Source of the DNA: Patescibacteria group bacterium
Lineage (GTDB): Bacteria; Patescibacteriota; Patescibacteriia; Veblenbacterales; UBA10138
NCBI GenBank assembly: GCA_041645215.1
Contig: JBAZQK010000003.1
Location: 45,723 to 109,722 of the forward strand
Direction of reading: 5' to 3'
DNA length: 64,000 nucleotides
Within the stretch, counting starts at the first letter, position 1, and each line of letters opens with the position of its first letter. Below, in pieces: positions 1-64,000 of the stretch. The notes beneath the pieces are model-generated. The model saw only the letters and a program-made list of their open reading frames with translations, had not been told where the DNA came from and ran no database searches. The translations under genes and the position numbers were made by a program.

Positions 1-753
1 CGGCGTCTCCACTGCCACATAAGCTCTGTCCAAAGCGTGGCGCGGACGGTACTGGGCGCGGCGCAACCAGTGATGCCGCTGGCTGATAATTTTACGGCGC
101 CAGGTTAACCAGGCGGTTACGTTCGCCACCGCTCCTGAATTAATATCTAACTCCTCCATAATGTCTTTAAGCCGCGAATCGCTTGCACTCAAAGCCACTA
201 GCAGCTCGGTTAGTTCCAAATGCTTAGTCTGACGCTGCCACGCCAACTCCGCGGCCCGTTGAAAAACTTTTATGCTATCGCCGGATAATTTTGCGTGCCA
301 GCCCTGTTCTTCATTAGCCAAAGACTGTTGTAAAAGCCGAATTAATCGACTAATATCAACGCCTAATCTGACCAAGACCCCTACCACCGTACGATTTTTT
401 AAAGCCGCGGCCATTAAATGAGTTGGGCTGACCTCGGTATGGGCCACTCGTTCAGCATAGTGATAAGCCTGTTCCAATACCCGCCAAATATCTTCACTTA
501 AGTACTCCTCTATTACGACGGTTGCCTGGTCGCGCGCCGGCACTTTGTACCAGTATTTTTCCCGATCAAATCGGTACCAAGTGTAACCAGCTAAAATTAT
601 ACTAAGCCACCAGGCCTTAGCTCCGGGATGAGGCGGCAAAAAAATATCCAAAGCTATAACGGCCGGCGCCTCCCACACTGAAACGACGCCGACTGCTCCT
701 GTCAACAAGGTTAACCATAAACTAACCTGCGCCAGCAAACGATAAGCAAACAT
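1..753 (-). CDS. Partial CDS (5' end in window, runs off the window start): membrane-anchored protein with two Clp-N-like helical repeats
   Basis: Manual translation of the minus strand from the ATG at 751-753 gives MFAYRLLAQVSLWLTLLTGAVGVV..., with no stop before position 1. It has two hydrophobic helices, then repeats resembling the Clp N-terminal domain (EVSPTHLMAAALKNRTVVGVLVRLGVDISRL and ELTELLVALSASDSRLKDIMEELDINSGAV). It is absent from the ORF track because no stop falls inside the window. Confidence 0.45.
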   Translation of the reverse strand, partial: MFAYRLLAQVSLWLTLLTGAVGVVSVWEAPAVIALDIFLPPHPGAKAWWLSIILAGYTWYRFDREKYWYKVPARDQATVVIEEYLSEDIWRVLEQAYHYAERVAHTEVSPTHLMAAALKNRTVVGVLVRLGVDISRLIRLLQQSLANEEQGWHAKLSGDSIKVFQRAAELAWQRQTKHLELTELLVALSASDSRLKDIMEELDINSGAVANVTAWLTWRRKIISQRHHWLRRAQYRPRHALDRAYVAVETP

Positions 754-818
754 ACGCCAATGGCGAAAGTTTAAATCCTGTCTACTATAACTACTGAGCC
801 AAATGAATTCAGGCACGA

Positions 819-1172
819 TTAATTGCTAAAAATAATTAACAAACTTAAGGGTAAAATTACCAGCCACAACAAAATCGGAATTAAATAGACCACACCAGCC
901 ACTAGCAGATGAACCAATTTAACTATTAGCAAAATTGAGCGCATTACCAGACTGATAATACGCCCTTGCCAGGAATAATCCTGATACATTGGTTTAAAAA
1001 AATATTTAACAAATATACCCAAACCCACGCGAGCCCGCGTGTTGGCCCAGGCGCGCCCTGACCACGCCGCCAGCTGCTTTAAACCGCCGCCATACCACCA
1101 CCACGGAAAACGAACAACATCAGCCAAAAATTCAAAAATCAACTGGCCGGTCTGTTTCCAAATCAATAACAT
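819..1172 (-). CDS. Hypothetical small membrane protein (117 aa)
   Basis: ORF with two or three hydrophobic segments and a Trp-rich stretch (FPWWWYGGG). No recognisable domain. Confidence 0.35.
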   Translation of the reverse strand: MLLIWKQTGQLIFEFLADVVRFPWWWYGGGLKQLAAWSGRAWANTRARVGLGIFVKYFFKPMYQDYSWQGRIISLVMRSILLIVKLVHLLVAGVVYLIPILLWLVILPLSLLIIFSN

Positions 1173-1429
1173 AAATAAATCAAAATGAAAATATCAAAAT
1201 GAAAAATGACAAAGCAAAATTATAAAAATTCCAAATCTTAAATCCTAATACCTTCCGCCAGCACGCCCCGCCGAATGGCGGGCAGGTTTATAGCCCGAGC
1301 GTATTTAAGACAGCGGCTTTGGCAGGCCCCGCTCAAGCTTGGGCAGGCGGGACTTGTACTTTTGATTTTTGACTTTTGAGCTTTGATTTTCCATATTGTA
1401 ATTTTGCATTTTGATTTTTCAATTTTACA

Positions 1430-3382
1430 TTATCTAACCACCACGCCCTTGCCCTGCGCCCCCAAATCATCGTCTAACTCGGTAGTAACAAATTTAGCGG
1501 TGGCAATTAAATCAGCGCCGGATACTGAATCACGAGCCGTGGCGGTGGTGGTTTTGGTCAGCACCAAAATTTTATCAGCATCGCTCTCCTCCGGCGTTAC
1601 CGCCAGCTCAAACCAAGCTTCGGGCTTGGTAAAAGTTATGCCCGCCCCGGCGGGCAAACGATTTAGCCGCCAACTAACCTCACGCGTGTTGGAATTATAA
1701 GTTACGGCTTGACCAGCCGAAACCGTCGTTTGCCCGGTCCAATTAACCCCCGCTGGCAAAGTGGCCGTTACTTCCATGTTTTCCAAATCATTAAGCGTAT
1801 TGCCCAACTGCCAGAATACGATGTAAGTAGTGGTTTGCCCAACCCGCGGCGGCAAAGGACCTGACCCCAGCTTAACCAACTGATCAGTATAATACCGGCC
1901 CTCAACCGCCAACGACATCAGCGAACTAAATTTGGTTTCTATTTGATTTGATTGCAGACTTATCGTTTGTAAATTGTTGTCAATCACCTGCTTAGCCTCG
2001 CCCGTCACTTGAGTCATAAAACTAACAGGTGATTTGGCTCCCCGCGGCAGACTAGTTACCGTATTAATTCGCCAAGTCAAAGTAACGCGCGATTTAGATT
2101 GAACGATTTTTAAAAATGGTACGGAGTCGCCCGACCAAGTAATCGTACCGGCGGTCTTATCCAACTGTCCGCCAAAATCGTCCCGCCAACTTGACCAATC
2201 TAAATAAACGGTTGACAACTGGACTTTAAGTTTAAAATCGCTGTAAGACAAATCGCCGTTATTAACAACGGCTAATTCGTATTTTATTTCCTGTCCGAGC
2301 GTCGCCTGACTTTTTAAACTGACATCATTAGCCGTCAGATTAAGACTTAATTGCGAACCTAATACCGCTACCTGCCAAACCTTTTCCTCTTGCACCGAAA
2401 ACACCTTATCGGTTCCGCCCCAAAAACCAATCGCCACACCGAGTGACTGGTCGCCAACCTGACTGGCTGAAGAAAATTTTCCTTTGAGTTCAAACTTGCC
2501 ATCGCCCTGCGGCTCAAGGTCTCTCAACCGCCAAACATTGTTTTGTCCACTTTCAGCCTCTAACGACGGCACTTCCAAATCAAAACCGCCGGGCAGATTA
2601 AGCCGCAACCGCAACCCGACTAACTTAGCCGTTGAACTATTATGATACTTAACCGCTAACGTAACCGGCTGATCAACCGCCACCTTAGCTAAGCCGGCCA
2701 AATCTAAATTAATGGCCGAGGCTACCAGCTTGGTGCTAAAACTTAAAGTTTTAGTAAATTGAGCTTTGATGTTGTTGGGCTCATAAACCACCAAAGCCGA
2801 AATTTTCTTATCGTCATTAAGGTCGCCAATCAGCTGACCGCGTATGGTTAATGCGCCAACTTGATTAGGACCAACGCCGGGAATAATAAAACGCGTTGTC
2901 TCCTGGTTGTCAGGCTGTAAACTGGCGTCCGCAAAAGTAAAACCGTCGGGATAACGTAAATTTATTTCAACCTGTTTTAAGCCAATCGCCTGATTATTGG
3001 CATAGGACAGGGTGTATTCCACCACCTGGCCAGACGGCAACTCGCTGGGCGCTGTTAATTTAAACTGCACGGCCTCTTCGCCAAACCTCGCCGGATTCCG
3101 CCCCAACCACAACCAACTGCCAATCGCGCCAATTATAAGAAAAACCAGTGCTGACATAATATAACCCCAACGACGGTGGCGGCGCGAACCGGCTATCAAT
3201 TTTGACAAATCAGCCACCGCCTGTTGGCGATAGATTTCATCCCATTTGGGTGTGGCGTTGGAATTAGTTAAATTATTAGATGACGACGGAGAATCGTCGG
3301 CATCATTGTAACTAATGGTAATATCATTAACTTGGCTTTTTTTCATACCCAGTATATCAACTTGGCTTAACCACCTCAGCAC
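1430..3382 (-). CDS. Large surface/cell-envelope protein with an N-terminal membrane anchor (about 640 aa)
   Basis: 650-aa ORF. The hydrophobic helix IMSALVFLIIGAIGSWLWL is followed by an extracytoplasmic region predicted to be beta-rich. The first 12 codons of the track ORF are encoded by the first unit of the upstream tandem repeat, so the real start is probably the internal ATG (MKKSQV) near 3346. Confidence 0.6.
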   Translation of the reverse strand: MLRWLSQVDILGMKKSQVNDITISYNDADDSPSSSNNLTNSNATPKWDEIYRQQAVADLSKLIAGSRRHRRWGYIMSALVFLIIGAIGSWLWLGRNPARFGEEAVQFKLTAPSELPSGQVVEYTLSYANNQAIGLKQVEINLRYPDGFTFADASLQPDNQETTRFIIPGVGPNQVGALTIRGQLIGDLNDDKKISALVVYEPNNIKAQFTKTLSFSTKLVASAINLDLAGLAKVAVDQPVTLAVKYHNSSTAKLVGLRLRLNLPGGFDLEVPSLEAESGQNNVWRLRDLEPQGDGKFELKGKFSSASQVGDQSLGVAIGFWGGTDKVFSVQEEKVWQVAVLGSQLSLNLTANDVSLKSQATLGQEIKYELAVVNNGDLSYSDFKLKVQLSTVYLDWSSWRDDFGGQLDKTAGTITWSGDSVPFLKIVQSKSRVTLTWRINTVTSLPRGAKSPVSFMTQVTGEAKQVIDNNLQTISLQSNQIETKFSSLMSLAVEGRYYTDQLVKLGSGPLPPRVGQTTTYIVFWQLGNTLNDLENMEVTATLPAGVNWTGQTTVSAGQAVTYNSNTREVSWRLNRLPAGAGITFTKPEAWFELAVTPEESDADKILVLTKTTTATARDSVSGADLIATAKFVTTELDDDLGAQGKGVVVR

Positions 3383-3998
3383 GAACGTGACTAGACAAGA
3401 ATAAATGATTAAATAATTTTAGATAAGACATAAAGTTATAATAGCTGGTGGTTAGGGCGAGTGCTAGCCAAGTTGTATTACTGGGCATACCCAGTATATC
3501 AACTTGGCTTAACCACCTCAGCACGAGCGTGACTAGACAAGAATAAATGATTAAATAATTTTAGATAAGACATAAAGTTATAATAGCTGGTGGTTAGGGC
3601 GAGTGCTAGCCAAGTTGTATTACTGGGCATACCCAGTATATCAACCCCGTAGAATCACGGCGGATACATCGATCAACCGTAATGTCCGGATTAATTGTAA
3701 GTAATTTGCGATTTTCATAAATATTGATTGTCCGCCGTAACTCTACGGGGTCAACTTGGCTTAACCACCTCAGCACGAGCGTGACTAGACAAGAATAAAT
3801 GATTAAATAATTTTAGATAAGACATAAAGTTATAATAGCTGGTGGTTAGGGCGAGCCCAGAACCAAGAGCTATATAGGAAGTACTGATATTATTGCTATC
3901 CATTATTGGTAAGTAATGTGTTCCCGTGGCGATGCGAGGGTACCGTGCTTGCTCTGGTGCTGGGCGAGTGCTAGCCAAGTTGTATTACTGGGCATACC
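3345..3998. repeat. Three tandem copies of a unit of about 135 bp (promoter/5' region of the surface-protein gene). The third copy carries two different insertions of about 105 bp.
   Basis: The unit is catacccagtatatcaacttggcttaaccacctcagcacga[a/g]cgtgactagacaag...ttgtattactgggc. The insertion at 3646-3750 has terminal inverted repeats ccccgtaga/tctacgggg and a tcaac target duplication. The insertion at 3856-3963 is flanked by the direct repeat gggcgag. Confidence 0.85.
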
Positions 3999-4005
3999 AA
4001 TTACA

Positions 4006-4842
4006 TTATAGTACACTCTTAAGGACTTTGAGAGCCCTTAGCTCCTGACCGGTCTGGCCGCGCAAATAATCAGTTAAAAAGACTAATCCGACATTGGGGA
4101 TAAATGGCGCCAAGTTGGCCGGTTGATAATAAAGCCTCCACGGGTTTATCCGGCCGGCGTCGCCACTTGGCGCATCATCCATCCGCCTTGAGCGGACAGT
4201 CTTTTGCGCCGGCGGATAAAGCTGGCTCAGCCACTCCCTAACTTCATTGGGCAATACCACGGTTGAATCGGCGGCGAGGGTGCATTCTTTATGTAAAAAA
4301 CCGTGTCGCGTCCAGCTAAAATTAATTTCACCGTTTAAAACTTGTCCGCAAATATCGCATTTATTCAGGTAAACCATCAAGCCGGTCAAATGTAAAACCT
4401 CAATTATAAATTGCATCAATTTAGTACGCGCTTGCTCGCGCCAGAATTTATCATTAATTGACAACAACGCGGCCAACTCACTTAGATAACTGTCCAACAA
4501 ATCAAATAACCTATAATCGGTCTGGCCGTCGCGAGTTAAAGTGTCAACTATTTCCAAAAAACTACTGGCCAATATAATGGTTGGTAAATGATAAGGCGGT
4601 TTTAAATACACTTTTCTGACATTGGCCGAGGCCAAACGATCAATCGTACGGCCGCGGGCCGCCATAATATCTATGGTCGCAAATGGTAACAAATGCGGCG
4701 CCAATTTAGAACCGATTTTTTGGCTGCCGGCCGCCACCGCCTTAAATTTGCCGTACTCGCGCGAATACACCGTGTACAATCGGTCATTATCACGATAAGA
4801 ACTAACGCGCAAAACAAAACCATGGGTTAAATAAGTGGACAT
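4006..4842 (-). CDS. recO: DNA repair protein RecO
   Basis: The N-terminal OB-fold region (GFVLRVSSYRDNDRLYTVYSREYGKF) and a C-terminal C4 zinc motif (CDICGQ...HKEC) are typical of RecO. The length is 278 aa. Confidence 0.7.
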   Translation of the reverse strand: MSTYLTHGFVLRVSSYRDNDRLYTVYSREYGKFKAVAAGSQKIGSKLAPHLLPFATIDIMAARGRTIDRLASANVRKVYLKPPYHLPTIILASSFLEIVDTLTRDGQTDYRLFDLLDSYLSELAALLSINDKFWREQARTKLMQFIIEVLHLTGLMVYLNKCDICGQVLNGEINFSWTRHGFLHKECTLAADSTVVLPNEVREWLSQLYPPAQKTVRSRRMDDAPSGDAGRINPWRLYYQPANLAPFIPNVGLVFLTDYLRGQTGQELRALKVLKSVL

Positions 4843-4845
4843 AAA

Positions 4846-5547
4846 TTATTTAAAAAAGCCGTGCATTACTTTGGTTTTATAGCCTTTTGTAAATTCATAA
4901 ATAATCGACCAGAACACTCCAACAGCAAAAGAAAACATCACTTCCTCAATAGGAACACCCCATAAATTCAAGCCTATAAAATTACGCAAAGTATAAAAAC
5001 TACTGATAAAAGTCGGAAAGAATAAATTAAAAAGTACAAAAAGGAAACTGTATATAATACAAAAAAATATGCCACTAAAAATCATTTGCTGTATTAAATC
5101 TCTGCGATAGAACGCCATCATCGTAGCACCAATTAACATAGAAACCGAAACATTGTAAATGGTTTTATTGGGATAAATAAATTCTAAAAATACATAAAAC
5201 AATGCAAATATAATTAAAGCTAAGTAATGTGGATAGCGACGATTAAATAATTGCCTCTTTAACTTTCGCTGTTCTATAAATTCAAATATTACCGAAGCTA
5301 AACCACCACCCAAAAATCCAAACACAAGATCCTCAATTGAAAAACCTACTTTATTAACAAGATTAAATATCGTCGGTGGCCTCCAATATTCAGGAACATA
5401 TAAAAAATCCGTTATGGCTAACAAGCTACCGATTATACCAGCCCAAATCATTTCCTTTCTCAGGTCCACTCGTCGAACGAATATTATAAGCCATGGCACC
5501 AAAAGCAGACCGCACCCAATAATATAGGCATATTGCATATTAAACAA
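4846..5547 (-). CDS. Polytopic membrane protein, possibly of the lycopene-cyclase-domain (CrtYcd-like) family
   Basis: About seven hydrophobic helices. PEYW and IEDL motifs resemble the PxE(E/D) motifs of lycopene-cyclase-domain proteins. It sits 5 bp from the geranylgeranyl-reductase-like gene. Confidence 0.4.
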   Translation of the reverse strand: MFNMQYAYIIGCGLLLVPWLIIFVRRVDLRKEMIWAGIIGSLLAITDFLYVPEYWRPPTIFNLVNKVGFSIEDLVFGFLGGGLASVIFEFIEQRKLKRQLFNRRYPHYLALIIFALFYVFLEFIYPNKTIYNVSVSMLIGATMMAFYRRDLIQQMIFSGIFFCIIYSFLFVLFNLFFPTFISSFYTLRNFIGLNLWGVPIEEVMFSFAVGVFWSIIYEFTKGYKTKVMHGFFK

Positions 5548-5552
5548 AAAAA

Positions 5553-6746
5553 TTAAAATGATAAATACTTGGCAAACAACAACGCCAATTTAGGATATTT
5601 ATATATTAATTCATAACGGTAGTTAAAAAATACCTCAAAAGCATCCGCTGGATCCACACTTTGAAATCTATACATCAACTTATCAAGATCCTCATCTGTA
5701 AATTTACGATAAAGCGCCTTACCAATACGATATGAAATATTCCATCGCCAACCAAACAAATTACGCCATTCGTTTTCATACTTTTGCTCTAAACTAACAA
5801 TATCGGTACTACTCTTCAATGCTTGATCAATACATTTTGCGGCTAATTGACTTGTTTTAAAAGCATGCCTAATACCTTCAAATGCTAAGGGATTAACTTG
5901 AGAAGCCGCATCTCCAATCATAATAATATTTTTATAGGCGTGATATTTAACACCGGGCGAAATAAAACCACCACCACCGTGAATTTCTATTGGCTCTAAA
6001 TGATTAGAGACATCAAATTTGCCCATAAAACTCCTAAGCAACTGCTTTAATTCAGTATTGTTTGGCAGTCTACCCCATGACCCGATGCCTATCTTACATG
6101 CCCGACTCTCCTCCATGGGAAATATCCAAGCATAGCCTTGTGGTGCTACCTTGCCAAAATACAAGGCTACTGTTTTTTCAAAACCACTCGGCATACCAGA
6201 CAATTGCAGTTCAAGGGCGCTAGCTAAATCATCAGATTGTGTTTGGTTTAACTTTAAAAAAGAATTAGCAAACCCCCAGTGCCCGGTGGCGTCCACAATA
6301 TATTTGGCTCGCAACTCACCTTCGCCAAATATGCCCTTATATTTTAGGCCAACGATATTACTGCCCTCTTTAATAAACTCCGTGGCCGCCGCTCCCACCA
6401 TCGTATCGGCACCGTGACGCGCCGCGTCTTCAGCCAAAAACTTTTTAAGCGCCGCAAAATCAAACACATAACCGCGCGTCTCGGGATAAGTCCATTCGGC
6501 CACTTCATGGGTGGAGGCAAAATAAATCCGATTCCAAGTGGCGGAAAGAACTTTGGCTGGTAAATCAAATTCCTCAATAGTTTCGCGCGGCGTACCAGCC
6601 GTGGAATAATTCGGCTGACCAATCTCCTGCGAATGTTCTAGTAAAATAACCTTTCTACCCGCCTTAGCCAACTCACGCGCGCACTGTCCGCCCGCCGGTC
6701 CGGCGCCGATGACTATAACGTCGTAAAGCTTATTATCATTGGTCAT
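5553..6746 (-). CDS. FAD-dependent oxidoreductase, geranylgeranyl reductase family
   Basis: N-terminal Rossmann FAD-binding motif YDVIVIGAGPAGGQCARELAKAGRKVILLE. Length (397 aa) and overall pattern match digeranylgeranylglycerophospholipid/geranylgeranyl reductases. Confidence 0.7.
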   Translation of the reverse strand: MTNDNKLYDVIVIGAGPAGGQCARELAKAGRKVILLEHSQEIGQPNYSTAGTPRETIEEFDLPAKVLSATWNRIYFASTHEVAEWTYPETRGYVFDFAALKKFLAEDAARHGADTMVGAAATEFIKEGSNIVGLKYKGIFGEGELRAKYIVDATGHWGFANSFLKLNQTQSDDLASALELQLSGMPSGFEKTVALYFGKVAPQGYAWIFPMEESRACKIGIGSWGRLPNNTELKQLLRSFMGKFDVSNHLEPIEIHGGGGFISPGVKYHAYKNIIMIGDAASQVNPLAFEGIRHAFKTSQLAAKCIDQALKSSTDIVSLEQKYENEWRNLFGWRWNISYRIGKALYRKFTDEDLDKLMYRFQSVDPADAFEVFFNYRYELIYKYPKLALLFAKYLSF

Positions 6747-7078
6747 ATTTTAGAACAAAATATTTACCTGTCAGTCTAAAGCCCCCTCGTCATTCTGAAC
6801 ACATTCGCTGTGCTCAGTGTAAACTCCGTGAAGAATCCAGATTCTTCCCTCACCCCGCCTGGCGGCGGGGTTCCTTCAGAATGACAATCTAAAATGAATT
6901 TTAAGACTAGTAGAACTTACGCGTTTGAGCCAAGTTCGAGGCAAAACCGAGCATTTGAGCGAGCCGTAGTAAAACTACGGTGAACGAAAAGCGGAGGGTT
7001 TAACGAAGAAATTGGCCAAAGCCGCTTGAGGGGTCGTCCCTGCGCCCGCCCTGCAAGCGGCAAGCGCGTAAGTCCTAA

Positions 7079-10000
7079 CTAGGATATTTCCACACTCACT
7101 GCCTCGCCTTCTATTTCCAGCTTGTTATCATACTCCTCTTGGCTGATATTAATTTCCTTAGACAAAGTGGATTTGAGTAAATTATCACGGTGATTAAAAA
7201 GTATGGCGGCTATTTTTTCAGTAGCTCCAACTTTCAACATAATCCGATCGTTAATCGTTAACCCCCGCTGCTTGCGCAAGGCATTTACCTGCCGCGAAAA
7301 TTCGCGTATTAAACCGAGCGCTTTTAGCTCATCATCAATTTCTGTATTTAAAACTACCGACAATTCCCCTGCTTCCTCGCAAACTACTTCTAATACATTT
7401 ATTTCATCGGCCAAAATTGCCTTCATTTCCTCGGCCAAAATCAAACCCTTCACGGTAACCACCCGCAAAGCCTGACGAACTTTTATTTTAGCTGCCGCCC
7501 GCTGAGCTAAAACCGTTTCTACTACTTGTCTTAGTTTTGACATCTTAATCAAAAGTTCTGGATCGTCATTATCGGCATACAAAGATGGCCATTCTGCTAA
7601 ATGCACCGACTCTAATTCTCCTCCAACCCGACGATAAATATGCTCTGACAAAAAAGGTACAAAAGGAGACATTATTTTTGATAAATTAAGTAAAACATGT
7701 CGTAAGGTATTTAGGGCTTCCATTTTTCTATTCTCTTGTTTAAATCTATCGCGGCTGCGGCGCACATACCAAACCGATAAATCAGTAATAAACTCCTCTA
7801 TCTTCCGTCCCGCTTCTGTCACCTTATAGTTTTCTAGATATTCTGTTACTTCGTCCAATAATTTATACCACATTGCCAATATCCACCTATCTAATACATG
7901 AGTAACTTGCGGCACTTGCCGTGTACCGTCGCTCGCCTTTGGGCGAGCGACTGGTACACGGTACAATTCATAAAACATCACCACATTCATTAAAATCAAA
8001 AATGTTTTTTTTACCACGGCCTCAACATCTTTGGGGTCAAAATTCTTAGGTTCGCCCGGCTGGCTAGCCGTATAAAAATAAAACCGCAAAGCATCAGTCC
8101 CGTATTGATTGATAATTTCCCAGGGGTCAATAATATTGCCCTTGGATTTAGACATTTTTTGGCCATATTTGTCGTTTATATGCCCCAAACAAATAACATT
8201 CCGGTAAGGCGGAATCTCGCCGATGGCGCCGGCTTTTTTAAGCAAAGTCGCCACCGCCAGCAGAGTGTAAAACCAACCGCGGGTTTGATCTATGGCTTCA
8301 GCAATAAATTCAGCCGGATAATGGTCTGGCAATTGCTGGGCGCTACCCGCAGTCGCCGGATAACCCCACTGGGCAAACGGCATACTGCCACTGTCAAACC
8401 AACAATCAGCCACCTCCGGCACGCGCCGCATTTCCCCGCCACACTTACAAGCCAAAACAATCTCGTCAACATAAGGCCGGTGCGGATCAAAATTTTGACT
8501 TTTTCCGCCAGCACGCCCTGCCAAAGACGAGGCTCCGCCGAATGGCGGGCCGAGGGAGGCGGATCCGCCTTGGGCGGAGATTTTTGACTTTTGACTTTCG
8601 TTGGCTAAATCAGACAACTCCTGAAAACTGCCAACGCATATCTGATTGCTGCAGTCTCCACATATCCATATGGGTAATGGCGTACCCCAATAGCGCTCGC
8701 GCGAAATGGCCCAATCTTTTACCCCGTCCAGCCATTCGCCAAACCGACCTTGCTTAATATGCTCGGGATACCAATTGATTATCTCGTTAGCCGCTTTTAA
8801 ATCCTCCCGCAAAGCTGACATTTTTATAAACCACGATAGTTTGGCATAATACAGAAGCGGCGTATCGCAACGCCAACAATAAGGATAATCATGAGTGTAC
8901 ATTTCTTGCTTAAACAACAAACCGCGCTCTTTTAAATCCTCCACGATTCCTTGCTCCACTTCTTTATCCTTAACAAACTTACCAGCCCATTTGGCAACAT
9001 CTTTGGTAAAATAACCATTCTCGTCAACCGTATGAAACTTGGGCAAGCCGACTTGACCGCCTAAATTAAAATCGTCCTCGCCGTACATTACGGCCGTGTG
9101 TACCACGCCGGTGCCATCCATAGTGGTGACGAAATCCGCGGCATACACGCGGTGTGATTTTTCGTTCTGGAGCGGTTTGATGTCGAATAACGGTTCATAT
9201 TCTAAACCAACTAACTCACTACCTCTCAATAGCCGTATGTTTTTAAATAAAACATTACCTTTCCCCTTAAAATTAGTACTACCCCATGTCAAATCATCTT
9301 CGTGTGGGTGAGGACTATAACCTAAAGTACTCTCAAAAACATTCGTAAATGCGGAACGGGCCAATATAAATACTTCACCTTTTTGTATATCAGAAACATC
9401 TGACGTTTCAACCTCTAACATTAGGTAATCAATATCAGCACCAATTGCGAGCGCTACATTCCCCGGTAAAGTCCAAGGTGTAGTCGTCCAAGACAAAATA
9501 TATGTATTATTTTCAATTTTGACTTTTTCCGCCAGCACGCCCCGCCAAAGGCGAGGCTCCGCCAGGTGGCGGGCCGAGGGAGGCGGATCCGCCTTGGGCG
9601 GAGACTTTTGACTTTTGACTTTGAACTTAATATAAACTGACGGTTCAGTAATTTCTTTATACCCTTGGGCCACTTCGTGGCTGGATAGGGCCGTACCGCA
9701 ACGCGGACAATGCGGCACCACTTTATAATCTTGGTACAACATTCTTTGCCAGCCCTCACCCGGACATTCATCACTGACTCTAAATTCATTCTCTGGCTCC
9801 ATGACTGGCTGACTGTCTGACTGGCTAACCCACGTACGCCAGATTTGCTTAAAAATCCACCACAAACTTTCAATGTAATAAGGCTGATAAGTAATATAGG
9901 GCTTTTCCAAATCCAGCCAATAGCCAATGCGTTCGGTTAATTTTTCCCACTCATTTTGATATTTCCAGACGGCGGCCTTGCATTTACTATTAAACTCCTC

Positions 10001-10318
10001 CACCCCGTACTGTTCTATGTCTGACTTGCCTTTAAACTTCAACTCTTTCTCAACCTGCAGTTCCACGGGTAACCCTTGGGTATCCCAACCGGCTTTACGG
10101 TCAACCTTAAATCCCCGCATGGTTTTGTAACGCGGAATTAAATCCTTAAACGCCCGCGCTAGCACGTGATGCAAGCCCGGCTTGCCATTGGCTGTCGGCG
10201 GCCCTTCAAAAAAAACAAACTTGCCCTGTGGGGCCGGCTTGGCCAGGGTCTTGGCAAAAATTTTATGTTCTTTCCAAGAAGCTAGGATTTTGTCCTCCAG
10301 TTCAGAAAACTTTATCAT
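7079..10318 (-). CDS. ileS: Isoleucyl-tRNA synthetase carrying two in-frame repeat-element insertions
   Basis: Class I aaRS HIGH-region (PPTANGKPGLHHVLARAFKD), KMSKS motif (KMSKSKGN), the CP1 editing motif TTTPWTLPGN and a C-terminal Zn-binding region. Two segments of about 35 aa (near 8493-8598 and 9517-9623) are encoded by a dispersed GC-rich repeat. Confidence 0.95.
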   Translation of the reverse strand: MIKFSELEDKILASWKEHKIFAKTLAKPAPQGKFVFFEGPPTANGKPGLHHVLARAFKDLIPRYKTMRGFKVDRKAGWDTQGLPVELQVEKELKFKGKSDIEQYGVEEFNSKCKAAVWKYQNEWEKLTERIGYWLDLEKPYITYQPYYIESLWWIFKQIWRTWVSQSDSQPVMEPENEFRVSDECPGEGWQRMLYQDYKVVPHCPRCGTALSSHEVAQGYKEITEPSVYIKFKVKSQKSPPKADPPPSARHLAEPRLWRGVLAEKVKIENNTYILSWTTTPWTLPGNVALAIGADIDYLMLEVETSDVSDIQKGEVFILARSAFTNVFESTLGYSPHPHEDDLTWGSTNFKGKGNVLFKNIRLLRGSELVGLEYEPLFDIKPLQNEKSHRVYAADFVTTMDGTGVVHTAVMYGEDDFNLGGQVGLPKFHTVDENGYFTKDVAKWAGKFVKDKEVEQGIVEDLKERGLLFKQEMYTHDYPYCWRCDTPLLYYAKLSWFIKMSALREDLKAANEIINWYPEHIKQGRFGEWLDGVKDWAISRERYWGTPLPIWICGDCSNQICVGSFQELSDLANESQKSKISAQGGSASLGPPFGGASSLAGRAGGKSQNFDPHRPYVDEIVLACKCGGEMRRVPEVADCWFDSGSMPFAQWGYPATAGSAQQLPDHYPAEFIAEAIDQTRGWFYTLLAVATLLKKAGAIGEIPPYRNVICLGHINDKYGQKMSKSKGNIIDPWEIINQYGTDALRFYFYTASQPGEPKNFDPKDVEAVVKKTFLILMNVVMFYELYRVPVARPKASDGTRQVPQVTHVLDRWILAMWYKLLDEVTEYLENYKVTEAGRKIEEFITDLSVWYVRRSRDRFKQENRKMEALNTLRHVLLNLSKIMSPFVPFLSEHIYRRVGGELESVHLAEWPSLYADNDDPELLIKMSKLRQVVETVLAQRAAAKIKVRQALRVVTVKGLILAEEMKAILADEINVLEVVCEEAGELSVVLNTEIDDELKALGLIREFSRQVNALRKQRGLTINDRIMLKVGATEKIAAILFNHRDNLLKSTLSKEINISQEEYDNKLEIEGEAVSVEIS

Positions 10319-10418
10319 GCCATTATTATAATGATTTTTCTCTATACCCGCAAGTTGACTTTAGTAACCTAATGAACTAAGGTATAACAAAATTACAAAC
10401 AAATCTAAAAGGCAAAAA

Positions 10419-10805
10419 ATGACCAAAAATCAAAATCGCATCATTAAAATATTAGATTCATTAGACTCAATCCCTCTAACAGAGGAGGCAAAAAACATTT
10501 TATCAAGCATGGAAATTTTGATTCAGATTGACAATAATGTACTCGCAATTGGCCCAACGGGAATCTATTTGTTGCAACGCTTTAATCAAGCAGGAAATTT
10601 TGACATCAAAACCAAAATGACAATTACACAAAATGAACACCAAGCTACCTTAGGTTTGGAATTTGAAAATTCTAATCGTAATATTATTCAAACAATTACT
10701 GCCTTGCTGGCTGAACTAGGACCTAAATTAAAAGAATCTACTGGTAATTTAGGTTTTACGCATTTAAACGAGAAAACAGAGCTTAAATTAACCATTCCAC
10801 TATAA
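10419..10805 (+). CDS. Hypothetical protein (128 aa)
   Basis: ORF with reasonable coding appearance between ileS and argS. No recognisable motif. Confidence 0.35.
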   Translation: MTKNQNRIIKILDSLDSIPLTEEAKNILSSMEILIQIDNNVLAIGPTGIYLLQRFNQAGNFDIKTKMTITQNEHQATLGLEFENSNRNIIQTITALLAELGPKLKESTGNLGFTHLNEKTELKLTIPL

Positions 10806-10826
10806 AAAACTAACAACGAGGTAACA

Positions 10827-11072
10827 ATGGCAACGCCAACCCAAACACCAGCAAAACAAAAACGCTTTCTGCATGGTTATTCTGAAATGATTAACCTGGG
10901 CGAAAAAGAAAGCTTATTAATGAACGATATGTGTATCTTCATTAAAATGGAAGCTGACAAAATATGCTGTGTTGACCAAGTGAACAAAAAAGTTCACTTA
11001 CTGGTCAAAAACAAGAATGTTTTATTCATTAAAAAACAAACTCTGTGTCTTAAGGCAGAGAAATTTAAATAA
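10827..11072 (+). CDS. Hypothetical protein (81 aa)
   Basis: Short ORF 22 bp downstream of the previous one, with a GAGG-like RBS (aacgaggtaacaatg). No motif recognised. Confidence 0.3.
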   Translation: MATPTQTPAKQKRFLHGYSEMINLGEKESLLMNDMCIFIKMEADKICCVDQVNKKVHLLVKNKNVLFIKKQTLCLKAEKFK

Positions 11073-11306
11073 CTCCGGACTAAATTTTTTAGATCAAAAC
11101 TGCTGCCAAGAGCTCCAACTCTCGCGGCAGTTATTTATTTATTAGAAATTAGATATTAGATATTAGAAATTAAAAATTCTACCTACCCACGCACTATAAA
11201 GCTACCAATTTCTACCATAATCCAAATTTATTGCTGGTCGCTTTAAGTGCGGGGTCTCGCGCTCTAATAACAACAGCCAAAAAGATAATTTTAATTTATA
11301 GAACGC

Positions 11307-13040
11307 TCACATTTCTTCCAGCACTTCAATCCCTAAAATTCCCAAACCATGTTTTAAAACTTGCGCCGCTTGCTCAACTATTTTTAAACGCAACACTTTT
11401 TCGGCCGCGCCGGCTTTTAGCACTGGCATACTTTGGTAAAACGAATTCACCATTAATGACAACTCGTATAAATATAAAGCCAACAAATGCGGACCATTCT
11501 CCTGGCCGGCGCGCCACACACTCTCCGGATACCTTACAATCATACGCCACAGTTTCAAATCTTCTTTACTGGCCGCGCCCAGCAACTCGGCGGTTAATTT
11601 TACGGTCGGGCCCTTAACCTTAAGCTCGCTCTTAAACTTGCGCAAAATACTTTTGAGTCGCGCGTAAGTATATTGCAAATAAGGTCCGCTGTTACCCTCC
11701 ACGCTCAACATTTTATTCCAGTTAAACGTAATATCAGTCAAACGATTTTGCGCTAAATCATTATATTTAACCGCGCCCACGCCCACCGCCTCGGCTACGC
11801 CACTTTTTTGTTTTAAGCTGAACTTGGAATTTTTCTTATTAACTATCTCCAGCGCTAAATTATTAGCCTTATCCAAAACTTCCTCCAAACGAATAATCCG
11901 GCCTTGGCGCGTGGCCATTCTATGACCGTCCTCACCTAAAATTGTTCCAAATTTAATATGTTCAAGTTTAATTCCTTTGCTATAGCCGGCTAAACCCGCG
12001 GTCGCGAATACCTGTTCAAAGTGCAGCGCTTGTTCATTACCAACTAGGTACATTATCAAATTGGGTTTAAAATGCTTGGCCCGGTATTGAATAGCGGCCA
12101 AGTCGCGCGTGGCATAAAGCGAACCACCGTCCGATTTTTGAATTAAGCAGGGCGGTAAATTGGCCGCTGCTAAATGAACCACAATTGAACCATCATCATT
12201 TTTAATTGCCAGTTTCCGTTTTAATAAATCAGCCACGACCGACGACAGCCTTGGCTCATAAAAACTTTCCCCGATTATGCGGTTAAACTTAACTTTAAGA
12301 CGCTGGTACAGCCCGGCAAACTCCCGCCAAGACTCGGCTTTAAACCAATTCCACAAACGGCGATTTTCCTTGTCGCCTTTCTCCAGTTTTAAAAATTCAG
12401 CCTGTCCCATTTTTTCCAAGTCCGGTTGCTCTGTCATCACCTCGTGAAACCGCACGTATAATTTGAGCATTTCCTCAATCGGACTTTTGCGTATGGCCGC
12501 TTTATTGCCCCACAATTTATAGGCCGCGATAAGTTTGCCAAACTGGGTTCCCCAATCGCCCAAATGATTCATTCTGATAACCTTGGCCCCCAACGCCTCA
12601 TATATATTGGACAAAGCTTGACCGATAATAGTGGAACGAATATGGCCAATGTGCATTGGTTTGGCAATATTGGGTGACGAATATTCAACAATTACTTTTT
12701 GGTGGCGCCAAATATCCCAGTTCTTAATTTTCAGGCCTAAGCCCACGGTCTTAAAAACCGCCTCCGTGGTCAACCAAAAATTTATAAAACCAGGCCCCGC
12801 CACCTCCACTCGCGCCACCAAATTTTTTAACGCCTGGGATTCGTTTAATTCATCAACTATGGTGGCGGCCGCCGCTGACGGCGTAACCCCCCACTGGCTG
12901 GCTACCCGCAACGCAACATTACTGCTGTAATCACCGTGCGCCAAATCGCGCGTTAATAACACCTCAACCTCGTCCGGTTTTAAACTATAATGTTTGGCCG
13001 CGGCTCGCGCCAATTCGGCCTGAATCTTTAAACTAAGCAT
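11307..13040 (-). CDS. argS: Arginyl-tRNA synthetase
   Basis: N-terminal Arg_tRNA_synt_N-like region, a class I HIGH variant (PNIAKPMHIGHIRSTIIG) and a C-terminal DALR anticodon-binding-like region. Length is 577 aa. Confidence 0.9.
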   Translation of the reverse strand: MLSLKIQAELARAAAKHYSLKPDEVEVLLTRDLAHGDYSSNVALRVASQWGVTPSAAAATIVDELNESQALKNLVARVEVAGPGFINFWLTTEAVFKTVGLGLKIKNWDIWRHQKVIVEYSSPNIAKPMHIGHIRSTIIGQALSNIYEALGAKVIRMNHLGDWGTQFGKLIAAYKLWGNKAAIRKSPIEEMLKLYVRFHEVMTEQPDLEKMGQAEFLKLEKGDKENRRLWNWFKAESWREFAGLYQRLKVKFNRIIGESFYEPRLSSVVADLLKRKLAIKNDDGSIVVHLAAANLPPCLIQKSDGGSLYATRDLAAIQYRAKHFKPNLIMYLVGNEQALHFEQVFATAGLAGYSKGIKLEHIKFGTILGEDGHRMATRQGRIIRLEEVLDKANNLALEIVNKKNSKFSLKQKSGVAEAVGVGAVKYNDLAQNRLTDITFNWNKMLSVEGNSGPYLQYTYARLKSILRKFKSELKVKGPTVKLTAELLGAASKEDLKLWRMIVRYPESVWRAGQENGPHLLALYLYELSLMVNSFYQSMPVLKAGAAEKVLRLKIVEQAAQVLKHGLGILGIEVLEEM

Positions 13041-13143
13041 GTATTTCAGTATACAGGAAAATTTTGTAATTAAAAAGCCGGTCCTTAAAAAAAGAACCGG
13101 CTAGTTTTACAAAATCTGTTTATTAATTAATGTATTTGATATT

Positions 13144-13971
13144 TTATTTAGAGATCTTTCGGCCAGATGCTTCAAGAACTATACAAGTATGCGCTAATTT
13201 GTGCTGCTGTGTATAAAGCTCACACCGCTTAAGGGCTGTAATTAAATCCTGACATTCTACCTTATCTTCAGTATGACGAATCTTAACTTTCCCTAAAGCA
13301 TAAGGCAGGAGTATACCAAGTATCTCTATATATCCAAGCAATGAAGGCATAAATACATCACTATTCCCTAGATGCACAAGAGCTTTTACCGAGAGATCTT
13401 TCAATGTTGCCACTTTTATACTTTTAGGATTATTTGTAATTAACACCATATTCTGCCTAACATAGCCCCCATCTTCAAGATTAAGCCAAAAGGCACCATA
13501 TAAACTCAAGGCAAAATTTATGGCGTTACGCAAGTCTGGATCTTTTTCTGGTATATTCCGTAGGTGTGTAAAGAATCCTAATGCCAGACCAACAGCATCA
13601 ACAACCGAACCATTTGCCCTGGTAAAAATACTATCCTCCGAATCCACTAAACTACATAGTGTAGACCGGGCCGCACGTGAGATTTTTATTTGCCTTGGAT
13701 CAATACCTACTGCTTGTTGGTCATTGTCATCAACTCCACCCCACGAAACTAGCAACTCAATAATACGCTGAATGAGTTTGGCGTCAATTGAATGCCATTT
13801 TGCTTCATGAACAGCTTTCTTAAGTTCCCAAAGCAAACTTAACGGATAACCAGACCTTACAACAATGTTTACCTGAGATACTGATTCTGTACCTGACAAG
13901 CTCTCAAGCTGGCTGGTAATGGTTTGAATATCCTTATCCAATTCCGGTTTAACTAAATTTAAGTGTACCAC
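13144..13971 (-). CDS. Hypothetical protein (275 aa)
   Basis: Long ORF. No conserved motif recognised. Confidence 0.4.
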   Translation of the reverse strand: MVHLNLVKPELDKDIQTITSQLESLSGTESVSQVNIVVRSGYPLSLLWELKKAVHEAKWHSIDAKLIQRIIELLVSWGGVDDNDQQAVGIDPRQIKISRAARSTLCSLVDSEDSIFTRANGSVVDAVGLALGFFTHLRNIPEKDPDLRNAINFALSLYGAFWLNLEDGGYVRQNMVLITNNPKSIKVATLKDLSVKALVHLGNSDVFMPSLLGYIEILGILLPYALGKVKIRHTEDKVECQDLITALKRCELYTQQHKLAHTCIVLEASGRKISK

Positions 13972-14407
13972 GATTGTTAAACTCCTTTATTTATTTTACG
14001 TATTTCGCCCACCCGCTCTGGGGCCGGCTTTATTTATTTTTGGCTATTTTAGCCGGCTTCAACTTACACCCAGACAATACCAATGTCAAGAAAAAATCAG
14101 TGATAGACAAACCACCGACCAAACCAACTCGCTTATTTACCCCTTCGCGCTTATCCCGCCGTACAGTAGTTGTAGCGGCCGCGACAAATACAGTGCAACA
14201 GAAAAACTGGCTTAATGGACAAAATTAGTTGCTGAAAATTACCTTTTAGGGCTAATACTAGCTATAGACTTACATCTGTATTACGACCCAACGAATTTTG
14301 CTTAATAAATTACCTATAGAACCGCTAAAACAAGCTCAAAAAATCGACTAAGACCGCGTAAGTAGCAACTAAAAATGTCCATTATACCTAAAAGAACAAT
14401 GCAGTAC

Positions 14408-14442
14408 CAAAAACACCCTCTGGGGAGGATGTTTTTAAGTGT
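14408..14442 (-). terminator. Putative bidirectional intrinsic terminator downstream of rplT
   Basis: A short hairpin (cctc-NNNN-gagg) is flanked by an A-run on one side and a T-run on the other (aaaaacaccctctggggaggatgttttt). It lies about 30 bp 3' of the rplT stop. Confidence 0.35.
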
Positions 14443-14468
14443 TTTAATAACTCAATGTTACAGTATAT

Positions 14469-14822
14469 TTATACTTTGGGCTTTATTGCCTCTACCAACT
14501 TTTGGAACACGGCCGGGTACTCCCGCGCCAACTGCGACAACACCTTACGGTCCAGCTCAATCTTGGCCTTTTTTAACAAATCAATAAACCGACTGTAGCT
14601 TAAACCATATTCGCGCGTCGCGGCATTCAACTGAATCTGCCACATTCGGCGGAAAGCGCCTTTTTTGTCGCGCCGATGAGCAAAGGCATACACTCCGGCC
14701 TTACGCGCCGCTGGTTTAGCGAGCGTTATTTTGCTCTTACGACCCCAGCGATAACCCTTGGTTCTCTTTAACAAATTCTTGCGGCGCTTTAAATGCATTA
14801 CGCCTCGTTTAACTCTGGCCAT
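14469..14822 (-). CDS. rplT: 50S ribosomal protein L20
   Basis: MARVKRGVMHLKRRKNLLKRTKGYRWGRK... is the canonical L20 N-terminus. Length is 117 aa. Confidence 0.95.
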   Translation of the reverse strand: MARVKRGVMHLKRRKNLLKRTKGYRWGRKSKITLAKPAARKAGVYAFAHRRDKKGAFRRMWQIQLNAATREYGLSYSRFIDLLKKAKIELDRKVLSQLAREYPAVFQKLVEAIKPKV

Positions 14823-14978
14823 ATTATTTACCTAATAACATTAATAATGAAGCTCTCTCTCCTGATGTCCGCCGACTGGCGGAATCGGGAGGTTATTTAT
14901 AAGAATGCGTTTCATCCGTCGTAGTCCTGCCGCCGGCGGGACGAAGTCCTCAACATCGGTGAACGAAGGCGGATAAAA

Positions 14979-15173
14979 TTACCGGTTCGGCAATAATTTA
15001 CGAATCGCTGGCGCATTAACCTTGGCGATTTCCACATCACGCCGCTTGCGCCGCGTGACTACTGAAGCCTCGCGGGAGTTAAAATGGTCTTGGCCGGCGG
15101 TGCGCTTCATTAACTTACCTTTGGCAGTTATGCGAAACCGTTTGGCGGTAGCTTTGTGAGTCTTAACTTTCAT
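14979..15173 (-). CDS. rpmI: 50S ribosomal protein L35
   Basis: 64-aa basic protein (MKVKTHKATAKRFRITAKGK...) in the conserved infC-rpmI-rplT context. Confidence 0.85.
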   Translation of the reverse strand: MKVKTHKATAKRFRITAKGKLMKRTAGQDHFNSREASVVTRRKRRDVEIAKVNAPAIRKLLPNR

Positions 15174-15358
15174 AACAATAAATAATCAATAAATTTATAA
15201 TTTTAGGACTTACGCGTTTGCCGTCATCCTGAAGCTGATGTCCATCGGCTGAAGGATCTCGGCTTATATCTAAGCGATTTTCGAATGAGATTCTTCTCCC
15301 GCCGCTGGCGGGATCAGAATGACACAAAAAGCCTGAATCGCGTAAGTCCTAAATTTAA
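15174..15358. repeat. MITE-like nested inverted-repeat element inserted between infC and rpmI
   Basis: Outer inverted repeats ttaggacttacgcgtttg ... cgcgtaagtcctaa enclose inner inverted repeats gtcatcctgaa ... tcagaatgac and a ccgccgctggcggg hairpin. The same motifs recur at 6770-7078, 19440-19515, 34819-34912, 53112-53334, 53950-54129 and 57311-57399. Confidence 0.7.
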
Positions 15359-15922
15359 TTACACTACTGGCTGAACCTTAGCCTTACTCGGCTCAATTTT
15401 CTTTTTGCCAATTTGCATACTCATTCGACCACCCTGACGACCAATTGGCACTTCCACAAAAACACCCTCGCCCAAATCATTAATAAATTTGTTAAATCCC
15501 TCAACCGCGATATCGGCGTGAGCTCGCTCGCGGCCGCGCAAAACCATTTCCAGACGCACCTTATGGCCTTCGCTCAAAAACTTTTGCGCCTGTTTAAGCC
15601 TGACATTGCGATCATGCTCGCCAATTTTAAAAGAAATCCGCACGCCCTTAACTTCAATTTTTTTGGCCTTTACCTTTTGGGCTTGCGCAATTTTTTGCTG
15701 CTTATATTTAAATTGCCCAAAATCCATAATTTTGGTTATGGACGGACGTTGAGTGGGATTAACCTCTACTAAATCCAAGCCCTTTTCGTGGGCGAGCAAC
15801 AAAGCTTGTGAGGTCGGCATAACGCCGAGTATTTTTCCAGTATCATCTATGACCTGAACTTCGGGTAAACGAATATATTGATTCACGCGATAGCGTGGTC
15901 GGTTTCTATTATCGTAACGCAA
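15359..15922 (-). CDS. infC: Translation initiation factor IF-3
   Basis: IF3 N- and C-domain signature (RLPEVQVIDDTGKILGVM ... KGVRISFKIGEHDRNVRLKQAQKFL) and position upstream of rpmI-rplT. The true start may be a non-ATG codon, as is usual for infC. Confidence 0.9.
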   Translation of the reverse strand: MRYDNRNRPRYRVNQYIRLPEVQVIDDTGKILGVMPTSQALLLAHEKGLDLVEVNPTQRPSITKIMDFGQFKYKQQKIAQAQKVKAKKIEVKGVRISFKIGEHDRNVRLKQAQKFLSEGHKVRLEMVLRGRERAHADIAVEGFNKFINDLGEGVFVEVPIGRQGGRMSMQIGKKKIEPSKAKVQPVV

Positions 15923-16051
15923 ATGATTGTAACTAATGATTAGTAAATAGAATGTGTCATCCTGAAGCCGATGTCCATCGGCTTCAGGATGACAGGCTAT
16001 AATAATTTTTCACAAAGTTATGCGAATCCGCCGCGGCGGATGAGCTTTACA

Positions 16052-16440
16052 TGGTGGAGGTGACGGGGGTTACACCCGTGTCTAGTTAATTAAACCTAAA
16101 TTTGGCTCCAGGCTCAGTGCCCGCTAATTACCGACGCGCCAATCAAGCGGCACAAAAGTTGGCGTGCGGGTTGTCCTATAATTACTCGTCGCTATAAATA
16201 GGACAGCTTAACAGCGCGAGACTCGATAAATGACGTTCCGTATAAGTTATCGAGTGTCACTTAAGGGAACGGCTCTGACCAATATTAGGCCAAGGCTGGG
16301 GCAAAGCTCAATCCCGCCAAGGCGGAACGAACCTTGCTAACAAATGTATTAGCATTTGTGTAGGTGCAGCTTTTTTACGAAGACTGCGGCTTCGACCTGC
16401 TAAACTTAAGTTAAAGAACTATCGAATTATAAACACCCCC
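16052..16440 (-). ncRNA. ssrA: tmRNA (SsrA)
   Basis: Located by eye next to smpB. The 5' end is GGGGGUG... followed by a UUCGAU motif. The 3' end reads GGGUGUAACCCCCGUCACCUCCACCA, a T-arm plus acceptor with an encoded CCA. The 7-bp acceptor stem GGGGGUG/CACCUCC includes a G3:U70 wobble, the alanine identity element. An internal ORF ends ...AGLSFAPALA-UAA and may be the tag. Length is about 389 nt. Confidence 0.7.
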
Positions 16441-16489
16441 CATCGTTAGCCATTAGCTTATAGCTAATGGTCATAACAATGGTGAGTGT

Positions 16490-16942
16490 TTACCCTTTGA
16501 TTCTTAAAGAACTTCTAATCTCGCGATTAAGTTCGCGTTTTTTTAAAGTCTCGCGCTTGTCATGTTTGGTTTTACCGCGCGCCAGACCGATTTCAACCTT
16601 AATTAACCTGTGCCTAGTATAAACAGAAAGTGGTACTAGTGTCAAGCCTTTTTCCTTAATTTTGCCGAATAAATGAGACAACTCACTAAATTTAAGCAAC
16701 AGCTTGCGGTCGCGAGCCGGGTCATAACTGGCCTGGGTTGTTTTGGCTGGTAAATAAGGCGCAATATTAACGCCAGTCAGCCACAGCTCGCCCATTTTAG
16801 GTATAACAAACGAGCCGTGCAGATTGATTCGCCCGCCCTTGGCCGACTTAACCTCCGCCCCAGTCAGCACTAAACCAGCCTCGAATTTCTCCAGGATAGC
16901 GTAATCGTGCAGGACACGCTTGTTATCTGCCAACCTACCCAT
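16490..16942 (-). CDS. smpB: SsrA-binding protein SmpB
   Basis: RVLHDYAILEKFEAGLVLTGAEVKS...GLTLVPLSVY...RGKTKHDKRE is canonical SmpB. Length is 150 aa. Confidence 0.95.
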   Translation of the reverse strand: MGRLADNKRVLHDYAILEKFEAGLVLTGAEVKSAKGGRINLHGSFVIPKMGELWLTGVNIAPYLPAKTTQASYDPARDRKLLLKFSELSHLFGKIKEKGLTLVPLSVYTRHRLIKVEIGLARGKTKHDKRETLKKRELNREIRSSLRIKG

Positions 16943-16958
16943 AAATAATTCCTACTTT

Positions 16959-16994
16959 CATCTGCTTCGCTGCTCGCGAGCAGCGAAGCAGATG
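16959..16994. terminator. Perfect 36-bp palindrome (stem-loop) just 3' of the 17008-17526 gene
   Basis: catctgcttcgctgctcgcgagcagcgaagcagatg. An almost identical copy lies on the other side of the same gene at 17588-17623. Confidence 0.5.
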
Positions 16995-17007
16995 AAATGC
17001 TAATTTA

Positions 17008-17526
17008 TTAATTTAAAATTAAACGACTTAAATCTTTATCCAACTTGCCTTTACGTTGCATAGTTTTTAAAACACTATACAGTTGTTTACGCTTTTTGCT
17101 ATCAAGCATTTTAATAATATCATCAAGTAATATTTCAGGCCAAAAATTCATCGGCGCGCGACGTTTCAAACTGGACATTAAACCATAAGTGTTAACTTTA
17201 TCTGACACAGGAGTATTGCGGCCCCGCTCAAACATAAGTCTAAATCCACTGCCCGCCTCCTCTAACCACAGATTAATTTTAGCTATTGTGCTGCTACTTA
17301 CTTTAACCTGCTTCATTATCTCACGATAACCCACTCCGGCTAATAATAGTTTGGCGACTTTTAGCCGCTTGGCCAACATGGTCAATTCAGCGCGGGTTAA
17401 AAGATCGCGAAAAACTTCAGCCGACTCGCTAAACCCGCGCATAGTTCCCAGTGAACGGAAAAAACCTAACAATAAAGCTTCCTCTTCATTTTTACCTAAA
17501 TTTTTATATTTGAATGTTCTAGCCAT
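17008..17526 (-). CDS. TrpR-like YerC/YecD-family DNA-binding protein with a C-terminal extension
   Basis: FRDLLTRAELTMLAKRLKVAKLLLAGVGYREIMKQVKVSSSTIAKIN matches the YerC/YecD (Trp-repressor-like) helix-turn-helix signature. The gene is flanked on both sides by the same perfect palindrome. Confidence 0.6.
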   Translation of the reverse strand: MARTFKYKNLGKNEEEALLLGFFRSLGTMRGFSESAEVFRDLLTRAELTMLAKRLKVAKLLLAGVGYREIMKQVKVSSSTIAKINLWLEEAGSGFRLMFERGRNTPVSDKVNTYGLMSSLKRRAPMNFWPEILLDDIIKMLDSKKRKQLYSVLKTMQRKGKLDKDLSRLILN

Positions 17527-17587
17527 AAATTCACTGATTAATACTATTAACTAGCCCTTCTATTATACCCCGCCCGCCCTTAATATT

Positions 17588-17623
17588 CAACTGCTTCGCT
17601 GCTCGCGAGCAGCGAAGCAGTTG
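17588..17623. promoter_or_regulatory. Second copy of the perfect palindrome, upstream of the 17008-17526 gene
   Basis: caactgcttcgctgctcgcgagcagcgaagcagttg. This could be an operator or a bidirectional terminator. Confidence 0.45.
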
Positions 17624-17662
17624 ATAAATAGAAATAGGATAAAAGGATAACTACTATTAATA

Positions 17663-17932
17663 TTGACAAAAAACTGTTTATTAACCAAGATAGTAGCAAA
17701 AGAAAAAGGAAATTTAACAATGAAATATTTGCTTTATATTGGCCTGTTGGTTACGACGGCTATTATAATAAGCTCGGCAGCTGTACTAATAATATGTATC
17801 AAGGCGTGCCGTCAGCCCCGCCCCAAGCCTAAAAACAAATTTAGTTTAATAAACAAATTGTTCGCCCAAAAAGGTGATGAACCTTTTGACGGCAACCCGG
17901 ACGAAATTTTAAAAAACAAAAATAACAAGTGA
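17663..17932 (+). CDS. Small single-pass membrane protein (probable start at MKYLL near 17720)
   Basis: One hydrophobic helix (LLYIGLLVTTAIIISSAAVLIICI) followed by a basic, charged tail. Confidence 0.4.
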   Translation: MTKNCLLTKIVAKEKGNLTMKYLLYIGLLVTTAIIISSAAVLIICIKACRQPRPKPKNKFSLINKLFAQKGDEPFDGNPDEILKNKNNK

Positions 17933-17939
17933 GATAACC

Positions 17940-18440
17940 ATGGAATTATCATTCATACCTGCAACATTACTGGCCTACGGTCTGGCTATGTTCCTACTAA
18001 TATGGTGGAATAAAAGACACCGAATCAAATTCCAACCATATTGTAGCTACAATCTTCAAAATGAAGAGGATGAAGAGTCAACAACTGACAAAAACACAGC
18101 CGTAAATTCCACAACTCTGGCAGCGGCGGAAGATTTATCTAGCTCCCCTCCTCCCACATCTGATGAAGAAGAATTAGACGAATTATATATTATGGATACT
18201 CCTAAGGTTAACGAAGAAGACAAAAACAGGCGATTAAACATCATACTTGAAGAGCAAGATTACCTGGACGATTTGGCGGGTAGAAAAACTGTCTCAAAAA
18301 TCAGCATTAAAGATATACTTCGGGCATTACTTCAAAACCGAACTGTAAAAATTGTTTTACTCATAATCGGCGCGTTGACACTATTTACCGGATTGGTTGC
18401 TCTTACCATAATTACCGGCAGAAATAGCTGGTTTGGATAA
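17940..18440 (+). CDS. Membrane protein with N- and C-terminal TM helices and an acidic central region
   Basis: Hydrophobic segments at both ends and an Asp/Glu/Ser-rich middle. The ATG lies 8 bp after the previous ORF. Confidence 0.45.
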   Translation: MELSFIPATLLAYGLAMFLLIWWNKRHRIKFQPYCSYNLQNEEDEESTTDKNTAVNSTTLAAAEDLSSSPPPTSDEEELDELYIMDTPKVNEEDKNRRLNIILEEQDYLDDLAGRKTVSKISIKDILRALLQNRTVKIVLLIIGALTLFTGLVALTIITGRNSWFG

Positions 18441-18566
18441 ATAAAAACCGGACGTAAAATTTGAAAACACAAAATAATTCCGACAAATTTGCTACCCTCT
18501 GGCCCTTATGGTTGGAGGGAATTTTATTACCCAGAGAAAAAACATTTAACTAACGCTCGTCACCTA

Positions 18567-18603
18567 CGGGGATTTTTGTCCAGCTGGACAAAAATCCCTG
18601 TAG
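18567..18603. terminator. Long perfect palindrome between convergent genes
   Basis: tacggggatttttgtccagctggacaaaaatccctgtag is a 15-bp perfect stem with no loop. It lies between the 17940-18440 (+) and 18720-19166 (-) genes. Confidence 0.4.
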
Positions 18604-18719
18604 TGTAAATAGATTATAAAAACCTACAACTCCACTGGTAAATTTAAGACAAATAAAAGAAGCCACGACCAGAGTAATTAACAAACGGTGCGGCTTCAAA
18701 TTTTTGTGAACAACTTAAA

Positions 18720-19166
18720 CTATAAATTTTGAAAAACTGTTTTTAGAGTGACTAAATAATTGTTTTTGTCTTTTTGAGCTTCCTTGGCTGTTTCTTTTGT
18801 CTTGGTTAAAAGATTCTTTATCCGCTTACTTAGCCAAGCAAACGAATAAAAAATTATAACCAACCCACCGAAAATGTACATAAGCATATCAAATAGACGT
18901 GACAATAACCACGCCCAGCTGGATAATCCTTCTAGTATCAACCCGCGAGTTACCGGATATAAACAGGCAATGATAACCAAAAGAATAAACCAATCAAAAA
19001 TAGTGGGAAGACCAATTAGGTCCAGCAGAGATGGCCAAGGAACAACTACCTGATTTGCTGGAGAATCACTCACGTTGTTTCTAATAATAATTAGCATATC
19101 CAACGTGAAAAACATTACAACGAGAAAAAGAACCATAGAAAGCAATTTTTTAATTAGCTTTTTCAT
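18720..19166 (-). CDS. Polytopic membrane protein (148 aa)
   Basis: Four predicted TM helices. No motif recognised. Confidence 0.45.
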   Translation of the reverse strand: MKKLIKKLLSMVLFLVVMFFTLDMLIIIRNNVSDSPANQVVVPWPSLLDLIGLPTIFDWFILLVIIACLYPVTRGLILEGLSSWAWLLSRLFDMLMYIFGGLVIIFYSFAWLSKRIKNLLTKTKETAKEAQKDKNNYLVTLKTVFQNL

Positions 19167-19361
19167 TTTAATCCCTTTGGGTTGTTTTTATTTTTGATTA
19201 TTTTTCTACTTTTTTAACTATTTAATATACTCCTTAAATTTGATTTTGTCAAGGGGTTGGAGAGGAATATGGCTTAAATAAGGCCTAAACTAGGGCTAGC
19301 TTATTATACTCCTCTGCTCTCGACTAAGCTAATCTACTCCCAGCTAAGCTAATTGAACGCT

Positions 19362-19392
19362 ATGGGCTTGACAAATCCTGCAGTTTTGCTAT
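19362..19392 (+). promoter_or_regulatory. Sigma70-like promoter candidate upstream of the 19682 gene
   Basis: TTGACA, a 16-nt spacer, then TATGAT (ttgacaaatcctgcagttttgctatgat). A MITE-like element at 19440-19515 lies between this promoter and the gene. Confidence 0.35.
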
Positions 19393-19681
19393 GATGATAC
19401 GTTATAGTTTTTTACTCGCGAACCTTAAAAACCACAGTATTTGTCATTCTGAACAAAGTGAAGAATCTCTTATTTGGGTTCCCCCCGATCCTTCGCTCCG
19501 CTCAGGATGACAATAACTAAATAGTAGTAAATAAACTAGCTACATTATTTTATTGTAGCTAATCGCTCCAGGGGCATATTCTAGCTGTTCACGCGAAAAC
19601 AGCTTCTTACAAATGCCCGGCAGCCGGAGCGATGAAATTCAAAACCCGACCTTCTGCCGGTTGGGGAAATAGGAGTCAAAG

Positions 19682-20221
19682 TTGAAAAAATTAACATTAA
19701 TCTTCGTGGCTATCATATTGATAGCATTCTCTGGCCAAACATTTGGCCAAGAAACAACCACTAACAAAGCCGTAAGGGTTTATGTTGGATATTTCGGGGT
19801 TGTGGGGCCAGAATCTCATCATGGCCCAAGCGCATACTTCAGTTTTCCGCTTAATAAAATGAAACTTCGTCTGGGTTTCTTCGGGCGATCAGTTGCTTGG
19901 GGTACATATGAATCCCGCGGAGGCTTTATCCAACTTTCAAAATTGATAAGCCACCCTGAATCAGATATCAAATTCCGTCTTAATCTTGAAACCACATTCA
20001 GTGCTGAAAATTTAGTTGGAGAGACAGATTTGCCGCATAAGATGGTTACTGTTACTGGCGGCGGATCAATAGTCTTTGATCCAGTAAAAAATTTCAGCAT
20101 TGAATTCAGTTCTGGCATTGGCTATGGAACAATGGTGAGTTTACCAAAAAACTCCTTAGTAAACTCTAACAAAACATCAGTGGCATTATCACTGTCATTA
20201 TCTGCCTCGTATTTTTTCTGA
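19682..20221 (+). CDS. Secreted protein with an N-terminal signal peptide (TTG start)
   Basis: TTG start preceded by a GGAGT RBS. The signal-peptide-like N-terminus is MKKLTLIFVAIILIAFSGQTFGQE. The mature part alternates hydrophobic and polar residues and may be beta-rich. Confidence 0.5.
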   Translation: MKKLTLIFVAIILIAFSGQTFGQETTTNKAVRVYVGYFGVVGPESHHGPSAYFSFPLNKMKLRLGFFGRSVAWGTYESRGGFIQLSKLISHPESDIKFRLNLETTFSAENLVGETDLPHKMVTVTGGGSIVFDPVKNFSIEFSSGIGYGTMVSLPKNSLVNSNKTSVALSLSLSASYFF

Positions 20222-20259
20222 GAATAATAAAACAATATTAACAAATATCGGAGAATAAA

Positions 20260-21015
20260 ATGAATCCTTACATCGTAATCGGAATTGTATTAGTAGTAAT
20301 TGGCGTTGTTGCTCTATATTTTCGCAATAGAAGAAACAACGGCAGAACAGTCACAACAACTGAAAACGTACAAGTTACACCACAACCACAACGGGTTCCT
20401 CTAAACATTGTATCTACTGTCACATTTGCAGACGATCCTAATAACCAACGCACAAATCATGATTGGTTAAGATATCTACTCTATGCAATATTGGCGATAG
20501 CTCTACTAATTGGCGGATATTACCTATTATCTAGCGGCAGTAATAATGACGAACAGTTGGCAAAAATTGAAAAAAAGGTTGATAACGCAAATATCTCAAT
20601 AGCTAATCTGCAAGACAGTTTAAGTCAGCATGATAAAAATGGTAAAACTGGTGGTAAAAATATTGTCAATGCTGTAAATATTGTCGGTGAGCAAGTTACA
20701 AATCAGAATACACTTCTCACTGGTATAAACAAAACAGTTAATCAAAATACCGGCACATTGAAAAACATATCTAATAAGTTAACCGAAATTGACAAGCAAA
20801 TCAAATTACTTGCAGGCGATCAGCAAACTATGTTTGCTAAATATCAGGTATTTATGGCTGAACTAAGAAAATTAAACTCAGACCCAAATGCCACAGCTGA
20901 ACAATTAAGCAAACTCAGCAACAAAATTGATGATCTAAAAGAACAGATCAATAATCTTGAAGTCAAAATTAATAATCTGGAAACATCAAAAAAACAATTA
21001 CAAGACAACGGCTAA
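20260..21015 (+). CDS. Membrane-anchored coiled-coil protein (251 aa)
   Basis: Two TM helices (IVIGIVLVVIGVVALYF and LLYAILAIALLIGGYYLL) and a long heptad-like N/Q/K/L-rich tail. Confidence 0.5.
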   Translation: MNPYIVIGIVLVVIGVVALYFRNRRNNGRTVTTTENVQVTPQPQRVPLNIVSTVTFADDPNNQRTNHDWLRYLLYAILAIALLIGGYYLLSSGSNNDEQLAKIEKKVDNANISIANLQDSLSQHDKNGKTGGKNIVNAVNIVGEQVTNQNTLLTGINKTVNQNTGTLKNISNKLTEIDKQIKLLAGDQQTMFAKYQVFMAELRKLNSDPNATAEQLSKLSNKIDDLKEQINNLEVKINNLETSKKQLQDNG

Positions 21016-21040
21016 CACGCTGCTTGTCACAACTATTTGT

Positions 21041-21072
21041 AGAGCCTGAACACCGGCTCTACTTTTTTTTGT
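21041..21072 (+). terminator. Intrinsic terminator for the 20260-21015 gene, overlapping the 3' end of the convergent 21059-24763 gene
   Basis: A 6-bp stem hairpin (agagcc-tgaacacc-ggctct) followed by T9. Confidence 0.5.
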
Positions 21073-24000
21073 TCAAAAAATCTTTATCCTGTTCAATTAA
21101 CTTATTAGCTCTTAATTTAGCCTGAAACTTAGCATCATCTTCTTCAAGAAGATTAGCCTTATTCTTAGCTGCTAAATATTCAGCACCTGCTTTATTATTG
21201 GCATTCAATTGAGCCTCAATTTTAGCTTCTTCAAAAATTCCTTTTCCATAAGATTTATCAGCTAATACAACTTGATGTTTTATATATTCACCGTAAATTT
21301 TAGCCTCTTCTAAATGACCACTCTTAACCAAAGATTCATGAATCTTTAAGTCATTATGTAAAACCCTGGCTGTCATTTGAACTTGTTGACTTAAAAAACC
21401 TGGATCCTTATGAATAAACACACCATTACTTCCTCTTTGATGTATAACCTCCATAAACTTATCCGCCAAGGCAACTTCTTGCAAGTCTTTAGTAAAAACT
21501 CCACCTTGCATCATTCCATTAAAAGTTGTTTTAAGGTTTCCCTTATTATCATAATCCATAATCAATTTACCACCATTAACTGAAATTTCTTTATGAGTCG
21601 GGACGGTTTCTAAATTTTGAGATAATTCTGTACCTGCTTTTTGCCCAGCCAATTTAGAACCCTCCAATACTTGGCTTTGACTTGCTATACCCTTAGTACC
21701 AGTTACCCTACTTAACTCCTCGCCCACGGTGCCGGATTTACCAGTATAATCAGCGCCTAAGGTTTTATGCAAATACTCATAAACCTTGTCACCGCCGCCG
21801 TCGGATAAGCCAAATAGCTTGCTGGTGTGGTCTATAATATTACTTTCGGTAGCATCACCGCACTTTAAGCTTAAAATATAATCAGCGTTATTCTCGCCGA
21901 CGGTTGATTTAATCCCATTATATAAAGCGTACTCCTGGGCATACTGGCCGGTTAATTTGTTGAGCGAACTGCTTAACGCCTGCATACTAAACTGATCCTT
22001 GGCTAGGGGCGCGTTTAACTGTTCACCCGACAACGGTGATTTAAGATTAGTAACTAACTCGCCGCCCACCACATCAGCTTTAAAACCACCCGGCATACTA
22101 GCCTTACCGTCGTGAACCAGTTCCAGCCAGCTGTTCGGCTTATTGGCATAAGTATGAACATCCGCCATATTGATATTGGCAAAACCCTGATTACGCAAAG
22201 ATTTAAACGCCGCGTAATCCATACCAGCTTCGGTTGAAGACAATGATTTATAATTTTCTTTTAGAAAATCCTTAAAGTCAGTTTCGTGGAAATAACCAGC
22301 CCGGCCATTAACGACTTTATCTATAACGCTTAAGTTTTCAGTTTGGGCCGCGGTTAAATTGCCCTTGCTTAATAAATCCACCCCGGCCCAGCGGGCCATT
22401 TCCGCTTGGTAGCCTAGAGGTAACTTATCGCCGGAACGGGGCAAGTTGTCAGAAATAACTGTTAAATTTTTATCTATCACGGCAAATTTATTATGAGCGT
22501 CAACTAATTGTTGTGTCACACTACGGTGGTCGTCAGCTAAAAACCGTACGGTATCAACCGAATTATTCTGCCTATCCAACAAAGTCGCATAACTCAACCT
22601 GCCGGTAAAAGGGCTGTCGCCTAACTTGGTCTCTCCGGCCCACATACGCAAATCAGAATTAGAAAAATGTTCGGTTCCATCGGGTAGGTCGCTATCGTAA
22701 TGCACCATAGTGTAACGCGAATGCTCGCTGCCATCGAGTGAACTAAACACTTCCCATTTGTTATTCAATAACGGATTAACATCAACTTTAGGCTGAACTG
22801 ATGGAATATCTACACCCGCGCCACCACTTCCCTTAGCCACATGTTGATACAAATCTTCCTTAGCCAAGCCTTCGCCAAATTTATAATGCCATTTACCGTC
22901 ACTGCCTTGTTCTAATAAAACCTTATCGCCGATGGCGCCGGATTTAAGACGCAAATCATAAGCCTGGCCGCCAGAAGTAACTCCAGCCACAGCCTTATCG
23001 CCAACTTGAGTATTTAAGGCCGCTTCATGAGCTAATTTACCGGCAAAAGATTTAACTGCTTTGATATCTTGCAAATCACCGGCATAACCAAATTTGCGCG
23101 GGTCATCCATAATTTGTTGAATGCCCTTGGTTTCAATGCCCTGGCCTTCAGCCACAGTCGTGATAACTGAATCTTTAGCCAAGTGCGCGCTAATTTCCTC
23201 GGCTGAAGGAACTTTTTGGCCAGCAAACATATCCTGGTACTCGCTCATAAAAGCCCGCCATTCGTCCGGCCCCCATTGACCACTGGCCTTAACGCCGCCG
23301 AAACTATGTTCCAAATTATGCAAATAATCAACCAAACCACTAACTTGTCCGGCTGGCCAGTTTGACACATTGGGAATCTTGCCAAAAAATTTAGCCGACA
23401 AACGATCAATTTCCTGGCCATATTGTAGTAATTGCTCCTGGGTTAAACCACTGGCACCTACATTTCCAGAACCAGTCACCTCCTGCACACCCTTGCCAAT
23501 TATTTTACCAAGTAAACCAGCGCCGACCGCTACTCCAAAAGCGGCTGACAGAGTAGCTCGCGCCACAGCTTTATTTCTGGCCTGGGCTTTAACTGAAGCA
23601 AAAGTTTCATCTAATTCCTCAATTTCCGCCTTTATTACCTCATCGGTAACCTTGCCTTGTTTTATTTCTGTCTCCAACCTCTCTTTATATTGTTCCTTTA
23701 ATGCCTGGTAAGCTTCATTCTTACTAACATCTTCGTGTTTTTTTCTGGCTGACAATTCAAAATGCTGCAAACGCAATCTTAATTCATCTTTACTTAAATT
23801 AACTATTTCTTCAGCCTTTAATTCGCTCTCCTTGCCTTTGGTTTTGGCCCAATGTTCACTCAAGCCTTTGGTACCTTCGTGCACACCAATAGCCGAAGAC
23901 GCCCCGCTAAAGATACGCCTAAATCCTAACAGGCCGGCCGAAGTTAAACCGGCTCCCATAGTAGCCGCGCCCACGCCGGCACCAAACAAACCCACCCCGA

Positions 24001-24763
24001 TTAATGTTCTGGCCGAAACCGTACGCATTAAAAACTTGCCAAATTTGGTTTTAGCCTGATGGCCTGTCCATTTTTCAAGATTTTGGTCACCCAGCCACTT
24101 ATAACCTTGTTTCACTTTTTCCCAGACTTTATGCCGCTGCTGCAGGTCTGAATATTCCTGGGTTTCTTGATAAGCCGCTACCGCTTTATCATAATCAAAA
24201 ATTTTACCTAGAACTTTTTGAGTGCCATCTGGCAGACTTTCCGTTAAGTCTTCCTGAAAACTTCCCGCGGGTTGTTTAGCCACCCACTGTTTAAATAAAT
24301 CAGGGTTAATGCCCAGCGCCAGAGTGCGCTCCAGGCGCGAATCTTCATACAAAAACCGGCGAATGCTGTTTTTATTATAGTCAGCTCGCTTGGTTTCATA
24401 AAACTTTTTAGCCACCGCGTATTCATCCCTTAAACCCGTCTTGGTCTTCTTGTCCTCCAGGGCGGCATATTTTTCCCGCGCTTGATTAAACTCAGTCAAG
24501 GACTGGCGTAGTTGATGGATTTTTTGCGTTTTTAAATCGCGTTCAATCACTTCTTTCTCCGGAGCTATGGCTGACGCCGTGCCTTGATAGCGTTCATTAT
24601 AAAATTGCTTATCCTCGGCGGTCCAGTCTTCAATTTTTTTATCTCGCAACGCTTCCAACTTCTTAATATCATCAGCACTTAAAACGCGTTTACCTTCAGG
24701 AATATTTTCCCAAGGATTAGGCGTCTTAAGATGGGGCGGTGGCGGGACATTCATATTGACCAT
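21059..24763 (-). CDS. Giant (1234 aa) protein: N-terminal coiled-coil region, a glycine-zipper TM segment, and a C-terminal domain of about 900 aa with unknown function
   Basis: Long ORF. The N-terminus is K/E-rich and heptad-like. The TM segment is FGKFLMRTVSARTLIGVGLFGAGVGAATMGAGLTSAGLLGF with GxxxG repeats. The C-terminal part is large, with no motif I can assign. It is the last gene of a tightly spaced four-gene minus-strand operon. Confidence 0.6.
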   Translation of the reverse strand: MVNMNVPPPPHLKTPNPWENIPEGKRVLSADDIKKLEALRDKKIEDWTAEDKQFYNERYQGTASAIAPEKEVIERDLKTQKIHQLRQSLTEFNQAREKYAALEDKKTKTGLRDEYAVAKKFYETKRADYNKNSIRRFLYEDSRLERTLALGINPDLFKQWVAKQPAGSFQEDLTESLPDGTQKVLGKIFDYDKAVAAYQETQEYSDLQQRHKVWEKVKQGYKWLGDQNLEKWTGHQAKTKFGKFLMRTVSARTLIGVGLFGAGVGAATMGAGLTSAGLLGFRRIFSGASSAIGVHEGTKGLSEHWAKTKGKESELKAEEIVNLSKDELRLRLQHFELSARKKHEDVSKNEAYQALKEQYKERLETEIKQGKVTDEVIKAEIEELDETFASVKAQARNKAVARATLSAAFGVAVGAGLLGKIIGKGVQEVTGSGNVGASGLTQEQLLQYGQEIDRLSAKFFGKIPNVSNWPAGQVSGLVDYLHNLEHSFGGVKASGQWGPDEWRAFMSEYQDMFAGQKVPSAEEISAHLAKDSVITTVAEGQGIETKGIQQIMDDPRKFGYAGDLQDIKAVKSFAGKLAHEAALNTQVGDKAVAGVTSGGQAYDLRLKSGAIGDKVLLEQGSDGKWHYKFGEGLAKEDLYQHVAKGSGGAGVDIPSVQPKVDVNPLLNNKWEVFSSLDGSEHSRYTMVHYDSDLPDGTEHFSNSDLRMWAGETKLGDSPFTGRLSYATLLDRQNNSVDTVRFLADDHRSVTQQLVDAHNKFAVIDKNLTVISDNLPRSGDKLPLGYQAEMARWAGVDLLSKGNLTAAQTENLSVIDKVVNGRAGYFHETDFKDFLKENYKSLSSTEAGMDYAAFKSLRNQGFANINMADVHTYANKPNSWLELVHDGKASMPGGFKADVVGGELVTNLKSPLSGEQLNAPLAKDQFSMQALSSSLNKLTGQYAQEYALYNGIKSTVGENNADYILSLKCGDATESNIIDHTSKLFGLSDGGGDKVYEYLHKTLGADYTGKSGTVGEELSRVTGTKGIASQSQVLEGSKLAGQKAGTELSQNLETVPTHKEISVNGGKLIMDYDNKGNLKTTFNGMMQGGVFTKDLQEVALADKFMEVIHQRGSNGVFIHKDPGFLSQQVQMTARVLHNDLKIHESLVKSGHLEEAKIYGEYIKHQVVLADKSYGKGIFEEAKIEAQLNANNKAGAEYLAAKNKANLLEEDDAKFQAKLRANKLIEQDKDFLNKKK

Positions 24764-24780
24764 ATACTATTTAAAAATAA

Positions 24781-25119
24781 TTAAGCGGCGCGAGCCGAAA
24801 CCAAGCCGCTTAATTCCATTTTCAAAATCTCGACTTCTTCTAAAAGCATCTCCAAACTTTCCGGAATATATTGGTTAAGAACCTCCAACTTTTCGTCTAT
24901 GCCGGATTGCAACAATTTAGTTTGGTCAAGTTCTGGAATTTGCGCCAAGCGTTGCGCAATTCGCCTAAGCCAACGTTGTTCTACGGTATTGCAAAGTTCC
25001 TCCAGTAAAACAGCCTTATCATCTGGCGATAAGGCTTGCAAACTAAAACTATCCCACAAATCATCCTTCAGCATCTGCGCAACATTTTTGTCAGCTGATT
25101 TTTTGGCTGATTTTACCAT
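24781..25119 (-). CDS. Small acidic alpha-helical protein (112 aa)
   Basis: Sits 18 bp upstream of the giant protein gene. It is acidic and predicted helical, with no motif. Confidence 0.45.
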   Translation of the reverse strand: MVKSAKKSADKNVAQMLKDDLWDSFSLQALSPDDKAVLLEELCNTVEQRWLRRIAQRLAQIPELDQTKLLQSGIDEKLEVLNQYIPESLEMLLEEVEILKMELSGLVSARAA

Positions 25120-25195
25120 AAATCATTGATTAGTTCTCGGTAGTAATTTTAACATACTATTATAATGCAGAAATCATCGCTTGTCAATCCTAAAA

Positions 25196-27997
25196 CTAAC
25201 CACTACTCTCTATGACTGGCAACCCAAACTTTCTACATTCTTTTTCTCGGTAGATTATTTTCCATTGTTCAACTATTCTGGTAACCGCCTGCTCACTGGT
25301 TTCACCGGCCGCCACGTATTCAGCCGGTGATTTATTAATTGCCGCCAGAGCTGCTTCGTTAAATCTCGGGAGATTCTGCTCCAAGACTTTTTCTAAATTC
25401 GTTAATTTAGCAATTTCTTTCTCTGTTGCCGAAAGCTCACGGCTAAATTTCAGACCATTATATTCAAATACCTCCGCCACCACCTTATCCACAGCAACAA
25501 CTTGTTTCTTATCTTCTGGCGGTGGAGTTGTGTCCACTTGAACCGGCTGAGCAGGAATAGTTTTAACAAACACCGGTTCCACTCTGCCTAGTTTTTTCTT
25601 TGGCTCTTCAACTGTTGGTTTTTCTGCTTCTACCACTTTACCAGGCGTTGGTTTTATTAATCCGCCTTTTTCCAAATAATCTTTAACCTTGCCTTGCGGC
25701 ACGTAACTGGGCGCCAGTTGGTCTAAAATATCTTTAAGACTGACTTCAAGCGGCGTACCATCCAGTGGTTTAACCCACATCGCCCCGCGCACCGGCACGC
25801 CTTGTTTAAGATTTAAAATTTTACTCAAATCCACACTATCGTTTACAGTATTAACCATAAAACTCATCCGTCCTGGGTTATAACTGATTAACCCGTCAAA
25901 ACCATTTACTTTAATAGCGTCATGGCCAGCCTTGAGTCTTTTTTCCCCATCAAAGCCAATCAAATTCACTACCCAGCGCATGGGTTGGCCATTTATTTCC
26001 GTAGTAATTAAAGTGCCTGCTTTAATTAATTCCTCATCAGTTTTTTTAACAGACTTATTCTCCTGACCATTCTTTTTATAAAACCACTCGGCGGCTTGAA
26101 CTATGCTGAAATTTTGATTAGTTGATTGCCTATATAAGTCATATTCAGTTAACTCTTCTCGTGTTAAGGGAGTATCCAAAACTTTTTGATAATCGCCTTC
26201 GTGCCAGCGCCACAGCTTTTTATTATCACCTTTTTCCTCTGCATTGCCAGGTACTGGATTTAATTTACTGTTTAGAAATTCATAAATATCATCAATTTTC
26301 ATGGTGCGATGCAAACCGCGTAAGGTTGACTTGCTGGACAAAAACTGATTAACGTTATTTATCATACCGGCATTATCGTCATCCACGGTTATTTGGGCCA
26401 GGGCGTGGCCGATTTCCGGATTAAATTTTTTGGCCGGGTCAGTTTCAGCTTTGGCTTGACGGCTAAACAGTCCGCTGTCATTCAAAATATTAAAAAGTAC
26501 CAAAGCGGTCGAGGTTTTAAAACCACGCTCGCGTTGATGATTATCTGCTATGATGGTAGTTTGACCAGCTGTATTGACCTTAAACTTTAGGCCTGAAGTA
26601 TAACCCATATCCACCACCACCCCGGGAGGTAAGTCCACACCATGAGGCAAGGCTGTAGCGTTAAGGGCCTTATCCAAACCGGCTTTTTGGAAAAAATACA
26701 AAGCCGCCGCCGCGTCTGTATCAGCATCTTTGCTTAAGTAATATTTATTTTCTTTATCGCCGGGATTTTCTTTACCATACAACCAGCGGCCGCTGTAATA
26801 AAAATCCTGCCACACGCTTTTTAAACCTTCTACCAAAGCTTTACTGACTTCGGTCCAATCAGCTTGGTCTAATTTTTCGTCCAACTTAAAATTAGCCTTT
26901 GCCAACTCGCTGGTTTTCTTAAAGCTGCCCAATTGGGCTGGCAAGATTTTAGATAAAATTCGCGCGGCTGGATTTTCTTTTTTAGCCCGCATATCAACTT
27001 TTTCAAATTTTCCATTTCTAAGGCTATCCTCTAGGGTTTTGTCACCTTTATCAATCAAACTGACCTCATCTTCGGCTAAAAATTCCGCCTCCGCCGGATT
27101 CAAATCACGCAAAAATAACTTCAAGGTTGTCTGCCAGTGAGGGTCTGCCATATAAGCCTTGGCTTCGGGCGCTAATTTGACGTCTTCTGGTTTGCCAAAA
27201 AATTCAGCTTTCATTTGTTCACGCGTCATCCCCTTAACATACATTTGGCATAAAAAACCATAAATCTCACCATCACGTAATGATTTAGGTTTGTCGGCTT
27301 CTTTTTTAACCAAAGGCAAATTTAAGTTTTCAATTATTAATTTGCCTGACTTAATATCACCTAGCAACATCCCGGCAACCACACGGATATAACCACGTAT
27401 TAAATTATTAAAATCGTGGCCTTGTGATTTGTTGTCGTTAACTGGTGATTTTTTACCATCAACCTGTTTCTTTTTGCTATTAAAAAGTCCGGCAGATAAT
27501 CGCGCGTCAAATTCTGGATTTTTAGCCAAGGCTTGTAAATCTTCCCCAGACAACTCCCCGCTTTTTAATTGTTCGGCCAGTCTGTCATAAACTGTTTGTT
27601 TAACTTTTGACTCATCCTCTGCGCTCCGCTTGTGTGGCACTCTTATTTCATCATCAGAATAAAAATAATCCGAACTTTTAAAATTATTAAGTTCAAAAAA
27701 ATGACCGTCAGGTTTACGGCCTGCTTGGTTTTCTGTTGATTTGTCAGAAAACTCTTTTGAACCGGAGTTTAATTCATTGTTTGAATTTGTCTGGTTGTTG
27801 ATTTTAACTTCATTACTACTAACAGAACCATCCAACTTGCCTTCTGGTGGATTTGGCGAATTACCTTGTTCTTTTGGCGGTACTTCATTATTACCAGGAT
27901 TAGATCCGACTTGATTGTTTATAAGGCCCTCAAGTTTATCTCCACCTGGAAAATCTTTTATAAGCATATTATAATTATACTTAAAAATGGTACTCAT
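25196..27997 (-). CDS. Large (933 aa) protein with an N-terminal low-complexity region and a degenerate DHH-phosphoesterase-like core
   Basis: A DHH-like motif I (KDADTDAAAALYFFQKAG), motif II (GVVVDMGYTSG) and a DHH-like motif III with DNH instead of DHH (TTIIADNHQRE). The N-terminal 120 aa are N/S/G/P-rich. Confidence 0.45.
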   Translation of the reverse strand: MSTIFKYNYNMLIKDFPGGDKLEGLINNQVGSNPGNNEVPPKEQGNSPNPPEGKLDGSVSSNEVKINNQTNSNNELNSGSKEFSDKSTENQAGRKPDGHFFELNNFKSSDYFYSDDEIRVPHKRSAEDESKVKQTVYDRLAEQLKSGELSGEDLQALAKNPEFDARLSAGLFNSKKKQVDGKKSPVNDNKSQGHDFNNLIRGYIRVVAGMLLGDIKSGKLIIENLNLPLVKKEADKPKSLRDGEIYGFLCQMYVKGMTREQMKAEFFGKPEDVKLAPEAKAYMADPHWQTTLKLFLRDLNPAEAEFLAEDEVSLIDKGDKTLEDSLRNGKFEKVDMRAKKENPAARILSKILPAQLGSFKKTSELAKANFKLDEKLDQADWTEVSKALVEGLKSVWQDFYYSGRWLYGKENPGDKENKYYLSKDADTDAAAALYFFQKAGLDKALNATALPHGVDLPPGVVVDMGYTSGLKFKVNTAGQTTIIADNHQRERGFKTSTALVLFNILNDSGLFSRQAKAETDPAKKFNPEIGHALAQITVDDDNAGMINNVNQFLSSKSTLRGLHRTMKIDDIYEFLNSKLNPVPGNAEEKGDNKKLWRWHEGDYQKVLDTPLTREELTEYDLYRQSTNQNFSIVQAAEWFYKKNGQENKSVKKTDEELIKAGTLITTEINGQPMRWVVNLIGFDGEKRLKAGHDAIKVNGFDGLISYNPGRMSFMVNTVNDSVDLSKILNLKQGVPVRGAMWVKPLDGTPLEVSLKDILDQLAPSYVPQGKVKDYLEKGGLIKPTPGKVVEAEKPTVEEPKKKLGRVEPVFVKTIPAQPVQVDTTPPPEDKKQVVAVDKVVAEVFEYNGLKFSRELSATEKEIAKLTNLEKVLEQNLPRFNEAALAAINKSPAEYVAAGETSEQAVTRIVEQWKIIYREKECRKFGLPVIESSG

Positions 27998-28107
27998 GTC
28001 AAGTTTTTTTTAACAGTTTTTTTAACCCATCTTTAGCATTTCATACGTTTCTTCTTGTATCATAAATCTTAAAAGACTACTTAATCAACCTCACAATCTG
28101 ATAATAA

Positions 28108-30579
28108 TCACGCAATAACCTTGATATATTTAGAATCAATATAATTAACAAATGAACTACGGCTCATTGGCCGATTATATGAATCAAAACTACTGTAAGA
28201 AATAAATACTTTACTTTTAGCACGCGTCATCGCCACATAAAAGAGCCGTTTTTCTTCCTCAAGATCACTTGCTTTGTATACAGGGAATTTAGATTCATTC
28301 ATTCCAACAATAAAAACATAATCAAACTCCAAGCCCTTGACTTGATGCACGGTTACAATGGGAATTTTACCCTGATCTAAACCCAAAAAATGTATATCCT
28401 TAACAAGAGAAGAATAATGAATCAATTCTCGGATAACTATATCAGCCGGACGCTCTAAATCATCTCGTTCTTTGAATATAGTAATAAGCGTTTCAATTGA
28501 TTTAAAGCGTTGTTCTTTAGCCGCATCCGTTTCATAATAATTCTTTAATCCAGAATTCTCCCAGATATAGCGAAGCGCGTCGGCCGGCCGTTTTTCTTTT
28601 ACTAATTTTTCCCAATTCCCAATCAAAGAGCTAAGTTGGATAAATTTTTTAAAAAATTCTTTAAAGAGTTTGGCGCGCTGATCCTGATGTTCCTTAAGTT
28701 TATTAACTAAAACACCTAATAAACCAACGGTTGCCGCGACGTCGTCTTTAGCATCATGAGTAGCGGTGGCTAAATTAAGCTTGGTGGCCAAAGTACTTAA
28801 TTTATAATTTTCTGATTCTATAAATCTTTTAGCCAAATCCAAAGTATCATAATATTCTATAATATCAAACTGAATTCCCTGACGCTTGCCGTTCTCTATA
28901 ATCATAGAAATATCAAATGTAATGTTGTGGCCAACCACTATATCCTCGCCAATAAACCGCTTTAATTCCAGTAGCACCTCTTTAGGATCGCGACCATCAC
29001 TTTGCAAAAACTCATCAGTAATACCATGCACCTCTTCGGAAAAACTCACAGGGATTGTATTCTTAAGGTGATAATGAAAATCCCCAGCCGGTTTACCGTT
29101 AATAACTTCGCTGGCGTATATTTGAATAATCTCATCTTTTAACACATTAGTACCAGTGGTTTCAATATCAAGTACAACGATTCTGCCTTTATTATGTCTA
29201 CTAATCAGATTACTAAACGGCTCATCAAAACGATAACTTCTAAAATTAAGGAAATCAGAAACTTTCAAACCAACAGTTGCGCCACGTTCACGAATAGCTT
29301 TTAAAGTCGCAGTACCAATATTGCGCGTAGGCCTTAAAACCAAACGAGAGGTGCTCTCTAAATCAAATTTATTAAAAATAACTTTTAGATAGGCATATAC
29401 ATCTTTTACTTCTTGCCTGCGAAAAAAATCATACTTATCCACGGTAATATGGGCAATATTTTTAGCTTCAAAAACTTCCGCTATTTGGCTAATTAAATAA
29501 TTAGCCCTAGTAAGCACCGCGATTTTTGCTCCAGATTCGGCGTCTCGAAGATTATTTATATTTTCAATAACCCAATCAACCTCTTCGTGCAGATTATGAC
29601 CGCCAAATAATTCAATGCATTTACTATTGCCAGACTCTGGCCGCAGAGATATGATTTTCTTGGTAGCTGACTTTTGTAAACTGGTTAAAAATGACTTAAC
29701 GGCATTTAAGATGGGCGCGCTAAAACGATAATTAATTTCCAAATGCAGCTCCTGAACGGGAGCGAAATGACTGCGAAAAATTTTAGTTATTAAATATGGT
29801 TCCGAACCACGCCAACCGTAAATTGTTTGATCAAGATCGCCAATAAGAGCGATGTTTTTATGAACTTTTGCCAACTCTTTAACCACCAAATATTCAGAAA
29901 GGTGCGTATCCTGAAACTCATCCAACTGAATGAATCTATATCGTTTTGACCATTTATTTTTTACCTTCTCATTGGTATACAAAGTTTTTAAAGTAACAAT
30001 AACCAACTCATTAAAATCGAGGGCATTTTGTTCGCGTAAGGCTGAAATATACTGCTCGCCAATTTTAATTAATACTTCATCCAAGACAATTGGCTTTAAA
30101 TTGCAACCAATCTCTCTCTCCACAAGATTTAGACGATAATCATACAATTGCTCAACTAGATCAAATATTCGTCGGTTATCATTTATGTAAGCGGACGAAA
30201 TCTCAGGATAACGTTCAAGAATATTTTTTATAGACTCTAGTTGGTCAGTATCGTCAAAAATAACAAAATCGGCAGGAATACCAATTTGTTTAGCTTCAAC
30301 TTTAATGAAATAAGCGCAAAAACCGTGAAAGGTCTTTAAGGTTAAGCCATCGAAAATTTCTTTTTTACCTATTCTCTTTTTAATTCTTTCGGCCATTTCC
30401 TCCGCGGCGCGGTTAGTAAAAGTTAAACAAAGAATTTCTTCGGGTTTAATACCAGAATCAAGGGCTGTCATTACACGTTCAGCAAGTACAGTTGTTTTAC
30501 CGGTGCCAACCGGAGCTGAAATTAAATACGCGCCACCGGTGGCGTCAATAATCTTTTTTTGAAGTTCATTAAATTTCAT
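28108..30579 (-). CDS. UvrD/PcrA-like SF1 helicase with an inserted DEDDh (DnaQ-like) 3'-5' exonuclease domain
   Basis: Helicase motifs I (APVGTGKTT), Ia (TFTNRAAEEM), II (DEFQDT), III (GDLDQTIYGWRGS), IV (YRFS), V (VTVHQVKGLEFDYV) and VI (YVAMTRAK). Exo I (VVLDIETTG), Exo II (VGHNITFDISM) and Exo III (HDAKDDVAAT) lie between helicase motifs IV and V, which is the 2B-domain position. Confidence 0.85.
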   Translation of the reverse strand: MKFNELQKKIIDATGGAYLISAPVGTGKTTVLAERVMTALDSGIKPEEILCLTFTNRAAEEMAERIKKRIGKKEIFDGLTLKTFHGFCAYFIKVEAKQIGIPADFVIFDDTDQLESIKNILERYPEISSAYINDNRRIFDLVEQLYDYRLNLVEREIGCNLKPIVLDEVLIKIGEQYISALREQNALDFNELVIVTLKTLYTNEKVKNKWSKRYRFIQLDEFQDTHLSEYLVVKELAKVHKNIALIGDLDQTIYGWRGSEPYLITKIFRSHFAPVQELHLEINYRFSAPILNAVKSFLTSLQKSATKKIISLRPESGNSKCIELFGGHNLHEEVDWVIENINNLRDAESGAKIAVLTRANYLISQIAEVFEAKNIAHITVDKYDFFRRQEVKDVYAYLKVIFNKFDLESTSRLVLRPTRNIGTATLKAIRERGATVGLKVSDFLNFRSYRFDEPFSNLISRHNKGRIVVLDIETTGTNVLKDEIIQIYASEVINGKPAGDFHYHLKNTIPVSFSEEVHGITDEFLQSDGRDPKEVLLELKRFIGEDIVVGHNITFDISMIIENGKRQGIQFDIIEYYDTLDLAKRFIESENYKLSTLATKLNLATATHDAKDDVAATVGLLGVLVNKLKEHQDQRAKLFKEFFKKFIQLSSLIGNWEKLVKEKRPADALRYIWENSGLKNYYETDAAKEQRFKSIETLITIFKERDDLERPADIVIRELIHYSSLVKDIHFLGLDQGKIPIVTVHQVKGLEFDYVFIVGMNESKFPVYKASDLEEEKRLFYVAMTRAKSKVFISYSSFDSYNRPMSRSSFVNYIDSKYIKVIA

Positions 30580-30917
30580 AAATATGAAGCTCCTCGAGCT
30601 GATGGGACAGGAACGTGGGGTATTCCACTGTGGCGCCCGGGGTATCTTCCGCTACCCACCTTCGTCCTCCCAAGGCGGACTACGGCGGGTTATAAAGCCT
30701 AATCTCTCGTGCCCCAGTCCGCCCAAAGCCTACATGCAAAAAAACATATCTCGTCTATTATCCGTACTGCCTTTGGCCCCGACGCCGGCCGGTGGTAGGC
30801 AGAGGTCATCACCCCCAAGGTGACATCCACCCCTCAATGAACGTCGGGGTTTTAAGCGAAGCCCCGCTAAGCGGGGCGAAGGTGGATAAACATTAAGTCG
30901 GTCTTTATATTTTATGG

Positions 30918-31613
30918 CTATTTCTCATTATCCAGCGCTAACCTAAGCAAGAATATTGTTTCGGTCCTAAGTTTTGCGCGGGCCCAGTCTTTCTGACTTT
31001 CAGTCAACAAGTCGCCGAGACCATCGAGAATATGCCGATTATTCATCTTTTCCAGCAAATAAATACACTTGACTAAGACATCTCGGAAAGACATGTTTAA
31101 TCTTTTTTCCACAATCTTTTTATTGATCGGCCAATTATTTTTTGCAAAAAAATACACATCAAAAATATCACGGCTGGTTTTGCCGACTCGTTCATACATA
31201 GCCGTGAGTTTATTGGCAAACATATCTTCCTGAACCATAACCAGCATAGAAATGCCGAGCATTATTTTGAGTTCATATTGAGATCCAAAGTCTCGGCGAT
31301 TTACCTCGATTTTTATGTTTTGGGCTTTTGGATCGTAGGAGAGGACGATAATAAGGTTAAAACGTTTTATCCGCGATTCCTTTATTTCTCCATAGTTTCT
31401 CGCAATTTTTTGTATCTTTTCGAATACGTGGGTTTCTTTAGCTTCATCTAAAAGATCAAAATCAAGGTCTACTGAAATTCGATTGAGGTCATAGATCATA
31501 AATGCGGCGGTGCCGCCCTTAAACCCCAGATGGGAGGCAAGCGCAGTATCAGAATAAATATCCTTAAGGATCTGCAATTGTATTTTTTTATGTATTGAGG
31601 CATCTAACATCAT
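30918..31613 (-). CDS. AbiEii-like nucleotidyltransferase (type IV toxin-antitoxin toxin, DUF1814 family)
   Basis: The GFKGGTAAF ... RISVDLDFD motifs are characteristic of AbiEii/DUF1814 nucleotidyltransferases. Length is 231 aa. Confidence 0.65.
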   Translation of the reverse strand: MMLDASIHKKIQLQILKDIYSDTALASHLGFKGGTAAFMIYDLNRISVDLDFDLLDEAKETHVFEKIQKIARNYGEIKESRIKRFNLIIVLSYDPKAQNIKIEVNRRDFGSQYELKIMLGISMLVMVQEDMFANKLTAMYERVGKTSRDIFDVYFFAKNNWPINKKIVEKRLNMSFRDVLVKCIYLLEKMNNRHILDGLGDLLTESQKDWARAKLRTETIFLLRLALDNEK

Positions 31614-31679
31614 ATAGTTGCTTGTCCCATTAGATAATTCTTCAGTCTTTGTTTAACATAACGCTTGCCCCACGCGGCT

Positions 31680-31877
31680 TTAAGATATTTTTCTCCATGA
31701 GTGGCAGCTTGTTGATTTAGACAGGCTTCGTAATAAACCAATGCCAACGGCAAACGGTTCTTTGTGGATACCCTCCCTTCCATCGTTATGCAACTTCAAT
31801 CTATTCTTTAGATCATCGGTATAACCAGTGTATAATTTACTATCTTTTTTAATTCTAAGAACATATGTGTAGTACAT
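31680..31877 (-). pseudogene. Truncated GIY-YIG nuclease fragment (N-terminal motif only)
   Basis: YYTYVLRIKKDSKLYTGYTDDLKNRLKLHN is a GIY-YIG core motif. The ORF ends after 65 aa with no nuclease C-terminal part. Confidence 0.5.
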
Positions 31878-31883
31878 AAATAT

Positions 31884-32483
31884 CTAACGGGATGAACTCT
31901 TATAATGCTCAAAATACCTATTAACCTTCTTCACCATATTTTTATGGTGATAGATGGGTAATATTTGAAACACCCTATCCCAGTCCAATGAATCCAAGTG
32001 ATCAAAATGATAGTCCTTGCTTACGTAAATCCTGTCCAAAAAAGCCCTTTCCTTGGTAGCAATTGAATAACCGTCTTTATGCTCAATGCCGGTGGTGTTG
32101 CTTAAGACATAATCTTTCATTTTTACAAAAGAAATAGTATGTCCATCAACGGTGATGTCTCGGGTTACATAGGAAGCGACAAAAATCGTTTCGTAGTACT
32201 GAAAGTTAATTCCGGCTCGGGTTAAAACAGTTTCAAAACTGATATATGACGGAGTATATATTCGCGTCGCTAAATCAAAACGACTGTATTTTTTATCTTT
32301 AGCATACAAGCCGCGACGAACCCGAATCAACTTTCCGGATTTTACATAAGAATTTAATCGCACTCGAGCCGCGTTCTCGTTCTCACCACCCCATAACAAA
32401 GTTACATCTTTTGTTGAAAAGATGGTTTTATTGGATCTTAACAAGACCTCTAAAAATTCGCCTTTTTTGGGTTTTTTATCCAT
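31884..32483 (-). CDS. AbiEi-like transcriptional regulator/antitoxin
   Basis: About 200 aa with an N-terminal winged-helix-like region. It sits immediately upstream (in transcription order) of the AbiEii-like gene, which is the typical AbiEi/AbiEii arrangement. Confidence 0.5.
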   Translation of the reverse strand: MDKKPKKGEFLEVLLRSNKTIFSTKDVTLLWGGENENAARVRLNSYVKSGKLIRVRRGLYAKDKKYSRFDLATRIYTPSYISFETVLTRAGINFQYYETIFVASYVTRDITVDGHTISFVKMKDYVLSNTTGIEHKDGYSIATKERAFLDRIYVSKDYHFDHLDSLDWDRVFQILPIYHHKNMVKKVNRYFEHYKSSSR

Positions 32484-32999
32484 TTTTTACTGGATGTTAG
32501 GTTTAAACTAACTTCCAGTACTATTTTATACTGTAATCCAAATAAACACAAGGGTTAAGAGGTAAAAAATTTGCTCTTTATTTACCCTTGAAATCGCCAA
32601 ACCATCCTGATATAGTTAGCTAAGTGAAGCTCCACAACCTCATCCAGCCTTCGTTCGCCTTGGGAGGACTACGGCGGAGTAGGCCGGCCGTAATGTCATG
32701 GGATACGTGGGTCAACTAACCGGAACGTTTTTAAAATACAAATAAGACCCAGCTAAGTAGCTGGGTCTTATTTTATGAAACTCCCGACCGCATCCCGCTA
32801 AACGGGACGAAGGCTGGAAGCTACGGGGTATGCAGACAAAGGAGGATAAAAAATTAATCCTCTTGGCGGGCTCGATCCCGCCGCGGCGGAACGATCTTTA
32901 CCCCGTAGTGAGCTGTGCTCTACTACGGGGTTCTCCGTGACCCCGCCTAACTAGCTGGCGCTAGTATTACGGGGCAAGCCGGGAGACTTATATTCAGTG

Positions 33000-33072
33000 C
33001 GGGCTCGACCGGATTCGAACCGGCGATCTTCTCCGTGACAGGGAGACGTGTTAACCGCTACACTACGAGCCC
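33000..33072 (-). tRNA. tRNA-Asp (GUC)
   Basis: The reverse complement folds as a cloverleaf: acceptor GGGCUCG/CGAGCCC, anticodon stem-loop UCUCC-CUGUCAC-GGAGA with anticodon GUC, and T-arm GCCGGUUCGAAUCCGGU. There is no encoded CCA. Confidence 0.85.
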
Positions 33073-33248
33073 ACAGTACTCAATTTACGCTTTGACAGAT
33101 TAACACAGATTAAATTTGCTTTCAAGCTGGGGGGTTGGGAGCGATTTGTACCTGCTTATCCTTAACCACCAGCCGTCCCCGCACAAACCGCCCCGTGGAC
33201 GCGGGGCTAAGTCCGCCAAAATGGTTAATACAAAGGGCCTCTTGTATT

Positions 33249-34028
33249 TCATTCCCGCTGGCGACGCCAGTAAAACCACAGACCAGCGCCGGCGGCAATC
33301 GCCAAAACGGCAAACCAAATGCCGGTCCTTAAACCAAAAATAAGCAGTTGTTCATCAATCCGCAACCCTTCCAGCGCTAGCCTTAAAATACCGCTCAAAA
33401 CCAAATACTCGGCCAGTAAACTGCCGGATAAAACCGGTCGGCGTTTCCATAAATAAACAAAAATAAGTACCAGACCAATAGACTCGTACAAAAAAACCGG
33501 ATGAAAATAAACCTGATTCAAATAATCCAAGGGTCGAAACTGGTAACTTATCGGAATGCCCCACGGCAAGCTGGTGGGTAAACCAAAAAGTTCCTGGTTA
33601 AAATAATTACCCCAACGGCCAATCGCCTGCCCCAGGGCCAACGACGGCGCCAATACATCCAACCATTGCCCAAGCGGCTGTTGATTTTTTTTACACCACC
33701 AATAAAGCGCCGCACCGCCGCCGATTAGTCCGCCGTGCCAAGATAATCCCCCTTGCCATATTGCCAGAACACTGGACAGATGATCTTTAAAATACCACCA
33801 TTCAAAAACAAATACATCCACCAAGCGCGCCCCAATTAATCCGCCGACCACCAGCCAAATTATTAAGCCCTCCAACAAATTAACATTGATGTTTAATTTT
33901 TTTAAACGGCGCCGCACTAACCAATAACCCGCGCCCACCGCCACTGCCATTAACAAGCCATACCAATGAAAAGACAAAGGACCAAGAGTAAAAAAGACCG
34001 ATGATGGTAAATAAGTGTGGAGAAACAT
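33249..34028 (-). CDS. lgt: Prolipoprotein diacylglyceryl transferase
   Basis: Polytopic protein with the Lgt signature (GGLIGARL ... WQGGLSWHGGLIGG). Confidence 0.85.
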   Translation of the reverse strand: MFLHTYLPSSVFFTLGPLSFHWYGLLMAVAVGAGYWLVRRRLKKLNINVNLLEGLIIWLVVGGLIGARLVDVFVFEWWYFKDHLSSVLAIWQGGLSWHGGLIGGGAALYWWCKKNQQPLGQWLDVLAPSLALGQAIGRWGNYFNQELFGLPTSLPWGIPISYQFRPLDYLNQVYFHPVFLYESIGLVLIFVYLWKRRPVLSGSLLAEYLVLSGILRLALEGLRIDEQLLIFGLRTGIWFAVLAIAAGAGLWFYWRRQRE

Positions 34029-34209
34029 AAATACAAATCAAAATGCAAATATCAAAAATCAAAATTACATTTACACTTTTCGTGCCCGAGGCAGATCCGC
34101 CTTGGGCGGAGATTTTTAAATTTTAAACTGTATTTATATTCTACATCATTTAACCCAAATAAAAAATCCGCCCGGCTGGATAGTGGGACCGACTTTGACT
34201 GCCAACTAT

Positions 34210-34818
34210 TTATCCCCCAATCAATTTAGCCTGAATTAATTCCTTCAACTTTGTCCAGTCATCAACCTTTTCGCCATTGATAAAAAAAGTTGGCGTACTA
34301 TTCACACCGCGCTTGTCGCCTTCGCGCATATCGTCCCGCACCACACTCGCTTTGGCCCCGCTTAGCAGGCAGGCGGTAAACTTGGTCATATCCAAACTCA
34401 AGTCCTGGGCGTACTTGATAAGGTTACTGCGGGATAAAGCTGGTTGCTGGTCAAACAAAGTATTGTGATAGAGCCAAAATTTTTCCTGGTCATTGGCGCA
34501 CTCGGCGGCCTGGGCGGCTGGAAAAGCGTGAGTATGGATTGTTACCAACGGATAATGCTTATAAACGAATTTTATGCGGTCGCCAAACGTGTTCAACGCC
34601 TCTTTAACAGTAGTCTCGGCGGCCTTACAAGCCGGACACTGAAAATCAGAAAATTCCTCCACGGTTACTTTGGCGCTGTCGCTGCCCAGCGCCGGCCGCG
34701 GCGAATTAATATTGGGGTAAAACGGCTTAGTTTGCGACTGCCAAATCAATAAACCCGCCACTACCACCGCGACGGCGGCCGCGCCAACGCCAATATAAAG
34801 CGATTTGGACATAGACAT
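34210..34818 (-). CDS. DsbA-like thiol:disulfide oxidoreductase (membrane-anchored)
   Basis: N-terminal TM anchor and a thioredoxin-fold CxxC active site (FQCPACKAAE). Confidence 0.8.
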   Translation of the reverse strand: MSMSKSLYIGVGAAAVAVVVAGLLIWQSQTKPFYPNINSPRPALGSDSAKVTVEEFSDFQCPACKAAETTVKEALNTFGDRIKFVYKHYPLVTIHTHAFPAAQAAECANDQEKFWLYHNTLFDQQPALSRSNLIKYAQDLSLDMTKFTACLLSGAKASVVRDDMREGDKRGVNSTPTFFINGEKVDDWTKLKELIQAKLIGG

Positions 34819-34912
34819 AGCTTTTAATTATGAAACTCCCTCCCGCTGTCCGCCGGCCGGCGGACAGCGGGTCAGAATGACAGCTTATGGGTCAAACGCG
34901 AAAGTCCTAAAA

Positions 34913-35713
34913 TTATTCACCGGCCAAAGCCGCCTCAATAATCGGTTTGATTTGTTCAAATGGTACGGCGCCTTCAACCGGCGTACCATTAACAAAAGTG
35001 GTTGGTGTGCCACTAACGCCGTAACTCGTCCCTTCTTTTATGTCATTTTGGACTTTGGCCGCCATCTCGCCGCTATCCAAACAGGTTTTGAACTTAGATT
35101 CATTAACCCCCACTTCTTTGGCTAATTTGGGCAAATCAGCCAGAGCAAACCCAGTACCGTTAGCGGTAGTACGCTCAAAAATCTTATCAATATATTGCCA
35201 ATACTTATCACGGCCGCCAAGCTTTCCCACGCACTCGGACGCTTCCGCCTCTTTCTGGGCGTTAGCATGGAACGACAACGGGAAATGGCGATAAACCCAA
35301 CGAACTTTGCCGGCATATTGTTGCATAACTTGCTCCATAACCGGATGGAAACGTTGACAGAAAGGACATTCCAAATCGGAATATTCTACCAAAGTTACCG
35401 GGGCATTCTGGTCGCCGCGTATATAATCACTGTCCTTTATTGGAACATTAACTTTGGCCGGCGGCTGATTAGGAGCCGGCTGATTGCCATTATTATTGCC
35501 ACTATTATTGTTAACCGCCGCTACTTTGGAACCGTCACCTTTTTGACCCAACTTAAACCAGCCCTCACTACCACCTGAAGTTGCCAAGGCAACCACAAAA
35601 CCAATTAGACTAACCACGGCCACGCCGGTCGCCACGCCCATTATAAAAGTCAACTTCGGTGACGCCCCCGCAAATAAATTAGGTTTGATTTCGTCTGACA
35701 TATTTGTTAACAA
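34913..35713 (-). CDS. DsbA-like thiol:disulfide oxidoreductase (membrane-anchored, second paralog)
   Basis: TM anchor, a G/N-rich linker and a CPFC active site (YSDLECPFCQRFHP). Confidence 0.8.
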   Translation of the reverse strand: MLTNMSDEIKPNLFAGASPKLTFIMGVATGVAVVSLIGFVVALATSGGSEGWFKLGQKGDGSKVAAVNNNSGNNNGNQPAPNQPPAKVNVPIKDSDYIRGDQNAPVTLVEYSDLECPFCQRFHPVMEQVMQQYAGKVRWVYRHFPLSFHANAQKEAEASECVGKLGGRDKYWQYIDKIFERTTANGTGFALADLPKLAKEVGVNESKFKTCLDSGEMAAKVQNDIKEGTSYGVSGTPTTFVNGTPVEGAVPFEQIKPIIEAALAGE

Positions 35714-35957
35714 TTAAAGGTTATTAATAATACTTAATATTCTAGCACACTGCCGCCGTCAGCGCCAAAGTCATAAAGAGATGGTTTCAAAACCCTATTT
35801 CTGCTACAATCTCTGTTTTTTGACTGCGACTGCGTCAGATTTCCCAAAATGTCCTCATCGTAGCTACTGCTACGTTTCCGGGCATTTTGCTCATCTTCCT
35901 GGTCTCGTTTAAAAATCATAGCTTTCGCCACGAAAAGGGTTTTGAAACCATCTCTAA

Positions 35958-36530
35958 TTAATTTAACTTGGTAATCTTTTTGCTTATCAAAATCTGAACA
36001 CCAATCAACAGCAAAATCAAGACTACGGCGACATAGGGCAGGTCCTGCACCACAATTCGCAACAGGCCAAAACTGTGGCCTAACAGCTTGCCCAACCCCA
36101 CAAACAACACCGACCATAACAAGCTGGCAATTAAATCCACCTTGATAAAATCAGCCGTTGGCATTTTGGCAATCCCCGCCACAATTATGGAAGAATGCCC
36201 AAAACTATAAATAAACTTGGTCATAAACAAAGTAGTCTTACCGTTTTTGGCAAAATGGTTTTCCAGCCACGCCAACTTACTCGGCTTAAGCCATAAAAAA
36301 CGACCCCAGCGGTCAATTAATTTTCGTCCAAAACGACGGCCGGCTAAAAACCACAACCAATCGCCAATTACTGAACCTAAAAATGTAACAACCAAAGCCA
36401 GCGGCAGATTCATTAATGACATTGATACTAAAAATCCGGCCAGCAAGGGAAAAATTTCACCCTCCACCACGGCGCCTAAAAACAGCACCAAGTAACTGTA
36501 ATTAATTAACAGTTCTAATATCTTATCCAT
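35958..36530 (-). CDS. DedA/SNARE-associated family membrane protein
   Basis: Polytopic protein with the DedA signature (GRRFGRKLIDRWGRFL ... FMTKFIYSFGHSSIIVAGIAKM). Confidence 0.75.
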   Translation of the reverse strand: MDKILELLINYSYLVLFLGAVVEGEIFPLLAGFLVSMSLMNLPLALVVTFLGSVIGDWLWFLAGRRFGRKLIDRWGRFLWLKPSKLAWLENHFAKNGKTTLFMTKFIYSFGHSSIIVAGIAKMPTADFIKVDLIASLLWSVLFVGLGKLLGHSFGLLRIVVQDLPYVAVVLILLLIGVQILISKKITKLN

Positions 36531-36533
36531 AAG

Positions 36534-37994
36534 CTACTCACTAATAGACGGCTTATAATTATGCCAAGTGGTCGCCTGCTCATAAGCGTAAGCCATTCGT
36601 AAAATCATTCCTTCTGACCAGACAGAGCCGATTAATTGCAAACCGACCGGCATTTTATCAACAAAACCACAGGGAACTGACACCGCCGGCAAACCGGCGA
36701 TATTAGCCGGCACTGTATAAACATCCGCCAAGTACATGGCTAACGGATCATTGATCCGACTGCCGAACGGAAAGGCTACGGTCGGAGTGGTCGGAGTCGC
36801 CAACATGTCAAATTCGCGCCACACCCGAGTTAAATCAGCTTTTAATAGTTCTTTTACTTTTAGCGCTTGACGGTAATAAGCCTCATAATAACCCGAACTT
36901 AAAACATAGGTGCCGAGCATAATCCGGCGCTTAACCTCATTGCCAAAAAGCTGACCGCGAGTTTTAGTATAAACTTCCATTAAATTATGACCAGCGATCT
37001 GCTCGCCAAAACGAAGGCCGTCATAACGCGCTAAATTGGCGCTGACTTCAGCCGGCGCCATTACATAATAAGCCGCCAAGGCGTAAGCCATACTCGGAAT
37101 ACTGACAGCCGACACTTTAGCGCCTAAACCGGTAAGCACATCAATGGCGTCACGAACGGTTTGCGCCACTGGTTTATTTATGCCTTCCGCAAAAAATTCC
37201 TGGGGCACGCCGACGCGTAAATTTTTTACCGATTCGCCTAACTCCGCCGCGTAATCAGGCACCGGGGTTTGACTGGCGGTAGCATCATACTCATCAGCGC
37301 CGGCCATCACCGTCAAGACTCGAGCGGCATCGCCGACATTACGCGCCAACGGACCAGCCTGATCAAGCGACGATGCCATCGCGATTAAACCATAACGCGA
37401 CACCCGTCCATAGGTCGGCTTTATCCCGACCACGCCGCAAAAAGCGGCCGGCTGACGGATTGAACCGCCGGTGTCAGTTCCTAGGGCAACCATAGCTTGG
37501 CCAGCCGCGACCGCGGCCGCTGAACCGCCGGATGAGCCGCCGGGAACTCGAGTTGTGTCCCAGGGATTAAAAGTCGGATAAAATCCCGAATTTTCAGTAG
37601 ACGCGCCCATGGCGAATTCATCGCAATTAGTTTTTCCTAATATGATGGCGCCGGCTGACAATATTTTTGACACCACGGTTGACTGATAAGGCGGCACATA
37701 ATGAGCCAAGCTGCGGGAAGCGGCGGTGGTCGTTAACCCCTTAGTAATAATGACATCTTTAACGGCTACCGGCACTCCGCCCAATGGTCCAATGGCCTTA
37801 CCGCCCGCCCAAGCCCGATCAAGTTCAGTGGCACGAGCTAAAGCGGTCTCCGGCTGAACTGCCAAAAAAGCTTTAAGTTTTGGTTCCAGCTTATCAAGAC
37901 GATTTAAATAATCTTTTACCACTTCGGTTACTGAAAACAATCGGTCCTTATAACCTTGCTGTAAACTGGCAATTGTCAAATCATTCCACTTCAT
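36534..37994 (-). CDS. gatA: Glu-tRNA(Gln) amidotransferase subunit A
   Basis: Amidase signature GGSSGGSAAAVAAG and the Ser-cisSer-Lys triad context. Length is 486 aa and the gene lies directly downstream of gatC. Confidence 0.95.
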   Translation of the reverse strand: MKWNDLTIASLQQGYKDRLFSVTEVVKDYLNRLDKLEPKLKAFLAVQPETALARATELDRAWAGGKAIGPLGGVPVAVKDVIITKGLTTTAASRSLAHYVPPYQSTVVSKILSAGAIILGKTNCDEFAMGASTENSGFYPTFNPWDTTRVPGGSSGGSAAAVAAGQAMVALGTDTGGSIRQPAAFCGVVGIKPTYGRVSRYGLIAMASSLDQAGPLARNVGDAARVLTVMAGADEYDATASQTPVPDYAAELGESVKNLRVGVPQEFFAEGINKPVAQTVRDAIDVLTGLGAKVSAVSIPSMAYALAAYYVMAPAEVSANLARYDGLRFGEQIAGHNLMEVYTKTRGQLFGNEVKRRIMLGTYVLSSGYYEAYYRQALKVKELLKADLTRVWREFDMLATPTTPTVAFPFGSRINDPLAMYLADVYTVPANIAGLPAVSVPCGFVDKMPVGLQLIGSVWSEGMILRMAYAYEQATTWHNYKPSISE

Positions 37995-37998
37995 AAGC

Positions 37999-38388
37999 CT
38001 ATTTATCGTCCGGCGTCAGAATACTCTCCCGCTGTACTTCGGGAGGGACTTTTTCAGAATACCCTGCCGCCTCCGCCCGCCGGCGGACAGCGAGAGGACT
38101 TTCAGCAGCTGAAAAAATCGGCGGAACTTCTAATAAATTACCGGCTCGCCGGGGCGCTAATTTTATAATATCGCTGCCGCCGGGATAATCCGCCATTTTA
38201 TCAGCCCTTGGGCATAAAACAGTTGGCGCCGTGAATACGCTAACTGATAAATTCTTAAGTTCGGCTAATTTATCTAAATAATGCAAAACTTCGTCCAATT
38301 GAATGGTGAAGTTATCAACTTCGGATTCACTTAACTCCAGTCGAGCTAACTTAGCTAAATGAAGTATGTCGGCCTTAGATAAACTCAT
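37999..38388 (-). CDS. gatC: Glu-tRNA(Gln) amidotransferase subunit C with a C-terminal extension encoded by a repeat element
   Basis: The GatC core (ADILHLAKLARLELSESEVDNFTIQLDEVLHYLDKLAEL) is followed by about 35 extra residues. These overlap a GC-rich palindromic repeat (ccgccggcggacagcgag) at 38036-38105. Confidence 0.8.
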   Translation of the reverse strand: MSLSKADILHLAKLARLELSESEVDNFTIQLDEVLHYLDKLAELKNLSVSVFTAPTVLCPRADKMADYPGGSDIIKLAPRRAGNLLEVPPIFSAAESPLAVRRRAEAAGYSEKVPPEVQRESILTPDDK

Positions 38389-38735
38389 AAATTAAAGTAT
38401 ACAATAAACCCGCGACTACGCCAAAAGATTTAGAATAGAGAATTGCGAATCACGAATCACGAATAAAATCCTGAATAATTTATAATTTTAAATTTATAAT
38501 AATACTCTGTAGCCAATTAACAACTCAAAAGTCAAATATCAAAAGTAAAAACCGCAACGCAAAGCTTAAAACTTATAGGAACTTTTGCGTTTTAACTTGT
38601 CTCCCTTCGGGAGATCTACCGTAGGTACGATAGTTTTGCGTTTTGACCTTTAACTTTTGACTTAAAAACATTAGGATTTAAGATTTTACAAATTCATTAA
38701 ACTTTATAAAGAGATGGTTTCAAAGAATGATACTG

Positions 38736-40739
<2,004 letters not shown>

Positions 40740-41840
40740 CTAAGGACAAGTTTCGCTAATATTACCTTTGAGAATTGAACACTGCGAAAAAATCGTATAA
40801 TCAAAAACATCAGACGACGGGGCGAACTGCGGCACGGTAATAGACAAGGCCTGACGCGTATCAGCTTGCTGACCCGTAGTTGAAATTGTGATACGGGCGG
40901 GCAAAGCATACACACTGCCGTTACCATCAGTCTCGCTGTAAGCAGTTAACTGCAAATTACAAATACCGCCGTATAAAGCTTTTAACCGCAAACGGTAATT
41001 GACATAATTCGGCTGGCCCACGTTATTGATATTAATAATGACGGCTTGACCGGGACTGGCGGCAATTTGACTGTGATTAATATAACGCCGCTGAACGTCA
41101 AAATCCGACGCCGCTCCGCCCCACGATGACCAGGATAGTTCCAACCACTCCTGTCCTTGATTAACACAGGCGGTTGCGGTTGGATCCCAACTTATTTTTA
41201 ATGATTTTGCCTTTGGACTGTCGTCCAGTGAAGCGGCGGGGTCAAACAAATCAATTTGTTTAACTTCGTCCGGTTTTAAAGTAGTTATAAGAGTTGATTG
41301 GGTTTCCTGGCTGTCGCGCCACCACTGCCCTTGACTGCTAATCAAACTGACCGGGCTGGATGAGGAAACCGTCAACTGACTGCCCTTTAACCCTTCCTGT
41401 CGCCATAAATACAAACCCTGCTCCAAACCGCTTTCGGCGGCATAATAAGCCACCACTGCCCGATCGGCCGAAGTTGTAAGGCGCAACTGGCGCATGACCA
41501 AACTGCCGACTGTCAAACTGGTAACCAAAATCGTCGCCAAAGCCAACAACGCCAATAGCAATACCATCCCCTGATTATCACCCTTCGCCCCCAATACCCT
41601 GCGGTCTCCAGGCCGCAAAGGATGAATGGCGAGGATGATGGGGCTGTAGTTTTTCCGCCAAAGGCGAATCAGCCACCCTCGGCCTGCCATTCGGCGGAGC
41701 CTCGCCTTTGGCGGGGCGTGCTGGCTGAAGCGGGACGAGGGGAGTAGGTAAAAAAGGCTACGGGTGATGAATCCTAAAATAGAGGATACCCGGTGGTCTT
41801 GCCACCGGGAGAATTCATTTTTTTCTCTTGTATAAAACAT
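40740..41840 (-). CDS. PilX-like minor pilin/pilus-associated protein. The real start is probably the internal ATG (MVLLLALLAL) near 41570.
   Basis: A hydrophobic N-terminal helix is followed by a PilX_N-like motif (AVVAYYAAESGLEQGLY). The N-terminal 90 codons of the track ORF are read through a copy of the GC-rich dispersed repeat at 41610-41765. Confidence 0.55.
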   Translation of the reverse strand: MFYTREKNEFSRWQDHRVSSILGFITRSLFYLLPSSRFSQHAPPKARLRRMAGRGWLIRLWRKNYSPIILAIHPLRPGDRRVLGAKGDNQGMVLLLALLALATILVTSLTVGSLVMRQLRLTTSADRAVVAYYAAESGLEQGLYLWRQEGLKGSQLTVSSSSPVSLISSQGQWWRDSQETQSTLITTLKPDEVKQIDLFDPAASLDDSPKAKSLKISWDPTATACVNQGQEWLELSWSSWGGAASDFDVQRRYINHSQIAASPGQAVIININNVGQPNYVNYRLRLKALYGGICNLQLTAYSETDGNGSVYALPARITISTTGQQADTRQALSITVPQFAPSSDVFDYTIFSQCSILKGNISETCP

Positions 41841-41843
41841 AGA

Positions 41844-42488
41844 TTAGCGACGGTAAATTCGGCTAACGACTGAAGTTTGCAAGAAAAAACTGACTGGCGC
41901 GTCAAGCGGCGAATTGGGCAGTGCCTGGGCGCTTATTACAATTGTAAGGCGCGGCTGCTCATTGGGCGCCGCCGCTGACAACGCGAACGGATCAGTATCA
42001 GGCACGATATAAAACTGGACCAAGTTTAGTTTTATATTATCCGACAGCAAAGATTGCCAGTTATCAACCTCGCCCCGGCTAACCTGCAATTGTAAAACAC
42101 CGCCCCCCACGTCCGCGACTCGCCAACGGACCGCGCCGCCGGCCGGATCACGCAAGGCTAATATCGAAGCGGCTTGCACCTGACTGCCCGTTTTTAAACT
42201 TAGGTTGTTGCTAACATAATAATCATAATCAATTGAATCCTGGCGCATTTGCTGCACCATGGTATCAACGGCAAATCTCATGTCACGCTGAACTGATTGG
42301 CTGGCAACTAATTTGCGATGGGCGCGCGTCGCCGTAAAAAAAATATCAGTCGCCGCCACCATCACCAGCGAAAAAACAGCCAACGCCACGATCATTTCCA
42401 TGGTGGTGAAAGCCGGCCGCCAACCTTCTCTAATTTTGGGGCGCGCTTGGTATAGTCGCATATCGCCAATTATATAAAAAATCCTCAA
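41844..42488 (-). CDS. Type IV pilin-like minor pilin (PilW-like). The real start is probably the second ATG, near 42461.
   Basis: Class III signal-peptide motif G|FTTMEMIVALAVFSLVMV, with Glu at +5. Confidence 0.65.
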   Translation of the reverse strand: MRIFYIIGDMRLYQARPKIREGWRPAFTTMEMIVALAVFSLVMVAATDIFFTATRAHRKLVASQSVQRDMRFAVDTMVQQMRQDSIDYDYYVSNNLSLKTGSQVQAASILALRDPAGGAVRWRVADVGGGVLQLQVSRGEVDNWQSLLSDNIKLNLVQFYIVPDTDPFALSAAAPNEQPRLTIVISAQALPNSPLDAPVSFFLQTSVVSRIYRR

Positions 42489-43098
42489 TCTTTAAGCTAT
42501 GGCTGTTATTGCGTTCATCCCACTTAACCTCAACTACCACTCTAATTCCCACTTGCGCCTCGCTGCCGCCGCAACCGGTACCTGAACTGGTTTCAGTTTG
42601 AGCGGCCTGATTGCGGCAAATTGGATAAAGCCATAATAAACGACGCCAAATTGTGGAACTGGCCCCGCTAATCGGCACGGTGCCGGATTGGCGGTATAAC
42701 GAATTCTGGTCGCGGTAAATCGCGGCTGACGGATTAGTTTGATCATTGGGCGAAAAATACATAGACCAACCAAGCGAACTTGGATCAAGGATTGGGACGG
42801 CGGTAATATCAGCGCCGTTGGCAGTATAACCCAGACAATTCACACCACTTGACACGCATTGGTACCACGGCACAGTGGCGCCGGCTAACCAAGCGTTATC
42901 ACGAATCGCCCGCGCCGCCTCAACCGCTTCGCGAGCTAAATTAAGGGCGGTTAACCGATTTTGATTCTCGGTGCCGGCGGCCAAATTTGAAATCGTCAAA
43001 CTCATCACCCCAATAACTCCGCTCAAAATAACCGCAATCGCGACAATCGTTTCCAGCAAACCTTGGCCTTTTACGCAACGCCAATTGATTCTAACCAT
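42430..43098 (-). CDS. Type IV pilin-like minor pilin (PilV-like)
   Basis: Prepilin motif G|QGLLETIVAIAVILSGVIGV. Confidence 0.65.
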   Translation of the reverse strand: MVRINWRCVKGQGLLETIVAIAVILSGVIGVMSLTISNLAAGTENQNRLTALNLAREAVEAARAIRDNAWLAGATVPWYQCVSSGVNCLGYTANGADITAVPILDPSSLGWSMYFSPNDQTNPSAAIYRDQNSLYRQSGTVPISGASSTIWRRLLWLYPICRNQAAQTETSSGTGCGGSEAQVGIRVVVEVKWDERNNSHSLKIEDFLYNWRYATIPSAPQN

Positions 43099-43100
43099 AA

Positions 43101-43694
43101 TTATTGAACGTTAATCTGCCCCGAAATAGCGTTAACTGTCACATTAATTAAATTTCCACTGCGGCTATGGCGCAACCCGACCTGCAAAGAGCCGCCCCAG
43201 CCGCCGCCGTTTAGAGAACCGTTAATGTAACGATCACCCAAGGGTGGTCGAAAACTAAAAGCCACGGCGGGCAACACCGGGGTTAAAGTATTTATAGTTA
43301 CATTGGCCGGCAAGTTGTAAGTCCAACCGGAAATGATTTCATTGGCGCTATCAAATAAACCGTTGCTGTTAAGGTCGGGAAACAAAATTAGTTGATTGGG
43401 GCTGCTTAAATCAAAATATACGCCATAGCCGCCGCTGGGAACAAACGTACTGCCGCCAATATTAACGGTCGTGCCGGCCAACGCTTGAGCCTGGGCCTGC
43501 TCTAATACCGAAGCGACCAGAAAGCCGGCTTGACGCAACTGGTCCTGCTGTGAGCCCTGCCTAAAATTAGCTATCATTATACTGGCGATAATCACAAAAA
43601 TACTAATCGCTACTAACAAATCAACGGTGGTAAAGCCGAATCGAGTTATTGGTTTAACAACTGACATAATTTTATAATCCGAGCCAAGCGCCAT
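43101..43694 (-). CDS. Type IV pilin-like protein (FimT/GspH-like)
   Basis: Prepilin-like N-terminus G|FTTVDLLVAISIFVIIASI, with Asp in place of Glu at +5. Confidence 0.6.
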   Translation of the reverse strand: MALGSDYKIMSVVKPITRFGFTTVDLLVAISIFVIIASIMIANFRQGSQQDQLRQAGFLVASVLEQAQAQALAGTTVNIGGSTFVPSGGYGVYFDLSSPNQLILFPDLNSNGLFDSANEIISGWTYNLPANVTINTLTPVLPAVAFSFRPPLGDRYINGSLNGGGWGGSLQVGLRHSRSGNLINVTVNAISGQINVQ

Positions 43695-44424
43695 ACCACT
43701 GCCAAATTAAACTGCCCCCGACAAAAACTAACCAAGTGGCAACTGCCAAAAATGTTCCAAATGGCAGTTGCGTATCCCGCCGCGCCCGTTTAAGAGCCAA
43801 CATTACCAGCGCCACGACCGCGCCTGACCAATAAGCTATTATTAAAGCCATAATAGTGTAACGCCAACCTAAGGCCACTCCCATTAACAAGCCAAACCTG
43901 ATATCCCCCGCCCCCACCCAGCGACCGCGCGACCAATAATATTGCAGTGCGAACCAGCCGGCTCCCACGGCCGCGCCGACCGCCAAGTCCAACCAGCTCC
44001 GCCCTATTAGTAAATTTAAAATTAACAGCACCACTGTACCGCTCAAAGTTAAACTGTCCGGCAATATCATATATTGCCAATCAAACACAAATAAAACTAT
44101 TAAATAACTGACCAACACCAAATAAGTCAACAGCATTAGCCATTGGCCGCCGGGAATTAGCGCCGCGCCCAGCGCAAACCAGGCGGCGGTTACCGCCTCA
44201 ACCAACGGGTACTGCCAGGAAATTGGTTGGCGGCAAAACGCGCACCGCGAGCGCAAATAAAAAAATGATACTAGTGGTATATTGTGATACCAATATAACT
44301 GCTGGCGGCAGTGCCGACAGCGCGACCGACCGGTTAGTTTTTCTCCAGCCGACAAACGCCAAATCACCACATTGAGAAAACTGCCCACTATCAAACCGAA
44401 AATCGCTAATATAAGCAATTCCAT
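43672..44424 (-). CDS. pilD: Prepilin peptidase (A24 family)
   Basis: N-terminal tetracysteine Zn motif (CRHC ... CAFC) and a polytopic peptidase-A24 core with the conserved Asp-containing GAGD motif. Confidence 0.85.
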   Translation of the reverse strand: MELLILAIFGLIVGSFLNVVIWRLSAGEKLTGRSRCRHCRQQLYWYHNIPLVSFFYLRSRCAFCRQPISWQYPLVEAVTAAWFALGAALIPGGQWLMLLTYLVLVSYLIVLFVFDWQYMILPDSLTLSGTVVLLILNLLIGRSWLDLAVGAAVGAGWFALQYYWSRGRWVGAGDIRFGLLMGVALGWRYTIMALIIAYWSGAVVALVMLALKRARRDTQLPFGTFLAVATWLVFVGGSLIWQWYGAWLGL

Positions 44425-44819
44425 AACTTTAGAATATCATTTTCAGGCGACTTGGCCAAGTTGCCGGCTGGGTTAGGATAAAACTCCACGATCTCATCCA
44501 GCCTTCGTCCGCGGCGGCGAACTACGGCGGATTTGGCCGGCGGTGGCGTCTTGCAAAACATTAATCTGACCCCCTTTTTTTATATTATACTTTTAAATTA
44601 AAGGTACCTGACCCTTTTTCAATTCGCTGTTAGTAGTTACGGGATTTATGTCCGGTGCCGCCATAGCGGCATCCCGCAAAATTAAAATTTTTTTTAATAG
44701 TAGGTGCGGTGACCGGACATAAATCCCTGAAGTGGCTATTTAGTTTTTACCTGACACCTTTTTCCCTCTGGGATAGAATGAATTAAAACATTAAGAAAAA
44801 CGGTCCTCGTGAGACTTAT

Positions 44820-45749
44820 TTATTCATTAATGCGTTCTAAAACATTAAAGCCGCTAAGAATAACATCGCAAATAAAATCTTCGAGTTGACTTTGGTCATC
44901 TTTAGTTTGAGCTTTATAAAGATAAGTATAATAAAGCTGTTTTTGCTGTTGATGAATAATCGCCGGCGCTAAATTAGCTTTCAAAAGCATAGCGTTCATA
45001 AGCAAACGTCCCACCCGACCATTCCCATCAGAGAATGGATGAATTTGTTCAAAGCGACTATGAACATTAGCTGAAATATTCACAATATCTTTTTTTGTTT
45101 TTTCTGCATCAAGAATAATTGACTTCATCAAATCTGGTATCCGTATATAATTAGCTGTTGGCAAGCTAACACCCACAATTCTAACTGCATGATTACGATA
45201 CATTCCCGCATCTCCACGAATTCCATTCATAAGAATACTATGCAATTTCAGTATTAAATTTTCGTTAATTTTCCCTTTTTTAGCTAGGTAATTAAATAAG
45301 TAATTTAGGGCGGTTTGATGATTTTTTGCTTCTAACTGTTCAACTAGACTTTTATTTGGTAGAGCTACATTTTCAAAAAGAACAGCAGCTGTATCTAGTT
45401 CAGTAAGGGTATTTCCTTCAATGCTATTGCTATGATAAGTAAGTTTTAAAATAAATTCATCGAGAATATCTTGATTATTTAAAATTTCATTAATAATACT
45501 TTTGTATTTAGATGATTTTTTCTTTAAAATCTGTTTTTTGGCTGTAAGCTTATCATCTGAAATGATTTTTTGCCCAGTAACCTCTAAAAATAAATCATTT
45601 ATAATTGATTCCTTTTTTTTATGAGGAACAGATTTTCCTGTCCACCAATTATTAAAGGCAACAAAAGAAACTCCAAACTTTTCTGCCAATTTAGTCTGAG
45701 TTAATCCAAGTCTTTTTTGAATAATTTTAAGTTTTTGCTGTGTATTCAT
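44820..45749 (-). CDS. Fic-family protein (class II, self-inhibited) with an N-terminal XRE-type HTH
   Basis: Fic motif HPFSDGNGRVGRLL, inhibitory-helix motif SNSIEGN upstream of it, and an N-terminal HTH (LGLTQTKLAEKFGVSFVAFNNW). Confidence 0.85.
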   Translation of the reverse strand: MNTQQKLKIIQKRLGLTQTKLAEKFGVSFVAFNNWWTGKSVPHKKKESIINDLFLEVTGQKIISDDKLTAKKQILKKKSSKYKSIINEILNNQDILDEFILKLTYHSNSIEGNTLTELDTAAVLFENVALPNKSLVEQLEAKNHQTALNYLFNYLAKKGKINENLILKLHSILMNGIRGDAGMYRNHAVRIVGVSLPTANYIRIPDLMKSIILDAEKTKKDIVNISANVHSRFEQIHPFSDGNGRVGRLLMNAMLLKANLAPAIIHQQQKQLYYTYLYKAQTKDDQSQLEDFICDVILSGFNVLERINE

Positions 45750-46030
45750 ATATAGATATTATCAAACTTTATAAAGTTAGTCAAAACAGTGAAAACTTTA
45801 TAAAGTTACAAAATTCAAGGACTTGCTTTAAGCTCTTTTAAGGCAAGACCTTTTTCCGACTTAAAAATATCGGATGTCCAAGCTACGGTTCTTGCGAGAT
45901 CCAACTAAAAGGCTCCTGACACCTTTTTCCTTTTTTCCTTGACATCTCTTTTTGTGCATATATTACATTTGCCGCTATAATCTGTTATAATCCACTATAT
46001 ACAGTATAGCGTTAATTTTTAATAAAACTT

Positions 46031-47095
46031 ATGGACGACATTTTCCGAAAATTTGATCATCGCATAAAAAATCCCGATCCGCATATCGTGACTCTTTTGG
46101 CTGAGATTGATGGTATTCGCGGCGAGTTCAAAGGGGGCTTAAGAATGACGCCTCAGGCCATTATTAACCTTAAGAGATCAACACTAATCACCTCTGCCGG
46201 TGCTTCGACTCGTATTGAGGGCGCAAAACTGACCGACGAGGAAGTCGAGAAGGTCATGCGCGGCCTTGCAGTCTCAAAGTTTGCTGATCGTGACTCGCAG
46301 GAAGTTCAGGGATATCTTGAAACGCTTCAGAATGTTTTTGATAGTTTCCAAACCTTGCCGCTTCGGGAGAGTGTTATCACTTCGCTTCATAATCAACTTC
46401 TTAAATACTCCCACAAAGACGATACGCATCGTGGTGGTTATAAAAAGAAAGAGAACACAGTTGGTGTACCGGGACCGGACGGCAAAGTGGCGCAAATCAT
46501 GTTCGAGACCACCCCGGCGTACCTTACGCCAAAGGAAATGCAGGAACTTGTTGAGTGGACTGATGATGCGCTCGAAAAAAACCGCTTTCATCATCTTCTA
46601 ATTATCGCAAATTTTATTGTAGAGTTTTTGAAAATTCACCCGTTTGAAGATGGTAATGGGCGTCTTTCGCGCGTCCTTTCAAATTTACTTTTACTGCGAT
46701 TTGGTTACCAGTTTGTACAGTACGTCTCGCATGAACAAATTATTGAGCGCCGCAAGGACGAATACTATATTGCTCTCCGCAAATCTCAAGAGACATTCAA
46801 GACTGATCACGATACCATCGCACCGTGGCTCAATTTCTTTCTTTCGGTAGTCAGAGAACAAGCGGCAAAGGCTCTTTCGTATCTAAAAGAAGAAAAAGTT
46901 GAGGATATGCTGTCTCCCAAGCAATACGAAGTATGGAAGTATGTTTTAAGTGTCGGAGAGGCCGCACCGGGTGAGATCGTAAAAGCAACCGGTATCGCAT
47001 TGGGTACAGTTCGTCAAGCGCTTAATAGTTTGGTTGAACTCGGAAAAGTGAAACGTATCGGGCGTGGCCGGAGTACACGGTACCTAAAAATATAA
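46031..47095 (+). CDS. Fic-family protein (class II) with a C-terminal winged-helix domain
   Basis: Fic motif HPFEDGNGRLSRVL, inhibitory motif STRIEGA, and a C-terminal wHTH-like region (PGEIVKATGIALGTVRQALNSLVELGKVKRIGRGRSTRY). Confidence 0.85.
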   Translation: MDDIFRKFDHRIKNPDPHIVTLLAEIDGIRGEFKGGLRMTPQAIINLKRSTLITSAGASTRIEGAKLTDEEVEKVMRGLAVSKFADRDSQEVQGYLETLQNVFDSFQTLPLRESVITSLHNQLLKYSHKDDTHRGGYKKKENTVGVPGPDGKVAQIMFETTPAYLTPKEMQELVEWTDDALEKNRFHHLLIIANFIVEFLKIHPFEDGNGRLSRVLSNLLLLRFGYQFVQYVSHEQIIERRKDEYYIALRKSQETFKTDHDTIAPWLNFFLSVVREQAAKALSYLKEEKVEDMLSPKQYEVWKYVLSVGEAAPGEIVKATGIALGTVRQALNSLVELGKVKRIGRGRSTRYLKI

Positions 47096-47357
47096 ATTAA
47101 TTTAGGAAATCGCTTAAAGAACGGTTCTTGCGTAATTCAATTAAAAGGTTCCTGATACCTTTTTCCTGTTCTAGGATAGAGTGAATTAAAACACTAAAAA
47201 AAATCTGCCTGTTGCGGGGAATAAAGAAAGGCTCCTGACCCCCATTTACCTCATTTACCCATTTCTGTCCCCATTTATTTCGTGAATGGAGAGTTATTTT
47301 TGTAGTTTTTCACGATTATGTTGACAAAACAGTGAAAAAAGAATATAATAGTGGTAT

Positions 47358-48233
47358 ATGACTAAAATACTTAATGTTTTCAATAAAATAAATTCTTTAC
47401 GTGAAAGATATTATAAAGCATCTACGGGAAAAGAGGCGCTTATTAAACTTATTGCTGAAACTGAAGTTGCCGAGCAAGTATATAACTCAAATGCTATAGA
47501 AAACAACACTCTTACTCTTGAAGAAACTGAAAAAATACTTCTTCAAATTGATCTTGATAGATATATCACTGAGCGAGAAATATTTGAAACAAAAAATTTA
47601 GCAAGAGTTGTATCATATATAGATAAAAAAGCCAAAGAACAAGAACTTACTCTTGATGTTATTTTATCGCTTCATAAAATGTTGATTTCAAATATACGCA
47701 ATGATGTTGCTGGAAGATTCAGAAAAGATAATGAATATGTTCGAGTAGCTAATTACATTGCACCAGCTCCAAAAGAAGTTCTAACAAGACTTGAAAAAAT
47801 GCTGACAGAATACAATGCTACAAGCCATGAAAATATTATTAAACGTATTGCGCGCTTGCACCTTACTTTTGAACACATCCATCCATTTGTTGATGGCAAC
47901 GGTCGTATCGGAAGAGTAATAAATAATTACCTGCTTATAAGAGAAGGATTTGTTCCAATAAATATAAAATTTATTGATAGAAAAAAATATTATGAAGCTT
48001 TCAAAGAATTTGATAAAAAAAACATAACTACTGTTATGGAAGAAATGGTAGGGAAAGCGCTTACTAACAGTTATTATAAAAGATTAGCATACTTGGAAGA
48101 CAAAAAAATTATTCTGCTTGTTGAGTATGCAAAAAGTAACAAGCTTTCACATTCAAATCTTATAAATAAAGCTAATCGACAGACTATTGAGGCTTTTTTA
48201 GAAAAGAACGTTTGGAAAATTGGTGTTGATTAA
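47358..48233 (+). CDS. Fic-family protein (class II, third paralog)
   Basis: Fic motif HPFVDGNGRIGRVI and inhibitory motif SNAIENN. Confidence 0.85.
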   Translation: MTKILNVFNKINSLRERYYKASTGKEALIKLIAETEVAEQVYNSNAIENNTLTLEETEKILLQIDLDRYITEREIFETKNLARVVSYIDKKAKEQELTLDVILSLHKMLISNIRNDVAGRFRKDNEYVRVANYIAPAPKEVLTRLEKMLTEYNATSHENIIKRIARLHLTFEHIHPFVDGNGRIGRVINNYLLIREGFVPINIKFIDRKKYYEAFKEFDKKNITTVMEEMVGKALTNSYYKRLAYLEDKKIILLVEYAKSNKLSHSNLINKANRQTIEAFLEKNVWKIGVD

Positions 48234-48366
48234 AAAATGAAGCCTCCACGGGCTCATCCAGCCTTCGTCCTCCTTGGGAGGAGGGTTGGGGGTTGTATTA
48301 TTTTTAGTGAATTAAAACATTAAGAAAAAGTTGCCTGTCGCGAGGAGTGTATATGTTATCACTAAT

Positions 48367-48717
48367 TTAGGGTATGGTAAGTTCAGGATTTTTAGAAATA
48401 TAATCATCTATGGCAATCTTCAATTTTGGCAACTCGTGAGTAATGATATTCCAAATAATATCTACATCAATATCAAAATAATCATGCACAAGCTTATCTC
48501 TAGTGCCAGCTATATTTTTCCACGGAATATCAGAATATGTTGTCGTAAGATCGTCAGGCAGATTTTTAGATGCTTCACCAATAACCATAACATCATAAAC
48601 AACAGCGCGTAAAAGTACATCATTATGAGACAAATCAACACAACTTACATCTTTTGTCGCTTTTTGTATTCTTTTTATGGCATCGCGTATATGCAATACT
48701 CTGATGTTAATCTTCAT
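48367..48717 (-). CDS. HepT-like (DUF86) toxin of a HepT/MNT toxin-antitoxin pair
   Basis: Rx4HxY motif (RDKLVHDYFDID). Overlaps the upstream MNT gene by 11 bp. Confidence 0.7.
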   Translation of the reverse strand: MKINIRVLHIRDAIKRIQKATKDVSCVDLSHNDVLLRAVVYDVMVIGEASKNLPDDLTTTYSDIPWKNIAGTRDKLVHDYFDIDVDIIWNIITHELPKLKIAIDDYISKNPELTIP

Positions 48718-49039
48718 AAATAGGCTTTAAATCGTTAAACACTGAACTTTTAATATAACGTCCAATGTTTTTTTCGGTGGCTAAATCTACCTTACGGCCA
48801 ACTTTTTCTTCAAGTTCGCGCTCAACACCAATAAGATCAAATAAAGAAAAGGCGCTATTTTGCTTCAAACGAATCATAATATCAATGTCGCTTTCAGATT
48901 TTTCTTCACCTCGCGCGAACGACCCAAAAACACCCGCATAAGAAATCGGATATTTCTTAAATACCGGTTCAATTTTCTTTTTTATCTCATTGAGTCTTTT
49001 ATCGCTTACCATATCATTTATTATAATACAATACAACAA
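48707..49039 (-). CDS. MNT-type nucleotidyltransferase (antitoxin partner of HepT)
   Basis: GSx(n)DxD motif GVFGSFARGEEKSESDIDIMI. Confidence 0.75.
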   Translation of the reverse strand: MLYCIIINDMVSDKRLNEIKKKIEPVFKKYPISYAGVFGSFARGEEKSESDIDIMIRLKQNSAFSLFDLIGVERELEEKVGRKVDLATEKNIGRYIKSSVFNDLKPIYED

Positions 49040-49083
49040 AAAAACTAGTAATAGTCCCTACAGAGCAGGACTTAGATCACATA

Positions 49084-49347
49084 TCACTTCGCTCGCTCTT
49101 TATCAAGAATATCGTGTGTGCCGACACGGCGAAGAACGATCAAAGTTTCCCAATATTGAAAGGTGAAACGATACGCTCGCGTTATACGCGCATACCAAAT
49201 CGAAGTGCCAGGCAATTTCTTCACATGAAGCGAAGAGTGACGAGGGTTTACAATTAAAAATTTAAGCACCTTGTCGAGCGCTCTCCGGACCTCAATCGGC
49301 AGTATCTGATAATCCTTCTTGAACGATTCAGTGAAGAAAAACTGCAT
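49084..49347 (-). CDS. RelE/ParE-family toxin
   Basis: 87-aa protein with a RelE/ParE-like C-terminus (YARITRAYRFTFQYWETLIVLRRVGTHDILDKE). Its start overlaps the stop of the upstream small ORF by 1 nt. Confidence 0.65.
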   Translation of the reverse strand: MQFFFTESFKKDYQILPIEVRRALDKVLKFLIVNPRHSSLHVKKLPGTSIWYARITRAYRFTFQYWETLIVLRRVGTHDILDKERAK

Positions 49348-49637
49348 TATCTTTTTCCCTTACCGCGAAGCGCGGCGATAAGCGTTTTGGCATCTCTGAA
49401 TGGGCCGTAGACTTTGCGCGCCTTTATGGCGACATCAGCTTCGGCTTCTTTTTGCTGCCACTCTGGTGTCCAAAACCAATTGTCTTCGGCGCGAACTTTT
49501 ACTGTTCTCTTCCAATGGGAAAACGCCTCATATTCCTCACGGGGAATAACCACAAGATCTCCTTTTTGAGCAAGTTCTTTAGGAATAGTAACTGCATTCA
49601 TAGTGACACTATACCATATCCAAAAATCAAAAGTCAA
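49347..49637 (-). CDS. Putative antitoxin (AbrB/MazE-like swapped-hairpin N-terminus). Probable start at MNAVTIPK.
   Basis: VTIPKELAQKGDLVVIPREEYEAF resembles SpoVT/AbrB-type antitoxin DNA-binding domains. It is translationally coupled to the RelE-like gene. Confidence 0.45.
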   Translation of the reverse strand: MTFDFWIWYSVTMNAVTIPKELAQKGDLVVIPREEYEAFSHWKRTVKVRAEDNWFWTPEWQQKEAEADVAIKARKVYGPFRDAKTLIAALRGKGKR

Positions 49638-49852
49638 ACCTCGTTTACAAAATTATTATATTTTGTCTACTATCTTTGCATATGTGGAGTTAGTGGACAA
49701 GGCCCCCTGACAAGAGGGTTAGGGATTGTATTATTTTTAGTGAATTAAAACATTAAGAAAAATCGCCTGGTACGGGAAAGAAAGAAAGAGTACCTGACCC
49801 CCTTTCTATGTTAACTTGTAGCAAGGACAGGACAGTCCTTGCTACACTTTAT

Positions 49853-52800
49853 CTATCGTTGATAGTTAGATCCTACCAACTCAATTCTAAATATAACCGC
49901 AGTGTCATTATTCGATACCGACCATTGTAGTTTACCCTCGATAGCAGTCGGTAAATTTGCGGTAAGATTCGTAGCCGCCGAAAGTGCTCCACCGTTTTTC
50001 CTCCAATAATAATCTACACTTGTTGTCCCGTTTACCACAAAAATTAAATCAAGGAACTCAGAGCCAGCTAGCGTTGTAAGAGATGCCGACGCATTTTCTG
50101 TCGTTCCATCTGCTTGAGTTGCATAAAGATTAACTACCCCGCCACTTTTGATAATCTTGAAGCCAATATGAGCATCTGTATAAGTATGTCCACTACCATT
50201 AACCGTTGGTTGTCCAATTCCGAAGAAAGTCGATGCCGCTCCATTCGAAGCATCAATTGCGGCGGCATTAACAAGAACTGAATATATTGGACTACCTGCG
50301 AATAATTTTGCGTTTGTAGTCTGAAAATTAACTCGTATACTTTGAGAACTTGTAATCGTAGCACCGGTGTTGACTGAAACTCCATATGAGCCAAATGATG
50401 TAGTACCACTGCCAACACTGACAAGCTCAAATCGTGCAGAAGTCGAAAACTCCGTTGAAAACGCTGTTTTTGATACAGGAACTTGGCTCACAAAATTCGT
50501 CCCATCAGAAGTAAGCACATTGCCGGAGGTGCCGGCGGTGGCGGGATAGGTGGCGGTGGACCAAGTCGGGGCGGCTGAAGCGCCGGAACGCAAAATTTGT
50601 CCGGCTGTAGCTGTGCCCGATAATATAGCGCCGGCTGAAGCGGTGGAATATAAAATTCCGCCATTAGAAGCGGTTAAGTTTGCGCCCGTGCCACCTTGAG
50701 CTAAGGTTATTAAAGCATTAGATGTTAAGATAGTAGCAGCAGCATCAGGGAAAGTGTAAACTCTGGCTACTGTCGGGCCTGCGGCAGTAAAGAACGCTAT
50801 ACCTGTTCCACCATTAGCAGTTGGTAATATTCCAGTTACCTTTGCCGCAAGGTCAATAGTTCCAGCCGCAATCATTGCATTGGTAACTTTTAAAGCTCCG
50901 ATAGCGGTGGTTATAGCACCGGTTCCTGTTCCTGAAACATCTCCAGATAATGTTATAGTTTGGTCGCCTGTATTTGTGCCAGAGTTTGTGCCTGTAATGT
51001 CAGAAGTGAATGCTAGTGTTCCAGCGGCATCTTTTAAGGTGTAAATTCTATCGGCTGTATTGGTATTTACAAAATATCCATCAAAAGTATTGGCAACATT
51101 TCTTAATTTCATGGTTGTATTTAAGAAAGTTTTGATACCAGAGTTTGTTTGGGCAGAAGCTAATACCATATCGCCTACACCTTTGGCATTAAGTTGAGTT
51201 TGGATAGCTGAAGTTACACCTTTGACATAGGAAAGTTCGGTAAGAGATGGGTAAGTAGCTGTTGCGAGAGAACCAAGAGTATTTGCCCCAGACCAATAAG
51301 TCAGTTCGTTTATAGTTCCTGTTCCAACTGATGTTAAATAAGTTGAATTATCAAATGAAATTACTGTTCCATTGCCTTTTAAGAAACCCGTTCCATTGGT
51401 CGTAGAAGCGGTTGTGATGTTGTCTAAAGTTAATGCCCTGTCGGGGAGTGTATAAATTCTATCAGCAGTATTTGTATTTACAAAATAACCATCAAAAGTA
51501 TTGGCAACATTTCTTAATTTCATTGTCGTATTTAAGAAAGTTTTGATACCAGAGTTTGTTTGGGCAGATGCAAGAACCATATCACCTACACCTTTAGCGT
51601 TTATTTGAGTTTGTATCGCTGAAGTTACTCCCGCTACATAATTTAATTCTGTGCCTGTAGCAGTCATTGAAATTGCTCCAATGGTGAATGGTGTAGGTAT
51701 AATGACTGTGCCGGTAAAAGTAGGAGAAGCCAAAGGTGCGTAAGCTGTGGTATCAATAGATAATGTTCCAATTCCGCCACCTGTTTTTACAAAACCATTA
51801 GTCGTAAGGTTAGAAAGTGCAGTAATGTTTTGCGAAGTATTGACTGTAATGGTATTTACTGAACGAGTAAGACCAGTTGAAAAAGTTAAAGGCACTTCAT
51901 AAGCACTTGAAGCGGTATAAGCAGCTGTGCCTAATGTTCCACCAGTTCCGATGTTTAGAGTTGATGCATCTGTTCCCGCCAGAGTGAGAGTATTGGAAAT
52001 GGTTAATGTTTTGCCAGCCGTGACTGCCAGTCCGGTGACGGTGGCGGCATTGCCAGTGGTAGAGCCAGACGAACCAGTTACATTGCCAGTCACATTACCG
52101 GTGAGTGGACCAGAAAAGCCGGTAGCGGTTAAAAGTCCAGTGGCAGGATTGAATGACAGTTTGGTAGTAGAAACTTTAGCCGCGTAATTACCGCCAGCCG
52201 TGGCTGTCCACAAAGGATACATGGTGGCGGCGGTAGTGATATCGTCAGCATTATTCACCGGTACAGTTATAGCGCCCGAACCATCAAAATTAACCCCATT
52301 GATGGCTCTGGTGGTGGTTAAAGTCGCCGCGCTGCCAGTCGTGTTCTGGTTTAAGGTTGGGAAATCTCCAGCCACGGCGATTGTCAAAGCGCCGGTAGTA
52401 GTGGTTGATTTTAAAATACCAGTAGCGAGCGCGGAAGTTCCAGCTGAATAATCCGTTCCAGCCGTAGCGGCCGAAAAGGCCGATGCACCATTACCCTTGA
52501 TTAGTCCAGTCAGGGTGGACACGCCTGTGCCGCCATAAGCAACCCCCACCACATTACCTTGCCAAGTAGAGCCGGTGGACAGGGTTTTATTGAGCAAGGT
52601 TTCGGTACCAGCTAAAGTAGCCAAGGTGCCAGAGGTGGGTAAAATCAGGCTGGTGTTAGCCGTAGTCGTAAAGAATAAGGTATTAGCCGCAGTGGCCAAA
52701 GGCACTAGGCCGCTGTTATCCTGCAGGGTGATAGTTCGGCTGGCTGTGGGGTCGGTTACGCCCAAAGTGGTTTTGTTGGTATCAATGGTGGTGCCGTCAA

Positions 52801-52951
52801 AGGTCAGGGTAAGGTTGCCTTGGGAATTAATATTAAAGCTGGAAAAAGTCAATTCTGCCAAGGCATACTGGGAAGTAATAGCCAAAGACAAGATTATAGC
52901 TAAACCAACGGCGCTTTGGCGCCAATATCTAAACAGTTTAAACTTGGTCAT
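49853..52951 (-). CDS. Large (1032 aa) Thr/Gly/Ala-rich repetitive surface protein with a signal peptide and an internal near-identical duplication
   Basis: N-terminal signal/anchor (LAIILSLAITSQYALA) and T/G/A/S/N-rich repeats. A segment of about 55 aa (KGVGDMVLASAQTNSGIKTFLNTTMKLRNVANTFDGYFVNTNTADRIYTL) occurs twice. The corresponding DNA at about 51080-51230 and 51490-51640 is nearly identical. It resembles a phage tail-fibre or adhesin. Confidence 0.6.
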   Translation of the reverse strand: MTKFKLFRYWRQSAVGLAIILSLAITSQYALAELTFSSFNINSQGNLTLTFDGTTIDTNKTTLGVTDPTASRTITLQDNSGLVPLATAANTLFFTTTANTSLILPTSGTLATLAGTETLLNKTLSTGSTWQGNVVGVAYGGTGVSTLTGLIKGNGASAFSAATAGTDYSAGTSALATGILKSTTTTGALTIAVAGDFPTLNQNTTGSAATLTTTRAINGVNFDGSGAITVPVNNADDITTAATMYPLWTATAGGNYAAKVSTTKLSFNPATGLLTATGFSGPLTGNVTGNVTGSSGSTTGNAATVTGLAVTAGKTLTISNTLTLAGTDASTLNIGTGGTLGTAAYTASSAYEVPLTFSTGLTRSVNTITVNTSQNITALSNLTTNGFVKTGGGIGTLSIDTTAYAPLASPTFTGTVIIPTPFTIGAISMTATGTELNYVAGVTSAIQTQINAKGVGDMVLASAQTNSGIKTFLNTTMKLRNVANTFDGYFVNTNTADRIYTLPDRALTLDNITTASTTNGTGFLKGNGTVISFDNSTYLTSVGTGTINELTYWSGANTLGSLATATYPSLTELSYVKGVTSAIQTQLNAKGVGDMVLASAQTNSGIKTFLNTTMKLRNVANTFDGYFVNTNTADRIYTLKDAAGTLAFTSDITGTNSGTNTGDQTITLSGDVSGTGTGAITTAIGALKVTNAMIAAGTIDLAAKVTGILPTANGGTGIAFFTAAGPTVARVYTFPDAAATILTSNALITLAQGGTGANLTASNGGILYSTASAGAILSGTATAGQILRSGASAAPTWSTATYPATAGTSGNVLTSDGTNFVSQVPVSKTAFSTEFSTSARFELVSVGSGTTSFGSYGVSVNTGATITSSQSIRVNFQTTNAKLFAGSPIYSVLVNAAAIDASNGAASTFFGIGQPTVNGSGHTYTDAHIGFKIIKSGGVVNLYATQADGTTENASASLTTLAGSEFLDLIFVVNGTTSVDYYWRKNGGALSAATNLTANLPTAIEGKLQWSVSNNDTAVIFRIELVGSNYQR

Positions 52952-53334
52952 ATAATCAACAAGTTAATGATTAATAACTAAAGTCTATATCAAAGAGTAG
53001 CATAATTACCTTAATAAATTCAAGCACCTTGACCCGCCAACGGCGGTGGCTTGTCCCGCTTCAGCCAGCACGCCCCGCCGATTCGGCGGGGTATTTTGGC
53101 GAAAGGTGATAAACGCGTAAGTCCTATATAAGCAAAGAACAAGCCCTTTTTAGGAGGACTTGTTCTCTAAATTAAATCAGTATAGGACCTACGCACTTCG
53201 TCATCCTGAACTCGATTCAGGATCTCTATCAAGGACTAATGTTAGCCAAGGTTAGATTCTGATCCGCCAGTGGCGGACAGAATGACGGCTGCAAAAATAC
53301 CACATTCTGTGTCAAGTGCGTAAATCCTACAGTA

Positions 53335-53790
53335 TTATTGAATTCCGCTCGGCGTGGCAGTTCGCGCGCCAGCGGCTAGACCACCGGTAGCGCCTTCCAG
53401 AGTAAAAGTAATTGAATAGGATGTACCATCGGCCGAGGCGTAAGTATAAGCGGCTCCGCCCGGTGACGGGTTAGAAGGCACTCTCCCCATATAAACCGTT
53501 CCAGCGGCCGTGGCGTTAAAGCCATTGGTGGCGCTTAAGGTCAAATGGTTAGCGTCGCCCAAAGTTCCGGCTTGAGCATTGGCAGCAATAGTGCCGGATG
53601 GATACAGATTCTGATCGCCATAATAAAGCTCCAAAGCGGTTTGTATCTGCTTAACATCACTCACCCGCTTAGCATCGCGCGACTTCAGACGAGCGCTGTT
53701 AAGAGCCACTACCGCCAAGGTTGACAAAATGGCAATAATAGCGATTACAACCAAGAGTTCAACTAAAGTGAAACCTTTTTGATTTGTCAT
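53335..53790 (-). CDS. Type IV major pilin
   Basis: Canonical class III signal and N-terminal helix: MTNQKG|FTLVELLVVIAIIAILSTLAVVAL. Confidence 0.9.
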   Translation of the reverse strand: MTNQKGFTLVELLVVIAIIAILSTLAVVALNSARLKSRDAKRVSDVKQIQTALELYYGDQNLYPSGTIAANAQAGTLGDANHLTLSATNGFNATAAGTVYMGRVPSNPSPGGAAYTYASADGTSYSITFTLEGATGGLAAGARTATPSGIQ

Positions 53791-54129
53791 TGTCTCACCT
53801 CCTTCCTTTTTTGCACAAATTCCTTGCGCGCTATACTCATAGTAATCAAAGTTTAGAACCCAAGGACAAAAATAACATAGTTAGTATAGCATATTTTCTG
53901 GCTAGCGTCCAATAGCCCGAGACTACCTATTTAAATTACGAAATTGAGATTCTTCAGCTTCGCTTCAGAATGACAAATGGAAGTAGGTTCAGAATGACAG
54001 AGTGGCTAGCCTCACTATAGCGCGTGTGTCATCCTGAGTGGAGCGATAGCGGAATGAAGGATCTCGAGATCCTTCAGCCGATTCCGCCGGCCGGCGGAAA
54101 GCGAAAGGTTATTTCGTAATTCAAGGTAG

Positions 54130-55338
54130 TTAAAAACTGCCGGCCAAATTATACAGCGGCAAAATTATCGCCGACACCATAACCCCCACCGCCACACCCA
54201 AAACCACCATTATCAGCGGCTCAACCAAAGTAGACAAATTGCTCACCAAATTTTCCACCTCCCGACTGTAAAACGCCGCCAAGCGCTGCAAAATTTCTTC
54301 CAGCCGGCCGGTTTTCTCGCCCACCACCATCATCTGCGAAACCATCACCGGCATCACCTCCGACTGCAAAAAAACCGTGGACACTGAATTGCCCTCCTCC
54401 ACCTCATGAATCGTGCGCTTAATCAAATCTTGAAAAACCGAATTGCCCACCACCCCCGACACCACCTCCAAGCTTTTGGTTAGCGGCACGCCGCCCTGCA
54501 ACAAAGTCGCCAGCGACCGGGCAAAACGGACCAAATAAATTTGCCGGTAAATCCGGCCAAAAATGGGAATTTTCAATTGCCAGCGATGCCACAGCAATCT
54601 GCCAACCTCGGTCCGAACAAAAACTCTGATGCCGCCAATCACCCCCATTACAATTAATATTATCAACCACCAATAATTCTGCATAATATTACTGGTGCCA
54701 ATAAGCAATCGGGTCGTAAACGGCAATTTAGTATTGGTGTCCTGTAAAATCGTAATCAGTTTTGGCAAAACAAAAACCATCATTACGAAACCAACAATAA
54801 TCAAGCCGCCAACAATAAAAGCCGGGTAAATCATGGCGCCGTGAATTTTACTCGTCAAGTCGTGATTCTTTTCCGCCTCATCCGCCAAATAATTTAACGA
54901 TTCCTCCAATTTGCCCGAAGTTTCGCCGGATTTAATCATATTCACGTAAAATCCGGAAAAGGCCTCGGGATACTTAGCCAAGGCGCCGGACAATTTGGCG
55001 CCGCCTTCCACCTCATCAGCCACATCCGAAACTATCACGCGCAAAGTATCATTCTCCGTTTGTTTAACTAAAATGTGCAAACTTTCCAACAACGGCACGG
55101 ATGCCGAGGCCATAACGGCTAACTGGCGGGAAAATATTACCAGGTCTTTTGACTTGATGCGGTTAAAAAGTTTAAGTGACGCCTGCAAAAAACTGCCGGC
55201 CGCGCGCGCTTCCACCGACACCGGCGTTAACTGCTTTTCCGCCAAAACTTCCAACGCCAGACTTTCCGAAGCGGCTTCCACTACTCCCGATTGATCTTGG
55301 CCTTTATAATCTTTGGCGTGATAATCAAAAAATGGCAT
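54130..55338 (-). CDS. pilC: Type IV pilus inner-membrane platform protein PilC (GspF family)
   Basis: Two GspF-like repeats with three TM segments, in pilus-locus context. Length is 402 aa. Confidence 0.85.
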   Translation of the reverse strand: MPFFDYHAKDYKGQDQSGVVEAASESLALEVLAEKQLTPVSVEARAAGSFLQASLKLFNRIKSKDLVIFSRQLAVMASASVPLLESLHILVKQTENDTLRVIVSDVADEVEGGAKLSGALAKYPEAFSGFYVNMIKSGETSGKLEESLNYLADEAEKNHDLTSKIHGAMIYPAFIVGGLIIVGFVMMVFVLPKLITILQDTNTKLPFTTRLLIGTSNIMQNYWWLIILIVMGVIGGIRVFVRTEVGRLLWHRWQLKIPIFGRIYRQIYLVRFARSLATLLQGGVPLTKSLEVVSGVVGNSVFQDLIKRTIHEVEEGNSVSTVFLQSEVMPVMVSQMMVVGEKTGRLEEILQRLAAFYSREVENLVSNLSTLVEPLIMVVLGVAVGVMVSAIILPLYNLAGSF

Positions 55339-55341
55339 AAA

Positions 55342-56418
55342 TTAAGAGCGCTGGAGTAAAGCTTTAAACAATTCCAAATCGTGCGCGTACTTGATTGCTA
55401 TTTCCTGCATAATTTCACCGGTTTGGGTAAGTTGGGCCAAGGCAAAATCAAACGGCATCATACCCTCGGCGCGCGATGTCTGCAATAAATTATTAAGGCG
55501 GTAATATTTACCTTCTTGAATAATTGATTTTACCGGCGGGGTGTTAAGCAATAATTCCGGCACCAATACCCGGCCGCCGCCGACGCGCGGAATTAATTGC
55601 TGAAAAGATATAGCCAACAAAGCGTCGGCCAGCCTGGTCCGCGCACTGTCCTGATCATCCGGTTTATATTGCCCAAGCAAACGTTCGATAGTTTTAACTG
55701 ACGAATCTGACTCGGTTACCGCCAAAACTAACTTGCCGCCTAAGGCCAAATCAATCGCCTGATTGATTATCTGGCCGCTCGGCAAACGCGACAACGCTAT
55801 CACATCGCAATCCTCATTCGGCAAGTCGCTAACCGCCTCTTCCCAACTATTAACGTCCTGGCCCACTTCTCTTTGATCTAACAGGCTTTTATCAGCTAAT
55901 AAAGCGTATTCAATCGGTTCTTCAATGGTTACAATGTGACGCGCCTGGCGATGGTTAATTACTGACAGCAGACTGGCCACCGTCGTGCTCCGACCGGAAC
56001 CGAACGGCCCGGTTATCAAAATTAAACCATGCTGACGGCTGGTTAATTTGGCCAACGCCGGCGGCAAACCTAAATCAACTGTTGTTTTAACCGAACTGCC
56101 GATAAAACGCATAGTTAATTCCGGTAAACCATGCTGATAAAAAACCGACACCCGCAGGCGTAAACGGTTGGCAAAATTATAACCAATGGTTATTTGTTTT
56201 TGCTGTTCCAAAATTTGACGTTGCTGGGGTGTCAGTAAATAAGCCAGTATCGCCTCTAAAAAATCAGCGGAAACAGTCGCCTCGTCGCTTTCAACCGACA
56301 ACTCGCCGTCGCGGCGCGCCACCGGCTGGGAACCGGCGCGTAAATATAAATCTGACACCGCTTGCGCAGCCAAATTAGTCAGTATTTTTTGAAAAATCGC
56401 AACTTCGGTAGCTGACAT
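55342..56418 (-). CDS. PilT-like secretion ATPase paralog with degenerate Walker motifs
   Basis: PilT/GspE-family core. Walker A reads GPFGSGRST (Arg instead of Lys). The Asp-box/Walker B region reads DCDVIALSRL, lacking the catalytic Glu of the canonical DPDVILVGEMRD. Confidence 0.7.
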   Translation of the reverse strand: MSATEVAIFQKILTNLAAQAVSDLYLRAGSQPVARRDGELSVESDEATVSADFLEAILAYLLTPQQRQILEQQKQITIGYNFANRLRLRVSVFYQHGLPELTMRFIGSSVKTTVDLGLPPALAKLTSRQHGLILITGPFGSGRSTTVASLLSVINHRQARHIVTIEEPIEYALLADKSLLDQREVGQDVNSWEEAVSDLPNEDCDVIALSRLPSGQIINQAIDLALGGKLVLAVTESDSSVKTIERLLGQYKPDDQDSARTRLADALLAISFQQLIPRVGGGRVLVPELLLNTPPVKSIIQEGKYYRLNNLLQTSRAEGMMPFDFALAQLTQTGEIMQEIAIKYAHDLELFKALLQRS

Positions 56419-56455
56419 AATAGGAAATTTAAAATGTAAATATCAAAGATTAAAA

Positions 56456-56848
56456 TTATTTTTTATTCTTGAGAGTCAATATACTGGAAGCTAAAATATT
56501 AGCTAATTCTATTAATTCAGCCAAAAGACGGTTAACTTCTTGTTTATTGCCTTTATTAGTGTCTCTTAGAAGTGTTAGCCAGACTTTTGATTCATTAGCT
56601 GATTTTAATGAATAAGTGAAAAAATTAATAAAATCCTTCTTGGAGCTAGCCGAGTTGGCTTCTATATAATTGGCTAATATGCTAGTACCGCTCCGTAATA
56701 ACTGTTTACCAATCACTTCACTCACAACTCCTTTAGGCAATGAATCAATGAATTTAATTAAACTTAGAGTAAATTTATAAAGCCGTTGTTTAAATTCATT
56801 TTTAAATTTTAATTTGTCATTTTCCATTTTGATTTTTACATTTTGCAT
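56456..56848 (-). CDS. Four-helix-bundle protein (23S rRNA intervening-sequence protein family). Probable start at the internal MENDKL.
   Basis: LLRSGTSILANYIEANSASSKKDFINFFTYSLKSANESKVWLTLL matches the four-helix-bundle/IVS-protein signature. Confidence 0.65.
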   Translation of the reverse strand: MQNVKIKMENDKLKFKNEFKQRLYKFTLSLIKFIDSLPKGVVSEVIGKQLLRSGTSILANYIEANSASSKKDFINFFTYSLKSANESKVWLTLLRDTNKGNKQEVNRLLAELIELANILASSILTLKNKK

Positions 56849-56935
56849 TAATTATTATTGCCCATAAATAATGTTTAAATGTTCTTTTGTTCCAGTGCTT
56901 AAGTGATAAAGTGTTTAAGTGTTTAAGTGTTCCTT

Positions 56936-57310
56936 CTACTCTATCAACGATTTTACCTTAGCTACCACCTCCGACGGTAAAAAATGGGCCTTAATTAAGT
57001 AAGCCGCCGCGCCCAATTCATGGGCGCGAGCCACATCAGCTTGAATATGAGAGTTAGTAAGCATAATCACCGGAATGTTTTGAGTCAACACCTCGGCTTT
57101 AAGTTCGGCTAATACTGTAAAACCGTCTTTTTTAGGCAAACCAATATCCAGCAAGACCACGGCTGGCATTGCATCTTTTATCAAACTAACCGCCCGTTCA
57201 CCATCTTCCGCCACCTTAACCGTAAAACCCTCATTAGTAAGCTTAGTTTGGTACAATCGCCGTAAAAATTCATCATCCTCTACCAAAACTATAATTTTAT
57301 TGGTTGACAT
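56936..57310 (-). CDS. Single-domain response regulator (CheY/PilH-like receiver)
   Basis: IVLVEDDEF ... VVLLDIGLPKKDGF ... with the phospho-acceptor Asp and conserved Lys. Length is 124 aa. Confidence 0.85.
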   Translation of the reverse strand: MSTNKIIVLVEDDEFLRRLYQTKLTNEGFTVKVAEDGERAVSLIKDAMPAVVLLDIGLPKKDGFTVLAELKAEVLTQNIPVIMLTNSHIQADVARAHELGAAAYLIKAHFLPSEVVAKVKSLIE

Positions 57311-57399
57311 ATAATATTGACTTTCAGGACCAGTCAGGATCAGAATGACGGAACGAAAAAGTCTTTATTTAGTGGCAAAGGCGTAAGTCCTAATAATAT

Positions 57400-59154
57400 T
57401 TAATCATTAGTGGCGGTTAATACCTCCTCCAAGGTTGTCAGACCTTGTAAAACCTTTAACAGTCCGTCTTGTTTCATTGATACCATTCCTTGACGATGCG
57501 CCTCGTCCCTGATCGCCTGGTAATTGGGCCCCACGGAAAGTATCGCCTGCAATTGAGGCGTATTAGCCAAAGATTCGGCAATCACGGTACGGCCGTGATA
57601 ACCGGTAAAGTCACAGCGATTACAGCCGGCGCCTCGTTTAAACACCCATTTGTCATTCAGGACCGTAGCTTTGACATCAGCCGGCAATAAATTTAACTCG
57701 GCTTTCATCTGGGCCAACAAATTGTCTGGCACTTTTACTTCCTGGGAGCAAAAACGGCAAACTTTTCGCACTAATCGCTGTGCGACCACAATATTGAGAG
57801 TTGACGCCAGCAGAAAAGGCTCAATATGCATATCAACCAAACGAGTTATGGCGCCAAAGGCATCATTAGTGTGCAGAGTGGACAACATAACATGTCCGGT
57901 TAAGGCGGCGTGAATGGCCAACTCGGCCGTTTCGGTATCACGAATTTCACCGACCAAAATGATATCCGGGTCCTGCCGTAAAATGGAACGCAACCCCGAC
58001 GCAAAAGTATAGCCGGCATCCGGATTGACCTGCGACTGGTTAACTCCCAACAAATAATATTCAATCGGGTCTTCCAAAGTAATAATATTGACGCCTTCCT
58101 CGTTCAAAATATTAAGCGCCGCGTACAAGGTGGTTGATTTACCCGAACCGGTCGGGCCGGTAACCAAAAACATCCCCTGCGCCTTTTTTAAACCTTCCTG
58201 AATCAATTTTAGGGTGTTGCCCCAAAAACCCAATTCTTCCAAAGTCTTAAGGCCGGTTGAAACATCCAAAATACGCATCACCACTTTCTCGCTGCTTAAC
58301 AGCGGCATCGTCGAGACCCGTAAATCAATCGGCCGACCCGACACGATAACTCTAATGCGTCCGTCCTGCGGCGTCCTGGTTTCATCAATTCTCATATTAG
58401 CCAAAATCTTAACGCGCGATATAATGGCGGAGTGGATGTAACGCGGCAAAACTATGGAAGTATGCAAAATGCCATCAACCCGGAAGCGGACCCGGCTATC
58501 CCCCTCCATTGGTTCAATATGAATATCCGAAGCGCCGCCTTCCACGGCGTGCCGTAAAATAACCGCCACCATCTTAGCCACCGGCGCCGCCTTTACCACC
58601 TCTTCCAGTTTGCCGGAATCTTCGCTCTCGGCGTCAGACGGCTGTAATTCATTTTTGCCCTGAAATTTATCCTCGGCCAGGGTTAGCGCCGCTTTAACCT
58701 CGCTTTTTAAACTGCCATAGCGTTTGATTCCATTAATGAAAGAATCCTGACTGGTAACAAAATAATGAACCTTCCAATTGTGCTCACGGGCGATAAATTC
58801 AATCGCCTCAATCGCCTTATAGTTGCCGGGGTTAACCAGCGCGACCGATACTTCCCTCTCGTTACGCTCAAACAAAACAATTTGATAATTCTCGGCAATC
58901 TCCTGCGGTATAAGTTTAATCACGTCCAACGGAATATTCCGGTCGGTCAAATCAACATAGGGCATATTATAAAGCTCGCTTTTGGCTGAATACAAGTCCT
59001 TACTGGCTATCAAGTCGCGTTTCAGCAAAATGTCTTCAAGCGGCTGACCAGCGGCTTGAGCTTCACGAACCAAAGACTTGGCCTGCTCCGAGCTAATTAA
59101 CTCACGGGCCAATAATATATCAATTAAGGTGGGGCTGTTTTTTCTTTTAGGCAT
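57400..59154 (-). CDS. pilB: Type IV pilus assembly ATPase PilB (GspE family)
   Basis: Walker A GPTGSGKSTT, Asp box DPDIILVGEIRD, His box, and a tetracysteine motif (CRFC ... CNRC). Confidence 0.9.
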   Translation of the reverse strand: MPKRKNSPTLIDILLARELISSEQAKSLVREAQAAGQPLEDILLKRDLIASKDLYSAKSELYNMPYVDLTDRNIPLDVIKLIPQEIAENYQIVLFERNEREVSVALVNPGNYKAIEAIEFIAREHNWKVHYFVTSQDSFINGIKRYGSLKSEVKAALTLAEDKFQGKNELQPSDAESEDSGKLEEVVKAAPVAKMVAVILRHAVEGGASDIHIEPMEGDSRVRFRVDGILHTSIVLPRYIHSAIISRVKILANMRIDETRTPQDGRIRVIVSGRPIDLRVSTMPLLSSEKVVMRILDVSTGLKTLEELGFWGNTLKLIQEGLKKAQGMFLVTGPTGSGKSTTLYAALNILNEEGVNIITLEDPIEYYLLGVNQSQVNPDAGYTFASGLRSILRQDPDIILVGEIRDTETAELAIHAALTGHVMLSTLHTNDAFGAITRLVDMHIEPFLLASTLNIVVAQRLVRKVCRFCSQEVKVPDNLLAQMKAELNLLPADVKATVLNDKWVFKRGAGCNRCDFTGYHGRTVIAESLANTPQLQAILSVGPNYQAIRDEAHRQGMVSMKQDGLLKVLQGLTTLEEVLTATND

Positions 59155-59171
59155 GAAGTGGTGCGAGTTCG

Positions 59172-59639
59172 TTATTGAATACCGGACGGCGTCAAAATGT
59201 GAAGACCGGCAGCCAAACCGGCAGTGGTACCTTCCAAATAAAAGGTCACCGTATAATTTGTGACGCTAGCCGCGGTCGTAAAAGCGTAATTGCAGACAGC
59301 CGAGCTGGAAGAAGTGCAGAGCGCGGTTCCTAAGGGGTCATTAAGGCCGCCAATGTTTATCATAAAATCAGCCAAACCGGCGGCCCCGGTACCGGTACAA
59401 GCCGACACCGCGGTGTCAATAGCCGCGCAGCCAGAAGGTTTATAACCAAGGGCGGGATTTTTATCATTAAATAATTCAATAGCGGTTTGCAACTGTTTCA
59501 TCTCGGCCACGCGTTTGGAATCACGAGATTTCTGCCGCGCCGCGTTTAAGGCCACGACCGCCAAAGTTGATAAAAGAGCAATGATAGATATGACTACCAA
59601 CAACTCCACTAACGTAAAACCTCTTTGTAATTTAGGCAT
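59172..59639 (-). CDS. Type IV major pilin (second paralog)
   Basis: MPKLQRG|FTLVELLVVISIIALLSTLAVVAL. The mature part is Cys-containing. Confidence 0.9.
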   Translation of the reverse strand: MPKLQRGFTLVELLVVISIIALLSTLAVVALNAARQKSRDSKRVAEMKQLQTAIELFNDKNPALGYKPSGCAAIDTAVSACTGTGAAGLADFMINIGGLNDPLGTALCTSSSSAVCNYAFTTAASVTNYTVTFYLEGTTAGLAAGLHILTPSGIQ

Positions 59640-59666
59640 AGGGTTTAGATTAATTAAGTTAATAAA

Positions 59667-60017
59667 TTATTTTTTTTTAATGAGCGAATTCAAATTAACC
59701 AAGGGCTCAAACGGGTTAAGCCGGCCCAGTTCTTTGGTTCGCAGCGGCACTTCACCGAAAATTTGCAAATTCTTGAATTGCGGATTATCCAGCAAATCAG
59801 TGGGTAACTTAACGGTTGACCCCGCTACGGCATTGTTGCCGGCATTGGGCAGCGGCATTGAACCAACTTTGTTACCCAACCCGACCAGTGGCGGCGCCGG
59901 GAGCGGCTTAGATCCAAAATTCACATACAGCAACCCTCCTATTATAATCCAAACCAACGCAATCGTGCCAGACAAAATGGCAACTTTCTGGCGGCTTAAT
60001 TTTTTTCGGGCTAGCAT
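59667..60017 (-). CDS. Small membrane-anchored protein in the pilus operon (PilP-like?)
   Basis: Single TM helix (VAILSGTIALVWIIIGGLLYV). Position after the PilO-like gene. Confidence 0.35.
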   Translation of the reverse strand: MLARKKLSRQKVAILSGTIALVWIIIGGLLYVNFGSKPLPAPPLVGLGNKVGSMPLPNAGNNAVAGSTVKLPTDLLDNPQFKNLQIFGEVPLRTKELGRLNPFEPLVNLNSLIKKK

Positions 60018-60029
60018 AAAGCAACAATA

Positions 60030-60638
60030 TTAATTGGCCGGTAAATAAGGACTGGCTAAGTTTATAATATAACCTCGTCGGGACTCGCTGGCGCTGCCAC
60101 TGCCGTAATTAAAAGCCACCCCGGTGACCGAGAGTAAACGCAAACTATTCTCCACATCGGCGATGAAAGTTTTAAGTTGAGTGTAACTGCCACTGGCCAA
60201 CGTCAAATTAATATTCAACAGTTTCGGACCCCTGTCACGGGTAATTGCAGCGCCGCCGCTGATATCGCTATTGTTTACAAAGCTGATAGCCGCGATATCA
60301 ATCTGATTTTTTTTGGCAATCCCCTCCAACTGGGCGACTAAATTGGGCAAATCCTGCCCTACTGGCAAAGTTATTTTAAGCCGCTCCGTCTGGTCTTGAT
60401 TTACAAGCGATATTTGCTTATTAATCTCCGTCAGAGTCGCTATATCATTCTCCACCCGCTGACGCGGACCATTGAATGATTCCAGGGGAGGCACGACGGA
60501 CATTTTCTGCTCTAAGGGCCGCCAGACCGCCAGCCAGCCAAACAGCAAAATAACCAGAGCGCCGGCGCCCGCCAATAACCAACGCTGTTGGACCCAAAAA
60601 TTCAACCGGGGTGAGGAGTCATTGCGTGGTAAGGCCAT
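60030..60638 (-). CDS. PilO-like pilus assembly protein
   Basis: Single TM helix, then a coiled-coil and a periplasmic-type domain. Position downstream of the PilN-like gene. Confidence 0.5.
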   Translation of the reverse strand: MALPRNDSSPRLNFWVQQRWLLAGAGALVILLFGWLAVWRPLEQKMSVVPPLESFNGPRQRVENDIATLTEINKQISLVNQDQTERLKITLPVGQDLPNLVAQLEGIAKKNQIDIAAISFVNNSDISGGAAITRDRGPKLLNINLTLASGSYTQLKTFIADVENSLRLLSVTGVAFNYGSGSASESRRGYIINLASPYLPAN

Positions 60639-60642
60639 AAAA

Positions 60643-61806
60643 TTATGGATTAACTGGCGCGGGATTAAAAATTACCGGTTTAAAAGTTAACGCTAGGGAA
60701 AAGGCCACGCCGGCCGCCTCACCGCCCGCGCCGCTAATCTGCTGCAAGTTGCTCACCTGAACATCCAAGACTTCGGGCGCCAACTCAAAGGCCCGCATCT
60801 GCCGCATAACCTCGGTATAATTTTCACCCCGGCCCTGCAAGGCCAACTTGCCCGAGCTGTCAGCGGCGAAGGAAGTAAAATAAACCGCTACGACTGAATT
60901 CTTTTCCAACCAATTAAATAAGGGCAACCAACTTTTCTTGACCGCTAACAAATCGCTGACCGTCTGCAACCTTGTACCCAACGACAGATTAGTTTCCGAC
61001 TGCTGGCGCAAATTTTCCAATTGCTGCTGCCGGGCATTAATGTCAGTTTGGGCTTTGTCAAAAGCTGACTGTCTTTGCAAAAGATAAAAATTAGACAGGC
61101 CATAAACCACTGCCACCGCCGCCAAACTGGCCAACCAAACCGCCGCCACCAACCGCTTGGCCGGACCTGATGGCTGAACCCGTTGACTAAACGGTATCAG
61201 GTTAACATCAACCAGCTCGCTGCCGGCGGCGCCGGCGGCGGCCGGCTGACTAAGTCCGGGCAAAACTGGCGGAATTGACAAAGTTGACCGACCAACTAAC
61301 TTAGGGAGCGAGCCATCAACTTTGGCAACTGCCTCCCCTTTAATTTTATCCGACGGAACGCCTTTGGCAACATAATGGTTCTGACTATTCTGGTAGGCCG
61401 GTATCGGTTCGGGTGATTTAAACGAGCCGTTAGCCTTATCACCCTCATTATCAGGGCGCGCGCCCAAGGCCGGGGCGGCCAAACTAGTTTTAATCGGCTC
61501 CACCGCCGCGGCCGCTGATTTAGCCGTTGCCACTACCTCCGCCTCTTTGGCGATTTTAGCGCTAGCTTGGTTGGTTGGGCCGAACACCGGTTGAATTGGC
61601 CTAGCTTTTTTAATCCACCGCTGGAGCAGCCTTTGCCACCACGTCAGCGCTTTACCGCCTGACGGCTCCACCGCCTTAAATTTCGGTTTTGAATACTCCG
61701 TAGGGGAGGCGGATGGTGTAATCGCCTGCTTTATTTTGCGCTCCCGTTCCCGCAAGTCATTGGGCAGTAAATTGATATCGTCAAACATAAATTTAAATAA
61801 TTTCAC
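60643..61806 (-). CDS. PilN-like pilus assembly protein with a long disordered insertion
   Basis: The N-terminal INLLP motif (DDINLLPNDLRER) is typical of PilN. One TM helix (LVAAVWLASLAAVAVVYGL), then a coiled-coil. It overlaps pilM by 14 bp. Confidence 0.6.
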   Translation of the reverse strand: MKLFKFMFDDINLLPNDLRERERKIKQAITPSASPTEYSKPKFKAVEPSGGKALTWWQRLLQRWIKKARPIQPVFGPTNQASAKIAKEAEVVATAKSAAAAVEPIKTSLAAPALGARPDNEGDKANGSFKSPEPIPAYQNSQNHYVAKGVPSDKIKGEAVAKVDGSLPKLVGRSTLSIPPVLPGLSQPAAAGAAGSELVDVNLIPFSQRVQPSGPAKRLVAAVWLASLAAVAVVYGLSNFYLLQRQSAFDKAQTDINARQQQLENLRQQSETNLSLGTRLQTVSDLLAVKKSWLPLFNWLEKNSVVAVYFTSFAADSSGKLALQGRGENYTEVMRQMRAFELAPEVLDVQVSNLQQISGAGGEAAGVAFSLALTFKPVIFNPAPVNP

Positions 61807-62860
61807 GCATGGCTAAACCAATGGCGCTGGAAAATTGCGGACCAATTTCGTCAAGAATCGGCTTCATATCCAGCGGATAGCTTATCCGCGCCCAGGGATC
61901 GCCAATATAAACTCGCAACTGGAAAATGCTCTCCAAATAATCGGTCAAATGCGGTAAAAACGACGAACCGCCCGTCAAAATAATCTTTTCAATCCCGTGG
62001 GGCGACTGACCTTGATAAAGGTTAAAAGTATATTTAATTTCATTTATAATCGGCCCAATTGATGTTTCTATCGTCTGGGGAATACTGCCGCTGCCGCCGC
62101 TGGAAATATTTAAACCGATATCTCGCTTAAACTGCTCGGCGCGCTTAATATCTATGTTCAGACTGCGCGCGATAGCCTTGGTTAAGGTGAATCCGCCAAC
62201 ATCAATGCTTCGATTTAAAATCGGAATGCCCTGTTCAATCACGCAAATATCCGTTCCGACAGCTCCCAAATCAACAATCATTACATTGGTTTTGGCTCCG
62301 CCCAATAAACTTCTTTCCAAAGCAAAAGCCTCGGTTTCCAAACTCAACAAATCTAAGCCGGCGCGACGAAAAATATCCAAATATCTTTTTACCACATTCT
62401 GCGGCGCCGCCGTCAATAAAACTCGTATATTATTACTGTTAGTGTCGGCCTTATCGCCTTGTTCATCATTAAGAATTTTCCAATCTAAAGTCATCTCGTT
62501 GATTGGCAGGGGCACGAATTTGCGCGCCTCCCAAGCCACCGCTGAACCCAACTCTTTTTGCGACATTGCCGGCAAACTTATAACTGAACTAAAAACCACA
62601 AATGTCGGTAGGGCTGAAACCGTGCGCTTGGCCTTTATATTAGCTCTCTTAGCAACTTCCTTGATCGTCGCCACAATGCGGCCAATATCCTGTTCGGAAT
62701 CAACTTTCGTGAAATCCTTAGTATTTTCCGCCCGTCCGTAAGTTACCAGCCGCGGTGTGCGATTGGCCCCAGCTTCCAACTCCACCATTTTAATGCTGGC
62801 GGTGCCAATATCAACTCCCAAGTAGGATTTTTTTCTGCCCCATGAACTAAAAAAACTCAT
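61793..62860 (-). CDS. pilM: Type IV pilus assembly ATPase-like protein PilM
   Basis: Actin-like ATPase fold signature (YLGVDIGTASIKMVELE ... GGGSSF). Length is 355 aa. Confidence 0.85.
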   Translation of the reverse strand: MSFFSSWGRKKSYLGVDIGTASIKMVELEAGANRTPRLVTYGRAENTKDFTKVDSEQDIGRIVATIKEVAKRANIKAKRTVSALPTFVVFSSVISLPAMSQKELGSAVAWEARKFVPLPINEMTLDWKILNDEQGDKADTNSNNIRVLLTAAPQNVVKRYLDIFRRAGLDLLSLETEAFALERSLLGGAKTNVMIVDLGAVGTDICVIEQGIPILNRSIDVGGFTLTKAIARSLNIDIKRAEQFKRDIGLNISSGGSGSIPQTIETSIGPIINEIKYTFNLYQGQSPHGIEKIILTGGSSFLPHLTDYLESIFQLRVYIGDPWARISYPLDMKPILDEIGPQFSSAIGLAMREII

Positions 62861-63062
62861 AAACGATTCGCAAATTTTTGTTTATAATTGATACCATTAA
62901 GCTTTATTATGAAACTTATCAACCAATATATTATAGCACAAAATAGTTTGTTAGTGAAGCTCTATAACGCCACCCCCGCCCAAGGTGGGCAGGCCGCGCT
63001 AAGTGGGGCAGGCCGCGTCCCGCCCCTTTTATACATCGTCTAGAGCATTCGGCAAGGGCTTT

Positions 63063-63220
63063 GTAAACCCCGTTACACCCCGTCCTGAAGGACGGGGCAT
63101 TTTGGGGGAAGATTTTTAATTTCCCATTCACTCTGTTAGAAGTCTCCACCGGTGGTGGAGTATCCCGATAGCCATTGGGATTACTTCTAACGGGGCATTC
63201 TGGGTGTAACGGGGTAAACT
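63063..63220. repeat. Structured inverted-repeat element upstream of pilM
   Basis: An 18-bp perfect inverted repeat (gtaaaccccgttacaccc ... gggtgtaacggggtaaac) encloses nested hairpins (cgtcctgaaggacgggg, ccaccggtggtgg, ctgttagaagt...acttctaacgg). Confidence 0.55.
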
Positions 63221-64000
63221 ATGGTATGTTAAACAGCCAAGCCGGCAAGGTGCGCAACAAATTGGCAAAGCCCGGCGGAGTGTTAACAATTATTCGGCCA
63301 TCCATAATCACTTTTTCCGCTGGTTCATTATTGGCGCTATAAGTCCTTTGCCAGTTAATTTTCTTAGCAATCAATGGCCCATAAATATTTAACTGCCCGC
63401 TGCCGCTACCGGTGTCAAACATTCCGCCGCCCGACTGGTCGCCAGCGACATAAATCGCGCCGACGGTGCGGGCGACACTGCTGGCAACCGTAACGCTCCC
63501 CCGCACCAGCCAACCAACCGAGGCGATATTGCTAATACTGCCTTGATACGGCCCGGCCTCATAACTTGAATCAGCGTTAAAGGTTAAATTTCCGTCCACA
63601 ATTATAAGACCCGCTCCGCCCTGACTCCCCGAACCATTTTTAAATGTAATCGGCTCGTCAATATCTAAATTACCTTTAAAATAATAAACTCGCCGGTTTA
63701 GACGATCATTGCCGCCTTGATTTAGGCTGTCACTGGCCGCCGTCGTCTGCCCGAGAGAACCCCAGACCTTAACGGTGTAACCGTAAATGTCAGTATCCCC
63801 GTTGGCTACCAGCGAACCGTTGGCTTTATGAATTAAACTGTAATAATCAAAGGTTCCATCCTGCGGCCGGTCGGATGTGGAAATAGTGGGATAAGGCACT
63901 GCCCCAAAATTTGGCCTGATGTAATCCACTTGCGGCGCGATAAAATTCTCTATTACTTTTAATTGCGTGTTGGTGCCGCCGCCTAAAATTAAATACTGGC
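63219..64000 (-). CDS. Partial CDS (3' end in window): Gly/Ser/Asn-rich secreted or surface protein
   Basis: The reading frame stays open from the GTG at 63927-63929 up to the window edge, so the gene starts beyond position 64000. The protein is Gly-rich and predicted to be beta-rich. Confidence 0.5.
   Translation of the reverse strand, partial: QYLILGGGTNTQLKVIENFIAPQVDYIRPNFGAVPYPTISTSDRPQDGTFDYYSLIHKANGSLVANGDTDIYGYTVKVWGSLGQTTAASDSLNQGGNDRLNRRVYYFKGNLDIDEPITFKNGSGSQGGAGLIIVDGNLTFNADSSYEAGPYQGSISNIASVGWLVRGSVTVASSVARTVGAIYVAGDQSGGGMFDTGSGSGQLNIYGPLIAKKINWQRTYSANNEPAEKVIMDGRIIVNTPPGFANLLRTLPAWLFNIP

Follow-up and report, generated by a model that had tools for sequence, protein, structure and literature searches.

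The dispersed repeats in the 64,000-nucleotide stretch of Patescibacteria DNA that we analyzed (contig JBAZQK010000003.1; hereafter, the window) are not one composite element: they comprise two kinds of small DNA, mobile or recombining, one nested within the other. We consider it fairly probable that the spacers carrying them consist of structure-forming, selfish or semi-domesticated DNA, with a cassette resembling the intervening sequences (IVS) of 23S rRNA as the first layer and a GC-rich hairpin unit as the second. A first-pass annotation had described a single family in which a GC core comes with its own AT-rich arms. Copies are present at all the positions it listed, and each module is far more frequent in the window than in shuffled sequence: the core 16-mer GCCAGCACGCCCCGCC has 5 matches (≤3 mismatches) vs. 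0.41 expected, GGCGGATCCGCCTTGGGCGGAG has 3 vs. 0.00, an arm 20-mer has 6 vs. 0.06, and TTTTGACTTTTGAC has 18 vs. 1.17. Module boundaries are consistent from copy to copy, and one further arm-bearing copy, at 38516–38664, was missing from the list. Arms, however, vary independently of cores. Core-free arms are seen upstream of lgt in L041 (a syntenic relative at ~70% identity), at the 1173–1432 site in strain L045, and at ileS site B in strain L002; cores occur without arms at 41654–41740 and 53050–53100 and beside tRNA genes in contigs L007, L008, and L016. Presence/absence polymorphism between close strains, proposed in the annotation as a check, was found at several sites, with flanking DNA 97–99.6% identical among the strains compared.

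Because the window derives from a metagenome assembly, and assemblies typically go wrong at repeats, the modules might be read as chimeric joins at low-complexity sequence. We give this reading almost no credence, given that independent assemblies and samples (ENA ERZ27249422 and ERZ27247322, JGI 3300028028, and NCBI MAGs) show these structures too, that synteny is maintained on either side of the elements, and that the ileS frame is intact through both of its inserts. An Rfam search of the window at gathering thresholds matched no family besides tmRNA and tRNA-Asp, a permissive search with a core copy returned chance-level matches only, and our literature search found no description of these elements in Patescibacteria.

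Table 1. Repeat modules, elements, and their parts in the window
Feature	Position	Strand	Remarks
Gene-less cassette (primary copy of the first-pass annotation)	1173..1432	(-)	
Outer 5' arm	1432-1400	(-)	
Inner A-rich arm	1399-1354	(-)	contains ATGGAAAATCAAAGC, remnant of IVP start
GC core	1352-1253	(-)	
AT module	1252-1228	(-)	
3' arm	1230-1173	(-)	abuts ATG at 1172
ileS site B	8491..8598	(-)	A-rich heptamer flanks 8579-8598, 8491-8503
ileS site B GC insert	8504-8578	(-)	75 nt; TCCGCCCAAGGCGGA then TCCGCC-[48 nt]-GGCGGA
ileS site A	9515..9622	(-)	architecture as site B, core 9528-9602
Gene-less cassette upstream of lgt	34029..34135	(-)	
5' A-rich arm	34135-34111	(-)	
30-nt hairpin pair	34110-34081	(-)	TCCGCCCAAGGCGGA then TCTGCCTCGGGCACG
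3' arm	34075-34029	(-)	abuts lgt ATG at 34028
Arm-bounded element between ligA and gatC	38516..38664	(-)	families D5, D6, D9, I8
GC core without AT arms	41630..41745	(-)	between two pilus-related genes; TTCAGCCAGCACG... orientation on minus strand
Short core variant	53030..53100	(+)	hairpin CCGCCAACGGCGG then CTTGTCCCGCTTCAGCCAGCACGCCCCGCCGATTCGGCGGGG; z -3.3
Intact IVP cassette	56408..56875	(-)	between response-regulator gene and pilT-like gene, type IV pilus operon
5' arm	~56799-56875	(-)	overlaps first ~13 codons of IVP ORF
IVP ORF	56456..56848	(-)	Pfam PF05635 23S_rRNA_IVP, E 5.6e-20
3' arm	56419-56463	(-)	stops immediately ahead of pilT-like ATG (56418)
GCCAGCACGCCCCGCC match sites	1257, 8507, 9531, 41710(-), 53064		

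The AT-Rich Arms Bound an IVS-Protein Cassette

The arms are built of AAAANNN heptamers and form the conserved inverted termini of a ~430–450-nt cassette whose cargo is a PF05635 gene for the 23S rRNA IVS protein (IVP), a four-helix bundle. The arm sequences near 56400–56470 and 56810–56860, previously taken to stand alone, in fact bracket this ORF, for which NCBI calls a 123-aa product starting at the second ATG (56827). The two arms of the intact cassette (I10) are 75% complementary over 40 nt, and in the predicted fold of the whole cassette the 5' arm pairs with the 3' arm (z -2.6). Across the window elements (I3, I8, I10, and I11), arms of 36–57 nt are 72–83% complementary and the duplexes span 33–66 bp.

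IVP-bracketing arms are common to six distinct cassettes of the Patescibacteria (CPR), in the window, L027, L028 (two), L029, and L033, which have in common the 5' arm aatgYaaaatgYaaaaatcaaaATGGAAAATGAC and the 3' arm aattgtaattttgatttttgatatttacattttRaattt. In every case the 3' arm ends 11–14 nt before the ATG of the next gene, which stands 3–8 nt past the 3' arm sequence just given; the spacing is constant across 10 loci, and no Shine-Dalgarno sequence lies between the arm and that start codon. The cassettes sit between cistrons (secD/secF, T4SS genes, pilin genes, and the response-regulator/pilT-like pair) and are oriented the same way as their operon. The IVP is 75–90% identical to proteins of Moraniibacteriota, Colwellbacteria, and Parcubacteria MAGs, whereas IleRS is only 50–60% identical to its nearest named relatives; the best named relatives of IleRS and LigA are from Patescibacteria and Kerfeldbacteria. 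The cassette system of which the arms are part is much older and is distributed across the Patescibacteria. Viral contigs scanned for the IVP 5' arm gave no matches.

Cassettes without the IVP Gene

The elements at 1173–1432, 34029–34135, and 38516–38664 are versions of the cassette that lack the IVP gene. At 1173–1432, the arm is 82% complementary to an IVP cassette arm (I3), tblastn with IVP residues 1–34 and 2–15 gave matches at both ends, and the predicted fold contains a ~66-bp arm stem (z -4.0). In strain L045, which is 99.6% identical, 169 nt of this element are replaced by 9 nt to give an arms-only version; the outer ends are identical and the 3' arm is only ~82% identical to that of the window. 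Cargo and 3' arm have been swapped at this site between nearly identical strains, which is a replacement and not a simple insertion and favors recombination over transposition.

Upstream of lgt, L041 has the arms and lacks the hairpin pair; its 3' arm matches that of the window at 43/44 nt (manual count), while coding DNA is only ~69% identical. The element between ligA and gatC is also present in the sister strain L042, and its arm closes on its arm in the predicted fold (z -3.7) around a different hairpin, which falls outside the GC-hairpin family. G-U pairs, counted in the arm duplexes to tell RNA-level from DNA-level selection, are no more frequent on the sense strand overall (27 sense vs. 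21 antisense) and so do not demonstrate an RNA-level role for the arms; a lean to the sense strand is confined to the two gene-less elements at 1173–1432 and 38516–38664.

The strikingly conserved 3' arm suggests a host function rather than purely selfish DNA. The modules could even be host regulatory structures throughout, such as intercistronic hairpins that process or stabilize RNA, non-Shine-Dalgarno leaders, or terminators, with their likeness reflecting common function. The near invariance of the lgt arm, the constant arm-to-ATG distance, and the long stems formed by arm folding are in line with this alternative, as is the terminator-like score of 34083–34110, where GGCGGA is followed by GATTTTT. 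We nevertheless judge it unlikely, since the terminator-like sequence is on the plus strand and all neighboring genes are on the minus strand, cores are found in both orientations relative to genes, and GC units lie inside the ileS coding sequence in two frames and are gained, lost, or replaced between 98–99.6%-identical strains. Host regulation is a better fit for the arms than for the GC units, and domestication of the first layer would agree with it. Promoter and terminator scans gave no consistent signal, with terminator-like matches on the wrong strand, and a terminator scan of 38200–38900 found none; an intrinsic terminator at 34083–34110 does not fit the strand, and the orientation is reversed in L017.

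GC Hairpin Units Occupy a Fixed Junction

The GC unit is a 15-nt sequence, TCCGCC-NNN-GGCGGA, seen in sizes of 15, 30, and 75 nt, the last of which arises by nesting of a 45-nt module. Units sit in the heptamers at the fixed junction AAAA[A/G]TC^AAAAGT without target-site duplication. At 6/7 distinct loci, with the lgt site common to the window and L042 counted once, TCCGCCCAAGGCGGA is preceded by AAAA[A/G]TC or AAATATC, and at the distinct loci examined it is always followed by a second hairpin. Stem positions are paired in 95% of cases vs. 31–47% with partners slid, and compensatory changes occur in three stem pairs, including the variants TCAGCC/GGCTGA and CCCGCC/GGCGGG, a result that rests on seven related sequences. 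All six frames of the core are open; the arms are free of stops only when read in the A-rich orientation, as they are in ileS. Six-frame freedom from stops was rejected as a sign of selection, since 10% of composition-matched shuffles are also stop-free.

The core at 41630–41745 carries the compensatory outer stem TCAGCC/GGCTGA and is 88–89% complementary to the ileS cores (I1 and I2), in agreement with the opposite orientation first assigned to the copy at 41610–41765; L041 has no spacer at this position. At 53030–53100, the sister strain L044 has the whole spacer replaced by unrelated sequence with a different hairpin pair. CTGTAG precedes the hairpin only at 41654–41740 and in L044, and most copies are preceded by AAAA[A/G]TC. 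Among 185,579 species genomes, the core 22-mer was found in one Kerfeldbacteria MAG, together with chance matches in GC-rich Alphaproteobacteria, and a metagenome scan added four true relatives. Within these scans it is restricted to this lineage and a few Kerfeldbacteria-like contigs, and core copy number may be low because the 22-mer is so rare in them. We also considered the core in L007 and L008 as a piece of an interrupted tRNA gene.

In-Frame Insertions in ileS

The annotation had also placed copies inside ileS, and two were found, at 8491–8598 (site B) and 9515–9622 (site A), which are 94% identical over 108 nt. The ileS ORF (7079..10318(-), 1079 aa) is open through both; they lie 1024 nt apart, which is no multiple of 3, and are therefore read in two different frames, as SAQGGSASLGPPFGGASSLAGRAGG at site B and SPPKADPPPSARHLAEPRLWRGVLAE at site A. 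Strain L002, 98% identical, lacks exactly 75 nt at site B with flanks intact, and comparison of its empty allele with the filled one shows ...AAAAATC on one side of the insert and AAAAGTC... on the other, and no base is duplicated. The target-site duplication expected of such an element is thus absent at the sole cleanly resolved insertion. Four states are found at site B: 0 (L002), 15 (L043), 30 (L003), and 75 nt (window). The site A insert is present in the window and L002 and absent from all other orthologs aligned. Both inserts fall in segments of IleRS that vary in length between orthologs and that fail to align to solved IleRS structures, and the units would be tolerated in frame in such variable loops because their sizes are multiples of 3 and they contain no stop codons. 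The IleRS segments at the insert regions read SPPKADPPPSARHLAEPR and SAQGGSASLGPPFGGASS.

Diversity-generating retroelements (DGRs) have been reported from Patescibacteria, and the PF05635 IVP is, we presume, a relative of the DGR accessory protein Avd, which raised the idea of a DGR whose template and variable repeats would be the repeats seen here. This was rejected as highly improbable: the window contains no reverse transcriptase, the six differences between the ileS copies (T/C, A/G, and a changed loop) are not adenine-specific, and the targets are housekeeping genes and spacers.

Based on the junction and the empty and filled alleles, it appears that a 15-nt unit may enter heptamer arrays at one junction, in one orientation, and without target duplication, and may then grow by addition of a second unit and by nesting of the 45-nt two-hairpin module in the loop of that second unit. 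The likeliest mode of movement would be a seamless process on single strands, directed by the hairpin, as with REP/RAYT or IS200/IS605; nearly as likely is gene conversion through short homologies between heptamer arrays. No transposable unit as small as 15 nt is known to us. A Pfam scan of 40 window ORFs found no transposase, RAYT, Y1, or other mobilizing enzyme, and the fetched related contigs held no transposase or Y1 gene. This result is also what would be seen if there were no dedicated mobility at all, and only RecA-type or template-switch gene conversion among existing heptamer arrays plus hairpin-driven replication errors; the 13–20 nt of identical heptamer flank common to both ileS copies and the breaks of the 1173–1432 replacement inside conserved arm ends fit that account as well. 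We hold it to be somewhat improbable as a full explanation, because cores without heptamer flanks exist at 41654–41740, 53050–53100, in the tRNA spacers of L007, L008, and L016, and in L044, because the orientation-specific junction recurs at 6/7 distinct loci, and because the empty and filled alleles of site B carry equal numbers of heptamers, so the empty allele is not a deletion between direct repeats.

Relation to Known Elements

The ileS inserts resemble Rickettsia palindromic elements (RPEs), which are small palindromic repeats that occur in spacers and in frame in housekeeping genes with the ORF preserved and that land in segments length-variable between orthologs; here, likewise, the 1079-aa IleRS is intact and the inserts are absent from orthologs, including that of a 98%-identical strain. 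They differ in that the lineage is unrelated, the host being a member of the Patescibacteria, and the sequence presumably so. The reading frame is not the same for the two ileS copies, insertion occurs at a defined point inside AT-rich heptamer arrays, and the unit is 15, 30, or 75 nt, as against roughly 100–150 nt for RPEs.

With REP/BIME/REPIN-RAYT and IS200/IS605-derived elements, the units have in common GC-rich imperfect hairpins in pairs, seamless presence/absence, no target duplication, and a fixed short sequence with one orientation, as in AAAA[A/G]TC^TCCGCCCAAGGCGGA, where insertion is 3' of a fixed target at 6/7 loci. Unlike REPs and REPINs, they are not confined to extragenic DNA, two copies being inside the ileS ORF; the hallmark GTAG stands beside the hairpin in two copies only (41654–41740 and L044), the units are shorter and nested in one another's loops, and no RAYT or TnpA gene was seen in the window or the fetched contigs.

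The cassettes, in turn, resemble the 23S rRNA IVS with an S23p/IVP ORF known from Leptospira and Coxiella in their ~430–450-nt length, PF05635 ORF, complementary termini with a long stem (predicted folds, z -2.6 to -4.0), and ORF-less versions. In Coxiella the IVS measures 428–444 nt, and RNase III cuts its 28-bp terminal stem (PMC4990558); some insertions in CPR rRNA genes likewise carry IVP ORFs (PMC11270868). In contrast to IVS, which lie in 23S rRNA helix 9, 25, or 45, the cassettes lie between protein genes of operons, with no rRNA in the window; their arms, made up of AT-rich heptamers, are conserved from one CPR lineage to another, the 3' arm adjoins the start codon that follows, and RNase III cleavage is putative. 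Like classical MITEs (such as Correia, ERIC, and Nezha), the elements are short, non-coding, dispersed, and strain-variable, are bounded by terminal inverted repeats, and have a longer relative with an ORF between the same termini. That relative, however, encodes only the PF05635 IVP and no known transposase, and no target-site duplication was detected in the ileS site B comparison.

Proposed Model and Implications

In the two-layer reading that we favor, imperfect AT-rich inverted heptamer arms would enclose variable cargo, namely the IVP gene, GC hairpins, or nothing, and recombination through the conserved arm ends would exchange cargo between cassettes. In the transcript, the arms are predicted to pair as a 33–66-bp AU-rich stem, a candidate substrate for a double-strand-specific RNase as in rRNA intervening sequences, and the 3' arm may serve as a leader for the downstream gene. 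That the arms are linked to the gene for the 23S-rRNA-IVS protein suggests a broader family of cassettes, with rRNA intervening sequences as one of its habitats.

A more far-reaching version, which we advance only tentatively and consider possible but less than probable, is that IVP cassettes are CPR-wide mobile IVS-like elements that colonize intercistronic gaps of mRNA operons as well as rRNA. The arms would then have a triple role: as ends for recombination, as a stem for RNase-III-type processing, and as a non-Shine-Dalgarno leader through which expression of the downstream gene is maintained, while the GC hairpins would be a second-order parasite that targets arm heptamers and, via arm-like codons, reaches essential genes such as ileS. 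If true, IVS-type elements would be described outside rRNA for the first time, which would provide a genomic handle on the long-unexplained IVP/S23p protein. The arm–IVP link opens two old questions, how the elements move and what the IVP does, to comparative genomics and metatranscriptomics.

A reduced CPR genome tolerates in-frame palindromic insertions in an aminoacyl-tRNA synthetase that is essential, and one of the sites has four states among related lineages; the Rickettsia palindromic elements of an unrelated reduced-genome group are a parallel. The modules are also the main source of difference between 98–99.6%-identical strains, which makes them strain markers and assembly break points.

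They further lead gene callers to extend or invent ORFs, as in the PilX-like gene, to which the copy at 41610–41765 had been said to supply about 90 N-terminal codons. The longest ORF (366 aa) does run through the 41654–41740 copy, and pipelines give lengths of 366, 316, or 292 aa. The extra codons are unlikely to be translated, because the NCBI call is 292 aa and the ortholog in L041 (~70% identical and syntenic) has 285 aa and begins 3 nt past the upstream gene, leaving no spacer; to judge from these sequence comparisons, the N-terminal extension is probably an ORF-calling artifact.

Separable arms and GC-rich cores

The sequences that the first-pass annotation described as a dispersed repeat family are present where they were reported, and their modules recur far beyond chance: in the window, the core 16-mer GCCAGCACGCCCCGCC occurs 5 times (0.41 expected from shuffled sequence), a 22-mer of the core's 3' part 3 times (0.00), an arm 20-mer 6 times (0.06), and the double heptamer TTTTGACTTTTGAC 18 times (1.17). 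The annotation's view of GC core and AT-rich arms as a single composite element does not hold, since a 45-nt core module is armless at several sites and the lgt site of the syntenic relative L041 has arms only. The window is a portion of a 121-kb MAG contig, and the data cover these 64 kb plus fragments of relatives. The best named relatives of its IleRS and LigA are Patescibacteria, Kerfeldbacteria, and Komeilibacteria MAGs. The minus strand holds nearly all genes, including type IV pilus genes, ileS, argS, ligA, gatCA, and lgt; none of 40 window ORFs scanned has a transposase or reverse transcriptase domain.

Coordinates of repeats and associated features (window positions unless a contig is named)
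Feature	Location	Strand	Remarks
Arm-bearing spacer	1173-1432	(-)	adjoins ATG at 1172
Arm-bearing spacer	34029-34135	(-)	adjoins lgt ATG at 34028
Arm-bounded element	38516-38664	(-)	upstream of gatC; from repeat finding; missing from first-pass annotation
IVP ORF	56456..56848	(-)	PF05635
CACTTAA/TTAAGTG run	56876-56935; L027 2400-2460; L044 4440-4470		ggaacacttaaacacttaaacactttatcacttaagcactggaac
Module CCAAATCTTAAATCCTAAT / ATTAGGATTTAAGATTT	1228-1252; 38665-38690; L041 8000-8100
ileS ORF	7079..10318	(-)	1079 aa
ileS site A	9515-9622	(-)
ileS site B	8491-8598	(-)	two units, 45-nt module nested in second loop
ileS site B	L003		two units; 71% identical
ileS site B	L043		one unit, TCCGCCTCTGGTGGG; IleRS 76% identical
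ileS site B	L002		empty; 98%-identical strain
IleRS insertion TWVSQSDSQPVMEPENEFRVSDECPGEGWQR	9745-9847		residues ~158-192
45-nt module, no arms	41654-41740		orientation opposite to other copies
45-nt module, no arms	53050-53100
45-nt module, no arms	L007 7430-7560; L008 300-520		Kerfeldbacteria MAG JACRFN01; adjoins tRNA genes
45-nt module, no arms	L013; L016		metagenome contigs
45-nt module, with arms	L017
Second family	6790-7078; 15196-15355; 53113-53330; 53934-54116; 57374-57408; L002 9797-10000; L042 4347-4761		TTAGGACTTACGCG ... CGCGTAAGTCCTAA
185-nt element	35771-35955		partial terminus copy at 38710
142-nt repeat, three copies	3344-3879		tandem or dispersed
Surface-protein-like ORF	1430..3382		650 aa
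Fic-domain genes	44820..45749; 46031..47095; 47358..48233		within 44767-49805
39-nt palindromes	16941-17012; 17586-17624		TCATCTGCTTCGCTGCTCGCGAGCAGCGAAGCAGATGA; 95%
Trp-repressor-like gene	17008..17526		adjoins smpB and tmRNA gene (16052-16440)

Arms Enclose a PF05635 Gene

The AT-rich arms at 56400-56470 and 56810-56860 are present but, contrary to what had been reported, do not occur alone: near 56.4 and 56.8 kb they bracket an ORF matching Pfam PF05635 (23S rRNA intervening sequence protein, IVP; E 5.6e-20), with a response-regulator gene on one side and a pilT-like gene on the other. IVP homologs 75-90% identical number thousands among CPR (Patescibacteria) proteins, including those of Moraniibacteriota, Colwellbacteria, and Parcubacteria MAGs, whereas IleRS is merely 50-60% identical to even its nearest named relatives. 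In all contigs fetched, the IVP gene is intercistronic and co-oriented with its neighbours, lying in the secD/secF gap, in successive T4SS gene gaps (four IVP genes in one cluster), or in gaps separating pilin genes.

Six distinct cassettes have in common a 5' arm (aatgYaaaatgYaaaaatcaaaATGGAAAATGAC...) extending into the first ~13 codons and a 3' arm (...aattgtaattttgatttttgatatttacattttRaattt) that stops 3-8 nt upstream of the next gene's ATG, both the 3' arm and its start-codon distance being strongly conserved. The three arm-bearing spacers of the window follow the same pattern on the minus strand, and that at 1173-1432 retains IVP-start-like codons at both ends. No Shine-Dalgarno sequence precedes the start codons behind these spacers; the organism uses such sequences elsewhere (e.g., GGAGGTG ahead of a pilin gene). 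The 3' arm may act as leader of the next gene. Upon folding, the 5' arm closes on the 3' arm (z = -4.0 for 1173-1432, -2.6 for the IVP cassette, and -3.7 for 38516-38664). The arm duplexes measure 33-66 bp, their free energies ranging from -21 to -37 kcal/mol; a test of G-U asymmetry in them did not discriminate between selection at the RNA and at the DNA level.

Complementary termini enclosing a PF05635 ORF resemble rRNA intervening sequences (IVS), from which these cassettes differ in their non-rRNA location. In the Coxiella IVS (428-444 nt), an S23p ORF is combined with a terminal stem of 28 bp that RNase III cleaves (PMC4990558), and CPR rRNA insertions also harbour IVP ORFs (PMC11270868). 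By analogy, the arms would pair in the transcript and be processed as in rRNA IVS. In a more novel and less likely reading, IVS-type cassettes would be colonising mRNA operons across CPR and would themselves be parasitised by a hairpin element.

The CACTTAA/TTAAGTG heptamer run immediately precedes the IVP 5' arm, and a second IVP cassette has the run ahead of it as well; the 5' boundary of the cassette may thus lie beyond the arm. In contigs L027 and L028 (ENA ERZ27249422 k141_321126, sample shared with the window), IVP genes or fragments occupy nearly all intergenic gaps of a T4SS-like cluster with PrgI, TraC-like, VirB4-like, and pilin genes, and a single 3' arm type is common to two IVP subfamilies. 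A further palindromic module rich in AT, CCAAATCTTAAATCCTAAT / ATTAGGATTTAAGATTT, occurs with the arms of 1173-1432 and 38516-38664; it constitutes the ligA-gatC spacer of the ~70%-identical relative L041.

GC Hairpin Units and the Nested Module

The repeat that the annotation noted inside ileS is present there in two copies (94% identity over 108 nt), and the ORF is uninterrupted across both. On the A-rich strand the inserts read AAAGTCAAAAGTCAAAA[A/G]TC / TCCGCC-CAA-GGCGGA / TCCGCC-[48 nt]-GGCGGA / AAAAGTCAAAAT; the nested 45-nt module is AGCACGCCCYGCC...GGCGGGCCGAGGGA. Site B exists in four states among relatives, with equal heptamer numbers in empty and filled alleles. The annotation had proposed looking for target-site duplications; comparing these alleles revealed no duplicated base, and presence/absence is seamless. 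This unit pair also stands upstream of lgt, in both the window and sister strain L042; in L041 the arms lack it, with the break at tttaaaaatc|aaagtg. Junction and orientation are specific: AAAA[A/G]TC or AAATATC precedes TCCGCCCAAGGCGGA at 6/7 distinct loci in the window and fetched loci (the lgt site common to window and L042 counted once), and a second hairpin always follows, with compensatory stem variants TCCGCC/GGCGGA, CCCGCC/GGCGGG, and TCAGCC/GGCTGA. Seven full cores were aligned to a proposed structure that combines an outer stem with two inner hairpins and a 3' hairpin. Pairing was found in 95% of cells, vs. 31-47% with slid partners, and two-sided changes occurred at three stem pairs, in what is a small sample of related sequences.

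GC hairpins with seamless site-specific insertion recall REP/REPIN and IS200/IS605-derived elements, and the units might move as hairpin-directed single strands of the REP/RAYT or IS200/IS605 kind; alternatively, short-homology gene conversion among heptamer arrays could account for them. In-frame palindromes in housekeeping genes are likewise known from Rickettsia palindromic elements. MITEs, REP, and IVS each differ from these elements in at least one defining feature: MITEs, among the closest parallels, in target duplication and a transposase-encoding parent, neither found here; REP in that copies here lie within a gene; and IVS in location. Full-text literature searches returned no published description of these elements in Patescibacteria.

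Because a scan of 185,579 species genomes for the core 22-mer gave, besides chance matches in GC-rich Alphaproteobacteria, one Kerfeldbacteria MAG, the core is by this measure confined to this lineage and is unlikely to be abundant. In that MAG the core directly follows a tRNA 5' fragment, GGACGCTTAGCTCAG, within tRNA gene clusters, with more tRNA-like fragments downstream; the locus represents either a tRNA gene that several small insertions have disrupted or a duplicate in decay.

Coding Consequences

The ileS inserts occupy different reading frames, encoding SPPKADPPPSARHLAEPRLWRGVLAE (site A) and SAQGGSASLGPPFGGASSLAGRAGG (site B). They lie at positions of length variation among orthologs and in segments with no alignment to the solved structures of IleRS (residues 238-268 and 573-608 of the query vs. 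8c8w). The core is stop-free in all six frames, a property shared by 10% of shuffles; the arms are stop-free only in the A-rich orientation, that found in ileS. A third, lineage-specific IleRS insertion, TWVSQSDSQPVMEPENEFRVSDECPGEGWQR, also unaligned to solved structures, is shared with a 98%-identical strain and absent from all other orthologs; its DNA has no obvious membership in the repeat families described here.

The copy reported at 41610-41765 does lie in opposite orientation (41654-41740), and the PilX-like ORF is open through it, as described. The N-terminal codons it was said to supply are, however, most likely spurious, because NCBI places the gene start at residue 75 of the ORF and the spacer is wholly missing in the L041 ortholog.

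Strain Polymorphism and Other Repeats

Comparison with four sister-strain contigs overlapping ~35 kb of the window (flanking DNA 97-99.6% identical) revealed the presence/absence polymorphism that the annotation had suggested seeking. L002 lacks the 75 nt at ileS site B. At 1173-1432, L045 has 9 nt in place of 169 nt (inner arms and core), and 11 positions differ in the 60-nt 3' arm next to them, yet the genes on either side are ≥99% identical; the event is a replacement of the cassette and no simple insertion. In L044 the spacer of 53030-53100 is swapped for unrelated sequence bearing a different hairpin pair. The break points of the 1173-1432 replacement lie in the arm ends, through which recombination might exchange cargo. 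The copies at 34029-34135, 38516-38664, and 41630-41745 and the IVP cassette are common to the sister strains, and most remaining large indels stem from two unrelated repeat families.

The second family, bounded by TTAGGACTTACGCG ... CGCGTAAGTCCTAA, has GTCATYCTGA...TCAGRATGAC hairpins that surround small CCGCC hairpins and is likewise strain-polymorphic: a 218-nt copy directly before the L002 ileS ATG and ~375 nt extra in the L042 ligA-gatC gap are missing in the window, and the window copy at 53934-54116 is missing in L044. The 185-nt element ends in inverted termini of 54 nt (AGAGATGGTTTCAAAAC...). It is missing in the 98.7%-identical strain L042 and probably represents a third MITE-like family.

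The 5' end of the surface-protein-like ORF and the DNA upstream of it contain the 142-nt repeats (99% and 81% identical), in which the palindrome TACTGGGCATACCCAGTA occurs. A repeated AGTGAATTAAAACAYTAAGAAAAA box and CTCCACNNNCTCATCCAGCCTTCGTCC boxes are found with each of the three Fic-domain genes, and near-perfect palindromes lie on both sides of the Trp-repressor-like gene.

Follow-up and report, generated by a model that had tools for sequence, protein, structure and literature searches.

What are the three near-identical repeats that fill the 655-bp spacer between recO and the gene downstream of it, and how did they come to end exactly at a start codon? The locus lies in a 64,000-nucleotide stretch of DNA from a Patescibacteria group bacterium (GCA_041645215.1 JBAZQK010000003.1:45723-109722), the whole of which was analysed and is here called the window. 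An initial annotation had viewed the spacer as the amplified promoter region of a surface-protein gene. Our analysis instead leads us, with good though not complete confidence, to regard it as a nest of non-autonomous MITE-like transposable elements at a start-codon hotspot. Terminal inverted repeats (TIRs), variable target-site duplications (TSDs), dispersal to other loci, an empty site, polymorphism and a bias in both orientation and proximity to start codons are all directly shown by the data described below.

Architecture of the array and its nested insertions

The tandem repeat at 3345-3998 is far above chance expectation (TRF: period 142, 2.1 copies, 99% matches, score 597), and BLAST and repeat searches of the window recover three copies of the unit in the assembled sequence, as had been annotated. 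Its period is 142 nt rather than about 135 bp, made up of a 138-bp element, whose TIRs are 20 bp long, and a TATG TSD of 4 bp. The array holds a non-coding mobile element three times over, head to tail, and its outermost copy carries two smaller insertions. Counted as repeat blocks, the copies occupy 3344-3485 (A), 3486-3627 (B) and 3628-3645, 3751-3855 and 3962-3992 (C), and the array is closed by an outer TATG at 3993-3996.

All units lie on the minus strand, as do recO and the downstream gene. Comparison of the repeats and their TIRs delimits unit A, the gene-proximal MITE-like first-order element, to 138 nt at 3348-3485. Read on the gene strand, it begins with the 5′ TIR CCCAGTAATACAACTTGGCT and ends with the 3′ TIR AGCCAAGTTGATATACTGGG, and the 20-nt TIRs of the unit are complementary at 17 of 20 positions. 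The TATG at 3344-3347 is the right-hand TSD of unit A and supplies the gene with its start codon (ATG, 3346-3344); in orthologs, too, the start lies in the corresponding TATG. Between unit A and unit B (3490-3627), a second 138-nt copy, the only difference is a T/C at element position 101, and the two share the TATG at 3486-3489. The RecO-proximal third copy, unit C (3632-3992), is 361 nt long with its two insertions; when these are taken out together with one copy of each duplication, it matches unit B at every base. Units C and B share the TATG at 3628-3631, and the outer, left-hand TATG of the TSD (3993-3996) is located 9 nt past the RecO stop codon, where the empty site of a relative (L040) has a single TATG.

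The palindrome TACTGGGCATACCCAGTA, annotated as a 14-bp sequence present three times, measures 18 nt, with 7-nt arms and a 4-nt spacer. Full copies are found only at 3479 and 3621, and position 3986 has just half of it. The sequence arises where two element ends meet with the TATG that they share. On either strand, the predicted fold of unit A is a long hairpin (z-scores of -5.3 and -4.4), and the two ends of the array have a GGTATG microhomology in common. BLAST and repeat searches of the 64-kb window found no further unit copies beyond the recO|gene locus. In Rfam, the window had no match at the gathering threshold, with chance-level microRNA matches only (E up to 10) at 3200-4100.

Insertion 1 (3646-3750, no strand assigned) is a 105-nt second-order element located in the 3′ TIR of unit C and flanked by the 5-bp TSD TCAAC (3641-3645 and 3751-3755). 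Its length, TSD and discrete character agree with the initial annotation, but its inverted repeats extend over ∼19-21 nt with 90% complementarity and not merely 9 bp. The element is present in the window and, with 100% identity, in L036, and is cleanly missing from L001, L003 and L004. In its TIRs, its TSD and this presence/absence polymorphism, it has the character of a discrete insertion.

Insertion 2 (3856-3961, likewise without assigned strand) is a second-order element in the 5′ arm of unit C, bounded as annotated by the direct repeat GGGCGAG (3849-3855 and 3962-3968), although its length is 106 nt and not about 108 bp. Its TIR is an imperfect 11 nt (GCCCAG[A/C]ACCA). This element is missing in L036 and found in L001, L003, L004 and L038, and L036, like units A and B, displays its empty site. 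Because it is common to the window species and to L038, a species whose ortholog of the downstream gene is 67% identical, insertion 2 is old and does not represent a recent event in the third copy. Elements with the ends of insertion 2 and other interiors occupy the same CTCGCC target in type-B elements (L006, L038 and L001). To judge from these sequences, insertion 2 is a member of a second-order element family and itself has the attributes of a MITE.

The anticipated recurrence of the inserted elements at other sites is borne out for elements with the ends of insertion 2, although no further copy of insertion 2 itself lies within the 64-kb window. It is not borne out for insertion 1, for which the window and the collected loci, covering ∼100 kb of this species' genome, hold no second locus, so that within this ∼100 kb it lacks the multiple copies typical of MITEs.

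With a repeat period close to a short-read or k-mer length, collapse or expansion of the 142-bp repeat during assembly might have given the window a wrong number of units. Breaks at precisely these elements are seen in several public assemblies: L002 ends at a 5′ TIR, L041 begins a single nucleotide ahead of the pyrG ATG, L036 begins within insertion 1, and L003 begins within an element resembling insertion 2. However, a SNP and two unique insertions anchor the units of the window, and the A-type SNP recurs in L003, an independent contig that has two units. We consider a miscount improbable, and the existence and nature of the element are independent of the exact count. The elements are a likely source of contig breaks, and possibly of mis-joins, in CPR metagenome assemblies.

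The recO junction in relatives and the dispersed element family

The downstream gene (1430-3346), which is conserved and keeps its synteny with the upstream gene recO (4006-4842), encodes a protein of 638 aa that has a membrane anchor at its N terminus and repeats of the DUF11 type. Its conserved start, as in the L038 and L040 orthologs, is the ATG at 3346-3344 and not the GTG at 3382. The unit gives the gene this ATG only, within TATG, which is all that remains of the first codons once assigned to unit 1 as part of a 1430-3382 reading frame. Nor is the product a variable surface antigen, since the protein (∼635 aa) is single-copy, conserved and membrane-anchored, and is syntenic with recO in Kerfeld-, Veblen- and Buchananbacteria. 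A TATAAT hexamer at 4010-4005 overlaps the recO stop codon and lies 9 nt ahead of the outer TATG, and L038 has the same arrangement of TATAAT, 9 nt and ATG. By its sequence and position, this hexamer is a candidate for the native promoter of the gene.

The junction between the two genes differs widely among relatives. In L040, which carries a distant ortholog, it is empty and consists of the RecO stop codon TAG, ∼10 nt, a single TATG and the gene. A single element of another subfamily is present in L039, within an ATGA stop/start overlap, while L038 has a type B and a type A element, the latter with insertion 2. Contigs that are otherwise near-identical differ in their number of units, with one in L004, two in L003 and three in the window. 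These counts, together with the presence or absence of the nested insertions, make the elements practical strain markers. Heterologous A-B and B-A tandems are also present in related genomes, and since duplication cannot make them, re-insertion must happen.

The earlier suggestion that the locus might be a recombination hotspot looks apt, both from the variation between one, two and three copies and from L001, in which a chimeric unit links RecO to pyrG. When the upstream context of pyrG was sought in other assemblies, the sole contig retrieved began only 1 nt ahead of the ATG. The L001 junction between RecO and pyrG is therefore a genuine rearrangement or else an assembly chimera.

Sequence comparison places the unit in a dispersed MITE-like family of Kerfeldbacteria and other groundwater CPR contigs. 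Eleven copies are spread over four contigs of the Kerfeldbacteria MAG JACRFM01, and ∼11 further copies with unrelated interiors and nearly invariant ends are present in groundwater metagenome contigs. Other loci in the species or sample of the window are pyrG and L27 (both in L001) and probably murI (L037). Copies are 138-159 nt long and lie between matching 4-bp TSDs whose sequence differs from site to site (TATG, ATGA, TTGA, TTTA and CTTG), with degenerate flanks in two or three copies. The 138-nt unit thus combines the properties by which MITEs are recognized, namely small size (less than ∼500 bp), TIRs, TSDs, dispersed copies, and an empty site with polymorphism. It also qualifies as non-coding, as its sole ORF (43 codons) is not conserved and occurs in five of 15 copies.

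Pairing between the TIRs has been kept, with 94.4% of cells paired over 19 copies and compensatory changes at four pairs; none of 500 shuffles attains the observed values. Mismatches of the G-T and A-C kinds in the TIR stem number three versus five, which indicates no strand preference. An AT-rich core is strongly conserved within the Kerfeld-type subfamily. Identity reaches 99-100% among the three units of the window, compared to 90-92% for dispersed copies, and local duplication or gene conversion must therefore have contributed to the array. Between species, the element parts are 92-100% identical whereas flanking genes are only 72-77% identical, which hints at a host-level function or recent transfer and not at purely selfish decay.

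These comparisons bear on whether the array arose by tandem duplication of the native promoter or 5′ region through slippage or unequal crossing-over, yielding a copy-number control of expression or a phase switch for a surface protein. Near-identical units, their variable number among near-identical contigs and the microhomology at the array ends are all in keeping with such an origin. However, a unit with TIRs and TSDs also precedes pyrG, murI and ribosomal-protein genes, in other genomes as well, and the L040 junction is empty. Moreover, units A and B are free of insertion 2, which the resident copy already had, and the downstream gene is conserved and syntenic rather than a variable antigen. 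No on/off mechanism is visible that could sustain the suggested phase variation, and what was read as an amplified native promoter is a member of a dispersed family found before many unrelated genes. Duplication of the native promoter as a full explanation is largely refuted, and we give it very little credence, while keeping unequal recombination as a secondary process.

Integron-like attC sites, or other site-specific recombination sites that part gene cassettes, would share with these elements (138-143 nt) a size of ∼140 nt, conserved and complementary ends with a variable centre, and a fixed orientation in copies located between consecutive genes. Even the TIRs nearly match a complementary core-site pair (ATACAAC and GTTGATA), but they miss the RYYYAAC/GTTRRRY consensus. 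The genes that are separated are syntenic core housekeeping genes (rpoA-rplQ-rplM, infA-rpmJ and recO-DUF11) and not cassettes, and their flanks are duplicated variable 4-mers, which are no product of integron recombination. No integrase was noticed. An IS200/IS605-derived PATE, with no TIRs or TSD, subterminal hairpins and insertion 3′ of a fixed tetra- or pentanucleotide, is likewise at odds with the true TIRs and two-sided variable duplications seen here. Both models are rejected on the basis of the variable matched TSDs, and we judge recombination sites of the attC kind to be exceedingly unlikely.

Start codons and candidate expression signals

Sixteen of the 22 insertion sites adjoin the ATG of a housekeeping ORF, and all 16 of these elements are in the sense orientation. 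The distance from element to ATG is 0-1 nt at the abutted starts, which are supported as true starts by Pfam domains that begin at residues 1-12 of the corresponding ORFs. Among non-coding TATG sites in the window, only 34 of 129 are gene starts. The genome looks poor in Shine-Dalgarno signals, with an SD-like motif at six of 46 genes, while 34 of the 46 start with TATG and TANNNT boxes occur 6-8 nt before several ATGs. Messenger RNAs of these CPR hosts appear to be largely Shine-Dalgarno-less and often leaderless.

The 3′ TIR of unit A includes the motif TGATATACT (3351-3359, minus strand), present likewise in units B and C, which matches an extended -10 element (TGnTATAAT) and could act as one. 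It is followed by GGG, and the end of the motif is 4 nt from the ATG. TGATATACT is invariant in all subfamilies, and the mirrored position of the 5′ TIR reads TATTAC or TATATC. Leaderless transcription from the TATACT within the 3′ TIR was considered as one consequence; however, its spacing of 3-4 nt to the ATG, versus 6-8 nt at likely leaderless promoters, means that a simple promoter model fits poorly, and the idea is kept as conjecture only. A scan for sigma-70 promoters and terminators yielded one promoter-like site, compared to 3.3 expected from shuffles.

Each unit in the window also contains a 43-codon ORF that runs from TATG to a TGA located 10 nt ahead of the next ATG. Translational coupling through such an element-borne ORF was rejected as a general mechanism, as only five of 15 copies have the bridging ORF. 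Some elements split tightly coupled cistrons, as in rpoA-TAA-ACT-ATG-rplQ (L006) and at the ATGA overlap (L039), and in these cases some expression signal must be supplied.

Such a signal is central to the view that the elements are host-functional cis modules (a portable promoter, leader or RNase III-type hairpin) that are selected before housekeeping genes and spread mainly by recombination, with mobility secondary or extinct. An element identity well above that of flanking coding DNA, the conserved AT-rich core of the Kerfeld-type subfamily, the invariant sense orientation of ATG-abutting copies and the restriction of TGATATACT-GGG to the gene-facing TIR are consistent with this view, as are the parting of coupled cistrons (L006 rpoA-rplQ and L039) and the stable hairpin. 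Nevertheless, interiors that are unrelated between subfamilies while ends are conserved constitute a transposon pattern, and the matched variable TSDs prove that insertion events took place. The stem has no Rfam match and its wobble pairs display no strand preference. In addition, the -10-like hexamer is closer to the ATG than the 6-8 nt noted above, the promoter scan did no better than shuffled expectation, and an ORF bridging the left ATG to near the gene ATG is confined to the same minority of copies. On balance, we find a host module of this type unlikely. Its functional reading is compatible with the MITE explanation.

A further proposal, that the transposon family homes to the transcription or translation start of CPR housekeeping genes and swaps native 5′ control for its own gene-facing signals (the TGATATACT-GGG of the 3′ TIR and the conserved core), is conceivable but doubtful. 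By one route, the transposase could read start sites directly, for example through the melted DNA at RNA polymerase open complexes. By another, the survivors would be only those insertions that place the element end exactly at the ATG. Were homing to occur, essential genes (rplQ, rplM, rplX, rpmJ, pyrG, murI, recO and others) would rely on a mobile element for their expression. A gene-facing end that did drive or shape expression would amount to a natural portable expression cassette for hosts whose transcription and translation signals have barely been studied.

Proposed nested insertion and comparison with known elements

In the scheme of nested MITE-like insertions that we favor, a first-order 138-nt element generating a 4-bp TSD would have entered the start codon at T|ATG. 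The right-hand TATG restores the ATG, so the gene remains intact, and the restored TATG is again a usable target, so arrays can grow through re-insertion. From two copies on, unequal recombination or slippage between 142-bp repeats may also grow or shrink the array, and the two processes together would give rise to strains with one, two or three units. The oldest, RecO-proximal unit would then have been struck by two second-order small elements. Insertion 2 would have landed in the 5′ arm of this unit, at a CTCGCC(C) target, and insertion 1 at GTTGA in its 3′ TIR, the latter probably immobilising the unit. As units A and B are without insertion 2 even though it is old, the scheme calls for its exact removal, for gene conversion or for a donor copy that has not been seen.

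We infer that a DDE-type transposase acting in trans makes cuts with a 4-bp stagger. The sense orientation and the 0-1-nt distance to the ATG might reflect selection for expression signals in the 3′ part of the element, for which the outward TGATATACT-GGG of the 3′ TIR and the conserved AT-rich core are candidates, or else targeting of start sites by the transposase. No transposase or autonomous copy bounded by these ends came to light: the collected loci contain no TIR pairs 0.45-4 kb apart other than adjacent small elements, and a scan of viral contigs was empty. The family offers a concrete case in which to test how such small, gene-dense CPR genomes put up with mobile DNA or turn it to use, with elements lodged between packed essential genes, even in ribosomal-protein operons, and the start codon restored via the TSD.

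Among known systems, the Correia elements of Neisseria (CREE/NEMIS) are non-coding, ∼100-155 bp long and present in many copies, with long TIRs and frequent locations 5′ of genes (PMC2649163; PMC3184786). Their ends can form promoters that point outward, and they have a transcribed hairpin cut by RNase III and insertion polymorphism among strains (PMC2649163; PMC3184786). The 138-nt element, known here from its sequence, is similarly small and non-coding, with long TIRs, many copies, a position 5′ of genes and insertion polymorphism. However, its TSD is 4 bp and variable in place of the TA that identifies Correia elements, its orientation is strictly sense, it adjoins the ATG and its host is a CPR bacterium. 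Its TIR appears to be unrelated to the Correia TIR.

The REP2 (CREN) repeats of Neisseria and the IR repeats of Borrelia are located directly upstream of ORFs, are oriented with the gene, and include an ATG and expression signals (PMC3184786). Unlike REP2, in which a ribosome-binding site is present and TIRs are lacking, the 138-nt element has 20-nt TIRs, TSDs and no Shine-Dalgarno sequence. Also, the ATG of REP2 comes from the repeat itself, while that of the 138-nt element comes from the duplicated target. Intercistronic tandem repeats with strain-variable copy number and short bridging ORFs are a likeness to the MIRU-VNTR loci of mycobacteria, although a bridging ORF is limited to five of 15 copies of the 138-nt element. 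MIRUs are reportedly 46-101 bp long and lack TIRs and TSDs.

Nested and tandem MITEs are known in bacteria as small, non-autonomous elements bounded by TIRs and TSDs that insert into each other and change the expression of neighbors (PMC3184786, PMC6382973). Our literature search found no report of MITEs in CPR/Patescibacteria, and no reported MITE family whose TSD restores a start codon at most sites. Cut-and-paste systems of the IS1380-family or piggyBac type have ends that start with CC(C) and TSDs of 4-5 bp. The present elements resemble these in both respects, but their targets are not TTAA, and a mobiliser of this type is put forward as a lead only. Precise excision of the IS1380/piggyBac type would account for the clean empty sites.

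Anatomy of the recO-DUF11 spacer

On the minus strand, recO (4006-4842; RecO_N and RecO_C domains) is separated from the next gene on that strand by a 655-bp spacer made up of three repeats arranged head to tail. The triplication described in the initial annotation is real, with its period corrected to 142 bp by TRF (score 597, 99% matches), repeat finding and BLAST, all of which agree. In the orientation of the gene, every repeat comprises a 138-nt element and then TATG. This element begins with CCCAGTAATACAACTTGGCT and ends with AGCCAAGTTGATATACTGGG, and these ends form inverted repeats that are complementary at 17 of 20 positions. Gene-proximal unit A (3348-3485, minus strand) and unit B (3490-3627, minus strand) differ by one base, and unit C next to recO (3632-3992, minus strand) is interrupted twice. 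Insertion 1 (3646-3750, 105 nt) has ~20-nt arms and TCAAC on both flanks, while insertion 2 (3856-3961, 106 nt) has GGGCGAG on both flanks. Deleting the two insertions, each with one copy of its flanking duplication, leaves unit C exactly equal to unit B. A palindrome previously said to be present three times is 18 nt long and occurs twice, where two element ends surround a shared TATG. No further sequence resembling the unit, insertion 1 or insertion 2 was found anywhere in the 64-kb window.

The ORF listing places the start of the downstream gene at a GTG (3382); orthologs start at the ATG within the final TATG (3346-3344), and this start gives a product of 638 amino acids. This protein carries an N-terminal membrane segment and DUF11/NPCBM-associated repeats; a location at the cell surface is plausible. 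Orthologs are about 635 amino acids long, and recO adjoins their genes in Kerfeld-, Veblen- and Buchananbacteria-type contigs. The DUF11 gene is a conserved core gene and not a variable antigen, which speaks against the phase variation proposed for it earlier.

A dispersed element family at start codons

A scan of species-representative genomes for the end motifs matched one Kerfeldbacteria MAG (JACRFM01), on four contigs. These contigs, when read, revealed 11 elements, which fall into two related types. Type A (~140-160 nt) is 77-89% identical to the unit in the window; type B is longer (~255 nt). A metagenome scan added about 11 elements on groundwater contigs, with nearly invariant 20-nt ends and unrelated interiors. 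The 4-mers flanking each copy match on both sides and vary among loci (TATG in the majority, also ATGA, TTGA, TTTA and CTTG), identifying them as target-site duplications (TSDs). Among 19 copies, complementarity of the terminal inverted repeats (TIRs) is kept at 94.4% of positions, with compensatory changes in four pairs, and none of 500 shuffles reached the observed pairing values. G-T mismatches are as rare as A-C mismatches (3 versus 5), suggesting that TIR symmetry reflects a constraint at the DNA level rather than selection on RNA from one strand.

Relatives show the junction of recO and the DUF11 gene in other states. In L040 (48% ortholog identity) it is empty, consisting of TAG, 10 nt and ATG with a single TATG. 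The Kerfeldbacteria contig JACRFN010000124.1 (55% ortholog identity) holds a single element of a different subfamily with co-varied ends (631-663). Its target was the ATGA stop/start overlap of recO and the DUF11 gene, and as a consequence the recO frame extends seven codons into the inverted repeat before reaching TAA. A third junction, L038 (67% ortholog identity), carries a type-B element and then a type-A element. Membership in a dispersed family with TIRs and TSDs, together with the empty junction in L040, overturns the earlier reading of the array as an amplified native promoter.

Tested against the properties of MITEs, the 138-nt element proved to be small, without a conserved ORF, bounded by TIRs and TSDs, and dispersed, with empty sites. 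No cognate transposase was found in the loci retrieved here or in a scan of viral contigs. Transposases of the IS1380/piggyBac type are associated with CCC-starting ends and 4-bp TSDs, and the element ends recall this pattern, a likeness that serves as a lead only. The locus is one instance of a MITE-like family that abuts start codons in a locked orientation and is widespread in groundwater CPR bacteria.

At 16 of 22 catalogued insertion sites, or 14 of 20 if the three orthologous recO-DUF11 junctions are counted once, 0-1 nt separate the 3′ end of the element from an ORF's ATG, such that the right-hand TSD copy (TATG or ATGA) includes the start codon. All 16 abutting elements are in the sense orientation, facing the gene. 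The genes concerned are rplQ, rplM, rplX, rpmJ, pyrG, a glutamate-racemase type gene, recO, recG, yceG, a UPF0102 gene, a DHH phosphoesterase gene, the DUF11 gene and two unnamed ORFs. For ORFs with a Pfam match, alignments begin at residues 1-12, which supports the abutted ATGs as true starts. The five non-abutting copies lie 22 nt upstream of an L27 gene, 40 nt upstream of an S18 gene, 5 nt upstream of an FtsX-like gene, in a non-genic stretch and, in reverse orientation, between ychF and rpsF. As a baseline, gene starts account for 34 of the 129 TATG sites outside long ORFs in the window. Since the TSD sequence is variable, a simple preference for one sequence does not account for the start-codon bias, which reflects regional targeting or selection, or a combination of the two. 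Contig JACRFM010000081.1 (L006) carries type-A and type-B elements at infA/rpmJ (3205-3460), rpoA/rplQ (5912-6325) and rplQ/rplM (6684-7096), within a usually compact ribosomal-protein gene cluster, each fused to the following gene at its ATG.

Strain variation, nested insertions and array growth

Near-identical contigs from other samples were retrieved through exact-protein look-ups. One unit separates recO from the gene in L004, two do so in L003 and three in the window, and the proximal unit of L003 has the SNP of unit A. This variation bears out the initial suggestion of a recombination hotspot with variable copy number. Insertion at T|ATG with a 4-bp duplication preserves the start codon of the gene and regenerates the TATG target. 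Tandems of unlike types that share a TATG occur in related genomes (A-B at rplQ; B-A at rplM, rplX and the DUF11 gene), and only successive insertions can produce these. The array in the window may have begun by successive insertion or by microhomology duplication, and would then have been resized through unequal recombination between the 142-bp repeats. A strong local component is argued by the 99-100% identity among its units versus 90-92% for dispersed copies.

L036, a strain at 98-99% identity, has a copy of insertion 1 that matches that of the window at 100%, and insertion 1 is precisely missing in L001 (ENA ERZ27249422 k141_646632), L003 and L004. Insertion 2 occurs in these last three contigs and is missing in L036 and in units A and B, with a single GGGCGAG at those sites. 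Such presence and absence among strains, along with the flanking duplications, upholds the proposal that both are nested small mobile elements. Insertion 2 did not enter the third copy recently. It lies at the same position in L038 (~90-96% identical) and must be old. If the units multiplied locally, the lack of insertion 2 in units A and B calls for its precise loss, for gene conversion or for a donor copy not yet seen. Elements with insertion-2-like ends and other interiors occupy the same CTCGCC target within type-B elements, indicating that insertion 2 represents a second-order family. A third level of nesting is formed by GC-rich hairpins of 21-33 nt (CCCG...CGGGCAGGC), found in insertion 2 (L004 114-146; L003 151-183) and in type-A copies (L006 5934-5954; L013; L038 1600-1620).

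A chimeric unit in L001 (6851-7108) connects recO directly to the start of pyrG, a gene not present in the window. The 5′ half on the recO side, insertion 2 included, is identical to unit C of the window; across a chimeric core it passes into a 3′ half of another subtype. This junction is either a genome rearrangement by recombination between two dispersed copies or an assembly mis-join; the sole other pyrG contig retrieved begins 1 nt before the ATG. The recO-IleRS interval, with lycopene-cyclase-domain and geranylgeranyl-reductase-like genes, is shorter in L036 (1083-2446, versus 4843-6910 in the window) and 74% identical between recO and IleRS genes that are 98-99% identical, making local replacement or transfer likely.

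Expression signals, known systems and other repeats

Only 6 of the 46 long ORFs in the window have a Shine-Dalgarno-like motif, 34 of the 46 start with TATG, and several genes, such as those for IleRS and ArgRS, show, 6-8 nt 5′ of the ATG, a box resembling TATAAT or TATACT (example starts in the window-wide survey: 10318, 13040, 38388, 42461 and 48233). These sequence features suggest a high frequency of leaderless mRNAs in this organism. A TATAAT overlaps the recO stop codon, 9 nt upstream of the outer TATG. In the TIR that faces the gene, a near-perfect extended -10 element, TGATATACT, precedes GGG; the mirrored position in the opposite TIR reads TATTAC or TATATC. This asymmetry holds in all subfamilies and fits the orientation rule. 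The hexamer, however, ends just 3-4 nt upstream of the ATG, and a canonical start at the A would need a longer distance.

In the window's units, each TATG opens a 43-codon ORF whose TGA lies 10 nt upstream of the following ATG; such a bridging ORF was found in only 5 of 15 element copies. Between the window and L038, elements are 92-100% identical at the nucleotide level versus 72-77% for the flanking genes, and the core of Kerfeld-type elements is strongly conserved. Judged from this conservation, a host-level role stays a live possibility.

MIRU-VNTRs are tandem repeats between cistrons that vary in number and have bridging ORFs. Correia elements of Neisseria have TIRs, ends that generate promoters, hairpins that are RNase III substrates, and polymorphism among strains (PMC2649163, PMC3184786). 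An ATG is part of the Neisseria REP2 and Borrelia IR repeats, which are located directly upstream of ORFs (PMC3184786). These are the nearest functional parallels of the 138-nt element. The element itself falls outside all of these groups, with a TSD of 4 bp rather than TA, with TIRs and with no ribosome-binding site. Our literature searches found no paper on MITEs in CPR bacteria or on MITEs whose duplication regenerates start codons.

Several other repeats were observed in the window. The IleRS gene (7079-10318, minus strand) contains two in-frame insertions of a GC-rich palindromic 108-nt repeat (8491-8598 and 9515-9622), 94% identical and read in different frames to give two unlike peptides of ~36 amino acids. 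One insert matches a gap of ~30 amino acids in the L040 ortholog. AlaRS of the Kerfeldbacteria MAG (L006) has a similar peptide. Elsewhere in the window the repeat is found within another ORF and in spacers (41654-41729, 34088-34124 and 53050-53079). This repeat resembles the Rickettsia palindromic elements, which are inserted in coding regions. Perfect or near-perfect spacer palindromes of 30-42 nt (15955-15994, 16956-16997, 17587-17624, 18564-18603, 32740-32773 and 34842-34871), several of which surround the tmRNA gene (16052-16440), may represent terminators or a further family of small repeats; those at 16956 and 17587 have sequence in common. Finally, a direct repeat of 182 nt (51039-51220 and 51450-51631; 89.6% identical) within a 1032-aa ORF (49853-52951) is probably an internal protein repeat.

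What the first reader, a model, noticed from the sequence alone, without database searches (positions are those of the whole stretch)
8493..9623. Two copies of a GC-rich dispersed repeat inserted in-frame into the essential ileS gene and apparently translated in different frames
Segments of about 105 bp at 8493-8598 and 9517-9623 are near-identical to each other and to intergenic copies elsewhere in the window. The core reads ccagcacgccccgccaaaggcgaggctccgccRRatggcgggccgagggaggcggatccgccttgggcggag, flanked by ttttgacttttgacttt. Both copies lie inside the ileS ORF without interrupting it. They encode peptides of about 35 aa (...KSQKSPPKADPPPSARHLAEPRLWRGVLAEKVK... and ...SQKSKISAQGGSASLGPPFGGASSLAGRAGGKSQNF...). 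These peptides fall at surface-loop positions of IleRS, before the TTTPWTLP editing-domain motif and in the Zn-binding region before KMSKS. The two copies are read in frames offset by one nucleotide, and both are free of stops. This resembles the Rickettsia palindromic elements that insert into coding genes, but here it occurs in a very different lineage.
Basis: seen in the sequence. Interest (0 to 1): 0.8.

Follow-up and report, generated by a model that had tools for sequence, protein, structure and literature searches.

The report
Hairpin repeats translated inside ileS
Two copies of a 75-base GC-rich hairpin repeat found across ultra-small Patescibacteria sit in-frame inside the essential isoleucyl-tRNA synthetase gene, where they most likely become floppy surface loops, much like the selfish palindromic elements of Rickettsia.

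Summary
Windows 8491-8598 and 9515-9622 are 94% identical, lie inside an intact 1079-aa IleRS ORF (7079-10318, minus strand), and are read in frames offset by one base.

The inserted unit is exactly 75 nt (25 aa), at 8504-8578 and 9528-9602. The flanking ttttgactttt runs are not part of it. They are host A-rich heptamer arrays also present in orthologs that lack the insert.

A 98%-identical strain has the first insert but lacks the second. About 110 other orthologs lack both.

The unit is a 15-nt hairpin plus a 60-nt three-way junction. Its outer stems covary and its 45-nt core is nearly invariant. It recurs in Kerfeldbacteria, Komeilibacteria and other contigs, mostly intergenic and often near tRNA genes. 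A 30-nt short form is dispersed too, including in viral contigs.

Related in-frame insertions occur in holA, tgt and two other IleRS sites. AlphaFold places both inserts in the only disordered loops of a confident model.

Best reading: a REP/MITE-like non-autonomous hairpin repeat, tolerated in-frame, working like a Rickettsia palindromic element. The mobiliser is unknown; a RAYT-like Y1 transposase is only a lead. Translation is inferred, not shown.

The parts
7079..10318 (-). ileS ORF (IleRS, 1079 aa), intact, host of both inserts
   Evidence: ORF. Homologs with Pfam tRNA-synt_1/Anticodon_1. PDB IleRS matches at E = 1e-216. dN/dS = 0.20 against the strain L001.
9528..9602 (-). Long-form element, copy B (IleRS site 1, aa ~239-264, read as PPKADPPPSARHLAEPRLWRGVLAE). 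Hairpin 1 is 9588-9602; the three-way-junction module is 9528-9587.
   Evidence: CM score 88.9 bits. Removing exactly these 75 nt restores FKVKSQKSKVKIENNTY, collinear with P0032 FKIKNQKSKIKIDENTY. AF2 pLDDT < 50 at aa 246-265. The PDB alignment breaks at aa 238-268.
8504..8578 (-). Long-form element, copy A (IleRS site 2, aa 581-605, read as SAQGGSASLGPPFGGASSLAGRAGG). Hairpin 1 is 8564-8578; the module is 8504-8563.
   Evidence: CM score 83.9 bits. It is the only gap in the L001 vs window ileS alignment. AF2 pLDDT < 50 at aa 582-607. The PDB alignment breaks at aa 573-608.
9603..9623 (-). Host heptamer array 5' of copy B in gene sense: (C)AAAGTC AAAAGTC AAAAGTC
   Evidence: P0032 carries an equivalent (AAAAATC)4 array at the same loop without any GC core.
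9514..9527 (-). Host heptamers 3' of copy B in gene sense: AAAAGTC AAAATTG
8579..8599 (-). Host heptamer array 5' of copy A in gene sense: GAAAGTC AAAAGTC AAAAATC
   Evidence: The empty allele in L001 reads GAAAGTC AAAAATC AAAAATC|AAAAGTC AAAATTT, the same number of heptamers, so there is no target-site duplication.
8490..8503 (-). Host heptamers 3' of copy A in gene sense: AAAAGTC AAAATTT
41654..41728 (+). Long-form element, copy C, with a compensated outer stem (TCAGCC/GGCTGA). Lies between gene 41844..42488(-) and the likely real start of the pilin-like gene 40740..(-). Probably non-coding.
   Evidence: CM score 85.9 bits; sequence. It would be read in the Arg-rich frame of a doubtful N-terminal extension. 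No Pfam support for the extension.
34081..34110 (-). Short-form (double-hairpin) relative, intergenic. Its flanks AAAAATC^...^AAAAGT match those at the ileS sites.
1254..1298 (-). Diverged, partly deleted relative (…CCCGCCATTCGGCGGGGCGTGCTGGCGGA), intergenic, next to heptamer arrays at 1182-1213 and 1360-1426
   Evidence: (13 bits).
53061..53113 (-). Diverged relative sharing GGCGGGGCGTGCTGGCTGAAGCGGGAC with copy C and its flank, intergenic

Best explanation
The two ileS segments are copies of a small, non-autonomous, hairpin-forming dispersed repeat of Patescibacteria. It is REP/BIME- or MITE-like, and it behaves like a Rickettsia palindromic element.

Anatomy (shown):
- The family is built from 15-nt GC hairpins of the form TCCGCC-NNN-GGCGGA.
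- The short form is two such hairpins (30 nt).
- The long form (75 nt) is the short form with a 45-nt, two-hairpin core sitting in the loop of the second hairpin. This makes a three-way junction.

Insertion (shown for boundaries, inferred for mechanism):
- Copies appear with sharp boundaries and no target-site duplication.
- In this genome they sit at the junction between units of A-rich heptamer arrays (AAAARTC^AAAAGT). Elsewhere they sit in loops of other palindromes.
- This pattern suggests single-strand or hairpin-directed insertion by a trans-acting enzyme. A RAYT/IS200-type Y1 HUH transposase is the leading candidate, but this is inference only.

Survival in coding DNA (inferred):
- Every form is a multiple of 15 nt.
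- The GC-rich sequence has few stop codons.
- Only the frames that give Ser/Ala/Gly- or Pro/Ala/Asp-rich peptides are retained.
- The landing sites are variable surface loops.
- The insert is therefore transcribed and translated as a disordered 25-aa loop, and IleRS stays functional.

Population level: alleles with and without the site-2 insert coexist and are exchanged by homologous recombination.
For: Boundaries:
- Exact 75-nt indel with no duplication against a 98%-identical strain.
- Removing 75 nt restores collinearity with distant orthologs at both sites.

Dispersed family:
- 3 strong copies in the window, and 17 more hits among 19 loci, all at 75-89 bits; nothing else exceeds 17 bits.
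- Genome and metagenome scans find it in Kerfeldbacteria, Komeilibacteria and other contigs.
- Similarity between copies ends at the element edges.

Structure:
- 92% of cells paired vs 36-49% when partners are slid.
- Compensatory changes in 3 of 6 outer-stem pairs and in hairpin 1; 0 of 500 shuffles reach the observed score.

Modularity:
- The 30-nt short form has the identical junction TCCGCCTC^TGGCGGA in unrelated genes and genomes, and it occurs in viral contigs.

Other in-frame cases:
- holA carries long and short forms.
- tgt carries a short form.
- IleRS of P0003, P0002 and P0104 carry forms at three sites or junctions.

Tolerance:
- AF2 mean pLDDT is 86.7. The only segments below 50 are the two inserts and a third lineage-specific segment.
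- The PDB alignment breaks exactly at the inserts.
- ileS dN/dS = 0.20.

Frames:
- 0 of 9 in-ORF copies use the Arg-rich third frames.

Candidate mobiliser:
- A Y1_Tnp gene on L019 (PF01797, E = 3.6e-7) has short forms at its 3' end.
- The family has 1861 homologs, is single-copy in conserved synteny, and is labelled RayT by JGI.
Against: - No transposase was found among 54 window ORFs.
- RAYT orthologs in two other lineages have no TCCGCC hairpins within 3 kb. They carry other palindromes instead.
- The NCBIfam RAYT score is below cutoff: 20 vs 80 bits.
- The site-2 presence/absence polymorphism sits in a recombination tract: 27 of 67 differences fall in 300 nt. It therefore does not demonstrate recent transposition.
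- The 45-nt core is almost invariant across lineages, and the site-1 copy has no substitutions between strains with dS = 0.058. This is unusual for junk and hints at selection on the sequence itself.
- Outside ileS only one of 16 long-form loci (holA) is clearly coding.
- Translation and mobility have not been observed directly.
Confidence: 0.65

Rival explanations
1. The element is primarily a functional nucleic-acid motif whose sequence is under selection. It could be a structured RNA or a protein-binding DNA hairpin involved in tRNA-operon processing, transcript stability or antisense termination. The ileS copies would be accidental or exapted insertions of that motif.
For: - The 45-nt core is near-invariant in lineages whose IleRS is only 50-60% identical, and there are no intermediate-diverged copies.
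- Stem covariation is present.
- 6 of 16 non-ileS long-form loci lie within 300 nt of tRNA genes, and one abuts the CCA end.
- There are zero substitutions in the site-1 copy ±30 nt between strains with dS = 0.058.
- On the strand antisense to ileS, hairpin 1 followed by GATTTTT scores as terminator-like.
Against: - Orientation relative to neighbouring genes and tRNAs is mixed: 5 antisense and 1 sense.
- Copies occur inside ORFs in both orientations.
- No Rfam family matches, even at E <= 10.
- Flanks are typically T-rich 5' and A-rich 3', the reverse of a terminator.
- Invariance of the inner helices is partly an ascertainment effect of the exact 28-nt search pattern.
- Copy A carries a stem-breaking change.
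Confidence: 0.2
2. The copies spread by homology-driven gene conversion between A-rich heptamer arrays, not by a transposase. The array on each side provides 13-21 nt of homology to a donor copy with the same flanks.
For: - Three copies in the window share the flanks AAAARTC^...^AAAAGT: both ileS sites and 34081-34110.
- The two ileS copies are similar over 108 nt including flanks.
- There is no target-site duplication.
- The strain polymorphism lies in a recombination tract.
Against: - Copy C and most copies in other genomes have unrelated flanks with sharp element boundaries.
- Copy A differs from copy B at 5 of 75 positions. Its ATTC loop matches copy C and other genomes rather than copy B.
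- Identical short/long junctions inside hairpin loops are not explained by flank homology.
Confidence: 0.1
3. The segments are removed before the protein functions, as an intron-like or intein-like intervening sequence, so they are not part of mature IleRS.
For: None directly. The elements fold stably as RNA, at -42 to -48 kcal/mol with z = -1.8 to -3.1.
Against: - 75 nt / 25 aa is far below the size of group I/II introns or inteins.
- No Rfam intron or ribozyme match.
- All variants at these loops (75, 30, 15 nt) keep the reading frame and avoid the Arg-rich frames, which is only expected if they are translated.
- The same element is mostly intergenic.
Confidence: 0.03
4. The segments are ancestral or lineage-specific low-complexity loops of IleRS, or assembly artefacts, unrelated to mobile DNA.
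For: Both loops are variable in length among orthologs and carry heptamer-encoded K/S/Q/N-rich peptides in several lineages.
Against: - Near-identical DNA occurs in unrelated genes, intergenic regions and other genomes.
- About 110 orthologs lack the segments.
- The site-1 insert is reproduced in an independent JGI assembly.
- The in-frame 75-nt precision is not what a chimeric assembly produces.
Confidence: 0.02

Closest known systems
Rickettsia palindromic elements (RPEs; Ogata et al. 2000 Science; Ogata et al. 2002 Genome Res; summarised in PMC10969869)
   Same: - Short palindromic dispersed repeats inserted in-frame into unrelated housekeeping genes as well as intergenic DNA.
- The encoded peptide is compatible with protein fold and function.
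- The host has a small, reduced genome.
   Different: - No sequence relationship was shown, and the host phylum is different.
- The elements here are 15/30/75 nt against ~100-150 nt for RPEs.
- They are GC-rich and modular in 15-nt hairpin units, and they nest into hairpin loops.
- The same element is read in at least four different frame/orientation combinations rather than giving one conserved peptide.
- Most long-form copies seen here are intergenic.
REP/BIME/REPIN elements with RAYT (Y1 HUH) transposases (PMC3116915, PMC3337134, PMC5581495, PMC3733652)
   Same: - Short GC-rich imperfect palindromes combined into mosaics.
- No target-site duplication.
- Stems covary between subfamilies.
- Patescibacteria encode a single-copy, syntenic RAYT-like Y1 gene, and in one contig short forms sit at its 3' end.
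   Different: - No GTAG or CGTC head tetranucleotide.
- Copies are not strictly extragenic.
- RAYT adjacency was seen in one lineage only. That RAYT is more densely surrounded by a different palindrome (CCCCGTTAGAA...).
- Cleavage or binding is untested.
Bacterial MITEs that overlap ORFs (Coxiella QMITE1/2, PMC5896051; Neisseria Correia, ERIC, BOX)
   Same: Non-autonomous, short terminal inverted repeats, occasional in-frame fusions or internal insertions in genes.
   Different: - No target-site duplication.
- No parent IS with matching ends was found.
- Much shorter than typical MITEs.
- The terminal inverted repeat is just the 6-bp stem of a hairpin.
PARCELs, palindromic amphipathic repeat coding elements (PMC2996958)
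   Same: A palindromic coding repeat that yields similar peptides in either orientation. Here these are S-A-x-G-G-S-A or P-P-x-A-D-P in both orientations.
   Different: - PARCELs are ~100-120 nt, occur as intragenic tandem arrays and encode amphipathic repeats in surface proteins.
- The elements here are single insertions, Gly/Ser/Pro-rich and predicted disordered.
- They are mostly intergenic.
IS200/IS605-derived palindrome-associated transposable elements (from my own knowledge)
   Same: Hairpin ends, insertion without duplication next to a short specific sequence, single-strand DNA mechanism.
   Different: Orientation relative to the flanking motif is not fixed here, and no TnpA/TnpB-bearing parent was seen.

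Membership tests
Rickettsia palindromic elements (RPE) | Sequence membership in one of the described RPE families, in Rickettsia genomes | not tested
   No RPE library was available. The host is Patescibacteria and the element is half the length or less, so membership is not claimed, only analogy.
Rickettsia palindromic elements (RPE) | Palindromic dispersed repeat inserted in-frame in unrelated protein genes, without disrupting them | tested here: met
   Found in ileS (x2 here; three other IleRS cases), holA and tgt. ORFs are intact, and ileS dN/dS = 0.2.
Rickettsia palindromic elements (RPE) | Inserted peptide lies at the protein surface, compatible with the fold | tested here: met
   AF2 pLDDT < 50 only at the inserts, while the rest of the model is confident. 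The inserts fall in gaps of the alignment to solved IleRS. This is a prediction, not an experiment.
MITE | Terminal inverted repeats | tested here: met
   6-nt TCCGCC...GGCGGA ends, which covary between copies. They are very short.
MITE | Target-site duplication | tested here: not met
   Filled and empty alleles carry the same heptamers, and the gap is exactly 75 nt.
MITE | Parent insertion sequence with matching ends | tested here: not met
   No transposase in the window. No longer element shares the ends in 43 loci. The search space was limited.
REP/BIME-RAYT system | Short (20-40 nt) GC-rich imperfect palindromes in many copies, combined in mosaics | tested here: met
   15-nt hairpin modules combine into 30- and 75-nt forms. 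CCGCC-N3-6-GGCGG occurs 15 times against 0.24 expected in the window.
REP/BIME-RAYT system | Conserved GTAG or CGTC tetranucleotide at one end (PMC3733652) | tested here: not met
   Neither tetranucleotide occurs in either strand of the 75-nt consensus (sequences).
REP/BIME-RAYT system | A single-copy RAYT gene flanked by the cognate REPs | tested here: inconclusive
   - L019/L024 carry a Y1_Tnp gene with short forms in its 3' end and 170 nt downstream.
- Orthologs L030 and L036 have other palindromes and no TCCGCC hairpins.
- None is present in the 64-kb window.
- The NCBIfam RAYT score is below cutoff.
REP/BIME-RAYT system | Extragenic location | tested here: not met
   There are several validated intragenic copies.
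Intron / intein | Catalytic RNA core or protein-splicing blocks; size of at least ~200 nt or ~130 aa | tested here: not met
   The insert is 75 nt / 25 aa, and Rfam gives no match.
Intrinsic terminator | GC hairpin followed by a T-run on the transcribed strand | tested here: not met
   In ileS sense the hairpins are followed by A-rich sequence. Only the antisense strand at 8564-8578 scores. Most copies have T-rich 5' and A-rich 3' flanks.

The most novel reading that the evidence does not exclude
The 45-nt invariant core and its 15-nt hairpin carriers could form a previously undescribed class of nested, hairpin-loop- and heptamer-array-targeting mobile DNA in Patescibacteria and their phages. 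It would be mobilised through single-stranded hairpins by the phylum's conserved RAYT-like Y1 enzyme. Its 15-nt phasing and stop-free, Gly/Ser/Pro-coding frames would have evolved so that it can live inside essential genes. The near-invariant three-way junction would then be a functional recognition structure rather than junk.
Probability: 0.2. Interest if true: 0.8.

Novelty: new variant of a known kind. Interest (0 to 1): 0.6.

Why it matters
- Patescibacteria (CPR) have tiny, streamlined genomes and are not known for repeat-driven protein evolution. I found no report of such elements in them in the held literature.
- This shows an RPE-like process in a second, unrelated reduced-genome lineage. 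It hits essential genes (ileS, holA, tgt) repeatedly and at the same loops.
- It explains part of the unexplained length variation of CPR housekeeping proteins.
- It gives a concrete substrate to test for the widespread but uncharacterised RAYT-like genes of the phylum.
- It warns annotators and phylogeneticists that 5-25-aa GC-rich segments in CPR proteins can be mobile DNA rather than homologous characters.

Tried and rejected
1. Peptide search with a six-frame concatenate of the element against 5.8 billion proteins found nothing at E <= 0.01, not even P0001. Short low-complexity peptides do not reach significance, so that search was wasted.
2. Rfam at gathering and at E <= 10 gave no family for the element. 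Only tmRNA and one tRNA were found in the window.
3. The idea that heptamer arrays are stacked 7-bp target-site-duplication footprints is rejected. Filled and empty alleles have equal heptamer counts.
4. The idea that site 2 is a recent copy of site 1 is unlikely. The two differ at 5 of 75 positions, and the ATTC loop matches other copies.
5. Treating the P0001 empty site as proof of recent insertion or excision is rejected, because the differences cluster in a recombination tract around the site.
6. The terminator reading is rejected, because the flank polarity is wrong in most copies.
7. The search for a transposase in the window found none among 54 ORFs.
8. The long form is absent from IMG/VR viral contigs. 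The short form is present in 6 of them.
9. RAYT adjacency was tested in orthologous loci and is not general.
Full report
**1. The observation**

Windows 8491-8598 and 9515-9622 are direct repeats, 108 nt long and 94% identical (BLAST E = 1e-42). Both lie inside a single uninterrupted ORF, 7079..10318 on the minus strand, 1079 aa. This ORF is an isoleucyl-tRNA synthetase. It has thousands of homologs with tRNA-synt_1/Anticodon_1 domains and matches solved IleRS structures at E = 1e-216.

The copies start 1024 nt apart (1024 mod 3 = 1), so they are read in different frames. Site 1 reads ...KSQKS-PPKADPPPSARHLAEPRLWRGVLAE-KVKIENN.... Site 2 reads ...SQKSKI-SAQGGSASLGPPFGGASSLAGRAGG-KSQNFDPHRP....

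A third full copy lies at 41654-41728 on the opposite strand (88-89% identical).

The lack of stop codons is not informative on its own. The element is 73-77% GC, and 19% of composition-matched shuffles are open in all six frames.

**2. Host organism and orthologs**

The nearest IleRS proteins come from Patescibacteria (CPR): Kerfeldbacteria, Komeilibacteria and Veblenbacteria, at 49-68% identity. One JGI metagenome protein, P0001, is 98% identical.

Most orthologs are 940-1000 aa long. In alignments of 15 and 114 sequences, the window protein has three extra segments. HMMER alignment to solved IleRS (8c8w) breaks at exactly these places: aa 158-192, 238-268 and 573-608.

- P0001 shares the site-1 segment identically but lacks the site-2 segment.
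- Every other ortholog lacks both.
- P0003 has a shortened SAQGGSASGG at site 2, and P0002 has SPPLVG there.

**3. Exact boundaries**

The P0001 contig (L001) is collinear with the window at about 98% identity. Across ileS the alignment is ungapped except for one 75-nt gap, window 8504-8578.

In gene sense the filled allele reads GAAAGTC AAAAGTC AAAAATC [TCCGCCCAAGGCGGATCCGCC...GCTGGCGGA] AAAAGTC AAAATTT. The empty allele reads GAAAGTC AAAAATC AAAAATC AAAAGTC AAAATTT. Three things follow:

- The insert is exactly 75 nt (25 aa).
- It has 6-nt inverted ends, TCCGCC/GGCGGA.
- There is no target-site duplication.

They are tandem A-rich heptamers that encode K/S/Q-rich peptide.

At site 1, deleting the 75 nt gives FKVKSQKSKVKIENNTY. 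This is collinear with Veblenbacteria P0032, FKIKNQKSKIKIDENTY, whose DNA there is (AAAAATC)4. P0009 has (AAAAATC)4 at site 2. P0019 has other heptamers, (GTTCAAA)4 at site 1 and (GAAATCC)n flanking a different GC-rich core at site 2.

Heptamer arrays are therefore a recurrent feature of these two IleRS loops, and they are the landing pad. Such arrays are also common in the window's intergenic DNA.

**4. Anatomy of the element**

The 75 nt comprise hairpin 1 (TCCGCC-CAA-GGCGGA, 15 nt) followed by a 60-nt module. The module folds as a three-way junction:

- an outer stem, TCCGCC/GGCGGA;
- inner hairpin CCGCC-N4-GGCGG;
- inner hairpin GCCTCGCC-TTT-GGCGGGGC.

Across 18 copies, 92% of cells are paired, against 36-49% when partners are slid. 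Three of six outer-stem pairs and one hairpin-1 pair show double compensatory changes (TCCGCC/GGCGGA, TGCGCC/GGCGCA, CCAGCC/GGCTGG, TCAGCC/GGCTGA). None of 500 shuffles reaches the observed covariation score.

The inner helices never vary, but part of that is ascertainment, because copies were collected with an exact 28-nt pattern.

No Rfam family matches, even at E <= 10.

**5. A dispersed family**

Exact-pattern scans found the element on 6 contigs of three MAGs and on 11 JGI metagenome contigs. The MAGs are labelled Kerfeldbacteria, Komeilibacteria and 'Gammaproteobacteria'; I did not check the last label.

Pairwise BLAST shows that similarity between copies from different contexts stops at the element edges.

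A covariance model (R1) scores 75-89 bits for all these copies and for the three window copies. Nothing else in about 210 kb scores above 17 bits. The family is therefore very homogeneous.

Of the 16 distinct long-form loci outside ileS:

- Only one is inside a validated ORF (the holA case in section 7). The other fifteen are intergenic by my ORF checks.
- Six lie within 300 nt of tRNA genes, and one abuts a tRNA-Arg CCA end.
- Orientation relative to the tRNA strand is mixed.

**6. Short form and nesting**

A 30-nt double hairpin, [TCNGCC-AAR-GGCNGA][TCCGCC-TCT-GGCGGA], is itself dispersed in these loci. It also occurs in six IMG/VR viral contigs, whereas the long form is absent from viral contigs.

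The long form equals the short form plus 45 nt inserted at TCCGCCTC^TGGCGGA. That junction is identical in unrelated genes and genomes.

The insert sizes at IleRS site 2 form a series:

- P0003 carries the 30-nt form at the same heptamer junction as the window.
- P0002 carries a single 15-nt hairpin at the neighbouring junction, read in another frame.

In L020 the long and short forms together sit inside the loop of another palindrome, CCCCGTTAGAA...TTCTAACGGGG.

All forms are multiples of 15 nt, so any combination preserves a reading frame.

**7. Other in-frame cases**

- **holA (L020/L018).** The protein matches Pfam DNA_pol3_delta N- and C-terminal domains, with the N-terminal match interrupted. 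It contains the long form in antisense orientation (SQPARPAKGEAPPVGGPREAGQPLADN) plus a short form (FPPEADRPLAE). The same 166-nt composite is intergenic in L019.
- **tgt (L017).** The protein matches Pfam TGT at 2e-143 and contains SAKGGSASGG.
- **IleRS of P0104.** It has SAKGGSASGG at a third site, in the editing domain, with DNA AAGATT^TCCGCCAAAGGCGGATCCGCCTCCGGCGGA^AAAAAT.
- **Y1 transposase ORF (L019).** A short form supplies its last codons.

Nine in-ORF copies use frames that give S-A-x-G-G-S-A or P-P-x-A-D-P peptides. None uses the Arg-rich third frames. If the events were independent, (2/3)^9 = 0.03, but some are not independent.

**8. Tolerance in IleRS**

AlphaFold2 was run with a 114-sequence alignment and gave mean pLDDT 86.7 and pTM 0.82. 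The only segments with pLDDT below 50 are aa 169-174, 246-265 and 582-607. These are the third extra segment and the two inserts.

- Site 1 lies between the strand ending at aa 234 and the YILSWTTTPWTLP start of the editing domain.
- Site 2 lies between C553-x2-C556 and C624-x-C626, upstream of KMSKS.

The gene is under purifying selection between the two strains: dN = 0.012, dS = 0.058, dN/dS = 0.20.

Translation of the inserts is therefore the natural inference. It has not been observed.

**9. History of the polymorphism**

The 67 differences between window and L001 ileS are clustered. Twenty-seven fall in gene nt 1600-1899 around site 2, while long stretches have none. The filled and empty alleles were therefore exchanged by homologous recombination. 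The polymorphism shows the exact boundaries, but it is not evidence of recent transposition or excision.

The site-1 copy and 30 nt on each side have no differences at all.

Copy A has two private substitutions, one of which breaks a pair.

**10. Mechanism**

The features of the family are:

- sharp ends;
- no duplication;
- hairpin termini;
- insertion between heptamer units or into hairpin loops;
- nested mosaics.

These are the hallmarks of REP/BIME/REPIN-type or IS200/IS605-derived elements moved by Y1 HUH enzymes acting on single-stranded DNA (established knowledge; PMC3116915, PMC5581495).

*Evidence for a candidate enzyme.* One contig (L019, recurring as L024-L029) encodes a Y1_Tnp protein (PF01797, E = 3.6e-7). 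Short forms lie in its 3' end and 170 nt downstream. Its family has 1861 homologs at E <= 1e-10, almost all in Patescibacteria. It is single-copy in conserved synteny (ybeY-dgkA-Y1), and JGI names it RayT.

*Evidence against.*
- Orthologous loci in two other lineages have different palindromes and no TCCGCC hairpins.
- The NCBIfam RAYT model scores below its cutoff.
- No transposase is present among 54 ORFs of the window.

The enzyme assignment is therefore a lead, which I put at about 0.3. The mobile-repeat nature of the element is well supported.

**11. Rival explanations**

The strongest rival is that the core is a selected RNA or DNA motif. This rests on near-invariance across lineages, proximity to tRNA genes and stem covariation. 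Against it are the mixed orientation, the coding copies and the absence of any Rfam match.

Gene conversion through heptamer homology could explain the copies in this genome, but not those with unrelated flanks.

Splicing, an ancestral loop and an assembly artefact are effectively excluded. The evidence is in the rival entries of this report.

**12. Comparison and novelty**

Functionally this is the Rickettsia palindromic element phenomenon (PMC10969869) in an unrelated reduced-genome phylum. It also resembles REP/BIME mosaics, ORF-overlapping MITEs (PMC5896051) and PARCELs (PMC2996958).

It fails defining tests for MITE membership (no duplication, no parent IS) and for classical REPs (no GTAG/CGTC head, not extragenic). 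It is not a sequence relative of the Rickettsia elements.

Two full-text searches found no description of such elements in Patescibacteria/CPR.

I rate it a new variant of a known kind, with interest 0.6.

Noticed in passing
window 9743-9847 (-), IleRS aa 158-192: A third lineage-specific extra segment of IleRS, shared only with P0001. It is unrelated to the hairpin element and contains an 8-nt tandem repeat (TGACTGGC)x3.1 at 9802-9826. AF2 pLDDT is below 50 at aa 169-174.
   Followed up: partly
window ~6855, 15299, 34850, 53075, 53264; L001 9783-10000: A recurrent intergenic module: GC hairpin, then CAGAATGAC, then ~20 nt, then GCGTAAGTCCTA. It may be promoter-like. The sister strain L001 carries a 218-nt insertion with this module immediately upstream of the ileS ATG, and the window lacks it.
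   Followed up: partly
window 5553-6746 (-): The FAD-dependent (geranylgeranyl-reductase-like) gene is only 74% identical to the L001 allele, while the flanking DNA is 98% identical. This looks like an allele replacement by recombination.
   Followed up: no
window 3344-3879: A 142-nt repeat with two tandem copies (99%) plus a third at 81%. It is also present at the end of L001.
   Followed up: no
window 1182-1213, 1360-1426, 11141-11178, 34035-34065, 38446-38500, 38641-38663, 56813-56849: A/T-rich heptanucleotide tandem arrays are a general feature of intergenic DNA here. They often bracket GC hairpins, with the A-rich array on one side and the T-rich array on the other.
   Followed up: partly
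window 28108-30579 (-): A UvrD-type helicase with an RNase_T-family exonuclease domain nested inside the UvrD_C domain (aa 468-620).
   Followed up: no
window 44820-49039 and 30918-32483: Three Fic-domain genes with shared intergenic repeats (families D4/D6/D7 at 45885-49805), a HepT/nucleotidyltransferase pair, and an AbiEii/AbiEi pair.
   Followed up: no
window 16052-16440 (-) and 16490-16942 (-): tmRNA (Rfam 88 bits) next to smpB. Repeats D8/I4 (15223-16001) lie just downstream.
   Followed up: no
L019 1530-1780, L024-L029; L020 2710-2910: A second, very dense palindrome family, CCCCGTTAGAA...TTCTAACGGGG, surrounds the RAYT-like gene. In L020 holA this palindrome is itself split by the TCCGCC long and short forms, giving nested repeats inside a coding gene.
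   Followed up: partly
L043 1497-2975: A diversity-generating-retroelement-type reverse transcriptase (RVT_1) with a bAvd gene lies next to ileS in the P0104 genome. A short-form hairpin element sits at the 3' end of the RT gene (2924-2953).
   Followed up: no
L004, L009 (CAYYYA01 contigs): These contigs are labelled 'uncultured Gammaproteobacteria' but carry the Patescibacteria element directly abutting tRNA 3' ends, together with (GACTTTT)n heptamers. The bin label may be wrong.
   Followed up: no
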